Of a stretch of DNA of 64,000 bases, positions 1 through 64,000 are shown in pieces. Numbering within the stretch: the stretch's first letter is position 1; each line of letters begins with the position of its first letter. Both the position numbers and the translations under genes were made by a program. The stretch lies in contig CM060732.1 in assembly GCA_030704615.1 (NCBI GenBank), positions 69,936,001 to 70,000,000 of the forward strand, in the 5' to 3' direction. Below the pieces are notes generated by a model, which worked only from the letters and a program-made list of their open reading frames with translations, was not told where the DNA came from and made no database searches. This stretch comes from Takakia lepidozioides (taxonomy: Eukaryota > Plantae > Bryophyta).

Positions 1-403
1 GACGGAGAAGAAGAAAGCAGTCATCGATGTGCAAGTAGGCTGAGAAAGCTGCATGCACTGTGTGGCCTACCTACACAGCTGTGATTCAGCTGATAAACCC
101 TGTCTCATGGTCTCTGTACAGGCGAACCTGAATTGTATCCGACAGTTTCATTAGTAGTTTCAAAGGGAATCAAGAACATTGATGTCTTAGGTTATGGGTG
201 AGCATTCGGTGAGCTCGATGTAGTGGGTTCTGCCATTCTGGGCCATTGCCACGGCAAGGTCTCTGCAAAAATATTTACCTTGGACTGCAGCTTTGAACTT
301 TTTGGCAATATGAGAAGCACCTAAGAGGTTTTTGAGAGCATTGCTGCTTCTTCACGTGAAAGGGTGTGCTTTTGGCTGGATATTAGCCTTAAGTTAGACT
401 CAT

Positions 404-2080
404 TCCTAGTCAATATATGAAGGAAGGCAGTTTGTTTGTTTGTTTGTTTGTTTGTTAGCGTCGTTGAGATCTTCCAAACCGCGGGGCCATAGCCCTGGTG
501 CTTGGTGCTGTTGAAAAGCCCTTGATGAGGAGTGACGCACCGGCTTGGTCTCATGATTTTTGAACCCGCAGTGTGGGAGACATGGAATTTCAAGTACTTT
601 TGGTCCCTGGAAATTCGGGAAAAATAGCAAAGTGGGCTTTCCTGGAGCATTGATTGGTCCTTCATGTGGGAAATTTGGAATTTCAAGTACTTTTAGTTGT
701 TGGAGATTCGCAAAAAATAGCAAAGTGAATATATCAATATACAAAGCCTCGACATGGAAGATAGTAAAAAAAACAAAGTAAGCTTTGTTGGAACAATGAT
801 GCCCAGATCTTCCAACGGATGCATAGGGTATTTGCACTTAAATGACATTGGACACTAGAGGGCCTTTACTTAGGAGAAGCATTTGGATACATAGGAGATT
901 GCGTTGGGCTTAGATTTCAATTCTTTACACATGGGCCTCGACAAAGGAGACGCACTTGGACTTAGATGACACTGGACACGTGGGCCAACGGTACATGCTA
1001 CCCTAGTCAATATACGAAGCAAAACGTTTGTTTGTTTGTTTGTTTGGTTTTTGGTTTTGTTTTGTTTTGCTTTGTCACTTTGAGATGTTCCAAACCGCGA
1101 GGCCCCGCCGCGGTGCATGGAACCATTGAAAGCCCTAGATGAGGAGGGTACACGGCTTGATCTCATAATTTTTGGACCTGCGGTGTGGGAGATGTGGAAT
1201 TTCAAGTACTTTTGGTCGTTGAAAATTCATGAAAAATAGCAAGATCTTGCAGCGTATCGTTGTAGTTGTAATGGGCCTTCAAAGGTGGGACAAGGGAAAG
1301 GTCTCTGGTTCAAATCTGGTCGTAGGCTTTGTGGAAAAAAAATGATGAGATATGGCTGAAACGAAATTTCAAGTACTTTTGGTCGTTGGACAATGATTGG
1401 AGCCTCTACAAGAGAGATATCAAGAGAAAGGTCTCCGGTTCAAATCTGGTCTTAGGCTTTGTGGAAAAAACATGATGAGATATGGCTAAAACAAATTTCA
1501 CGTACTTTTGGTCGCTGGACAATGATTGGGGCCTCGACAAGAGAGATATCAAAGGAAAGGTCTTCGGTTCAAATCTGGTCGTGGGAAAAAAATGATTAGA
1601 TATGGCTTGCTTCATATATTGATGCACTTGGACTTAGATGATATTGGACATTTGGGCCAACGACACAGGCTACCCTAGTCAATATATGAAGCGAGATAGT
1701 TAGTTTATTCTGTTTTGTTTTGTAGCGTTGAGATATCCTGAACTGCAGGCCAGCCTTGGTGCTTCGTACCGTTGGAAAGCCCTCGATGAGGAGGGGTGCA
1801 CCGGTTTGGTCTCATGATTTTTGGACCTGCGGTGTGGGAGATGTCAAATTTCAAGTACTTTTGGTCGTTGGAAATTCGTGAAAAATAGCAAAGTGGGCTT
1901 TCTTGGGACAATGATTGGAGCCTCGACAGGAGATATATCAATAATGATTGGTTATAATACTACTCAATAAATTGATGGAAGAAAATAAATTGGGTCTTGC
2001 ACACATAGGAGACGTACTTGGATGCTTAGGAGATTGCACTTGGGCTTATATGACATTGGACACTTGGGCCTCTACATGGG
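404..2080. repeat. Degenerate tandem/dispersed repeat array (about 600-670 bp units with sub-repeats), resuming at 3246-3350
   Basis: Block CCTAGTCAATATAYGAAG + (GTTT)n ... TTTTGGACCTGCGGTGTGGGAGA ... AATTTCAAGTACTTTTGGTC recurs at ~404, ~1001 and ~1672. GACATTGGACAC and CACTTGGGCTTAGAT motifs recur between the blocks. Confidence 0.8.
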
Positions 2081-3245
2081 GGAATGCCTCCGCGTGAGCC
2101 TGGCCATGTGAGCACGTGAGCGCAGCCGGGCTCACGCCACGTCGGTTCTCGCCAGCATAGTTCAACGCCACGTCATTCTCGTAGGCACGGACCTATAACC
2201 GCGGACAGAACAGCGTGAAGGGGCCCTATAGCCACGGACTTGAGCATTCGGCACATAGGGAACCATATTTGGGCGATGAGAACGAATGAATGTTATTGAA
2301 TAATTGTGTTTGAGACCGAATATAGAAGAATGGTTGTGGATGAATTAATGAGGGTGAAGAAGAATCAATGTGGATGACACGCTCAAAATATGGATGAACA
2401 TGGATGAAATCTTACGGATGAATGATAATGGCTGAATATTAGACGACAAATTAAGGATAAGAAGAAGTGTGCAACTTTCTTTCACCATGGGTTCATAAAT
2501 AGAAGAATATAATACCCAACCCTTCTTCCAATAGCAGCCGAACCTCTCTGCCTTCCGTCCACACCAAAGCCGAGATCTCACCGGGCGAGTGCACTGAAAA
2601 GACATTACAGATTATAGATTTTATTTTTATTTTTGTTTTTTTTCCCTCTGGCTGGTTGGAAAAATAGTGTGCGGCGCCGTACACCCTTTCTGCCCATTAG
2701 AAAAACACCGAATTTGGGACCCGAAAACAGTGTGTGCCGCACACTATTTTGGGGTCCAACCCAAAAAAAAAAAAAAAAAAAAAAAAAACTGGTTGATTGG
2801 AAAAACAGTGTGCGGCACCGCACACCCTTTCTGCCCACTGAAAAACACCGAATTCGGCACCCCATCAAGCTCATGGAGGGGTCTCGAATTCGGTCTTTTT
2901 CAATGGGCAGAAAGGGTGTGCCTTTTGGATGGGACAGAAACGATGTGCTTCGAAGCACACCATTTCTGCTATGTATGTAATCCATTTCAAGTACCCCCCA
3001 TGCTTTCAGTTGTTGTCTGAAGAGACCTCAAAAAAAACCTTTTGGATAGGGCACAAACGGTGTGCTTCGAAGCACACCATTTTTGCTATATTTTCAATCC
3101 TTTTCAAGGAGGCGCATCGCGGTGGATTCTTGCTTAAGAAGTCGGCATGACCGTACGCTCACGCCACATCAGCTGGTATGAGCGTAGGCTCACGCCACGT
3201 CAGCATTGTACGTTCACACGTGACGCTCACGCCGTTGCGTCGTTG
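2081..3245. mobile_element. Non-autonomous DNA transposon (MULE-like) inserted in the repeat array
   Basis: Direct duplication CTCTACATGGG at 2070-2080 and 3246-3256, and the flanks rejoin into the array motif. Both ends carry GTGAGC/GCTCACGCCAC motifs. There is no credible ORF. Confidence 0.7.
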
Positions 3246-3419
3246 CTCTACATGGGAGATGCACTTGGATACATGAATAGAAGATTACACTTGGGCTTAG
3301 ATTACACTTGGGCTTAGATTGGCATTGATATAGGAGACACACTGGGATAAATAGAAAAACACAGGAAAAATGAGGTTGGCAAAATTGTACTTGTATATAA
3401 TGACTCAGAGAAGCGTATC

Positions 3420-3472
3420 GGCTGGGTAGCTCAACTGGTGAGTGCACAGTGTGACGCCTTGGTGGTTCGAGG
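3420..3472 (+). other. tRNA-like Pol III promoter remnant (SINE head or tRNA pseudogene), cut off by an LTR
   Basis: A-box-like TAGCTCAACTGG (3427-3438) and B-box-like GGTTCGA (3464-3470), followed immediately by the LTR start TGTCAC at 3473. Confidence 0.4.
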
Positions 3473-5205
3473 TGTCACGGACATAGCCCATAGCAACTTA
3501 TCAGGAGTAAATACTAGAAGTTACCAAATTACCATGTTATCAAAAGTTACCATGATTTATTGTGATTTATCATAAGTTATCATTAGTTATCAAATTACCG
3601 GAAGTTTACCAAATTCCTAGTTATCATTCCTGACGTGACGTGGTGATGACACGTCGACCGTCACGTCCAACGTGCGTCACGTCATATCGAATCCGGACGT
3701 TTCCCATGTAATTTTTTTTACATTTGACTTTTACGATTTACTTCTATCCTTTCTAATGACATGGCAGCCACGGTGTAAAACAGACGTGGCCAATTATTAA
3801 TATTTATTAATTCGTTTTAAAAAATGTGTCCGCCTATATTGGCGGTCGCATAAAATTTATTATTTTTTAAATGAAGCGACCGCCAATATGGGCGGTCGCT
3901 TCTAATTTAATATTTTGTTAAATTAAGTGACTACCTATATTGGCGGTCGCCGGTAATTTATTAATTTTTAAATAAAGCAACCGCCCATATTGGCGGTCGC
4001 TTGTATTTTATTATATTTTAAAATAATTGACCGCCTATATTGGCGGTCAGTTGAAGTTTATTATGTTGTAAATGAAGCGAACGCCCAAATTGGGGGTCGC
4101 TTGCACTTTATTATATTAATATTATATTTTTTAATATATTTTATAAAAATACAGCAACCGCCAATACAGCGACCGGCTGGCGGTTGCTCTTATTTCAAAT
4201 AATATTAAATTTAAGCAACCGTCAGTTTGGCGGTCCTAAAATTATTTTATTTTAAAATAAGCGACCACCGGTGTGGCGGTTGCTTTTATTTTCATATGTC
4301 GCTTGTTTTTCTATATATTTTTGAAATTATCCGACCGCCAGATGGCGGTCGCTTGTTCTGTATATATTTGTAAAATTGTACGACCGCCAATACGCTAGTC
4401 GCTTGTTTTCTTTTTTAAATTAGGCGACCGCCAATGCGACCGCCAATCTTGCTTTTGTTTAAAAATAAATTGACCGCTATTTCTTTTTTTATTTCGAAAA
4501 ATAAAGCGACCGCCAGTGCAACCACCAATCTTGTTTTTTTTAAGCGACCGCCAATACGGGGATCGTTATTTCTTTTTTAATTTCGAAAAACAAAGCTACC
4601 GTCATAATTGACAGTCGCGTTCATTTTGTTAATTTTTAAAATGTATTTATCAGCGCCACCGTGTCGGCGACATGGATGCTTAAGTGGAAGTATTTTATCT
4701 GGTACTATTTTTATCAGAATATTCCCCGAACCTGACGGACAAACGGACGTGACCCTGATAACCAGGGCCAAATTACTTGGGAAAGTACTCAGGGAGCTTC
4801 ATTTTGATGAAACTTCTCCATCAAAATACCTCTTTTGCTTAAGGAAACTTTTCCATCAAGAATCCTCAATTGGGGAAGCTTCTTAGGGAACTTTCAAGTA
4901 ACTAGTATACATAGAAGGTGAGACTAGACACTCCTCAGTCTCACCAACACAAGTTCAAGCTACTCTTTTTTCCAGTCCTAGTACTCTACTCCAGTTTCCA
5001 GTATCTGGTACTTCAGTCTAGTTTTCAACATTCCAGTATTCAAGTCGAGTTCTAGTATCTTGTACTCTTGTCCATTGTTGTAAAGATCATCTTGATTAAT
5101 GTTTATCCATCATGCATTCGGCCACGCCGACCTTGACTTCTTGTCTAGTCTTGTATATCTAGTCTGATCTCTTGTTTATGTTCAGTCATGTTCTCGTCCT
5201 TGACA
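3473..5205 (+). mobile_element. 5' LTR (~1.73 kb) of a Tcn1/Tf1-Sushi-like chromovirus
   Basis: Termini TGTCACGGAC...GTCCTTGACA form a 9/10 inverted match. Followed by a PBS-position sequence and a gag remnant. Confidence 0.8.
3828..4560. repeat. Array of palindromic GCGACCGCC-N6-GGCGGTCGC units with AT-rich spacers inside the LTR
   Basis: Palindromes at ~3828, 3876, 3927, 3977, 4029 and 4077 (period ~50 bp), then half-sites GCGACCGCCA up to ~4555. Confidence 0.85.
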
Positions 5206-5207
5206 AT

Positions 5208-5218
5208 TTGGCGAGACT
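5208..5218 (+). promoter_or_regulatory. Putative self-priming primer-binding site
   Basis: TTGGCGAGACT is complementary (10/11) to AGTCTCACCAA at 4937-4947, about 30 bp downstream of a TATA-like TATACATA in the LTR. Confidence 0.55.
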
Positions 5219-5264
5219 AAAGTTTGTTTCGTAGTTAGTTAAGATAAAAAACACATTTGCAGAA

Positions 5265-5890
5265 ATGGTTGCCACCTGGCAGAGTCTTCAGCTCCAGATG
5301 CAAGAACTTTATGCCTCTACCGCCCAATTACAAACTGATCAGTCTCAAGATCTTAGCAACGCTCTCCACAATTTGCAACAACAAATTTTAGAGTTAAAGA
5401 AGTCGAACAATGGATCTTCAATCATACGAGTCTTACTGCAACAGCTCCTACTGCAACGGTTCATCTTCAACAGATCACGAGGGAACCAAATATCAGCGTG
5501 CCCGAGAAATTTGATGGGACGAGATCAAGATTTCGTGGTTTTTGTTCAACAAGTACGATTGTTTCTATGACTACATCCACAACGCTATCCCGATTAAGGT
5601 ATTCAAGTGGGATCAAACATTGTCTTATCTTGGTTGCACCGCTATTAGAATTACTATACATTTTGAAGCGTTCATGTCCGAGTTCATTGCAACGTTTGGA
5701 GAGAATAATAAAGAAAGAGAGTTGCAGAGACAAAGATGCGAAATCTTTGACAAAGAGCACGTCCTGCTTCCGTTTATGTTGCCGAATTTCGACAACTTGC
5801 GTGCGACCTCGACTGGAATGAGAAGAGCCTCATTAATCAGTTTTGATGTGGGCTAAAAGATGATGTAAAAGATTTGTTGCTGACAACGAT
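5265..5890 (+). pseudogene. Frameshifted chromovirus gag (PEG10/Sushi-like capsid) fragment
   Basis: Pieces across frames: PEKFDGTRSRFRGF/VQQVRLFL, FEAFMSEFIATFGE, AEFRQLACDLDWNE, GLKDDVKDLL. Confidence 0.8.
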
Positions 5891-6239
5891 ACACGCTAAG
5901 GAGGGAGGAGCACCACACATCAGTATATATAGCTACACTTTCAGCACTCATTGCATCTTGTATTGGCAGCATGGAGTCATAGGAAGCGGATACATTGAAG
6001 CTGTCGCTTACCCAACTACCAGACCAGTCGTTCCGACTCTCACAACCTTATATATCACGTTGACGCCCTCGACGTGGGCCACCAAGGCGACGCGTACTTC
6101 CTCATCTGGATCCCGTACGACGGCGAGTGGAGCATATTCGAAGTCTAATAATCATGTTGGAGGTTAAGGCTTCGAACTTAGAGGGTAACGAAATCATGTT
6201 TGAATGCAACTTCGAAAATCAGAATGCTCAAATCACTGC

Positions 6240-6414
6240 GTGGGAGCGGAGGATTTGGATCGGCATGATCCCATTGATTTGGTGATAGGAGGGTGGCCTT
6301 GCCAAAGACATTCTCCCACAGGTCATGGTAATGGTTTGCAAGATGCACGACCGCATCTGTTTTGGGAGATGCTGCGAGTGTTGCGTGACTTGCCGGTGAG
6401 GCAAGTGCAATCTC
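6240..6414 (+). pseudogene. C5-cytosine DNA methyltransferase fragment (catalytic motif IV-V), DNMT3-like
   Basis: VGAEDLDRHDPIDLVIGGWPCQ...GLQDARPHLFWEMLRVL matches the DLxxGGxPCQ motif and the following LFxE helix of DNMT3/DRM-type enzymes. Confidence 0.85.
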
Positions 6415-7375
6415 GGGTCATGGGGCTACCACAGTAATAGGCCTTCCCTTGTATAACCGTGGACAAATTTGACCATTTCATGATGACGGACAGTCCATTT
6501 CCGAGAAGTCGGCACAGACTTCGGCTGCCTATTTTATACCTGCTATCTATTATGTAAGTTTAATATGTATGTATTTAATGTTATGAGCTTTTTAATTTTC
6601 CAGAAGTTGCAGTTGAGAAGTCTGCACAGACTTGTCGAATGTCATACTGTTATATACTACAAGTCTGCACAGACTTACCGATTCCCATCCCACCATGAAA
6701 TGCTATCGGCATGACTTTCCAGCTTCAAGCACACTACCTCGGTGAACGTCATAAAATAGGAAAATACCAAAAAAAAAATTGATCTTGCAATTTCTGAACA
6801 AGGAGCAAAAACAAACTAGAAGAACATTCGGAAAGTCAGAGACCGCTCATCGGTAAGTCGACACAAACTTGCAAAATAGTACAAGATCCTTTCTGACAAG
6901 TGGCAATAGACGTATGGAATGAATTTAACTGTTTTTTAAAGAATGATCAGTGGAACGAAAAGCGGTGCATCCAGAACATAAGGTGATATCGCAGGCAAAT
7001 GCTCCTCATCTTCCCTCGCAGAAGGACGCCTCTGATATGTTATTTCAACCATACGCAGGGATCATTGCGAAGGATTGCACTGACCTCGTTCATACTCAAA
7101 GTAGGATAATTACTTGTGGGGCTGTCAGCACTACAGCGGAGATGCCGAAGAAAAATCCAGTATATGTGATTGCAGTGGGTGTACCCTTCCTTGCAGATTA
7201 CGCATCTTCACAAAGTCGGGACATGTGCACTCCGAGTAAATGCCAATTGAGACGTAATAAACCATCCCATTGGTTGTTGAGCCTGAAGTACTGATGGTGT
7301 ACACTCTTCCCATCCCCGGTCGAGGAACATCACGGAAGTTCTGAACAATACCTCGCTTACCATGCAACATTCACA
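6415..7375 (-). mobile_element. Left arm of an unclassified DNA transposon ('element X') with a SWIM zinc-finger exon remnant at ~7070-7370
   Basis: Starts GGGTCATGG directly after the DNMT fragment. Motif AAGTCKGCACAGACTT at 6506, 6618 and 6661. The minus strand reads YYVSIGIYSECTCPDF and, after a frameshift, HCNHIYWIF (SWIM CxC...CxH). Confidence 0.6.
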
Positions 7376-7549
7376 TAATATTTGGTGTGCTGACCCTTTC
7401 TGTATGTTTAGGGTTGTGTACGTTGCGGAAGATCAAGAGGCAGACCCATTGTGAACCGCTACAGACCTCATCACTCTTATGAAGTCTTCTCGTGCAGAAC
7501 TGAGCGGAATTTGCATGCTCTGACCATCTTACATTGTGCATTCCAACAG

Positions 7550-9470
7550 TTCTCATTGTACACGTTGATGGTCTTCGACAAGTGGTTGAACGGTATACCA
7601 ATTGCCTATATCCTATCCGCGAGGAATCGGACAAGAGACCTGGTTCCGTGGATGAGAGCCTTGCGCGATTCACTCATCGCAGATTTCCCGAGCTGGCGAC
7701 CCAATGCCTTCATTGTAGACGATGCCGAAGCAGAAATCAACGCTATTCGGTAAGTCTGTTGGTCCACAGCACCGGTCCATTGTCGAAGTCCACTGCAGTA
7801 GTCCATTGCTACAGTCCACTGGCAGACTCCTGTGGCGAAACCCGATGGCAGTTCGCTGGGCAAATCCGCTGGTAGTCCGCTGTCAAGTCCGGTCATCAGT
7901 CCCCTGGCAAGTCCGCTGGCAGTCCCCGGCAAGTCCGCTCGGCAGTCCGCTGCCAAGTCCACTCAGCAGTCCCTGGGGTCGGCCGTCCGCTGCCATGTCC
8001 ACTCGGCAGTCCCTGGGGCAGTCCGCTGCCCCAGTCCTAGCTAGGGGAAGTCCAATGGGGTTATTCCAGCACATCAACGTCATGGCATTGTACTGTCCAC
8101 TGGGTGAGTCCAGTGGCTCTGCCCGCTGATACAGGTCGCTGTTACAGTCCACTCCGGTAGTCCACCATTGCAGTCCGATCCCAAGACTCTAATGTGTACC
8201 ATGTGTATTGTGCAGAATTGTTTTTGAAGGAGTTTTCATTTTCTTCTGCCTTTGGCATGTCCGCAAGGCATGGGTGAAGCAATCATGCAAGAAAACAAAG
8301 GATCCGGTGACGGCTGTAAACTTGTTGAAGGATATGGGAGACCTCATGTACTGTAGAGGGGGACCACGCAATGAAAAAAGAGCGCTTTGGTGGGTTGCAA
8401 GGAGAATCCGTCGTATGAGGTCAAAATACCCGAAAGCACATGAATTTCTTGACTATATCAAACAGTACTGGAAGCCCAAAATAGCAATGTGGTGTACAAC
8501 AGCCCGCAATGTCCCTCATGCGAGCCAAGACACAAACGCAAGCATTGAGGCATACCATGGAAATCTGAAGGCAAGACTTGCCATGGGGAAAAGCAAGATG
8601 AGTGGTCGTAGAGTGGACTAGCTTATATGGGAACTCACTGGTCGTGTGCTAACACACTACTGGTACGCAATCCATTTGAAGACCCACGGGTTCATAAGAA
8701 ATGACAAACACGAAAAGTACATATCCAGTTCTATACTTGCGGCACGAGACATTCCTGCTGAGAGTGTTACTCTTCCCTTGGGTCCTGGTGAACCAGCCTA
8801 CGTTCTCAGCAGCAACCACCCCGGCACAACATACATTGTTTACAATCCTGATTGCGATTGGGCTTGTTGCACGTGCCCATGGGCAATGAAGGGAAACTTA
8901 TGCAAGCATCAGGTCCGTGTCCTGAAGATGCTTCACCGTGACCTGCAGGATGGCCTCCTTGTGCGCGCTTGTGGCACGGCGCTTGGAACCATTCATGGAG
9001 GATTACCTAACTTGCTCTTGGGCAATGGTGCCGGCGGCATCGATGAATCCAATCAGTTCATGGAAAGACATCCTCCGGACGACTTCCCCTACGACGAGGC
9101 ACCTCTGCAGGTCTCAGCCTCATTGGAACAAGAATTCGCGGACATACTTCGCATTGTAGATGATGACAAATACCTGGAGGCACATGCCCAATCTGCTCTT
9201 CATATGTGCAGAGGGCAGCTCGTTGATATCCTAGCAAAAAGTGCGGCTGGAATGTTGCACCCTGCGGCAGCGAAGGCTTTCCGTCCTCTGAACGACAACA
9301 ACAACATGTCTCTGAAAAGGAGACGAGATTTCGTGGAGGCCTGGAAAACCCGGCCTAGGGTTTTGCGGAGAACCAGCAAGAGGGTGTCTGCACCTGTACC
9401 TGCAGCACATATATACTCGAAAATTTGCAAGGTTTCAGGTCGTGTAGATGTCACGAAGAAGACAATATAA
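7550..9470 (+). pseudogene. MULE/MuDR transposase, 5'-truncated (exons 7550-7749 and 8216-9470)
   Basis: FSLYTLMVFD...GIPIAY, FIVDDAEAEINAI, CLWHVRKAW, DTNASIEAYHGNLK and SWIM CTCPWAMKGNLCKH. GT-AG intron 7750-8215 restores frame. In-frame TAG at 8619-8621. Confidence 0.85.
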
Positions 9471-9678
9471 GTCTGCAATGCCTCGAAAACAGACAAGGTT
9501 TCACGTCGTGTAGGTGTCACGGAGAAGACAATATAAGTCTGCAATTCCTCGAAAAGAGACAAGGTTTTATGTCGTGTAGGTGTCATGAAGAAGACAATAT
9601 AAGTCTGCAATTCCTCGAAAAGAGACAAGGTGACATGTCGTGTAGGTGTCATGAAGAAGACAATATAAGTCTACAATT
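9428..9678. repeat. 66-bp tandem repeat, about 4 copies, overlapping the transposase stop
   Basis: GTCGTGTAG at 9439, 9505, 9571 and 9637. Confidence 0.9.
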
Positions 9679-10189
9679 TCTTTTGGTAGCATTGTCCCTT
9701 TCTGAAATACAAGTCCGCAATGGACTAATGCACAGTCTCCCAACGGACTCCTCCAGTCTCCCAACTGACTCCCACACAGTCTCCCAAGCATAGTCTCCCA
9801 ACGGACTCACGCACAGTCTCCCAACAGAGTCACAGTCAACAGACTGCGAGCGCCAGTAAGCCAGTCTGCTGGTCAGTCTGCTGCCCACTCCAAAAGTCTG
9901 CTCACAACACTTCCACCTCATCCCTGCAACTTATGCCAATCCAGCGTCCCAGCGGACTCATGGACATGGTGCCTCCCAGACTAGGTACCAGACCAAGCAG
10001 TCCTAGCCTCGGCAGCGTACTGCTCGCACATTCAAGCTCAGCAGACTCGGGTGCACAGTGCATGGAAAAATTGACATCATTGTGTCCATTGAGTTTAGTG
10101 ACAACATTACAAAACATGCCAGCACCCACAGTACACAAAAATGCTCATCACCACTGGAATAGTACGCGAAAAGACTCGCATTTTTTATT

Positions 10190-13100
10190 TCGGTACATAG
10201 ACTTCACATGACAAGTACATCATACTCATGAGAGCAGTTTCTCTACATTGTCCAACCCCCGCACGATATACTGGGCACACTGCATTCGCTGCCCAAGTGC
10301 AAACTTGAAAATAAACCAGTCCTTCGTGAAAGATGTTCCTCTCTCTGGCTTTGCAGTCTTGGAGACATTTGCTCTGACTTTTACCCACTCATAAAACACT
10401 TGAATGAATGACATGACGTAAAAGCCACACTCCCAGCTGAATGGTTGCTGAGGCACATCAGGCGCGTGGAACTGAAATGCTTGGACAATCTCATGCCACT
10501 CTGGTGAGTCCATCGAGTACCCTAAGCACTGCGCATGAAGCTTCCGAATCCACCCTAGAACAAAGGGACATTTATGCAAGTCCCTGATAGAGTTCAGGTG
10601 AGTGTAACAGCCCTTGCGGAGGTCGATGATACAAACACTCCAGTGCCCCCTGCAATGGTATCAAACAACATGGCGTCATTGCACAATCATGATGGGCAGA
10701 CTCAGCAGACTGACACTCAGCAGACTCAATCTTCAAACCCAGTCCACTGCACAAATACAAAGGTCAACTTAATCGCTCAGAGTCAAGACGACACTGCGAA
10801 ACCAGACTACGACTCAGGAGACAGTCTCAGCAGACTCAGAAGAGTTCTTACTCGTCCCCAATTGGCACCAAAATGAAATCACACTCTTTCAAGTCTTTGC
10901 CCAGTCGTTCAGTGCTGAGGCAACCTTTCAAGACCTCTAGAAGGCTTTCATGTTGCCCCACCCCCAATGACTTCAACACCGTCCACGTCGACGTTGGAAG
11001 AACAGCAATAGTGTTGATGAACGCAGCCTCAACCGACTTCTCATAGAATCGACACCACAGCTCCAAGAGTCTATCTGTGCACTCCGACTCAACCTTCTGG
11101 ACCGCCTTTATGTCATCCGGCGACAGTCCGCATTCAAACCGTGGGTCCCCTTCAAAAAACATCAGCATGGAATTACCTGTCTTCACATGCAGAGCATGTG
11201 CTTTGCCAAACCGAGCACCCATCTTGCACAGAGCAGACCATCCTTCGGGAAGCCTCATGTACTGAACAGACTGATGAAACTAGCAGCAGACTGACCAGCG
11301 TGCAGACTGACCACAACAGAGCGCAAAGCACTTAACGACAAAGATAGACGAGGAGACTGAGCACAGTACTCACCTGTGCTGCTCCAGGAAATGACCCACA
11401 TCTTTGTCCATGTCCAAGGCCAGCTTGCAGTTCTTGTTCATAAAGACGCCAGACTTTTTCTTTGCCGGTCTCTTGGTACTCGGACCCTCCTCGACCTCCT
11501 CAGCATGGTCCACGATAGTCCGCTTCTTGGCTTTGTCTCTCCCCTGGGAAGCAGGGACAGCTGTAGGCGGGCTGGATAGAGCAGACAAACGCAGCGCTGC
11601 CGCCCTACTTCGCAACAGAGGCTGGTCAGCAAGTTTGTTTACACTTGCTGGACCTGTCTTTGCAGCTTCGTGGGTCGCATGCGTAGAACTGACCCGCGCA
11701 TCAAGGGGCGTGCTCACCCCCACACATTTTTTGGCTGTCGATCCCACATTTGCAGCATGGGGAGAAGATGTCATGTCCTCAGAAGTAGACAGTCTGCCGA
11801 CGGAGGGACGAACATCTTGTGAGGATACCGAGCAAAATGTCGAATTAGTCCAATTTCATAATGTGCTAAAACATAAGCAACAGTGTTGAAAGAGGAAATG
11901 GCACAACCTGCCCAAGGGGTGAGGGAGCAGACTCCATGTAATCCAGCGCTATACCAGACGGTGTCTGCGCCGCATGTGGTTCCTTGTCAGTGTGCCTGCC
12001 AACATGTTCAGTCTGTTGCTCAATGTGGGTAGTCTGCTCGGCCGCCGTCTGTGAACTGTGCAGTATGCTGGCAACTCTGTGGTTCAGTCTCTTCCTCAAT
12101 GTGGGCAATGTGTTCGGTGGCAGGTTGGTCATCAGTCCTTCCCTCTGTGAAGTGTTCAGTGTGCTGGTCAGGCCGTGCAATCTGAGCTGTGCAGTCAGAG
12201 CTGAGCTGTGCAGTCTGCCTTTCCGAGCCATCCTGGTCAGTCCTTCCATCTGTGATCTGTGCAGTCTGCTGGTTAGTTTGCGGTTCAGTCTGCTCATCAA
12301 TGAAGACAGTATGTTGCCCCGCCACACGTTGCTCGACAGTCCTTCCATGTGTCCACTGTTTAGTGTGCTGGTCAGTCTGGTGGACAGTTAGCTGGGTGTT
12401 CGGATCTCCATGGACTTGGGAAACATCAAGAACATGTATGGAAGACCCACCGACAATTGCTTCCTCAGACTCTTCTGTAAGATCTATGATACGGTTTTGC
12501 GTTCCCAGATTGAGTTCGGTCATCACGTAGGACTCATCTATGGCTTTCGCCACTGAGCGCACGAAAACCGGACTAACCTGGAAGGTCATAGAAGGCAAGC
12601 CACGGGGAGCTGGATAAGAATGCTTTACCGGTGACCTGATGACGTCGTCAGTGAATGTGCCTGGGGGAAAAGTGGACTCGGTCAAAACACTCATACTGGC
12701 AGATCCAAAAACATGTTGTTGGGAACTCAGCAGAAATTCGTCCACAGGGTCCCGGTGAGGCCAGTGCATCCGAGTCTGTTGCACAATCCAGGGAACAGAC
12801 TGGCTGTTAGTCTCCTGGATAGTCTGCTCAGCCATCTGCTGAGTAGGTTCGCCAGTGTGCTGCACAGTCTGCTGAGGGGCAATCTGCTGGCTGGATTCGT
12901 CGGTCTGCTGCACGGTCTGCTGAGGGGCAATCTGCTGGCTGGATTTGTCGGTCTGCTATACAGTTTGCTGAGGGGCAGTCTGGTGGCCATGTTCGCTGGT
13001 CTGCTGCACAGTCGGATGAGGGGCAGTCTGTTGGCCGGTCTGTTCTCCGGTCTGCTGCAAAGTCTGCAAAGTTCGCTGCCCGCTCAGTACTGTTTGCACA

Positions 13101-14500
13101 TACTAAGTATGTGTGTGCGGGGTAGTCTGCTGGGAGTGGTCCGGCCTATTACCCGGGACGGTCTGGTGCACATGCTCGGTCTCCATCACTTGGGCAGTCT
13201 GCCCACATGTGTCGTGGGGAATATGTTGTTCGACATTCTTGTGGCCAGTCTGCTGGACAGTCTCCTGAACTCCTTGTAAAGCCAGAACAAGGTCCCTTGC
13301 ACCTCTGGCAAAAGAGTCGAAAGCAGCCTGCACTTGCTTGTCTCCCATATCAACTCGCCCTGCAACACATGTTTATGTAAATGTGAACTTGTAAAAAAGT
13401 TGGCAAAAGAAATTGAGCTTAAACACGAAAGTTGCCCATAACATTTTACCTTCCAAGAGATTTTCGACGAGGCCAATGTCCTTGATTTGCCGGCACAGGC
13501 ATGCTCCATCGAGATGAGCAATGGCGCCGATGCGGTCTTCAGTTGGGATCCCACACCACAGGACTTTGAAAACATTGGGATTCTGCAAAACAATGTCGAA
13601 TACTGCTCGCTCCATCACCAATGCAAACCAGTGCAATGCCTCATCCACCACAAACTTCTGTGAATGGTCTGTTCCATGGAGTAAGTCCATCCTCAAACTA
13701 TGCAGATCCTTCATCAACTTGTTGTATAAGCAGAAATTGCCAAATTGCATCCATCTGTGTTGTAGGAAGGAAGCTGCCATGCGCTCAAAGTCCTCCTCAG
13801 TCAATCCGAACAAGTGCTTTCTTCGCACCCCAAAAATTGGATGTGCCATAGGCATATGTCTGAGGTCTTCAGGCCGTGGGTCATCCATGAGAATTAGCTG
13901 CACAAGTAGATGCGGCGCATTTTGGTCACTTGTGGCTTAATGACAACAGCAGAGGCGGTTTCTAGAACATGGTTGGCTTCCTCAATAGAAAACTCCATGG
14001 AATAATGAAATGGTACAAATGACCACCGGCGGTCCGCAACGATCCGGTGGAGCCCATTATGCCAATCCAAATGGGGATTAATTTCTCCCACCCTAAGCCG
14101 GGGAAGTGTGAGGTCTTCAGCTCCGAGGCGAATTACCGGTGATGGCGATCGCCAAACTGCAAAAAGCGCCGTGCTATGTGAGAGAAAGGCAGTCTGCTGG
14201 TCAGTCTGCTGGTCCGCAGTCTGTTGGATGACAGGACTTCCCATTGGCATGGGCTGCATGATGGGCTCCTGGAGAGGAGTTTGCAGGATGACAGGCTGCT
14301 CGTTGGGAGTCTGCCCTCTTGGAGTCTGCTGGATGACGGCCTGCTGAATGGGAGTCTGATGGATGGCAGACTCGGCTGTCCCAGACGCATTCCCCCCCGA
14401 CGCGTCTTCAATATGTAATGCCGCTATAGCAGCAGATGACCCAGGATACTTCAATAATATGTACTCTCGCACGCGGTCCACTTCCGCACGCACTGCAGTC
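10190..14500 (-). pseudogene. Multi-exon Ulp1/SENP-like (peptidase C48) gene carried by the MULE
   Basis: FILVPIGD|(intron)|GHWSVCIIDL ... VPQQPFSWECGFYV gives the H-D-(Q)-C catalytic set. The long Q/T-rich N-terminal part is split over several ORFs by frameshifts and introns. Confidence 0.75.
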
Positions 14501-14859
14501 GCTTGTAAAGGAGCATCATTGCTAGGTTTCCGCCAAGCCTGAATGGCCCTACGAATAGAAACACGTTCATCCTAGTACACGGCAGAGAACTTCGACGTCA
14601 GGAACATGGACGTGGACTCTATATTCACCTCATGCAACGGACTGGACTCACAGACCAGCAGACTGTAACGTGCGTACGTAGGGTGGAGACAACTAGTAGA
14701 CTATACCGGTGGACTGGACCAGCGGACTGACAAACGGACTCAGTAAGTAATGCAGTGATATAAAACAGACTAACTGATGAGCGGACTGAGCCAGCAGACT
14801 GAGGAGAGAACGCATGGGACTGACCAGACTGAATAGGCAACGTGACCCCGATGATGGAC

Positions 14860-15864
14860 TCAAACAGCACAGAGAACAGACTGGGCGGTCAGACTGACCA
14901 TTACCTCCTCTACTTCATCATCGTCATCTTCATCTTCAAAGCTGTTCAACCAGTTCTGTTCCGTCTGTCGGATTAATGTGCGTAGCAGACCTGACTGGGC
15001 AACTCTGTAGAAATAACGGAAGAAGTTTGGATCCCCAATTGGTGGGCACTCTGGTGGGAAAAGCCCAAAGTCAACGAGGCGCAATGTGCCAGGGCAGACT
15101 GGCCCTTCAGTGCTCTGTTGAGTTTTTGGTTTTGACCCTAAGCCGATGGCATGGGTCGCAATATTTGTGTGAGTCTGCTGCCGAGTCTGGTCAGGCAAGT
15201 CAATGTCCACTGGACTTGTCACCCCTTCCACGCCCTGAGCAGATTCACTTTCAGTATCAGTACTGATGGTGTGGGTCTGCCGCCCAGGACGGGGTTCAGT
15301 CTGTTGCGTGGATTTTGCCCTTGCCTCGCGAGCAAACCTTGCAGCCTTCTCCTTTTTTTGCCTCTCCTTTTTTTGGGCCCCATCACTCAGTTTACGTTTT
15401 CTGGGAGCGTCCGGCGTTCCCTGCACTTGCAAATCCTCCATTGACGGGCCACCACAATGGACGCCATACCGTGCGCGCACTTCGTCTAATTCCAAAGTGC
15501 GGGGGTCAAGCACTGATCCGCGCAAGCGCATTGTGGCCTCTTTGACAATCGACATTTCTTTCAGTATCGGCCAAGGCTTGAAATCTCGTGGAATCATTGC
15601 AACAGTCTCCTTGCAACCCGTGTCAACACAATGCCGATTTAGTTGGATTTTGTCCTTGATTACCTCTTCACAGAAGGGACAGAAGAGCTTGTCCTTCTGC
15701 CAATTCGAGTTTTTGGGCTTCCGGGCGCGGAGGTCTACAAATGCTTCCACTATTTTATGATCAAACTCGTCTGGTGAGTACCAGTACCTTCGCTCCTTCT
15801 TCAGTCTGGTTTGGTGCACAAAATCCAACCAGTCCGCTCCACCTTTTTCACAAGCATCCTCCAT
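14860..15864 (-). CDS. MULE accessory ORF with a C2H-C zinc-finger-like motif and basic NLS-like stretch
   Basis: Open for ~335 codons. LFCPFCEEVIKDKIQLNRHCVDTGC, PRKRKLSD and an acidic tail. An acceptor-like TTCTGCAG lies just before the ATG. Confidence 0.5.
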   Translation of the reverse strand: MEDACEKGGADWLDFVHQTRLKKERRYWYSPDEFDHKIVEAFVDLRARKPKNSNWQKDKLFCPFCEEVIKDKIQLNRHCVDTGCKETVAMIPRDFKPWPILKEMSIVKEATMRLRGSVLDPRTLELDEVRARYGVHCGGPSMEDLQVQGTPDAPRKRKLSDGAQKKERQKKEKAARFAREARAKSTQQTEPRPGRQTHTISTDTESESAQGVEGVTSPVDIDLPDQTRQQTHTNIATHAIGLGSKPKTQQSTEGPVCPGTLRLVDFGLFPPECPPIGDPNFFRYFYRVAQSGLLRTLIRQTEQNWLNSFEDEDDDDEVEEVMVSLTAQSVLCAV

Positions 15865-18564
15865 CGCTGCAGAATAAAACGAAGGTGCAAGGACAATGAG
15901 CGACAGAGCGACAGATAGAAGTCCTATGAAAAGACTCACCCTAAGCAAGAAGAAGATGACACAAAATGGAATGGAAACACCGCAGCAAGTGAGAACCTCA
16001 TCGAGCCGATGAACTTCGAGTTGTTACGAAGGTGAGCGTGTTTGCGACGCTTTGCGGCTCACCGCGACTCTCCACACCTGGGGAAGAACGGTCGTCTTTC
16101 GTTGCGGTGATGGAAACGCAAAGAGGAAAACAAAGCAGTGCAAAACTATGCGAAGAAACAGGCGCGAAGAGAATGGAGAAAGTAGAAGTAGAAGGGGGAA
16201 AGCGGGCATGGCACTGCCAACGTGGCGCGATTTCACAGGCGCCAAGTATCCGCCGTCATCGCATTGAATACGTCCACCGAACGAACGGATTGTACTAAAT
16301 TCATCCACGCTCCTCGCAAATGCAGTAGACTCATTTCCCATCGGGCCGAGAGTCCATCGGACCGCCAGTCCAGCGGACTATTCGCTTTGCTGAGGCGAAG
16401 CGGCTTCATATTGGAGGCACTTCCCTGCCAGCGGAATGAAGACAAAAGAGAGTAAGGGGAGAATAGGAAAGTCGAACACATCCATTGCGAACAGACTCGC
16501 GGCACAACAGACTGATGCATGCATAATCCAACAGACTGATATCCATAGAGGAGAACTGTCTAGCAGACGGACGTTTCGCCAGACTGGCGGGAGAACAAGC
16601 CATTCCAACACAACAGACTGACAAATTCACAAGTGCAACAGACTGCTATCCCAACAGACGGACTTCCAGCAGACCGCCTCCAAACTGACTGTTATGCACG
16701 CGATAAGGGGAATATCCGGAGCACTGACGGGCCAGCGGACCCACTGTGAACAGACTCGCGACACAACGGACCTCAAACATCCACGCGCATTTGCAGATGC
16801 AATTGTCTCAGACATCTCCCGTCATGGCTCAGACATCTGTATTCAGCAGTTGCGTGTGGATGTTTTAGGACCTTACGACTGGATGGTGTTCCGTGACGAC
16901 TCGGATTGTTTTTTTGTGCTGCCATCCCTTATATAATACCATGTGGATCCATCACAAAGCTGGGTTTCTTCAGATTCTCCACCCTTTTCCACAACTTATG
17001 CACGACGGATGCAAACCGCTATACTTGGTCACATAAACAGTCCCATCGTCCGATACGAAATCTGCAATACACGCCCCCATGTGCATACGCTTCCACCATT
17101 TTCGCGCCCATGTTACCCATGGGTTCCTTTAACGAACTAAACTTATGAAGGCTCTCATGAGTGATGCAGTACGAAGGGGCTAAACGTATCATGACGGATC
17201 ACAAGCAGAGGACGTTATCGACGACAGATGTCCGCATTTTCCATATTTATGACATAGAACCAAACCATAAAACGAAAGTTCCCGAAAGCACAACAAGAAG
17301 GCAAAAATAGTGGAAGCATATGCATGATGGTGGCTGTAGTGCCCAGACAGTCCTCTCATGTTCAAGCACACGCTTCATCATCATCATGAACATCGTGCGC
17401 AAAAGAGGAACAGTCGCGTGCATGGAAACGCCTACCGCAACATCGAACAACAAATAGCCGTCAATAGAGAGCGGCCGGGATTTGGTGGGAAGATCATTGC
17501 CATTTTCGCAGCCCTAAAAATGGAGGGCTCGGATGGGTTATGGGAATGGACGGTGGTGATCCTGCGCCGTCATCGGACTTGATGGCAGGGGACTGGCCAA
17601 CGGACTGGCGGGCAGACTGCTGGGCAGCCGACTAGCCAGCGGCGGACTGGAGGGCAGCGGACTCATGGGCGGGGGACTGGCCGCGCGGCGGACGGGGGCA
17701 CGGGCGCGGTTGCTGTAGCCGCGCCCGCGGCTGGGCGACCGCGCGCAGCATCGGGCGGGGCGGGCAAGGTGATGGGGAGCCGGGCGTCCGTGCGCGGGGC
17801 CCACCGGCCACATCACATGTGCCCATTGAAGACCCTATTATCTTAAAATGAGAGGCCTCCACTACTCGCTTTGAACCTTCACAGCATAAGATTGGCCTTT
17901 AAAATTATTTGTGGCTGTCCCTAAACAACCACCAGTCTGGTGGTGCTGAATCAGATATCTATACAGAAAACACTTGCATAGTTTCCACAGATCCACCACA
18001 ATCTGATTGCTGCTTCTTCTTTTGATGTTTGCATCCATTTCCTATGTACAGTTATTTCCAAGTACTTACAGGACAGCAAAGTCGGATTAGAATACCAAGA
18101 AATTTTTAGGCCATGTAGAAAGACTGATCTCACAAAATGCGGACATTTTTCTTGCAACAATAGCACTACTGTTGTTCCGACTGAGAAAAAATGTGGGGCT
18201 ACAGGTAGGAGAATGGACGTGCCAATTGAGCACTTCAGATGCACACTGAGCTACATGTTAGGAGCACACAAAGGTGCTAGGAAGTATGCAGGACGATGAA
18301 TCCTGGTAAACCTGACTTCATGCAGTTGACCCGTAGATTTCTTCATCCATGCATAAAACTCCTCGTAGACACATTCATGCCATACGTCACCTTCCCGAAC
18401 GCAGGCTGCATCCCTCTTTCCTTTCCTTTCTTAACTTTTGGGCCATGTGCGAAGTGATGAGACAATGTCATCAAACCTGCTCCCCAATAGTGAAACGGGG
18501 AGAGCGCAAAAGGGACGGGCAAAATAGTGGGGACAAAACAAGCAGCAGTGAAGTTTGTCTGCTC

Positions 18565-21634
<3,070 letters not shown>

Positions 21635-22126
21635 AGATCCGAAATCTCAGAGGTGCTGCGAGCCAACCCTGCAGCAGCCTCCTTGTCGGTGCTTGCCTTG
21701 TGCTCACCAGACGGGCTTGCGTGGGCCTCTTTAAGGCTGTCCAGATACCACGGACATCCATAGTTCGTAAAGGGTTAATATTAGATGGAAAACAAATGCA
21801 TATTCGAAGCCATATTCGCAATGTATTTGAAATTATTAAGGGGGGGGGGGGGAATTTTAGAACCCCCCAATACACCATAGTAAGGCACACATAGAGCCCA
21901 CCCTGAAAGGGAGCAGTATCCGCAAGGGGAAGAGGCTCTTATTTACGCTAGCTTCAGTTGATGTCATATATATATATATATAGTAAGGCACACACGATGC
22001 CTTAGGCAGTGAAAAGCAGAACAAGACTCCTCGAAGGATGTTGAGCACTTGTTGAACTATCAAGGCCCGGAGGCCTAAGGAAAGAGCCAAACCAATGAAG
22101 GCCACGAGAGCCAACAACGAAAGGAC

Positions 22127-25100
22127 CAGTGTTGTGCGGGTCCTGCCTTTTTAAGGAACCCGCCAGTTCCGGGTTCGGGTTTTTTTGTGGAGCCTAATCC
22201 GGGTTCGAATCCGGGTTTTTGAAATTTGGAAAATCCGGGTCCGGGTTCGGGTCCGGGTATTTGAACATGGAGTTGGGTCCGGGTCCAGGTAGTTGCTGGA
22301 AAATATTAACGGGTTCACGGGTTCGGGTCCGGCTCCTAATTAATTGATTAAATAAAATTAAAATATTGGAAATATTTAGAAATAACTATTTTTTGGCTGG
22401 AAAAAAAAACTAGATCCTAATGGTGAATTTTGTTTTAAAACATGTTCCTTCAAGATGTACCATGCGAATATATATGGCTCGTTCATATACTACCCACATG
22501 ATGATACAAGAATTAAAATAGAATTTCAGTTTATCCATCATTCAATCTCAATTCTTAAATATGGCCAGAAATGTAATATGCCTCAAGGCTCATAGACTAC
22601 TATAGAAAGAAGAGCAAAATTCATTCTTCCTAAAAAAGTCCAGCTTCTACAATCAAATCCTCGTTTTCAGTTATGAGGATCTCTTTTGTATCTAGAAAGT
22701 CTTTCATGGAAGTATTTAAGCAACTATGTCGAGGATCGTCTGGCCAATTCTTATAGATGCTTACAAGCATGTCCAAATTCTCAATGCCCAATTTGGATCT
22801 CCTCAAATTCGTGATGATCCCTGCAATGCTGAAGACCCTCTCTGCCTCAATTTTGTGAGCCAACAACCCCGAACACTATTCGCGCCAAATACCCCACATA
22901 TGGAATTTTGGCTTCATGCTCCTTCCACCATGTCAAATGAGCTACAGAATCTGCTTCACTCACAGCTCTTATTCTGAAATGCATCATTTGTTCTTTTACC
23001 ACTGAAAGTGCTACTTCAGAATTGGGTCTTTGTATTACAAACAAAGACATGTCCTCCGCCACAGATGGACAGTCTTCATCATCCATGGTCTGAGGGTTCA
23101 GGATATTGAAGCATTTCACAAGAAGAGGAAACAACATCCTGGTATCATACTCATAGTGCATCCGCATCTCGTGGTCTTTTCCAACATACTGAGCCAACAA
23201 TGACAATTTTTTGAACAGAGGATCAAGCATGAGGCAAAGCATGTTGTGAGCTCTACGTGCCTGGTAGGTTTCCATAAAAGACAAAAATGGCTCCAATACT
23301 GCCACCACCTCTTTCTTCATCCGCCATTCCAACAATGCTAGTTCTGTCTCAATCTCACCCATGCACTCACCCCCATTGCCTCCTCTAGGATGAATGCGAC
23401 CTCGGAATCGTGTTGTCAGAGTAATTGTTCCCGCAATAGCATCAGATAATAACCAATACCCACGTGATTGTTCAACACATATTCATGAAGCACTAGCCCA
23501 AGCGTTGAAGAGATACACTGTGCTATTGCCCAAGCTTGTGGCGTTGGCACACGAGACTGAAGTGCCATAGAACTCTGACGTGAATAACAGGTTATGATTG
23601 CTTGTTTGAATTCCAAAGTCTCTTAGAAAAGTAGTACATTTGAACCAAACCGTGTCTGTATTGGTGTCTTGAGTTTGCAAGGCTGCATCCCACTATCGAG
23701 GCAAGCCCTCGTCCATTCTTGTCTCCCTTTGCCGTTTTTTTTTGTCCATGTGATAGTCTTCTGCAAGTCAGACTGTGCATCCTTGATAGAAACTGTTGTC
23801 ATGCCATTACACACCTTGGCGTCATTTGTTGCATATTGACAACATTTGGACATTGCATGTCCAAAGCATGCACCTATGAATGGCCCATCCAAGCCCAACA
23901 ACTCACAAGACACCACTGATGTTAGAGTTCATGTCAAAGTGTCAAGATTACTTCCCTCATCTTTTACATATGCAATAACCCGCGATTTGAGGCCATATTT
24001 GGTCAAAAGATCAGCCACATGTGCTGCCAAAGCAACCCCAGATGTATCAGGTGTCTCAAATATTCCCAACGTGATATGACAAGGCTCCTACTCTGCATTG
24101 ATGAAATGCGCTATAAGAACAAAAATGTTTGTTCCTGCTCTTGACATCCACAGATCGAATGTTAAAATACACGCAATGGACTTCGCAAGAACTGAAAAGC
24201 TGTACAATGAAGCGGTCTTCTCCACCACTGTTGGCAAAACTTCATCCACAAGCTTCCTCCATGAGGAAAACGCAACACGTGGATTTTGGTTCAGGACCAT
24301 CTTTCTCAACCATGGTGAATCCACAAAAGACAAAGGCACGGACTCATTTGCAATGAATAGAATCAAATCGTCCACAAACTGCTTTTGCTTCTCATCATGG
24401 ATTGTATACGGAACTTGACTCCCAAAGTACTTCGCTATGGTCCCTGGAGTAGGGCCAGGCCTCTTTTTGGTTGGATTACGAGTTACAGGTCTTTTTCTCT
24501 CCCTCTCCAACCACTTAGCATATAGTCTCTTGTGTTTTGTATCCACATGCTTGAGAAGCATAGAAGTACCTTGTTTGCTCTTGTAAGTGATATAACCAGC
24601 TTTCTTTCCATTGTTGCAACCATCCGGATGACAAATGACACACCTTAGTGTTTGTGCATTGACTTGGGCTGTTTGTGCAAGGTTGTTCTCCATGGCAGGT
24701 TGTTGGCTAGTGATAGACCTGCAGCAAGAGCACAGACAGGTTCATCAATCATATTCAGAATGACATATTGCCCTCAAATTTATGAATAATAATTTTAAAA
24801 AAAACATTCAACTCACTCAGTAATGCAGGTGCGGCTGCCACATTCCGGTGGTGGACATGGGGCTTGCCTTCTTTCACTTTTGGGAGAGACGTGAATGTAA
24901 CAAGACAAAAAAATAGGTTCATAAACAAAGTTTCAAAGTCGAGAACAATTAAACACAAAAAAAATAGTAAGTTTGAATTTCAGAAACCAGCCAATGAACA
25001 ACTAAGGGAACAGAACAACCAAATGTGGTTCAATTAAAAAATACACAGCAAGAAGAAGGGGGGTAGAAAAGAGAAATGCAAGAGAAAAGACAAAGCAAGT

Positions 25101-26747
25101 AGTGCCCTAAAACCAACTAAAATGGGAATGCAACGTATAAAAAATGCCATCGTGGAGATTAATCCCAATGCAAAAATCCATACTATAAAAACGAGAGTGT
25201 GGATACCTGCGATGGCTGGTGCTTCAAATGGTGGCTCCCTCCTCACTCCCGTCAAGAGCACACTAACTACCTGCCAGCCCCCGAACAACCCATTATAGAT
25301 CAATCACTAAAAAAAAACAAAAAAAAACAAAACGCTTGATGATGCACACAAGTCTAGGCCCTGGAGACATCCCTAATGCGGGTACAATACTTCATGTCAT
25401 TCTGAATATTTCCCGTGCCCGCATGGCTGATTAAGGTTGTTGAGAAGGAGCCAAGCCCAACCAGGTCATGTTCGAATCTGTTTCCAATGTGTGTGCAAGT
25501 CTGGGAGTCTTGGATGAAAAGGGCAAATAGGTGTTGGAAACATCATCAGAGCAAGAATTGTATCAGCTCATGTCATTTTGATTGTACTATACTCTTGGGC
25601 CTATATGCAGGCTGAAACTATTTGGGCTCTAGTACCCCCTTCCCACATCATTTGTTGATGTCTCCAAAGCCTCATTGTGAGGACCCATGCATTGCCTCTC
25701 AGCCATGCATGTGCCAGCCTGGCAGCCCTGGATTAAAAAGGCAAAGAGGTCTTAGGAGACATCAGCCTGGCACAAATTGTATATTCTGATTCTTATACTC
25801 CCTAGCGTGCATGGTTTCAAAACCTTTTTGGACTCCAGCCCTTCCCACATGTTTTGTTGATGTGTCTCCAAAGCCTCCATCCCACACCAATATTTCCTTT
25901 CAGCCATGTGTGGGTGGGCCAGCCAGGTTCTCTCCGCCCCTCTTCATCACCCAAAAAAACAAAAAAGAAACAAATAAAATTGACCTTGGATGGGAAACCT
26001 ACCTAGGATATTGGTGATGGCATAAATGGTCATGGCCTTACTGCTCGTCTGCCTCCTACACACAACCTGCCAGCCATATTCCCAACCCTTAATCAACCAC
26101 CACAAAAAGACGAAAGTGAAAAATATTTATTTATATTATTATTATTAATAAACATGCATTGTGGGTCAGCCAACCTACCTTCAAGAGTGGTGGGGGCTGG
26201 CTGCTCACACGGCCTTACTGCTCGCCTGCCTCCTACGCACACAACCTGCAAGCAACCCCAACCCTTAATCAAGCACCACAAAAAGACGGAAGGAAAAAAC
26301 ATTGCAAAAAAACATGTTTTGTGGGAGCTGGCCCTACCTTCAACATTGGTGGGGGCTGCCTGTTGCCATGGCCTCCCTCTCTTGTCCGATCTGCACAACC
26401 AGAAATACAATGCACATGTTAGCCTGGCGGACCCCGCACGTCCCACTCTAACACACATAAATTCAAAGTGAGAGAGTACATGTGATGAGTTAAGCAAGTG
26501 AAGAAGGAGAGGCTCGAGGTCTCCCGGAGTAAGGGGTAAGGGGCACGTTTTATTTTTTAACAATTTCTAACTATATATATATAAACTAAAATCCGGACCC
26601 GACCCGCCATACTGGCCCCGAGGATAGGGTTCAGCGGGTTCTGGACCCAGTAGGCGGGTCCGGATTCATTTTAGAAATGAACCTGGGTCAAGGTCCGGGT
26701 TTTTTCAGATGACACGGGTCCGGGTAACCCGGACCCACACAACACTA
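22127..26747 (-). mobile_element. hAT DNA transposon (4.6 kb), complete ends
   Basis: 8-bp TSD GAAAGGAC (22119-22126, 26748-26755). TIR CAGTGTTGTGCGGGTCC / GGACCCACACAACACTA (15/17). Subterminal CCGGGTYC repeats at both ends. Confidence 0.95.
22630..24693 (-). pseudogene. hAT transposase with stops and frameshifts
   Basis: BED finger (CVIC...LLKHVDTKH), LTFDLWMSR, CFGHAMS, QTRF, MLDP and the dimerisation domain WWKE...LARI / EAERVFSIAG. Confidence 0.9.
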
Positions 26748-28079
26748 GAAAGGACAGACAGATAAAGAGACAATAATTAAATAGCCTAAGAGTGAAACTG
26801 AAAGGACCGCACTTATTAACTGGAGTGGAGTCTAGATGCCTTGGAGTTGTGCTTGACGTGCTTCCAAGAATGTCACGATCAAATTCCCTCAAGGGGGTGG
26901 AGGGGACCAGTGTTGGACCGTATATGGGGGCGAGGCGGGGTATCAGCACGGGTAAGGGTCGCGCAGCAGAGTACTAGACTAGGCGGGTATAAGCAATGGG
27001 CAGTACCCCAGTAAGACATATTCGGGGCAGTATAGCGAAACCCTAATACATGGGCTCCTACATACCAGCCTGACTCAGCTTTGTCGAGACCAGTACTTGC
27101 ACCCTAAAATAGCAATAACAATATTACAATTTATAATTTTTATTTATTAAATTACAAATCCTACTTAAATAGTTTTTTATCTTATTTTCACATTTTAAAT
27201 CTAGTTCTAATGGGAATTAGTCTTAATACATTTAGCTAGGTTATGGGAGGTTGGATAGCATGTGAGCAGGCTCACGTGAGCATGAGCCTGCTCATGTGAG
27301 CAGAAGAGGATATACCAGAAATTCCTAGAATATTCTTGAAAAGATGCGAGAGCGAAACTAAAATGTGCAATTTGTGCTCACGAGCAGACTTATGCTTACG
27401 TGAGCACAAACAACATGAAGAGAAATAGACACGAGAGAAATAGGCACAAAATGAGTCATGAACATGGACGGACACCCTATTTCTGTGGTTTGTTTTCCCG
27501 TACGCACAAGCATATAACAATTCGTTAGCGAGATAAAACAATCTCACGTCGTCTCTTATATGCAAAACCAAACACAACACATTTTGTTTCGTCCACGAAA
27601 CCATAGGATAATGACCTACGCAGCGATACCTGAAAATTTTGCCGACGAAACCCTATATTTCGCTGGCGAAATCTAATATTTCGCTGGTAAAACCCATTAT
27701 TTCGTTGACGATATTTCGCTCGCGAAACTCGAAACCTTGATTTTTTTCGTTAACAAAACCCGTTATTTGCCTCATTATATTAAATTGTTGAACTATTGTT
27801 TGGTATTTGTGTGTTTTGGATGGTGTTGGTTATAGTGATTTTGTTTTTTTCCTAATGTGTTATTCTTTTGTAGGATACCAATACTGGAGATATGTGGAAC
27901 TTGGAGCTTGTAGATATACATTATTGGTGCCTATTCCGCATTAGGGTTTTGGGTTTAGGGACAGAAATAGGCACAAAAACCCTATAAATGCACCATGTCT
28001 CTAAATGCACCATGTCTCTATATCCACCAATGGTTTAATTCCGTTTTGAAAACATATAACTCTTGTAACCGCGGTTTAA

Positions 28080-30145
28080 TGTAACATCCAAGATCTACAC
28101 AGACTATAATTGAAGTGTTTATCAATTTTTTCCCAAAACACTCGATGTCTTCTAGGCTTTCATTGCAAGTTTAAATAGCCTTCACAATATGATTATTTTA
28201 AAGGTTTGACCTGAGATCCTCAAGTCAAAACTTCCTAAAGTCAACCTTCCTAGGTTTGACATATTCTCCACACTATGACTGTCTCAAACATTTGACCTAC
28301 TCTCCATAATATGAATATCTTATAAGTTTGACTTGAGAACCTCAAGTCCAACTTCCTCAAGTCAAACTTCATCGGAACCTTCCTAATTATTTTAGAAATT
28401 TCTAAGGAACTTTCCTCCTTTTATCTAGAACCTTCTAGATTCTACCATGTTACAATCCTCCTCTTTTTCAAGAATCAACGTCCTCGTTGTTCGAATTTTC
28501 AAAAGCTTGAATTGTTAATTGAGCATTTGCGAGATTTTTCACCGGTTCCCACGTAGCTTCATGTAATGGAAATCCTTTCCATAAAACCAAATATTCCAAC
28601 ACCTCATGTCGCCCTTGTTTATATGTGCGTTTTTTCAGAACACGGTGGACCTCCCACTCTTCATTTCCGTCTATCAACTCTGGGAAAGGTTGCGGTTCTT
28701 GAGTATCTTTGAATATTGGTCGAGGTTCGTAACGACGTAGTAGAGAAACGTGAAACACCGGGTGGATCTTCATATGTGGTGGTAACTCTAGCTTGTATGC
28801 TACTGCTCCAATACGTTTAATGATCGAAAAAAGACCAATAGACCGTGCCCCTAGTTTTCGCGATCCAATGATGCGTAAGTTGATTGTAAACAACCACACT
28901 TGATCTAATTTCTAAATAAAATTGTCTACTTTATTAATTAATAATACCAAAAAAATCAGAAAAAACATGCATAGGGTTATCCTCATGCGTTCGCTGCCTG
29001 ACAGGAATGATTATGTGTACGAGCTTTCATAGAAAGCCTGATATCTTTGCAGGCCTGTGCTTCCTTCAAACATCTTTCCATATCTTGTTCCAGATCCTTT
29101 GGGTAAGGCTATTGTTGCCCCATTTTGCAGACCATTCACCTCTAAAGGATTGGGGCGGGCAGGCCAAGGAGTACCCTTTCTTCACTGTGTATCCAAAGAA
29201 ATGGGTTTTCTTCTTGTCCATCCATTTCCACTCCCCTGGGTCAAACTGCAGATCACCTCGTAGCCTCGAAACAATTGCCTAGTCGCGGCTACCTTGGATA
29301 ACTCTTCATTTGATAATTTGAACTTTGTAAGAGTTGTTGGCGCATTTGGTCTTTTTGGTTGACGCGTTGACCGAATTATTGTATGAAAATTCAACCAAAG
29401 ATAATAACCAATCTCACTCTTCTTGTTCCTCTCACGTAAAGGCCCTCAACATGTCTTCAATTGTACGATTCGCTCACTCTGTCTGTCCATCTTACTCAGG
29501 ATGATATAGCTAATTTGGTTTTAAAAAGACCAAATAGGTTTTTTCAAAACAAGCTAGTAAATTGGATACCCCTATCAGTAATGAGAACTTTAGATAGTCC
29601 ATGATAGGAATAGACCGCTTCAAGATATAGTCGAGTTAGTTCGACTGCAGTGATAGATTTTGTAGTGGGGCGGATGTGTATCATCTTATCAATTTGTCTA
29701 CAAATACCTAGTGTCATGTCCTGATGAGGTTTGAGGTAACTCGCAAACTAAATCCATGCTCATATGTTCCCAACGTCTGTCTGGTACTGGTAGTGGTTGT
29801 AAAAGACCTGCTGGCTTGCAGTTTGTTGACTTGTTTTGTTGACATTTCATGCAACTTCGAATGTACGCCTCCACCTCGTCTCACATCCGTGGCCAATAAA
29901 ATGTTCGTTTAAGTTGTTCGAATGTTTTTTTAACTCCAGCATGTCCTGCTATCGCCGTTTCATGAACTTCAAACAAAACTTCTGTCTTCGGTAAAGGTTC
30001 TTCAAGGATCCAAAGCTTACCTTCCCAGAAAAATAACCCTCGAACTTATGTTACTTTGCACTTCTTCTTAACGTCCATGATGTCCTTATCCTCTTTAGAA
30101 GCTTTCGCTATCTTGTTCCACCAATCGGGTTGAATGCTGACCTTT
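28080..30145 (-). mobile_element. Decayed chromovirus remnant: 3' LTR 28080-28454, PPT, integrase and chromodomain
   Basis: LTR TGTAACA...TGTTACA, with minus-strand PPT AAAAAGAGGAGGA adjacent. AYKLELP/IHPVFHVSLL and chromodomain EWEVHRVL...YLVLWKGF...TWEP at 28468-28899. Integrase fragments (PAGLLQPLPVP, GHAGVKKT) at 29300-30000. Confidence 0.85.
28995..29250 (-). pseudogene. LINE ORF2 zf-RVT fragment embedded in the chromovirus remnant
   Basis: Minus strand reads IWNKIWKDV*RKHRPAKISGFL*KLVHIIIP, matching the W..IW...P.K...F.W...H..IP signature with two W-to-stop changes. Confidence 0.6.
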
Positions 30146-30742
30146 GTCCTTGGGGGGTCACTCCCAGTATTTTCAAAACCACGTGAGAACAAATATAGGG
30201 TGTGATTTATTTTTTTGAGGTAAATTTAAAAAAAAAATTACTTAGAAAATATGGTAGGGCAATATCATTTCACCCAATTTTTTTTTAAAGAAGTGTCACC
30301 AAAAATCCAGAGTTTTATTTAAAAAATTAATGTAATAAAAGATTTTATCTACAGTATAATATATCCATCATTGCGAAGTTTCTCATATTTCATCCAACTC
30401 TAATCCATCAGGATGAAATCAGGTAGAGTCACCTGAAGTTCAAATATGATTCCAGTGATACACAGTGGATTGATATTGATATCATAATCTCAACAGTGAC
30501 TATGACATTTGAACCATCTCAAAATTTGTCCTCTTTAGATCCAAATGATGCTGCGGCTTTGAATGAGTTTGTGGCTAATGAAAATTAAAAAATTTCTTGG
30601 GTTCGGCATTTGATTTATGTTATATGAAATGTACTTGTTTGTGTACATGCTTTGAAATTTTGTAATTATTTAAAAGGACAATTTAAAATAGGGTCTAATT
30701 AATTGTTGCAAAAAAAATTATAAAAAAACCTAGGATGTTAGA

Positions 30743-31193
30743 TGTTGTGCACCTAAGCATCGTGCCACAACATACATTGCTATCTACCACACAATCTAAG
30801 CACACAATCCTAGAAAGCTATACCACAATGATAATAGAAGTGAACATAATGGAAACCCTCCACTCATGAATCCACTCAATCACATAAAGTAAGTCAAGCT
30901 AAGGGCACCCTTGTTAAGGGAATCCACCCTACAAAGCCCTCACCACACTCCCTCTCAATACCTAGAGCTATGGAGGTGAGAGAGGCTCATGGAGGCTCAA
31001 CTACAAGAAGATGAGCCTCCTCCATCCTCACAAGTGGAAAACCTATCCCCATGTCCCAAGTGAGGCTCGACGCCTCACTTGGCATGTGAGACCAAATGAA
31101 GTCCCAACACACAAAATATAAATATAAATATCTAAAATGTCCTAGTTAACTAGAAGTAGGTAATTCTAGATAACCATGACTAAAACCATGACA
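30743..31193 (-). repeat. 3' LTR (451 bp) of the DNMT-Gypsy, with an adjacent ~86-bp partial LTR copy at 31196-31282
   Basis: Termini TGTTGTG...CATGACA. The first ~86 bp are repeated at 31196, next to the PPT. Confidence 0.75.
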
Positions 31194-31547
31194 GCTGTCG
31201 TGCACCTAAGCATCGTGCCACAACATACATCGTTGTCCACCACACAATCTAAGCACACAATCCTAGAAAGCTATACCACAATCGCCCCCCTTAGCTGGTG
31301 ATTAGGTCCCTCTAACACCGGATAGCTGACAAATATCCATCCCAATAAGATCATCACGTGGTCATCAATCGCCCAAGTCCCAGTATCTGAAGGCAATAGA
31401 TCAAGAGGCCGGGTGCAAAAGTAGCCCCATCGTTTTCGCCTTCCTGCAATCCATGGCTTCAATTGGGTGTCCATGGCATTGAACTCCCGTTAGCTAGACC
31501 TTGGTCCACTTGTCAACCTCACCACTGTCATGCCCCACTACCTCTAT

Positions 31548-31700
31548 CCAAGGCATCATGGACACAATCATTCTCCACTAGGAACCTCCTCAAGTGGCGG
31601 TGTCAAGCATCCCATGTGCCACCCCCTTGAGCATTTGTCACACACCAACATGGTCGCGGCACCACCAGCATGCCCACATAGCATGTAACGCAACCCTGCA
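31548..31700 (-). pseudogene. PHD finger at the C-terminus of the integrase
   Basis: YMLCG...MLVCDKCSRGWHMGCLTPPLEEVPSGE*LCP*C follows the C4HC3 pattern, with the first C changed to Y and two stops. Confidence 0.9.
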
Positions 31701-33608
31701 GGTACCACTGCAAGGTTGTGAACTATCCTCCCATCCACATGTGGAAGGTGACATGGCGCACAATTGCACATATGGTCCTTCCATACTATGCTATCTCGAC
31801 CCTCCAGAATCAACACTCATGAAGGCAACACCTCCCGGACCCTTAGAATCATACGACCTGTTGTGACATCCAAGGTCGTAGGCGCTGTCTGCTGCAGATA
31901 CACATAGTCCCCAGGATGGAAACACCGAACACCTGGCCGATATCCTCCTCCACGTATAGTGTCATACCTCAATGTGTCTCGGTGTTGGGCAATAGCAAGG
32001 TTCTCAAAAGCCATAGGCATGACTATCTTGAACAACTTTGCCCGCTGGGCACATGCTTGTGTCCACACATCCGGATTATCAAGGTTGAGGACTACTGCAA
32101 TCTCCCTGCGAATAGATGCAGGCAAATCTGGCTCTCGGCCAAAAAGAAAGAAATAAGGCGAGAACGAGGCAAGTGATGCTTGCTTGCTAAACCTGTAGCC
32201 CATGGCCAACCAAGATAGCTGAAGGTCCCAATCTCCCAAGTGTCCCTTCTACAAGCCATACTTGCGTAAGCCTCGTTTGACTGTCTGCACAACCCTCTCG
32301 CCCAAGCCATCAGCCTCGGGATGATCCCGAGAAGTAGTGCGGTGATCTATCAAGGCTTGCTCACACAAAGCCTGAAACTCCCCCAAAAACTCTCTCCCCT
32401 GGTCCGTGAGTACCTCAGTTGGAGCACCAAATTGGCTAAGCACTCGATCTAAGAATGCATACGCAGCCCCCTCACTTGCCTTGTCAGGCAATGCCACCAG
32501 TTCAATCCATTTGGAGAAATGTTCCACCATCACCAGCACATACTTGTTATGGCGAATCGTCAGTGGCAATGGACCTGCGAAGTCAAGACTCCAACGATAA
32601 CCCAAACCCATAATGGGTAAAGGATGCAATTGTGGAGTATGGGCGTTGAAAGAAGCCCGCACTCTATCACATACCATGCACCTTGCCACTAACTATTGCA
32701 CATCCGTGTGCATGCCCCGCCACCAATACTGCCTGTTAGGAGGCAGTCTGGGACTTAGGCATTTTTATGGGTTCTGTGGAGTTGGACTTGGACACTTCTA
32801 TGGGTTCTGAGGGGTACCCTTAATTTTTTAAGACAACCCGTCACAGCCATACATAGCCCGTCACAGCCAGTCACAGCTCGACACAGTCACAGCCCGTCAC
32901 AGCCATACACAATCAGTCACAGCCCGAAACAGCCCGAAACAGCCGTCACAGTCTGACACAGCTGTCACAGTCGTAGGGAACGGTTATCATGACAGGGAAC
33001 GACTGTGGGGAACAACATCTGCCGGGGAACATGTAATTCACGGAGGACGGTTAGTGAAGGAAAACGGTTAGAACAGGGGGGGAGGGATAAAGCGGGCAGC
33101 GGAGACGAGAGGGGGGCACTTCTTGGGGGAGACTTCGGACATCACTGGGGGAAAGGAGGAGAGAGCGTATCTCTGAGCAGAAAGATGGAGAGCACGGAGT
33201 AGGAGGAGGATCTGTTGATGCTTAATGATAGCAAGCAGTAGAATTATAATGTAGAGCAGATTAGAGACTCCAGGACTTTAGCCTGATACTTGATAGATAT
33301 TAATCTGATACATACTTCATACTCACAGTGTGTAGAGGGATCTGAGTGAAGCTGTGGAATGAATGGATGAGTTGATGGAACAAACTGATACTTAATTACC
33401 AGCAGTAAGGTAACTAGCTAACATGAATGCGGGAAGGAAAACAAATAGGAAACACCCCCATGATACACTAGTTGTAGGTCATGACTGATTGTTCTGAGCG
33501 GGCTGAGTACTTAGAGATTTCCAACTCTTCTATCTTGGAGTTTCCGCCTCGGATAGCGAAGGGATGGGTGAGTAAAAGCCGTGCGACATTTGGCGACCAT
33601 ACTGGGGA

Positions 33609-34176
33609 ACTGGGTCATGAACAACCAGATGTGACAGGCATATGGTGGGATCATGGTGGTTGGAGAATTAAAGAATTTGATGTGAATCAAATTCCTTGTG
33701 AAACTGAGAAGGAAAGATTGTCCAAACGATTCTTCCAGAGGTTTTTGGAATTGCCAGACGGTTGTAAAGAAAACATTCTTAAGAGAGTGCATGATGCTGA
33801 ACCTGAGTGGGGTCTGGAGAAATGAGTGATAAAGATTTATCAGGTGGCCTGTAGAGGAAGAGCACGTTGGTTACCAACATTGGTATATGTGATAGCATTG
33901 CTATCCATTAAGCAAGTAGAGTTTGAAGGCTGGGAGGAAAGAAAAGTGAATGTTTATACTCATATGCATGAAGAGCTTGTACTGGTAAAGAATTGGATTC
34001 CAAAGGATATTTTGTGGATCAAACTCACACCAAGAACAGCTTTCCAGACTTGTTTGCCATATGGTTATATGGTAACGGAGACTTCAAGTATAGCCAAGGG
34101 TGCATTGAAGCTTGAAAGAAACCCAGGCATATACGAGAGATATTACAGAAGAGAGTTTTGGTTATTGCCACATTAA
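33609..34176 (+). pseudogene. Extra ORF (ORF0) between PBS and gag, unknown function
   Basis: One frame with a single TGA at 33823-33825. A protein-level homologue is visible in the second element (53322-53606 on +, 55291-55450 on -). Confidence 0.65.
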
Positions 34177-34198
34177 AAAGAAATGAAAGACATGGGAC

Positions 34199-37100
34199 AT
34201 GAGTGATGAAAGAGAAGCTAGACGCCAGAGATATTCAGCAAAAAGAGAAAGCTATCTGAAAGCTAATTATCCATATCTGTGGGAGAGAGGAATAGACATT
34301 GGGGAATCATCTGGACCTCTCACACCATTGAGATCAGGGAATACATCACCTATACCAGAGGAGCTAGAGTTGGATACCACACCTTCTTTTTCTTTGCAAG
34401 AAAGATTAAGGGACTTGGCAGAGGAAGAAGATCAACCACGAGGTGGAAGATCTGAGGTACATCCCTGGATAAAAGATTTGGCAGAAATCTTTGATAAGAG
34501 TTGGCATAGAACACCAAGAGCAGGAACTCCAGTTTCGGGAGCAGAAGAGGAGGATGCAGAACCAGCGGAGAGTTCAAACTCTCCAACATTATTACAAAAT
34601 AGTTACATGAGTGAAGAAGAAGAAAACCAAGGGCAGAACTTGGAGGATGAAAACAGAGAGAAGAAATTGGAAGAGGAAGAATATGAAGAAGTAGACCCAG
34701 CAGCTGAGGTTGAGACTACAACCAGGACATCCCAACCCGTTGGACCTGGATCAAGTGGAGCACTTGGATCACAGGCCAACGAAGGTGTCGGCTCAGAGGG
34801 ATCAGGCGGAAGACCTGGATCTGGCTCTTGGGGGACAGGGAGTGTGGAAAGTAGTGCAACTGAGGCTGGGAATACTGTGAATATAGAAAGGCCAGGAACA
34901 GGAAGGGTTCAGGGGCCAGTAATTGGTGGAAGAACCACCACAAATACTACAGGTCCACAAGGACCAGCATCAGCCAAAAGGCCAACAACTGTCAAGGGGC
35001 AGAGTGTAGGGTTGCAGATGGCGTTACAACCAACACGGGCTAAACCACCTTTTTCCGATATATTCAGGGAAAGGGGATCCTGATGTACACATTAGTCAAT
35101 TTGAGCATATGTGTATAGTGAACAATGAGAATGGCGATGATGCCAAGATGAGACTGTTTCCGTGTTCACTTATAAAGAAAGCCAGTGAATGGTATGCAAG
35201 ATTCCCTGATAATCATTTCCTAACCTGGAATGGCTTGAGTACAGCGTTCCGAAATAGGTTCAGGACCAGTAGAACTGAGGATGAAGTGTATGGGAGTTTA
35301 CAGCAGTTGAAGCAGAAGAAGCATGAAACTGTTGAAGAGTATATGGAGAAAATGGAGTTGATGATGAAAAAGTTGGCTGCTATACCAGCACCAGGATTGC
35401 AGAAGGCTTGGTTTGTGAATGGACTAAGGCCAGAGCTGCAAAAGAAAGTAGACATGTTACCCCACAATACAGTGGAGGAGGCATTTGAAACAGCAAACAA
35501 AATTGAGCAGTTGGGAATGCTCAGGAAGGAGAAAAGAGATGAAGAGGACTCTGAGGATGAGTCAGAAGAAGAAGAGGAGATGGAGCATAAGAAGAAGAGT
35601 AAAAAGAAGGAAAAGATGAAGAGGGAAAATTATGAGAAGAGATTAGAAGAAATCTCAAAAAAATATGTCACAGAGGCTGCAACACATTGGAGGAAGGGTG
35701 TTTGGTGTGCAAAATGCCAGAATGAAGGCCACACCACTACTGAATGCCACATGAAGGAGAAACACTGCACTATCTGTAAAATGGATAACCATTCTACAGA
35801 GAATTGTTACTACAACAGAAGAACAGCAGTAAGAGAGCCTAGGCAAGTAAGGGTGCATCAAGTGCAACCCCAGCCAAGAAGAAACAATGATCAAGACCAC
35901 TATGGTAGGACAGGTGGTTATAACAATGGCATGGAAAGGAGAGGTAATCCAAGAGGGAATTACCAGCCAGGGAATCAAGATTACAGAAATAATCCCAGAG
36001 CAGACCAAGGGCGAGGACCCAATGGAGAAGAACTGTGTTACTATTGTAATCAGACAGGACATCGTAAGGCGGCTTGTCCATTCTGGATCAGACACCAGAA
36101 TGAGATGAGAGCTCCTGGGAATGAGGGGCCAGTAGTGGCAGCCCACATGGTTAGGCCATGTATTGTACCGGAAGTGAGTACAATGATAGTAACAAGAAGC
36201 AGAGCCAAATTAGTACCTCCAGTGGAAGATGAAGTTGATGATAATGAAGGTGGCAGTGATGTGCCTGAAGATGATGAGGCTTGGAGAGATGAGAAGGAAT
36301 TGCACAAGGAAGTGGCGGATACCATACGGGAAATGCAGAAGAGTACTGATATTCCCATGGTAGACTCCTCAGACTCTGAAGGAGAAGAAGAAGTCAGTGA
36401 GGAAGAAGGAAAGAGGGAAGTTGCAAAAGTGCAGAGTAAGGAAGGGACATTGGCTGAAGTGATATGCCAGTCCAAAGTGGAAATTACCATTGGACAGCTA
36501 TTAGCTGTGGCACCTTATTGTAGACACAGGCTGTATCAAGCAATCAACAGGATTGCCCAATTGACAGAGAACACAGACCTGAACAACAAGGTGACCAGTT
36601 ATAATGTGAGGCCAGAAGGGCAAGAAATAGTCATGGATTTTGATGATTCTATGCCAGTTATCCAGTTGAGAATTGGAAGCACAGAGCTGGCAGATGTACT
36701 GATAGATGGAGGCTCTGGTGTGAATATCATGACAGACCAATTGAGACAGAAGCTAGGTCTAAACAACATGAAACCAGCCCCATTTACAGTAACCATGGTA
36801 GACCAAAGGAGTGTATAGCCATTGGGATTGATCAGAGGAGTTAAAATCCAGATTCAAAAGATGATCTTTAAGATCACAGTAACTGTGTTGAAGATGAATG
36901 AAGTCCTGGAAGCTTATTCCTTATTGTTGGGAAGACCATGGCTGAAACAAGCCAAGGTGTCTCATGATTGGAATTCACAGTTACTGACTGTGCAGGATGG
37001 GCCAAACAAGATACAAATCACCACTAAGAAATCTGAAAGACTATCTGCTACAAGAAGACCAAGAGGGGTCAGAGAGTATGATTGGAAAGAAGGACTGGAT

Positions 37101-40100
37101 GAGGAACAGGAAGCTACCTTGTTTGCTGCACACCCAGAGTGGGAGCAGGTTGCAGAGATGCGGCTGGAAAGCCTAAGTTGTTTAAGAGGTATCTGCTGTG
37201 GTGTAGTGACAGCAAAACCAACTGAAGAGGAAACCAGCAGTTACCCATCACATTTCTATGAAGAAAGAGAAGGAGAAATGGAAATCCTAGAGGAACCAGC
37301 CACTGTGAGCTTACAGGATGAAGTGGTGACTGGTTGGACAATAACAGCTGATGAGCAGGTGAGGGAAGTAAATGTGGGAACAGAGAAGGAACCAAGGATG
37401 GTGAAGGTAGGGGCGGATCTAGAGCCAGAATTCTTTGAGGAAGCAAAGAGTCTGTTCATTAAATACAGAGATGTATTTGCTTGGAGCTATGAGGATCTGA
37501 AGGGGATACCACCTGAGATCTGTCAACATAAGATTGAACTGGAACCAGGATCAATACCAGTTAAACAGGCGAGATACAGGATGAATCCCAACTACGCACA
37601 GAAGGTTGGAGAAGAGATCAAGAAGTTGGCTGAGGCTAAGTTTATATACCCAATAGAGTATACAACTTGGTTATCACCCATTGTTATAGTTCCCAAGAAG
37701 AATGGTAAACTAAGAGTATGTGTGAACTACAAGAAGCTGAATGCTTGTATGAAGAAAGATCCTTTCCCTTTGCCATTCACAGAAGCAGTATTGGACACTG
37801 TGGCAGGTCATGAGATGTACTCATTCATGGATGGCTTCAGTGGTTATAATCAAGTGCAAGTGGCAGAAGAAGATCAAGGAAAGACAGCTTTCATCACAGA
37901 CTGGGGTGCTTATGCATACAAAGGCATGCCCTTTGGACTTTGTAATGCACCAGCAACCTTTCAGAGAGTAATAAGTGAATCTTTTCATGAGTATCTGGAT
38001 GATTTCATGCAGGTGTTCTTGGATGATTTCAGTGTGTACAGCTCTAAGAATGAGCACTTGCATAAATTGGAGTTATGTCTGGCCAGATGCAGGATGAGAG
38101 GTCTGGGCTTGAATCCAGAGAAGTGTACTTTCTGTGTGAACTCAGGGGTGCTTCTGGGACACATTGTGTGTAAGAAGGGACTTCTTGTGGATCCCAGGAA
38201 GACAGAGTCCATTAAAGCCTCTCCACCACCAGTGAATGTTAAGAGTTTAAGGAGATTCCTTGGGCAAACCAGTTATTACAGAAGATTTGTCAAAAGGTAT
38301 GCACAAATAGCAGCACCATTGAGCAAGCTTCTGAAGAAAGATGCAGTGTTTGCATGGACAGCTGAATGTCAACAGGCGTTTGAGGAACTTACATTGTCAG
38401 TAACAACTACACCTGTGCTGATTAACCCTCACTGGCATGTAGTATTTCATGTTCACTACGATGCATCAGGAGAAGCGTTGGGAGCGGTGTTAGCCCAGAA
38501 TGTTACAGGAAATATAGATTCACCTGTGTACTATGCTAGCAGGTTGATGAACAGTGCTGAAAGGAACTATAGCACAACTGAAAGAGAAGCACTGGCAATG
38601 ATATATGCAGTCAAGAAATTCCGGCATTACCTATTGGGAAGAAAGTTTATGTTTTATGTGGATCACCAGGCTCTGATATATCTGGTGAACAAACCTTTGA
38701 TAAGTGGAAGGATAGCGAGGTGGTTAATAATCTTGCATGAGTTTGAGTTCGAAGTTATTTACAAGCCTGGCCGTTTGCATCTTGTGGCAGATCATTTGTC
38801 ACGACTAACAACAGGAGAGGCCGCCACAGGAGTGGACGATCAGTTACCTGATGCGAGTTTATTTGTAATGGAGGTGCAAGGAAGTGCAGATGAATGGTTA
38901 GATTGGCAGTGGCCAATCAGATACTACCTTACTCATGGTCAATGCCCACCTAGTTATGGTAAGGAGCAGAGGAAGAGAATCGCTATCAAAGCTTTACCTT
39001 ATACTATGGTAGGAAGCAGAATGTATAAGCTAGGACCCGATGGAGTACTAAAACGATGCTTGTACCACCATGAAGTAAATAAAGTTTTGGAGGAAGTTCA
39101 TAAAGGAGTGGCTGGAGGTCATTTTGGAGAAGAGACTACCAGTAGAAAGATACTACTCGCAGGTTACTGGTGGCCTACTTTATTCAAAGATGTACACAAG
39201 TATTGTCAAAGTTGTGATGAATGTTAGAGGCTAGGACCTTTGCAGAGATCTGGAAGGATGGCCTTGCATCCTACAATGCCTACGGAACCATTTCAGAAAT
39301 GGGGACTAGACTTTGTTGGACCGATTAACCCACCAGCCAAGAATACACGAAACAGGTACATAATTACAGCCACTGATTATACTACGAAGTGGGTGGAAGC
39401 TAAAGCTTTGAGGGACAACACAGCCAAGTCCACAACAAGGTTCCTGTATGAGAACATACTTACACGATTTGGCTGTCCCATGGAATTTATCAGTGATCAG
39501 GGAAGTCACTTCATTAATGAGACCATTGAATTATTGACTAAAGAGTTCATGATTGTGCATAGGAAGAGTACAACGTATTACCCACAGGGTAATGGGCAGG
39601 CAGAGGCTACCAACAAAATACTATGTACTATCTTGGCTAAGATAGTCAATGCAAACAGAACGGATTGGGATACAAAGCTGCTGACAGCCTTGTGGTCATA
39701 CAAGACATCATATAAAGTCACCACTAAGTATACACCATTCCAATTAGTTTATGGTATGGAAGCCTTACTTCCAGTGGAATTCTTGTTACCTACCATGAGA
39801 ATGGAATAGGGAAAGAGAATGGAATTGCAAGATTCCATTAAGGTCAGGAAACATGAATTATACCATGTGGAAGAAGTACGTGCTGATGCAGCTGATAATA
39901 TGACCAGAATTCAGATGAAGAGGAAGAAACAGTTTGATGAAGGCAAGTTAAAAACTTTTAAGACGGGAGATTTGGTTCTATGGTTGCAGAAGAAGGGAAA
40001 GATTAAAGCTTCTAAGCTTAAATCACCATGGAAAGGACCTTATGTCATACAAAAGATGTATGATAACAACACGGCCATGTTACAAACCATTAACAAAGAA

Positions 40101-40625
40101 ATGTTGGGAAGAGTCAATGCCAATAAGTTAAAGGGATACAGTGGTATCCATGACAAACCATTGCAGCATGATTTGCATGTTGAAACGCAAGAGCAGTCAC
40201 GGGCTGCGCCAGTGTTACCAACGGAGTATGGAGCACTTGTCGCTAGGCCGAGCATATATGACCAAGGCGGGCAGAACAAGCGTGACACAGCCTATCACAG
40301 CCCATCACGACAAGACACAGCCTATCACAGCCCATCAAGGCGCGACACAGCCTATCACAGCCCATCACGACGTCACACAACCTATCACAGCCCAACACAG
40401 GGTCACACAGCCCATCACAGCCTATCACAGCCCAGCACAGTGTCACACAGTCGCGCACAGCCTAGCACAGAGCGGCACAGCCTGTCACAGCCTCACACAG
40501 CCAATGAGAATTACACAGTCCATAGGATTGGTGACAGGTGGACAAAAGAAAACATCAGGGAAATGGCCGGCGGAAGAAAGGGCGGAAGTCAGTTTAAAAG
40601 TGGACGTGTGGAAGTCAGGCCGTGA
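34199..40625 (+). pseudogene. gag-pol polyprotein (capsid, CCHC knuckles, protease, RT, RNase H, integrase)
   Basis: LIDGGSG, MDGFSGYNQ, FLDD, TEREALAM, GLDFVGP, SDQGSHF and WKGPY. One frameshift at ~35050 and TAG stops at 36816, 39225 and 39807. Confidence 0.95.
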
Positions 40626-41214
40626 CGCACAGCTGAGAAGGAGCTGCAAGAACAAGTGTCATCAAGAAAAAGGACAGGAGTGGCCGTCAAAGCACCTACC
40701 TACTACGTCAAAGAGGATGAATGGCGGGCCCATTAATGCATACGGAAAAAGGGTAACGGAACATACGGCGAGTACAGAAAAACGAATTTCTTGTCACGTG
40801 TGTTATCCTAGTGGACAGGCCAGCGGGGAAAATCCACTAAAGAAAATTAATTCTAAAATCCAGTCACAACGGTTACAGCCAATCATGAAGCAGGAGCAAC
40901 TTCAAGAAAGTGAAATGGTTCTGAGCGCCAGAGTCGGCGTCGTTCCAGGTAACGGGCGTCTTGACGGGACAGACAATCAATGCGATAGTTTTGAAGCTAT
41001 GAGGGAACTAGCAGATTATACGCTCGCGATACTACTCACGCAGTGGCAAGGAAACAGAACAACAGAGAGTAACTTTTCTCTTGATCAATGCTTGCAAGCC
41101 CCGCAGGTTTACAGGACACTACCCATAGCATTTTGTGGCAATCATACGTTTGTGCTTTGTGCTCTGCAGGCATTACTTCAGTTGTTACAGCCACAGCCTT
41201 ACGGTTTCTCTAAA

Positions 41215-44200
41215 ATGAAGAGAGTAAGAGGGATGGAGGACATCAAGGTGAAAAGCACCACAATCCTGCAGAAACAGACGATTGCGACGCCATACGCGGT
41301 GAAGTTACTGACGGAACTGCGATTACAAGGATTGCAAAACAAGGATTGGACATTGCACCATCGGAAGTACATGTTAGAATTCTTGCAGAACTTTGACCCA
41401 AAGACAGGAGCCACAATGGTGAAGGGAGTTGAATTAGAACTTACTCCCTTATACCTACAGCAACTGTTTTCATTGCCAGCAGGTCAGGTTCATGTGGACG
41501 AGCACAGGACTAGATTGCAGATGAAAGATTTGTTTGAAGAAGGGAGTTTCTTTAAAACTCAAGGCTATGCTTGTACCAAAGCGGTGTACCCAGGGCTCAG
41601 GGAGGTGGGCTAGATATTGAACGTTCTGTTTGCCATGAAACAGAACCAGCAATATTTGAGCAGATCCTTCACAGATGAAATACTCAAAGGCCTGAGAGGA
41701 GAAGAGGTAGCATGGGAGAACATCATGTACAACGGACTGGTAGAGGAGATGAAAAGATTGCAGGGAATTGCCGCTAAATCTCCTATCATAGTATCTGGGC
41801 CAGTCATTGCAGAAATCATCCTAGACTCATGCGTACTTGATGCGAGAGAAAGGAAGGAAATGGGAGTGTTTGAAATAACAACCACTACCATAGAAGAGCA
41901 AGGTTGTTCATAGGGTGAAGGGGGATTGGCAAAGCATCAACAGCCCAAAAGACAAAGGAAAGGGATCACGTTGGAAGCCGAACCATTGGCTACAAGGCAG
42001 CCGGAGGAAGAAGTTACTCAAGCTCTTGTGCAGGAGAGGGTACAGCAACACAGAGATCAAGGGTTACAAACAGCACAACCTGTGGAGAGGGAACAAGAAG
42101 TCAATTCAGTATCACAGCCATCACAGCCAGGTGAACGGCTTGCCAGAGAGTTACCACAAATGGTCCATGCGGTTCCTCCACAAATAATAGATTTGGAAAC
42201 AGAAGGGTTAGATATTCCAACTACAGAGCAAGTGGTGGCAGAGATTGAGAGAGGTGATCTTCTCTATGAAGACTCTAGTTTGCTCAGAGAGAGAGTGGAG
42301 CCAGAGGTCCAAAATCTGTCCAGTGAACTTCCTGATGTGCAAGTAATACCCCCACCAGCGCCACAAGTTCCAGAAGAGGAACATCAGGACACAACAACAT
42401 CTGGGAGAAATGAGGAAATTGAGAAGGAGAATCTGGTGGAGCAGTGGCCTGAGTGGTTTGTGAGGCATCATCCTATGGATGAGGGGGGTGAACAGCAGCA
42501 TGTTAACCATGATGGGCCTCAGCAGGCTATGCTGATGAACTCCATAAGCCGAACCCTCAATTTGTTGGGAACTTACATGAAGTCACATGTTCCAGTGACT
42601 CAGTTGGAAGTTTTGAAGGAGGAACTCAGAAGAGAGTTCGAAAATTGGTTGGCAACCGAAGGTGTTAACAAAGTTGAGATAGAAGTGCATCTGCAGTTGC
42701 AACAGGAGTTAAGGGAAACAAAGAATGCTCTGCAATTTGCTAAGCAGCAACTGATTGAGGGGGGTCTGGAGCAAGACCATCTGCAGGAGATACACAAGCA
42801 GCAATTATTCCAATTGCAGAGCAAGCATGAGGATGAAATGCAAGGACTAAAGGAACAACAGGCAGAGCTGGGGGTAGTACATCAAAGAATGACGGTGCAA
42901 TGTGCCACCCTCACAAATGTTCTAGAGCAAGCCACAACAGAAGCCAACCAGCAGAGGGAGCGATGTGTAAGGGCAGAAACGGAGGTAGTGGAGCAAGCCA
43001 AATTCATTGTGGACCTCAAAGATACAATATGTCACAATGAGGGTGCTTTACAGCAATACAAACAGGTTGAGGCTAACCAGGAGAAGTACATTGTGGAGTT
43101 ACAACAGACCCTTATGTCGAATAGGAATCAACTCTCTGTAGCTAACAAGGCAGCGAGGGAAGCCAATAATTTGGCTGCAGCTTATGCCAATTTAGTTGAA
43201 CCTCATGAGAAGCGCATGCAAGGATTGCAACAGCAGTTAGATGCCTACAGACTCAAGGAGGAGCAGAGTCTCAGAGATGTTACACAGGACAGAGTGGATG
43301 ACCAACTTCTAAAAGTATGGTTAGCACAAGGGCCAGTGGAAGGGAAAGCACCGAGAAAGCTCACCTAGGGGGCTGCAAGTGCAAAATATTGCCACCACTA
43401 CTATAGACAATGTCTATAGTAGAATAGGAGAGCTCCAAGAGGATGTGGATACATTGCAGACTCAAGTGGAGGACTTGAGTTCAAACATAGACCAAAGGCT
43501 CATGATTCCTGAAGAACATCTTATGGAGGCGTATTTGAGGGCCAGAACTCTAGTTTTCGGGTCTTCTTCGCAAGAAGTGCAAGGGATGTCAATGGTGGAA
43601 ACACCAATAGAACCAGTTTCACAGCAGATGGCTGTACATGTTACTGAATCTCCTATGACAGCAGATGCACGGCCTGAGGTATGGGGAAATGCTGCTTTCA
43701 AACCACCCAAGACTCATGCTGCACGGGAATACAACCGAGCAATGATCATGCCCTTCAATGAAATTCCACATAGCTTGGATTTGGCGTGGAATCAATTTGG
43801 TCCTCCACAATCCTTTCCACACTACTACCAAATAATGCGCATTTGGTTGCCAGTGGCCACTCGGACTAAGATTCTAGCAATGAATCAGCTCATTGAGGAT
43901 CATCATTTTTCAAGGTACTGGTCTGAGGCAGGCACTATGTTGAAGGAGTTAATAGCTTTCCAGGTTGTTCATGGGCACATTCACACCAAAACAAAGGAAG
44001 TAGCGAGTTTGGTCATGGGCTGTGGAATTTATTATACTGCTTGTTTCATTGCACATTACCACATTGAGCAGCAGAAGATACAATCCAGATTTCTGACTTA
44101 TTCCACTACAGATCATTGGACCTTACCTGTGGTGCCGCATCATACGTATTTATATGATGTGAAAATCATGTTACAGAGGGATTCACAACTCCGTTCATGG

Positions 44201-44668
44201 TTTAACAGGGCCTGGAACAACTTGAGCAACGAAAAACGGCATATTGACGACATTTTTAATAAGGAGCAGACAGCTTGGCAATACCTACACTGCTCCAAAG
44301 TTACTGGCACACCTCTCACCTACACTGAGAAGGAATTGTTGAAGTTCAATCAACTTGCTTTCAACAGGTTACACAACGTTGTGAAGCTTAAGGTTCCTGA
44401 CATGGTGGGGCCACATTGTATGCCAATTTTCATTCCAGAGAAACCAAAAAAGGCAAGAAAACCAAAAAACTGCAGGACTGAAACAGATTCGGACACAACA
44501 GCTGAATCTTCAGAACAAACTCTTGACGTATGGGAGGAATATGATCAAAGCACTGCACGACAAGAAACGACGGGGATCTCCCACACCAGAGCCATTACAG
44601 CCGGTTCAGTCAAAGGGCAACAAATCAGGTACAAGTACAGCTCAAGCATCTCCAGCAAACAGTCATAG
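41215..44668 (+). pseudogene. Large 3' extra ORF (~1150 codons) in the env position
   Basis: ORFs 40141-41613, 41617-41913 and 41926-43368 share one frame, split by TAGs, and 43379-44668 follows after a frameshift. The N-terminal LEFLQNF...VKGVELELT..LFSLP resembles the plant-transposon domain of Athila/Ogre extra ORFs. Long coiled-coil at ~42600-43450. Confidence 0.7.
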
Positions 44669-47600
44669 AACTCGGGCACGTACAGAGAGCCCTCCAAGGC
44701 ACTCTCACAAACAGACAGGACCACGTTCACAAAGAATTACTGATCCTAAGCAGTAAACCATGAGGACACGGCTTTTTGAGAGGGGAAGGGGTAATGTTAG
44801 GAGGCAGTCTGGGACTTAGGCATTTTTATGGGTTCTGTGGAGTTGGACTTGGACACTTCTATGGGTTCTGAGGGGTACCCTTAATTTTTTAAGACAGCCC
44901 GTCACAGCCATACACAGCCCGACACAGTCACAGCCCGTCACAGCCAGTCACAGCCCGAAACAGCCGTCACAGTCTGACACAGCTGTCACAGTCGTAGGGA
45001 ACGGTTATCATGACAGGGAACGACTGTGGGGAACAACATCTGCCGGGGAACATGTAATTCACGGAGGACGGTTAGTGAAGGAAAACGGTTAGAACAGGGG
45101 GGGAGGGATAAAGCGGGTAGCGGAGACGAGAGGGGGGCACTTCTTGGGGGAGACTTCGGACATCACTGGGGGAAAGGAGGAGAGAGCGTATCTCTGAGCA
45201 GAAAGATGGAGAGCACGGAGTAGGAGGAGGATCTGTTGATGCTTAATGATAGCAAGCAGTAGAATTATAATGTGGAGCAGATTAGAGACTCCAGGACTTT
45301 AGCCTGATACTTGATAGATATTAATCTGATACATACTTCATACTCACAGTGTGTAGAGGGATCTGAGTGAAGCTGTGGAATGAATGGATGAGTTGATGGA
45401 ACAAACTGATACTTAATTACCAGCAGTAAGGTAACTAGCTAACATGAATGCGGGAAGGAAAACAAATAGGAAACACCCCCATGATACACTAGTTGTAGGT
45501 CATGACTGATTGTTCTGAGCAGGCTGAGTACTTAGAGATTTCCAACTCTTCTATCTTGGAGTTTCTGCCTCGGATAGCGAAGGGATGGGTGAGTAAAAGC
45601 CGCGCGACATTGCCCTTGCAGCAAACTATGAGTGCGCCGCACCCCTAAATATCCCAACTCCTCATGGGCATGGCGTACTAATCGCGCTCGTTGTGTTGGA
45701 TGAGGCACAATCCTCATTCGTCCATCCTCCCATACCCGGAGTAGGTGAGTCCCCTCCCACTTGAACCTCTTGGCTCGTTGTAGGACCCGATCCCTCTCCT
45801 TAGCAGTCACACTGGATGTTGTCTCTCCGGTACGAAGGTTTGTCAACACTAATATATCTTCATGTACATCCTTAGCACCACCAAACTCCTCACTAGTCTC
45901 TGGATCGTCATGCACGCTATCTACATGACCAATCGCGTGGGATAGACCAGCTTGAGCTCCCATTGCTAAAATGCACAAAAAGACCGATGCAAACCATCCT
46001 GGCACCATCTCCTCATCTGTCTCACCATGCCACCGAGCTGCAGTATCATCATGCTCGCTCGTACATAGATTACGACTCAATCCATCTACATCCCGATTGA
46101 CGATACCGGCTCGATGCACCACCTAGAAGTCGTACTCTTGAAGCATAAGTGCCCACCGTGCAAGTTCCATGTAAGCTTGTCTGACTCCATCAACCACTTC
46201 AACGGTTGGTGGTCCGTGACAAGGGTGAAGAGATTGCCACAGAGGTAGCATCTGAAATGTGCCACTGCCCATACCGCAGCTAGACACTCCCCTTCATAGG
46301 AACTATACTTTGCCTCGGCATCATTTTTCAAGCGGCTAGCATATGCCACTACAAACTCTCTGCCCTCATCATCCACCTGTGTGAGCACTACTCTAATCCC
46401 CAACATACTCCACTCCGTATGTAGCTGGAAAGGCCGTCCCCGAATAGGCCGCCTCAGAATAGGTGCAGAAGTCAATCGAGCCTTGAGTTCCTCAAAGGTT
46501 TCCTCCTGCTCTTCCTCCCATTGCCACTCCTGACCTACCTTGGTCAACTTGGTAAGAGCCTTTGCAATGCTATTAAATCCCTTGACAAACCGTCGATAGT
46601 AGTTTGTCAATCCCATAAAAGCACAAACTCTGCTCACATCCATGGGGCGTGGAATGCATGCAATGGCCTCCACCTTTGTCTGTTGAACACCCAATCCTCT
46701 AGGGTATATTATGTGGCCCAGATACTCAATCTGATTGTGGAAGAACTTGCACTTTCTGGGGTGCAGTTTCAACCCGTGCGCTTTCAAGCGCTCAAACATC
46801 ATCTGAAGGTGTCTCTCATGCTCCTCAACCGTAGCACTAAAGACGATGATGTCATCAATGTAGCACCGGGCGAAGTCTAGCCCCGCGAGAATCCTATCCA
46901 TGACCCTCTGAAACTCTGCAAGAGCATTCTTCAACCCAAACGGTAAGAACCGCCATTGGTACAAACAATCCTTCCTATGTTGGTCGTCTTTTGCTTGTCA
47001 ACCTCTTTGATTGGCAACTGGTGGTAACCGGATCGCAAGTCCAATGTGCTAAATACCTTTGCATGCCCAATGGCATCAAAGATCTCCTCTGGAGTTGGCA
47101 TGACATATCTATCGGACTTAGTCTGACGGTTCACATGACGATAGTCCCCACATATCCTTCTTTCTATCCAATTGCCATAGATATCCTTCTTAGCTGGCAT
47201 CACCGTTGCCAAGGCATACTCCCCGCCTGACAACTCCACCAATCCAGCTTCGAACAACTCCATAGTCTGTGACAGGATCAATGACCTCTCCATGTCACTA
47301 TATCGGTAGGGCCTTCGAAAGATTGGCGTGTCACTTGCCAAATCAATATGAATCTCTTGACCCTTCAAACTCCCCAAATCCTTCAATCCGAAGGCAAAAC
47401 AATTTTTATAAGCCCTTAGAAATCGCCGAATCCTCCGTCTCTCTCCTCCGGTGACTGTAGGTCCAACATCTGGTTCCTAATTGTCCTCAGTGACTGCAAT
47501 CTTGGGTACACCAGGCTTGGAGGTAGGAGACGCATCCTTTGGTTGCTAGATAGCAACCTCTTGGGCCTTGTCCCGCCATCCTGACTATGGCGTAGCCTCC

Positions 47601-47919
47601 ACTTGCTCCGCCATAGCCACCTTGAGAACATCCTATGGGGAAGAAACATCTTCAACCTCTTTAAAAACCTTAGCCACCTTGGCCTCCATTAACCGATCAT
47701 CAGTGTATGGCTCTCCCCACTCCTCAAACTGCTGCTTGAGAGATCCAATGACTCTCTCTTTGCGTATCTTATTGCCATGGGTGTTTGCACCCCATAATCA
47801 TGTGCTCGCCCCCACTCACTGCCTCCACCGTCCCGGTTGGCAGAGAGGGTGCAATATCCAATGGGAGAGCGGAAGTAACCACCAATGCTTGCAATCTCCG
47901 TTGCTCAGCCATACACAAG

Positions 47920-48470
47920 CCAACTTACCCATGTGAAGCAATTGAGATCCATTGCCTGACCCAACACCTAGCGTCGTGATGCCTCTGACAGAGCTGACAC
48001 AACTGTAGTTTCCGTGGCAAATCCCATTGCCCGCTCTTGCTCATCTGCATTGGGCTCCACCAATTGCTGTAGCACACTGTCCCAAATCAACCCAGGACCA
48101 TTGTCTCGAAAAGCATGAGATGAGGGAAAGCTCATGAGCGTAGGCAAGACTGCACGTGACTGCCCCACTCGATTTACCACTGCTAGAGGTGGACGGTCAT
48201 CATGTCACACCCTCTGCGGTCGCCTCCCTTGGTCCAAAATACCCTCAACCGTGAGATTGGGTGGCCGTTGAATGGAATCATAGGCTCTCTTGAGCAACTC
48301 TGGTGGTGCAAGATTGGTCCACCACAACCTAGGCCTATGTGCCGGTGAACCCACTACAGCTGCATCCAACAATATAGCTGGTCCAATCCATGACCGGATC
48401 TGATGTACACTGGCTATAACCCTGGCCCGAGAATTCCCCATGAGAGGAACATTCTCCAGGATATAAGCTG
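47920..48470 (-). pseudogene. C5-cytosine DNA methyltransferase, C-terminal part (motifs VI, VIII, IX, X), DNMT3-like
   Basis: YILENVP, LDAAVVGSPAHRPRLWWTNL, EQERAMGF and SRR*VLGQAMD all lie in one frame with two stops. Confidence 0.9.
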
Positions 48471-49820
48471 GAGGGGGGGTTGTTTTTTCATGAGCGATGA
48501 GCAGATGAGCCATGAGCCATGAGCAGAGTTGCCGATCCTCTGCCATAGCAAAATCCGAAGGGACGTTGCAGGCTTGGATCCGGTTCAGGAAGTGTGCGAA
48601 GCTGATATGGGCACATACTTAATGTCTAGGATGTATAAATGCACGGTATTAGAAGGTGTACCACCTAATTCCGCGCGTCACATACACTACCAGAGTTAAC
48701 CGAGGGCGGAGGAAAACAAGAAGTCGGCAGCGACTTCTAGTGCATGGTGATCAGGAAAGTCTGTGCCGATTTTTGGAACAGAAGGTGATATGGGGAAATA
48801 TAACTTAAAAAGGGCTGGTGGAAGTCTGTGCCGATTTCTCCCAAAAACAGATCGTGTGCTTCAGTAAATAGGGAAATACAAGTAGGGACCGGGAAGTCTG
48901 TGCCGACTTCTGGTCCGCAACGAAATGACATTAATTCGGAAAAAGGCAGGGATTGTGAATACTGCTTAGAATGCAGATGTACTCCAACATATTCCATGCT
49001 TCAAGACAATCAGTCATACTGTTTTTTTGCTCCATCCGTTGCATGGAGCTGCATAGAAAATAAACACGAAACAAATTTTTGAATTTACATAAACGTTTAA
49101 GGGTAACAAGGTTAAGGAGTGCCCTCACTGGTAGCGTCCCCATATTCCATCTCCACATCGTCCACTACTTTTCCGATGATTTCATTAACATCATCATCGT
49201 CCTCTTTTTCTGTCGATGGATCAGAGCTCTCACTACCTAGCACAACCAGATGTTGAACCTTCCTAAACTTTTTAACCGCTCGTGCCTCACCTGGCCACAT
49301 TGGCCTCTTCAACAATTTGGGGGATTCCTGCTGAGCTAGCTGTTCTGCCATCTTTGCTGTATAGTCAGGAAGACACTGGGGTGAAGAGAACAACAGCTGC
49401 TTTTTGATGAAGCTCTGCCCTCTTCTCGGTAATCTGTGCCTTCATGTTTTCCCTCTCCTGACATGCAGCCATTAAGGAGGCTGCACGGCGATGAGCTGGC
49501 GTTGTTGGAGCTGGCCTCCTCGTGCAAATTGAGGGAACATCACTGCAGTAGGAAAAAAAAAACCATGGTCAGCCTTGCAAAGGGAACGTATTGGCCGAGC
49601 CATGGGAAACAAGACATCACAACAAAATTGAGAAATCTGCGCCGACTATCCTGTTTTGAAGAAAGAAAACGAGAGGAACAACAAACTTACTCACTCCAGT
49701 ACATGGACATGCACAGGTTGGTCACCAACGGAACCACTCATCAGGTGTCAAGTCCATTGCGGCCACGGGGTCAGAGGTAGCAGACATCTCACATTGCAGG
49801 CCCTGCAGTTTTTATCTTAC

Positions 49821-50145
49821 AAGCTCTCCATCACCTTCCAAGGCCAGCAAGTGGCGACCACAAACCCGTGCAGCCACCATCGATGCGCCAGAGTTTGCAG
49901 TGAGGTCGACAATCTTGCCCCCAATGTCAGTCAACATCTCCATAAAAGTCTGTAGGAACATTGGGCTTTTTTCTCTGGCACCTCTCAACCAGGTCCCATC
50001 AGCTCTTGTGTACAGCCAGTCTTTGGTGACACAATTGCGCACAATGTCGGTGTCAACCAGATTGAAGTCGGAATCCAGTTTCTTGGCATCCCGGCCAAGA
50101 TCGCAAGCGTATGTCGGGCTCTTCAACAGCAAGAGGCGCTTCTCA
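49821..50145 (-). CDS. Exon encoding the C-terminal part (motif X / motif I region) of an N6-adenine/N4-cytosine DNA methyltransferase-like protein
   Basis: EKSPMFLQTFMEMLTDIGGKIVDLTANSGASMVAARVCGRHLLALEGD aligns to the beta-class pattern KP..L...LI...T..G..VLDPF.GSGTT..AA...GR..IG.E.D. Bounded by an acceptor (catag) and a donor (gtaaga). Confidence 0.65.
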
Positions 50146-50149
50146 CTAT

Positions 50150-52109
50150 GTAGACCCCAACGGGTGCCTACGCGACACGTGCTTCGTCTGAAAATGGCAC
50201 ACGTAGTGCCTGAAAACGGATAATTCCGGGAGGTCTTTGCAGACTTCCCGGCTGATCTACCCCCAACGAGTGCCTACGCGACATGTGCATCACCTGAAAA
50301 TGGCACACGCAGTGCATGAAAACGGATAATTCCGGGGAAGTCTGTGCAGACTTCTCGGCTGATCTAACCCCAACGGGTGCAGCGTCGCCTGAAAATGGCA
50401 CACGTAGTGCCTGAAAATGGATAATTCCAGGAGGTCTGTGCAGACTTCCAGGCTGATCTACCCCCAACGGGTGCCTACGCGACACGTGCATCGCCTGAAA
50501 ATGACACACGCAGTGCCTGAAAACGGATAATTCCAGGAAGTTTGTGCAGACTTCTCGGCTGATCTAACCCCAACGGGTGCAGCATCGCCTGAAAATGGCA
50601 CACGCAGTGCCTGAAAACGGATAATTTTGGGAAGTCTATGCAGACTTCCCGGCTGATCTACCCCCAACGCGTGCCTACGCGACACGTGCATTGCCTGAAA
50701 ATGGCACACGTAGTGCCTGAAAACGGATAATTCCGGGGAAGTCTGTGCAGACTTCTTGGCTGATCTAAGCCCAACGGGTACAACATCGCCTGAAAATGGC
50801 ACACGCAGTGCATGAAAACGAATAATTCTGGGAAGTCTGTGCAGACTTCTCGGCTGATCTACCCCCAACGGGTGCCTACGCGACACGTGCATCGCCTGAA
50901 AATGACACACGCAATGTCTGGAAACGGATAATTCTGGGGAAGTCTGTGCAGACTTCTCGGCTGATCTAATCCCAATGGGTGTAGCATCGCCTAAAAATAG
51001 CACACACAATGCTTGAAAATGGATAATTTGGGGAAGTCTGTGCAGACTTCCCGGCTCAACGGGTGCCTACACGACACGTGCATCGCCTGAAAATGGCAAA
51101 CGCAATGCATGAAAACAGATAATTCCGGGAAGTCTGTGCAGACTTCCCGGCTGATCTACCCCCAACAGGTGCCTACGCGACACGTGCATCGCCTGAAAAT
51201 GGCACACGCAGTGCCTGAAAACGGATAATTCCGGGAAGTCTGTGCAGACTTCCCGGTTGATCTACCCCCAACAAGTGCAGCATCGCCTAAAAATGGCACA
51301 TGCAATGCCTGAAAACGGATAATTCCAGGAAGTCTTTGTAGACTTCTCGGCTGATCTACCCCCAACGGATGCAGCATCACCTGAAAATGGCACATGCAGT
51401 GCCTGAAAATGGATAATTCCGGGAAGACTGTGCAGACTTCCCGGCTGATCTACCCCCAACGGGTGCTACGCGACACGTGAAAATGGCACACGCAGTGCCT
51501 GAAAATGGATAATTCCAGGAAGTCTGTGCAGACTTCCCGGCCGATCTACCCCCAACGGGTGCCTACGCGACACGTGCATCGCCTGAAAATGGCACAAGCA
51601 GTGCCTGAAAACGGATAATTCCGAGAAGTCTGTGCAGACTTCCCGGCTGATCTACCCCCAACGGGTGCCTACGCGACACGTGCATCTCTTGAAAATGGCA
51701 CACGCAGTGCCTGAAAACGGATAATTCCGAGAAGTCTGTGCAGACTTCCCGGCTGATCTACCCCCAACGGGTGCCTACGCGACACGTGCATCGCTTGAAA
51801 ATGGCACACGCAGTGCCTGAAAACGGATAATTCCGAGAAGTCTGTGCAAACTTCCCGGCTGATCTACCCCCAACAGGTGCCTACGCGACACGTGCATCGC
51901 CTGAAAATGGCACGCACAGTGCCTGGAAACGGAGAATTCCAGAACGTCTGTGGAGACTCCCCAGCTGATCTACCCCCAACAGGTGCCTACGCGACATGTG
52001 CTTTGCCTGAAAATGGCACACACAGTGCCTGGAAACGGATAATTCCGGAAGTATGTGTAGACTTCCCGACTGATCTACCCCCAAAGCGTGCCTACGCGAC
52101 ACGTGCATC
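50150..52109. repeat. Tandem satellite of ~106-bp and ~95-bp units (about 19 units)
   Basis: CGCGACACGTG at 51566, 51672 and 51778 (period 106). Long and short units alternate (~201 bp) over 50277-50880. Confidence 0.95.
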
Positions 52110-55100
52110 TGATAACGGCTATGCTACGAGGGACAGACAACGAGGGTCACAACGGGACATATCGGGTAGTGATGGACGTACACTACCTGAGCCACAGGCA
52201 GAGACGGCTAAGTACGCAGTACTTAGCCAATGGCGGGACAAGGGTACATTACCACGAGAGCAGTAGTGGGTAGTGTAGTAACCGTGAGCCGTGAACCACA
52301 ATATCACACAGTCACGTTAGCATCGGCTTTAACCAATAGAGGGAGTAGTGGACCATTTACCACTATGGCTCATGACCACTGCAACGAGCCACTTTTTAGC
52401 AAACCTTTTAGGTTGCGTAGGCAGTTAGGCAAACGGTCATTAATGACCGCAGACTGTAACGGCTCTTTCGAGCATAGTATAAAAAGACTACACGCAACTT
52501 AGAGGGTGTGTAGTATGAGTATCAGGGATCAGTGTGTACTTCTGTGATGATGTGACGAGCTCTGAAGTAAAGCCATGTTATTCAAAGTATCTTTGTGTAG
52601 AGTGAATGTGAGATGGAGAGAATGTGCATTATGAGAGAACGTGAGATGGTGAGAATGTGTATCATCTCAGAATAGTTCTTGTTTTCTCTTGATTACCATC
52701 TGCTTGTATGAACCAAGAGGCTTCAGTCCTTTCGACTAAGATCTTTTATGCTAAAGAGACTGTAGATTGGGCTTAATCAATAGGATTAAACAACCTGCAA
52801 GGATATGGCTTCATACGACGTTCATGGTTTAGCTATCCTTAAAATGATTACTTCATAATCGTTTCTGAAAGCATACCGTCGAACAACCTCTGTTGCATGT
52901 CTTAGGAAATGGGCAGTAGGGACACTGGAAACATGAATGCCAGTTGCGAATCAAGCATGAGGCAGAAGTGGGAAATATAGAAGCCGGACCAAGTGTAGCC
53001 GTAAGTGTGGTAACCCCTGTAGTGGATACCCTTGCGGTAACCCGAACTCAGGCCAAGAAACAGAAACCTCCAGATAAGGAGATTGAAGAAGAACGGAAAC
53101 AATATCCAGAAAGTGCAGCATGGCAGGAGGAAAAGAGCTTACACCAGGAAGTAAGTAAAGTCATAGCTCAAATGCAAGAGGGAACCCATATACCTTCTGG
53201 AGAGCCAACTCCAGATAAGCAAATCTGACCAACGATGAAGACCACGAATACAACCACGGAATTAGAATTGGCCGAAGTAATCTGCCAGACCAAGACCCAA
53301 ATTACCATTGGACAATTATTAAAAATTGAAGATGACAAATGGGGATTGAAGGGAGGAGTGATCAGTATTACATGAGCACCTTGGGAATGTCGGATTAGAA
53401 GTGAAGAGTGGTTGTCTCGTCTAGCTCTATTGATTACTCTAATACCAATCAGAAAAGTTTGCTACACTAGTTATATTTTTAGAGAATGATGTTCAAATTA
53501 TGAATATTGTCACACGATCATAGAAGCAGTGGAGTACTGGATACCCAAAGACTTATTGCAAGTCAGATACACTGAAAAAGACAGATGGTATTATTGTGCC
53601 CATTAAAAGTTTGGTGATCAATCAGTAAAAAGGAAAATTAAGTCGTAATACGGATTCTTGCAAGATAGGATAAATCTTGAAGAAATGGTAGAGACACTAT
53701 AAATTTTCTTTACTGACATACCAAGACTGTTTAAAGGGTACTGAAAAGGAATTCTACATATGATGTGGGAATGAATGAGGAAATTAAAGAAAAAGCTAAA
53801 CAAGACAGAGCTGCACGAATAGAGAAATATGCTGCAGAAAAGGAGGCTCGGTTAAGAGAAGAATTCACAGAATTACAGAACTTGAAAATTATTCAAGGTG
53901 AGACATCAAACAGTGATAAACCAGAAGATCATGAAATCGGATCGGTGGGAAGTGGGAACACTACACCAGAAGAAGTTGCCAGTAATGTACTTGGTGAATG
54001 GTTACCACAAGAAAGATTTGAAGGACCTTCTACAATAACAAGCCCAAATCGAGGTTTTGCTGAAATATTAGAAGAAAGATTTGAGAGCATTTTGAGTGAA
54101 GAAGGTGAAAGAAGTGAAAGCACTTCTCCAGAAAGGATAACCAGAACTGCACTCAAAGCTTTTAAAGATTCATTAAGCTTAGTAGGGACAGCAGCTGGAA
54201 GACGACTATCATTGGAACAAGGACCTCCTAGCTTTGAATCACTGTTTGGAAGACAAACACCAACACCACCACAGCCAGCAGCAGCGGGACCATCCCAGTT
54301 GGACAACCAGTTGCACCAGCAACACCAGTTGCACCAACTGCACCGATGGCTTTAGCAGCAAGCAAAACCAGACCACCATTTCCTTTATATGATGGGAAAT
54401 CTGATCCAGATATCCATTTTAATCAATTTGAAAACATGTGCACCATTTACAATGAAGCAACAGACCAAGAGAAGATCCGACTATTTCCTTGTTCAATGGC
54501 CCGGAATTGGCAACTTTCCCAGCCAATCACTTTGCGAATTGGGTGGATATGAGAGCCGCGTTTCAAGAAAGATATAGATCCAACAAATCCTCGTCTGAAA
54601 TCTTCATAGGATTACAGAACCTAAGACAGAAAAAGAAAGAATTGGTAGTCGACTACCTGGAGAGAATGAAGACTCTGATCAGGAAACTACCTCAAGCACC
54701 AGGGGATGATTTGCAAAAATCATGGTTCATCCATGGACTTCGTCCTGAATACGTAACCATGGTTACAGTCATGCCTAACAACACTTTGGCTGAAGCAGTA
54801 GGGACTGCAAAGAAGTTGGAATTGGGATTCCATCAGAGCAGAAGCAAAGATTCCAAGGATCTCTTGGAGGAAGAAGACTCTGATGATGAAGAAAAGCCCA
54901 AGCAAAAGAAGAAAGAAGTTTTTGACAAAACCACTTTGGATCAGAAGATAGCAGAGGCTATCAAGAATTTTAAAGATGAAGGGCCACGAAAGGCAACATG
55001 GTGTCACAAATGCGGGACTGCAGGACACTTGGCAATGGAATGCCATATGAAGGACAAATACTATGATATTTGTCATCTGAACAATCATAATACCAGCCAT

Positions 55101-58100
55101 TGTATTTACAACCAACGGGCCAAGAAGACTGGGTACACACGAGAGGTGGGGGTACACCAAGTCCAAATCCGACGGGGAGGATCGGACAAACCAAGACGAT
55201 ACAATATGGGTAATCATTATCAGAGGCCACGAAATGAATATCCACCAAAGGATAGGGGACATCAACCCAGAAACAAAGAAAGCACGAGATGTCAAGAAAG
55301 ATTTTATGTTGTATTGCTCTTGGTAAACCATGAATTTTTTCCAGGAATGTTTTCCATTCCTTTGCTTCTGTTGACTCGTTTTGTCGTGATTTCAAGAAAT
55401 CACTGAGTAACCATCTTTCTTTGAGTACTTTTGAACTCAATATACCGTTAGTCCCCAGTATGGTTGCCAAATATTAACCGCTGGTTTATGACTTAGATAA
55501 AACAGGCTAGAAAACTTTATTTTGGGCAATCGAGGCATTGACCCCCACACCAAAACAAAAACCAACACCAGGGGTTTACACGATTAAACCCACAACTATA
55601 CGACAAACTCCAGATTACGACGAAGCAATACCTGTAATACAATTACGTATTGGACGGAAGATGGTAACGAATGTACTCATCGATGGAGGATCCGGAGTGA
55701 ATATCATGACAGAAAAGATGAAGAAGTCATTAGGATTGGGGCACATGGAACCTGCTCCATTCATGGTACGAATGGCTGATCAACGAAAAGTACAGTCATT
55801 GGGGATCATCAGACGACTTGCAATGGAAGTAGCAGGACTGATATACGAAATATCAGTAACCATTCTCAGAATAGAGGATGTGGCAGAGGGGTATTCCCTA
55901 CTACTTGGCCGACCATGGTTAACACAAGCCCAATCACACCACGATTGGGCAAGTCAGACTCTCACAATTAAAAAGGGAGCAGAACAAGTCACCATCACAA
56001 CGAAGCAACGAGGTACCATTCCACGAGAGAAACGACCTTGCATAGTGGAAGAATATGATTGGTCCAGTGGACTGTCGGATGAAGAAGAAGCCACAGTATA
56101 CGCAGCACATCCACAGTTGGAACCTATTGGACAATTGGTGGTCAAGCATACCACAATAGTAGGATGTCACATGGTGAACACCCAAGGAGAACCAAATACT
56201 TCGAGAACTGAAGATCCAGAGGAAGAAGCGATGGACACACCTCAACACCCGGCCCGGTTCTATCAAGAAAGGGAAGAAGACATTCAAATCAGTGAAATAC
56301 CTGCCACAATTGCAACCATCGGACAAGAGATTGCAGGATGGACAGTAACGGAAGAAACTCAATTGATTCAAGTGAATCTGGGAACAGTGGAAGAACCACA
56401 GATAATACGAGTAAGTGCAGGTCTTGAAGAATCATTTCGACAAGAAGCCACCGCATTATTCACTGAATACAAGGATGTATTTGCCTGGAACTACAAGGAT
56501 TTGAAGGGTATACCTTCTAACATCTGTCAGCACCGAATTGAATTGGAAGTTGACACAAAACCAATTCGTCAGAACCGTTACAGAATGAACCCCAACTATG
56601 CAGCTAAAGTTTGGGAAGAAATCAAGAAGTTACTAGATGCAGGATTCATTTACCCAGTAGAGACACCACAATGGTTATCGCCCATTGTGATAGTACCCAA
56701 GAAAAATAGAAAACTACAAGTGTGTGTGGACTACCGCAAGTTAAACACAGGAACCAAGAAAGACCATTTTTCACTACCTTTCACTGAAATAGTGTTGGAC
56801 ACAGTGGCTAGACATGAGATGTACTCATTCATGGATGGGTTTAGTGGGTACAACCAGGTACAAATGGCAGAAGAAGATCGAGAAAAGACTGCATTCATCA
56901 CTGAATGGTGAGCATATGCTTACAAAGTCATGCCATTTGGACTTTGCAATGCACCAGCCACATTTCAACGAGCAATATCTGAAATATTCAAGAACTATCT
57001 CAATGATTTTATGCAGGTATTTTTGGATGATTTCAGAGTCTTTGGACATAAATCCAAACATTTGGCACAATTAAAACTTTGCTTACAAGCCTGCAGAAAC
57101 AATGGAGTAAGTCTCAACCCGGAAAAATGTACATTATGTGTGAATTCAGGATTATTATTGGGACACATTGTGTGCCAACAGGGAATTCTGGTAGATCCAA
57201 AGAAAGTGGAGGTTATCCAGAAAATACCACCACAAGAAAATCCCAAGAAACTCAAGAGATTTCGGGACAGACAAGCTATTACAGAAGGTACATGGACAAA
57301 TATGCTCATAGAGCGGCACCAGTCTATAGACTGCTGAAGCAAGATGCCGAATATCGATGGTCTCCAGCTTGCCAGGAATCATTTGATTCACTAAAAAAGG
57401 CACTCACAGCAGCACCAATTCTGATAAATCCAAGATGGGATTTACCATTTCATGTACACGGTGATACATCAGGCATTGCTTTGGGAGCGGTTCTAGCTCA
57501 TAATGTGACATGCACAACATATTCACCAATCTATTATGCAAGCAGATTGTTGACAGCAGCAGAAAAGAACTATAGCACCACAGAAAGGGAAGCATTGGCA
57601 ATGATTTATGCTGCTCAAAAATTTCGGCATTATTTACTTGGCAATCGCTTTAAGTTTATTGTTGATCATCAAGCTCTAGTTCATTTAGCAAATCGACCAC
57701 TAGCTAGTGGCAGGGTTGCTCGATGGTTACTTCTTCATGAGTATGACTTTGAAGTTGTTCATAAACCAAGGAGATTACATGTTACAGCAGATCATCTGTC
57801 AAGGATTACTACAGGAGAACCAGCCACAGGGGTAGAGGATCAACTTCCCGATGCATTTCTGTTTGCTGTTCAACTAGAACCACCAAATGAAGAGACAGAT
57901 ACTATAAATGCTCTAGGAATGTTTCAAGGAGACTATGACCTTCCAGATGCTCTCAAACTCATGGACGACACGGATGAAGAAGAAGATTCATCCAATGAAG
58001 ATGAACCTCTTGATGAAGGACTTATTATTGAAGAAGAGCAAGATCCAGAAGAAGAAGATGACAAAGAAAACGAAGAAACAAATAATCAAGAATTGGCCAA

Positions 58101-58679
58101 TATCAGTATTGGAGCTTATACATTCACCAAAGAAGAATCGGAAGATATTCAGGATCAAGATCAAGATGATTGGCAATGGCCAATCAAATACTATCTGAAC
58201 ACAGGGAAATTTCCTGAAGATTACACCAAAGATGACAGGAGGAAACTTTCAATGAAAAACAAGCCATACACATTAATCAAAGGGATTCTGTACAAAAGAG
58301 GAATTGACTCCATAATGAGAAAATGTGTAAACAAAGACCAAGCCAAAACAATAATGTAAGAACTACACGAAGGAATTGTAGGTGGACACTTCAGTTCGGA
58401 CCTGACAGCAAAGAAAATATTACTAGTAGGCTACTGGTGGCCTACTATATTTGGAGATACTTATGAACACTGTCAACAGTGTGATGTCTGCCAGAGGATG
58501 GGACCAGTAGAACGAACGGGGAAGGGGACTCTGCACCCAATACTACCAACAGAACCATTTCAGTGCTGGGGGCTAGACTTTGTGGGACCCATTAAACCTC
58601 CAGCAAGGTACACACAAAACCAATACATCCTCACAGCCACTGACTACACTACCAAATGGGTAGAGGCCAAGGCACTACG
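52110..58679 (+). mobile_element. Second non-chromovirus Gypsy element, internally rearranged, inserted in the satellite and interrupted by a chromovirus
   Basis: LTR-like sequence from TGATAAC at 52110. gag 53772-55290, protease-RT-RNase H-integrase 55510-58679, homologous to the 32734 element. PBS inverted at 55452-55469. Confidence 0.85.
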
Positions 58680-61600
58680 TGTCGCGCACCTCCCTTCGGT
58701 AAGCTCCCCTTCACGTCATAGTTACTTGCTTTGATGCGCGCGCCTGACTCCCAACTTGGCCGCTGGGCCAACTTGGAGCTTCGGCTGCTCACCGGGACAT
58801 AACGGTCCCCCTTTGCTTCCCACTAAACCCTCCACCTATTTGGGACTAGTGGAATTCCCTTTGGTAGATGGCAGTCCGGAACAGCTCCCCACTCTTTGGT
58901 CGCTTTCCGGCTCGCTCGCTTACTCACTAGTTTTTGGTCACCAACGGGCTTGCACCGTTCTCGGGGTTACTACTCCCCTATATATACTTCTGTAGCTGTC
59001 CGCGGGGGTTTCATAACCAGCCATGCCATTTTATGGCGAACCACCACGAAAACCCTCGACTCCCGGTGATGAGTCGCGGTGAGTCTTGGCCCACTCACCA
59101 CGGCCCCTATGGACCGTGATGAGTCCCAAGACTCCCCACGACTCCCACCACGAGGTCTCCGCCCCCATGGTGAGTCCTATGCCACCCCCACTAAGTCCCG
59201 CTAAGCTACCACCACCCCTTGTGGAGCCACCCCCACCGCAACCCGGTGTGCGGGGCTCCACCTAGTGAGCGCCTCCGCCTCTTTCAGTGCCTTGGGCACT
59301 CAAGGGTGCTTCAGCCCCCATACCTATCGCTGCCGATGCCCCCACCACAGGGGCAGCCCCTCATGTGTCCCGACCCCCTGCCCTCAAGGCAAAGGGCCGC
59401 GACACACACCCCTACCAACAGGGAGTCGATGTCCTCATCGACTTGTCCATTTTGTAGAAACGAACATCCAAGTTGTGGCGTCCCACATCAAGGAGTTTGT
59501 TTCCGCACCATGGCGTCCCATGGCAAAGAACCAAACCCCACACTTGACTCTACTCTCCACTAGCTAGTTCGGCCGACTTCCTCCAAGTCCCGGCGAAGGG
59601 TGGAGCCTCTCCAGCTCCTCCCAGTGCACTCTTCTTGGCCTACTTCAAGGCCAAGGAACGATCCTCCCCGAGGATCGAATCGCCTTACTGCAACAACATT
59701 GCTTGCGATCGCTCATGATGCCGCTTTTGGCATCACCTTGAGCAAGGGTTCCCTGGAACCCTCTTTGACTTGGAAGATAACCTTGAACCAACCGTGCGCC
59801 CCAATCACTACAATTAAGTCCGCCTTGGAATGCTGGCCTGAGGTACGGGAACACGCCGAAGCCGCACTACGACTTCGTCCCGAGGCTACACGATTATAGT
59901 ACGTGAACGGAAGCACGTAGCTTCCGCGTTAGCCCGCACTACAGGGCAACCCCCTCGGTAGCATAGTTATAGTACGCGCACGTTCCAGGTGCGCACTAGC
60001 ACGTGAACTCCCAAAGAAGTCGCAAGTTTCCTTGCCCCTTGGATGGGGGTCACCGATTTCGGCACTACGCAAACACACGATTAACCCAATTTACCTCTCC
60101 CACTTTTATAAGCTAACATGCATTCTACACACTAGCCAACCATACCATGCATCACCATTCCAAACAAAATAGGACGCACAACATTTGGAACCCATTTCCT
60201 TTATAACAAATTTTGTACAATACAAGTTTTTGTAATCGGATTCCTAAGCTAGCTAAGCCGGACTAAGCATGCATTTCCTCCCCCACGCTCCAAGGTTGAT
60301 GTCCCCATCAACGTTTCTTCCGCTTTTGAGGTCGCCCTTCGAAAGCTGCAACCGCCTCGGATGAGTTTCCCATTTCTGAGGCACGCACCCAAGATGCCTC
60401 CACATGATGATAGCCCTTCCATTTGACGAGATACTCCGTTTCTCGGTTCTTGAACCTCCTCGACTTAAGTATTGCCTCCACCTCGTACTCAGGTTCATTT
60501 TCATGATCCAACAGCATAGGTGGCGGACGCAACACTTGATGCCGATTCGGACGCGCTTCATCTTTGAAGTAAGGCTTCAAAAGGGAGACATGGAATACTG
60601 GGTGCACCTTGTTGTTTGCCGGCAGCTCCAATTCATACACATCCTCATTCATAACTTTCCGAATGCGAAAGGGTCCCGCATACGGAGGTACGAACTTCGG
60701 ACTCACTTCCGGAGGTAGTCGGAAATTCTTGATGTTCAACCAGACCTCTGTGCTTGCCTCAAACTTCACTTCCCTCCGCTTCCGATTCGCCTGCCTTTCA
60801 TACCGTTTCCTAGCTTTGGCAATGTTGTACTTTGCGAGCTTCAACAAACGCTCGCGTTCTTCCAGTACCGCCGCTACTGCCGGTTCCTCAACGTCCTGGG
60901 CGGCCCAACTTGTCGGCACCAGAGGTGCTTTTCCATAGACCAATACGAAAGGGGAAACTCCCGTTGCGGAGTGTTCTGTGTTATTATAACAGAACTTTGC
61001 CGCGTCTAAGTGTTCCACCCAGTCTGTTTGGTCTGCCGACATGTAATTCCGCAAGATCTGCTTCACTACGGAATTCACCCTTTCTGTTTGGCCGTCAGTC
61101 GTAGGTCGGAAGGCGGTGCTCATCTTCAGCCTCGTCCCATCTTCTTCCAAAGTGCTCTCCAGAATTTACTCGTAAACTTTGGATCGCGGTCCGAGACAAT
61201 ATCCTTCGGGACTCCATGATGCTTTAAGACGTGGGCGAAGTAAAGTCGCCCTGTCTCCTGCGCCGTTGCCGTCTCCTTGGTGGGGATGAAATGGCCCATT
61301 TTACTGAACCTATCTACCACCACCATGATTGCATCGAATCCTTTTGACAGCGGCATAGCAGTCATGAAATCCATCGAGACGCTTTCCCAAGTCCCCTCTG
61401 GGATCGGCAAAGGTTGTAACAGCCCCGCTTGCTTTTTGTACTCGCTCCGGTTTTGTTGGCATGTGGTGCATGTCTTGACATACTCCTCTGCCTCCTCCCT
61501 CAGTTTGGGCCAGAAATACTCTTTCTTCAAGAGTGCCGCAGTGCGCTTGGCTCCGCCGTGGCCCGCAAGCGGGCTATCATGGCATTCTCTCAAGAGGCTA

Positions 61601-64000
61601 TCTCTGATCCCTCCCTTCGGCACGTAGAGACGTTTTTGCTTATACCGGAGCAGTCCATTTTGCAAGTGGAACTGCGATTTAACCCCCATCCTCAAGTCCT
61701 GCATCACGGACTTCGCCAGCTCATCCTTCCGGCAAGCCTTCCGGATTTCCTTTGGAGCGCCGTCTCGCCCTTGTACACCAACAAGAGCTGCTGCTTTCTA
61801 CTTAAGACATCGGCCACCACGTTGTCTCGTCCCGGTTTGTATTGGATATCCACGTCGAACACCGCCAAAGTATCTTGCCACCTAAGTTGTTTTGGGGACA
61901 ACTTGGGCTGCGTGGCAAAATACTTCACCGTGACATTGTCCGTGAACACCTTCACTGGGTTGGAACCAACATAGTGGCGCCAAAGCTCAAGACAGTGCAC
62001 CACCGCCTTCATCTCTTTTTCGTGCGTCGGCCACCGTCGCTCCACTTCATTCAGTTTCTTACTTTCGTAAGCCACTGGACGTCCATCTTGCATCAGTACA
62101 CCCCCAATCGCGAAGTCCGACGCATCTGTATGTATCTCGAACGGACGATCGAACTCCGGGATTTTCAAGACTGGAGCTTCCGCCATCCGCTGCTTCAATT
62201 CAGCGAAAGCTTGGCCACAAAAGGTGTTCCATGCCCAGACTTTAGATTTACACAGAAGGTCTGACAGCGGCCCCGCAATCTTGGCAAAATTTCTCACATA
62301 CTTCCGGTAATAGGAGGCGAGTCCTAGGAAGGATCGCACTCCCGGGACCGAAGTCGGAGGCTCCCAGTCCAAAATTGCCCTCACCTTCCTGTCATCCATT
62401 TTGATCTCATCCTGTATAATCACATGCCCCAGGAACTCCACTTTCGTGACCCTGAATTCGCACTTTGAAGCTTTGGCGTACAGCTTCCCTTCCCACAACT
62501 TTTGGAACACCCTTTTGAGGTGCTCCAGGTGCTCCTCCTTTGTTTTCGAGTACACCAAGATGTCGTCGATGTACACGATCACAAAGTCATCCAACCACTC
62601 CTGGAAAAGGCTGTTCATCAGCGTGCTAAAGGTCGCAGGTGCATTGGTGAGCCCAAAAGGCATCACCAAGAACTCATATGAACCATGCCTTGTCCTGCAT
62701 GCGGTCTTCTCCTCATCTCCTTCCGCCACCCGAATTTGGTGATAGCCGGAGCGCAAGTCGATCCGGCTGAAATACTTCGCTCCTGCCAACCGTTCGAAGA
62801 GGTGGTCGATCCTTGGCAAAGGGTACCGGTTTTTGATAGTCACCTTATTCAGAGCCCTGTAATCGACACACATCCGTAGCGTCCCATCCTTCTTGTCTGC
62901 AAATAGCACCGGGGCTCCGTAAGGTGACTTACTCGGCCGGATGTACCTCTTTGACATTAGATCCTTGAGTTGAGTTTTCAGCTCAACCAACTCTCTGTGG
63001 CTCAACCGGTAGGGCGCCTTGGCAGGCGGTTCCGATCCCGGTATCACCTCAATCTTGTGGTCAACTCCTCTTCGCGGTGGCAAGCCGCTTGGTAAATCCT
63101 CCGGCATCACATCCTGGTATTTCTCCAAAATCCCCTTGATCCAATTTGGGCTCGGCTCCCCATCGCCTTCTCTTTTCACTTCTCTAATGTAAAGCAAAAA
63201 CTGGGGCTCGTGTGCCTCCTCCATGGCCCACTCCCTTGCTGATAAAATGTTTATTCGCCCTCCCACGGATTTGGGCGTTTCCGACACTCGTAAGACCTCG
63301 CCACCATTCCCACATGGCAGCGTGACTACTCTCTTGCGGCCATCTATGACCGCTCCGGATTTGCTCAAAAAGGTCATCCCCAAAATGAGATCCACTCCAT
63401 CGATCTCGCAGATGGTGAAGTTCTCACGTCCCTCCCAACTCCCCAGTTGAAGAGGAACATCAAACGCCAACCTTGTCGCCATCTGTGGTTCTCCTTTGGC
63501 AGAACGCACCTCAATAGAGGCCCCCACGTCGCTTGTCGGGAGTCCCAACTTTCGCGCCGCCGCCGGCGTCATGAAGGAGTGCGACGCTCCTATGTCCACC
63601 AACAACGACACGTTAGTTCCGGATATTATCCCATCCACGAACAATAACTGACTCCCTTTACGCAGGGCGCCAGTTTCCTGATACAACTCACAAGAATAGT
63701 TGCCTACCTTGCAAGTCCTGGCGACCACCGCTTCCACCAAGCGACTGATGGTATCTTCAGACAGTTCCGTGGTTGCCCGAGTCATGTTCAATTGTCGAGG
63801 CTTCGTGCACTTCTTGGCCATGTGCCCGGGCTCCCCGCAATTGAAACACACTCCATCAAAGGTCGCCTTCTGTCCGCCATAAGCCGCTCCACCCGCTTTT
63901 CCTTTCGAAGCACCGGGTGCCGCCTTGACGTGTGAAGGCCCTCCCTTCGATTTCCACGTGCCATTGTCGCCGCGTGGCCTATCTCACTTCTTTTCCGGTC
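58680..64000 (-). mobile_element. Galadriel-like chromovirus (3' LTR ~58680-60273, PPT ~60276-60285), continuing beyond the window
   Basis: Interrupts the host integrase right after EAKALR with TGTCGCGC. Minus-strand PPT GGGGGAGGAA lies just after the pol stop. Confidence 0.85.
60308..63851 (-). pseudogene. Chromovirus gag-pol (CCHC knuckle, protease, RT, RNase H, integrase, chromodomain) with two frameshifts
   Basis: [60 protein letters not shown] (Galadriel-like), GPF and the chromodomain YEVEAIL...YLVKWKGY. Confidence 0.92.

Follow-up and report, generated by a model that had tools for sequence, protein, structure and literature searches.

A Probable Decayed Member of the KnitGypsy-Dnmt3 Retrotransposon Lineage in Takakia lepidozioides, with a DNMT3-Like Domain, a PHD Finger and Split Repeats

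Introduction

Among the closest described systems is KnitGypsy-Dnmt3 of the alga Klebsormidium nitens (de Mendoza et al. 2018, PMC5890265), whose cytosine methyltransferase (DNMT) gave no methylation in yeast, a result that its authors call inconclusive. For SymbioDIRS-Dnmt3, described in the same paper, de novo CG methylation has been demonstrated in yeast. The paper that found transposon-borne cytosine methyltransferases calls their role unclear. Retrotransposons that join a methyltransferase to a histone reader have been described before (EpiLTRs, with chromodomains), as has a PHD finger in a green-algal Gypsy element; for Gypsy-7a_cRei and REM1 of Chlamydomonas, intergenic insertions are 2.6-fold enriched (PMC9940879). 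Statements about papers cited here refer to those parts of them that were accessible to us.

Here we describe a window of 64,000 nucleotides of Takakia lepidozioides (GCA_030704615.1, contig CM060732.1, positions 69,936,001 to 70,000,000). Taken whole, the evidence is probably best explained by a decayed Gypsy retrotransposon belonging to the KnitGypsy-Dnmt3 lineage, of which the window retains the 3' two-thirds. Names of the form L0nn denote family loci, and P00nn homologous proteins used in comparison.

Results

The element in the window

An initial annotation of this DNA proposed, on one strand, the order DNMT motifs VI–X, reverse transcriptase (RT), RNase H (RH), integrase (IN) and PHD finger, and that order is borne out on the minus strand (Table 1). 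The DNMT motifs ENV, AHRPRLWWTNL, ERAMGF and LGQAM lie at 48456, 48342, 48036 and 47964, and the RT motif YIDD at 46862, all on this strand. Among Pfam profiles, RVT_1 (4.3e-23), RNase H (2.3e-29), rve (1.2e-14) and PHD (2.1e-07) match, and DNA_methylase (2.3e-08) does so only in the piece at 6219–6419. The copy is dead, as had been claimed, with two stops inside DNMT, a frameshifted RT/RNase H and stops at the end of the PHD finger. Neither gag, protease (PR) nor motif I was found within the window by tblastn with residues 1–953 of homologue P0008 (E ≤ 0.01). The Ty3/Gypsy order PR-RT-RNase H-integrase, with a DDE integrase, is seen for RT, RH and IN in the window, PR being upstream in relatives. 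From the sequences of relatives, the family layout is A-gag-PR-DNMT-stop-RT-RH-IN-PHD-PPT-B-A-B, where PPT is the polypurine tract. The viral contigs searched held no match to the element.

Table 1. Features of the element and its surroundings (window coordinates)
Feature	Position	Strand	Basis
DNMT3-like domain, motifs VI, VIII, IX, X; two internal stops	47926..48480	-	Homologues; DNMT3A is best PDB match
Conserved stop TAG then CAA CCA (CARYYA-type context), closing Gag-PR-DNMT; predicted readthrough site	47540..47548	-	Consensus from PMC2754532
Reverse transcriptase and RNase H, frameshifted	46161..47497	-	Pfam, tblastn
Integrase zinc-binding region, first part	45615..45882	-	tblastn, homologue P0033 residues 257-346
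Integrase core and C-terminal region	31682..32731	-	rve 1.2e-14
C4HC3 PHD finger without aromatic-cage Trp; stops at its end	31553..31681	-	Pfam PHD 2.1e-07
Polypurine tract, immediately 5' of B1	31281..31295	-	Conserved among relatives
Repeat B1 (TGTGG...CACGACA)	31196..31280	-	Repeat comparison
Palindromic internal junction GACA-GC-TGTC: right element end meets left element end, 2 nt between	31190..31199	.	Layout common to relatives
Repeat A2 (TGTCATG...); 5' partner A1 not within window	30828..31193	-	A1/A2 pairs in L042, L065, L008
Repeat B2, the element end (...CACAACA); 5/85 bases differ from B1	30743..30827	-	Repeat comparison
Displaced piece of DNMT that bears catalytic motif IV (GGWPCQ at 6288); likely same copy, parted by inversion	6240..6413	+	Pfam DNA_methylase 2.3e-08; P0008 residues 954-1011
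Younger unrelated Gypsy element within integrase; not a family part	32734..45609	+	LTRs, 5-bp duplication, contigs without it

The methyltransferase and the PHD finger

The C-terminal DNMT piece alone matches no Pfam family at E ≤ 0.01; it has 30 homologues (best E 2.8e-78), and identity to DNMT relatives is 68% in Calypogeia, 55–68% in Marchantia and 47–50% in Sphagnum. The relatives' domain finds its best solved structure in DNMT3A (1.7e-08), colinear from motif I to motif X, and a DRM match covers the first part only (E 0.0026). Its annotation as unpermuted and DNMT3-like rather than DRM-like holds, with the order resting on relatives because motif I is outside the window; a DRM identity, with motifs VI–X before I–V, is rejected, as motif X is followed by RT and not by motif I. 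Host plant DNMT3s are multi-exon genes with a C-terminal DUF3444. The element's domain is intronless and unpermuted in the pol region (motif I seen in relatives only). A host DNMT3 identity is rejected, since DUF3444, which host plant DNMT3s bear (PMC6453930), occurs in none of 30 relatives scanned.

The catalytic Cys is kept in 76 of 79 loci and the motif VI Glu in 80 of 80. Motif VIII arginines are altered in 36 and 26 of 79 loci, as expected for dead, methylated copies. Purifying selection appears as a pN of 0.24 against a pS of 0.77 (window compared with 69 loci; 69 pairs, 56 of them saturated). The retained catalytic residues make the family's DNMT a candidate active C5 methyltransferase.

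The cage Trp is absent in 114 of 114 PHD fingers, 110 of which have Gly at its position. Top PDB matches are the PHD fingers of CHD4, DPF3, PHF12, KDM5, ATXR5 and PHF21A, which favour unmodified H3. On balance we lean toward a PHD finger that would bind the unmodified H3 N-terminus and so steer insertion off H3K4me3 promoters.

A conserved stop between DNMT and RT

At 56 of 59 pattern-located sites a conserved in-frame stop parts Gag-PR-DNMT from RT-IN-PHD, and in 35 of 51 translations it falls at the identical codon. The exact CARYYA context is found in the window (TAG CAA CCA) and in the divergent L051, against a background of 41 in 11,111 TAGs; most loci read TAG/TAA CAA CCC, and the full CARYYA is exact in only 3 of 56. 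Of 30 decayed loci, 18 keep DNMT and RT in one frame and none is stop-free. Because the loci are close copies belonging to a single family, their stops count as about three independent observations, plus Marchantia ORFs ending at a similar place. A Marchantia model with DNMT and RT in one protein (P0013) was not accepted as proof of a single open frame, as it is without the linker that holds the stop.

This context resembles that of TMV-type UAG-CARYYA readthrough (consensus from PMC2754532), and the UAG-CAA-CCN stop is probably leaky, which would package the methyltransferase at Gag-like amounts. Working copies likely produce Gag-protease-DNMT in abundance and, when the stop is read through as predicted, smaller amounts of an RT-RNase H-integrase-PHD extension. 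With the conserved stop between them, writer and reader would end up in one chain only where the stop is read through; the single polyprotein of the initial annotation survives for the bryophyte branch in this qualified form.

Split repeats at the element ends

The element had been said to end in a PPT and an LTR. The PPT is there, but in place of a plain LTR the stretch 31280–30743 reads B1 (85 nt)-GC-A (366 nt)-B2 (85 nt). Two ordinary identical LTRs are not found; the element otherwise works like Gypsy, and its ends are atypical. Relatives have the layout A-coding-B-A-B, with A1 together with B-A-B in L042 and L065, so that DIRS-like split direct repeats are present (B-A-B in the window). 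The element ends are TGTCATG...CA(C/T)GACA, and the layout of the GACA-GC-TGTC junction is identical in all five relatives that hold it. In the PPT area, a stretch of 44–46 nt is 91–93% identical to relatives, compared with ~70% for coding DNA.

As the window is without A1, the target duplication and primer site are known from relatives only. A 4-bp duplication is exact in six of nine loci with both ends, has one mismatch in two and fails in L046; a 5-bp duplication fits exactly in none of the nine. At 12 of 18 ends, the 12 nt after A1 are complementary to a site in A over 10–12 of their bases (control mean ~7.5). Pairing is below 10/12 at the other six, and the partner is the TATA-proximal site, 31 nt downstream of the TATA box, at only 8 of 18. 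An exact-match search of L065 for a self-complementary primer found none; a mismatch-tolerant search was positive. There is no tRNA gene within the window, and no TGG-type primer site was seen after A1.

We would put at a little short of even the chance that B and A act together as an LTR during reverse transcription (with the PPT ahead of B and a self-complementary primer site following A1), that the cDNA ends are joined, and that integrase cuts GACA-GC-TGTC with a 2-nt stagger, yielding A...B-A-B. A DIRS/PAT-like route, in which the transcript would run through B2, template switches would regenerate the split repeats and the B|A palindrome would be copied template that is never cut, is possible though doubtful. 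DIRS elements share the split-repeat layout (PMC5890265), and A-B-A 5' ends, which the junction model predicts, number 0 of 20. Such a route has to contend with an rve integrase and no tyrosine recombinase domain among the Pfam matches, a conserved PPT immediately before B1, 4-bp duplications typical of a DDE integrase, and an A2|B2 boundary that resembles an end-to-end join, with filler in L042. A DIRS/Ngaro identity of the element is itself rejected, as rve integrase is present and no recombinase family is among the matches. A single B stands at 22 of 30 3' ends, counts that are blurred by collapse or recombination, since a second assembly shows B-A-B at one of these sites (L023/L076).

Where the methyltransferase may act

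Chances seem evenly balanced that the DNMT methylates fresh cDNA inside the particle, in which case a new copy would arrive pre-marked and quiet. Alternatively, it may act in trans or once integration is complete (its substrate being the target site, older copies or the host genome), or only bind nucleic acid, with no methylation of cDNA in the particle; this we regard as unlikely. The inactivity of the Klebsormidium domain in yeast (PMC5890265) speaks for it, as do 26 proteins that carry DNMT between RNase H and integrase, a position known from chlorophyte relatives that would tether DNMT to the integration complex. In the bryophyte branch, by contrast, the stop leaves DNMT together with Gag, a placement that favours packaging in bulk alongside RNA and cDNA, and the catalytic Cys and Glu are retained.

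Inversion and nested insertion

Motif IV (GGWPCQ) is present where it had been annotated, near 6240–6414, but on the plus strand, opposite to the remaining element and ~42 kb from the C-terminal DNMT piece. The two pieces are complementary: on five of five relatives compared, the motif IV piece ends 26–30 nt before the C-terminal piece begins. The displacement most likely arose by a ~42-kb inversion through DNMT. It is rather improbable that the fragment comes from another copy or that the inversion is an assembly artefact, even with a family that is multi-copy in the source organism's sequencing runs and breakpoints that no read or contig among those seen crosses. Besides the complementarity of the pieces, the window is without any N gap, and an AAGTC-N6-GACTT motif, mostly in opposite orientation, occurs in both outer flanks (4 in each 500-bp flank; 2 in the 61,030 bp that lie outside the array). 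Given that orientation, a TIR element inserted into DNMT was judged a less likely cause of the split.

The nested Gypsy element is bordered by a 5-bp duplication (CTGCC/TTGCC), and a comparison of its two LTRs shows 7 differences over 815 aligned columns and one indel. Integrase residues on either side are consecutive in P0033 (257–346 and 349–744), and contigs of other copies skip the insertion (9, 4 and 2 contigs in runs X1, X2 and X5; X1 and X2 are one sample). Many variant contigs cover DNMT, RT, integrase and 3' end in the source organism's runs, where summed depths do not equal copy number. A diverged 2,173-nt contig over RT in one run guessed to be RNA was not counted as expression. In outline, this copy would have inserted and decayed, likely been split within DNMT by a 42-kb inversion, lost its 5' part and recently received the nested element.

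Linkage of the domains and spread of the family

Linkage was assessed in 80 loci retrieved by DNMT alone. RT lies within 2 kb of DNMT in 43 of the 51 loci of sufficient length, PHD is present in 23 of 26, and protease is upstream in 51 of 59; the spacing from motif X to the RT motif is fixed at 974–1020 nt (30 loci). All 70 DNMT profile matches of at least 1000 aa have retrotransposon domains, and 45 of 63 integrase-bearing DNMT-selected matches have a PHD finger; the 118 of 120 obtained with an integrase-PHD query are query-biased, and the DNMT-selected sets are used instead. Among the source organism's contigs shown, none joins DNMT to RT, so linkage there rests on relatives. The initial annotation had reckoned with the linkage being confined to this copy, or with a match to a host DNMT3 gene; many relatives show the linkage, and the long matches bear retrotransposon domains throughout. 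That a host DNMT3 pseudogene and a Gypsy element came to lie side by side by chance, a reading whose only support is the broken state of the window copy, counts as refuted by the linkage counts and the constant spacing; these retrotransposon domains and the lack of DUF3444 in the relatives scanned also speak against it.

Family relatives occur in Marchantia, Calypogeia, Sphagnum and Klebsormidium. Across green plants the lineage comprises 546 clusters (50% identity, E ≤ 1e-30), and in non-seed land plants the family is large and old. The host is a land plant, as annotated, but the lineage is not specific to land plants, given its Klebsormidium and chlorophyte relatives. The proposed kinship with the Klebsormidium element is supported in part. 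KFL_009030040 has the order PR-DNMT-RT-RH-IN, and a quick DNMT tree (no outgroup, host DNMT3 left out) sets the window on the Klebsormidium side (SH-aLRT 97), whereas a quick RT tree groups the window with Marchantia and the loci (SH-aLRT 93) and places Klebsormidium apart from the bryophyte group, with weak support.

Discussion

In the literature surveyed, with subscription papers, theses and Repbase largely outside it, we did not find the family in land plants, its PHD pairing, the stop or the end chemistry in print; Fig. 4c and the figure supplements of PMC5890265 and the supplements of two bioRxiv preprints may show PHD fingers or bryophyte copies. Copies in Marchantia polymorpha, a genetic model, make the role of a transposon DNMT testable. 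The stop codon indicates the particle as the probable site of DNMT action, in excess over integrase, and the structure of the ends points to a way of integrating that is accepted for no LTR retroelement in that literature. Bryophyte annotations list the family's open frames as hypothetical proteins or DNA methyltransferases; such frames can inflate host DNMT counts, and tools requiring paired LTRs would likely overlook these elements. Only tentatively do we entertain the full scheme: a green-plant-wide Gypsy lineage whose integrase would ignore reverse-transcript ends and cut an encoded palindromic end-to-end junction, with a Gag-level DNMT3-like enzyme pre-methylating cDNA and a PHD finger landing in H3K4-unmethylated chromatin.

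The likeness to Tf1-type self-priming is a 12-nt complement between the site after A1 and that 31 nt after the TATA box. The abutted CA..TG ends are like those of the retroviral 2-LTR circle junction, a model dropped in favour of linear DNA (PMC11054761), but in the present family the repeat itself encodes the junction, whose spacer is 2 nt instead of 4 nt.

Gypsy-7a_cRei and REM1 (PMC9940879, REM1 as a citation only) share a green-lineage Gypsy with a PHD finger; compared by description, they differ in that no DNMT is named in the accessible text and the legend puts PHD before integrase. EpiLTRs (bioRxiv 10.64898/2026.05.21.726589) likewise combine a cytosine methyltransferase and a histone reader in one LTR retrotransposon, but with a chromodomain, an adenine methyltransferase and a DNMT4-related DNMT, and their authors set them apart from Gypsy-DNMT3. 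SymbioDIRS-Dnmt3 shares a DNMT3-like domain in pol and A-coding-B-A-B repeats, and differs in having a tyrosine recombinase and no DDE integrase, an independent capture according to its authors (PMC5890265).

KnitGypsy-Dnmt3 differs in its host, an alga rather than a land plant, and in having DNMT and RT in one predicted ORF, where the present family has a conserved stop. In the accessible text and supplements of PMC5890265, "PHD" occurs 0 times, the K. nitens model being partial and ending before the PHD position, and we found no target duplication, junction palindrome or primer site. It shares with the Takakia element a DNMT3-like domain in Gypsy pol that is unpermuted and without introns, split repeats of the DIRS kind and purifying selection, and KFL_009030040, which we take to be one of that paper's elements, matches 72% of the integrase-PHD query at 59% identity and has the same domain order.

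The DNMT3-Bearing Gypsy Family and Its Two Layouts

This is a real family. Metagenome data gave 134 stretches that encode the DNMT3-like domain (DNMT), of which the best 80 were retained as loci; their linker is near-identical to that of a Sphagnum fallax model. The initial annotation hinged on whether other copies link DNMT to the reverse transcriptase (RT), and RT lies downstream of DNMT in 43 of 51 sufficiently long loci. A PHD finger is present in 23/26 and a protease upstream of DNMT in 51/59 loci long enough to judge. The proposed unpermuted order holds in relatives: among solved structures the DNMT matches DNMT3A best, and the two are colinear. The catalytic Cys is retained in 76/79 loci and the Glu in 80/80, and pN is 0.24 versus a saturated pS of 0.77.

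A profile search returned 546 clusters at E<=1e-30. Among the best 150 matches, all 70 proteins of at least 1000 aa carry retroelement domains, and 45 of 63 integrase-bearing proteins carry the PHD. In the motif IV loop, 60 of these 150 have GWEC and 41 have GWPC. The DNMT of named algal proteins was not detected by Pfam. DNMT precedes RT in bryophytes and in Klebsormidium KFL_009030040; it lies between RNase H and integrase in 26 complete proteins, Pleodorina included, and partial Volvox and Tetrabaena proteins are compatible with the latter layout. A quick DNMT tree built for 40 of the 41 rows chosen separates the two layouts by a single branch (97), and in a quick RT tree the second layout falls inside one clade of 29 rows (100). 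The chlorophyte-type order RT-RH-DNMT-IN-PHD is that of these 26 proteins (within P0067-P0152, e.g., P0109 of Pleodorina starrii).

A Conserved Stop between DNMT and RT

DNMT and RT had been placed in one polyprotein; they share a frame in 18/30 loci, yet that frame is stop-free in none of the 30. The stop falls at one shared codon in 35/51 translations, and TAG or TAA occupies the pattern-located site in 56/59 sequences, with CAA CCN next in nearly all, the loci scored being near-copies of each other. The window and the divergent locus L051 read TAG CAA CCA, which fits the plant-virus CARYYA readthrough signal (PMC2754532); the match is only partial, because the hexamer ends in C in most loci. 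We suggest that such elements would make an abundant Gag-PR-DNMT product and, by stop readthrough, a rarer product bearing RT, integrase and PHD. Unlike in these stop-parted loci of the bryophyte branch, a single predicted frame holds DNMT and RT in Klebsormidium and in some further relatives.

Split Terminal Repeats

The 3' end, annotated as polypurine tract (PPT) and LTR, does have a PPT, but in place of a plain LTR it reads PPT-B1-GC-A-B2, A and B being split repeats. Metagenome loci L042 and L065 are A-coding-B-A-B; B-A-B is seen in L047 and L076, and A..B-A in L008 as far as the contig end. The same DIRS-like layout is noted for KnitGypsy-Dnmt3 (PMC5890265). Elements start with TGTCATG and end in CA(C/T)GACA, and a 4-bp target duplication is exact in 6/9 loci, has one mismatch in two and fails in one. 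In 5/5 relatives and the window, the internal B|A junction consists of the right element end, a 2-nt spacer (GC, AC or AT) and then the left element end. A 2-nt staggered cut here would leave recessed CA-3' ends, the usual substrate of integrase (PMC11054761).

The PPT is positioned upstream of B. In 12/18 ends, the 12-nt stretch following A1 base-pairs with a site within A, and in three of those 12 this site is 31 nt past a TATA box. Comparable pairing is a feature of Tf1-type self-priming. Because of the PPT before B and the A1-side self-complementarity, B+A probably acts as the LTR in reverse transcription, with the inner junction used by integrase. Against this, an A-B-A 5' end was found in 0/20 cases, and just one B is present in 22/30 3' ends. 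Both counts may be skewed by short-read collapse; in at least one case a single-B 3' end is B-A-B in another assembly. At L061:6852-7107 and L062:15657-15912, B is joined to part of an A, apparently through recombination between 3' repeats.

The Copy in the Window

Every named DNMT and RT motif was recovered where it had been annotated, and Pfam bears out the RT, RNase H, integrase and PHD. For the C-terminal DNMT piece Pfam gave no match, but 30 homologues were identified, with proteins of Calypogeia fissa and Marchantia polymorpha at the top (identity up to 68%). The integrase zinc-binding region is split by a nested Gypsy with a 5-bp duplication at its borders and nearly identical LTRs (7/815 columns differ), which contigs from public runs bypass.

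The motif IV piece does contain that motif in its annotated place, but on the plus strand, whereas the family copy is on the minus strand. It corresponds to residues 954-1011 of Marchantia protein P0008, and the minus-strand piece resumes at about 1012; mapped on five relatives, the pieces are separated by 26-30 nt without overlap. Their outer flanks bear the same rare motif, mostly in opposite orientation. The simplest reading is a 42-kb inversion with one breakpoint inside the DNMT; two separate family copies, or a misassembly, are possible sources of the same split. A tandem array has AAGTCTGTGCAGACTT in each unit, a sequence also present beside both DNMT breakpoints. No gag, protease, motif I or 5' repeat was found within the window. 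The copy is dead, as annotated.

In the family PHD the cage Trp is absent from 114/114 matched proteins (Gly 110, Ala 4). Its nearest solved relatives are fingers of CHD4, DPF3, PHF12, KDM5, ATXR5 and PHF21A, known as readers of unmodified H3. For a PHD-bearing Chlamydomonas Gypsy, intergenic insertions at 2.6 times the expected frequency are reported (PMC9940879).

Features of the window
Feature	Position	Strand	Basis or remark
Motif IV piece	6219-6419	+	C5 methylase (Pfam)
Probable Mutator-like transposon	7700-16100		from the two rows below
SWIM finger, broken frames	8622-9470	+	Pfam; within 7700-16100
Presumed Ulp1-type protease	10226-11279	-	
UMP synthase	18780-21646	-	sole host gene recognised
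Presumed hAT-type transposase frames	22847-24741	-	no Pfam match
Chromodomain Gypsy	28468-28911	-	Pfam
Nested Gypsy	32734-45609	+	
Three extra frames of nested Gypsy	40132-44668	+	no Pfam match
Tandem array	50155-52119		units about 100 bp
Another Gypsy	54456-58734	+	about 70% DNA identity to nested Gypsy
Chromodomain Gypsy	60308-63983	-	Pfam

Among the matches listed, the UMP synthase shares, over 200 residues, 78% identity with Riccia, 76% with Ceratodon and 66-70% with seed plants, and its tree places it outside the seed-plant group with no finer resolution. This points to a non-seed land plant as host, most probably a bryophyte; the length limit applied to the matches may have kept full-length proteins of liverworts out of the comparison. 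The nested element's long extra frames (493, 484 and 447 aa) lie between integrase and 3' LTR; one is coiled-coil-like, and a 10-bp tandem repeat upstream of them recurs in the LTRs. CpG observed/expected is 0.91 in the larger chromodomain Gypsy versus 0.3-0.6 in the other elements measured, and from this retention it may be young.

Relation to Known Elements

The window copy is a genuine member of a known lineage, in a new range. In the passages covered of the literature searched, we found no description of the family in land plants, the DNMT3-PHD pair, the stop or the junction. Three undescribed features of the family point towards a testable mechanism. DNMT3 inside Gypsy pol with split repeats is already published for K. 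nitens (PMC5890265), later papers cite DNMT3-bearing Gypsy for 'streptophytes', and PHD fingers in retrotransposons are termed widespread. The pairing of a writer with a reader, there a chromodomain, in one element is likewise published, for EpiLTRs (bioRxiv 10.64898/2026.05.21.726589).
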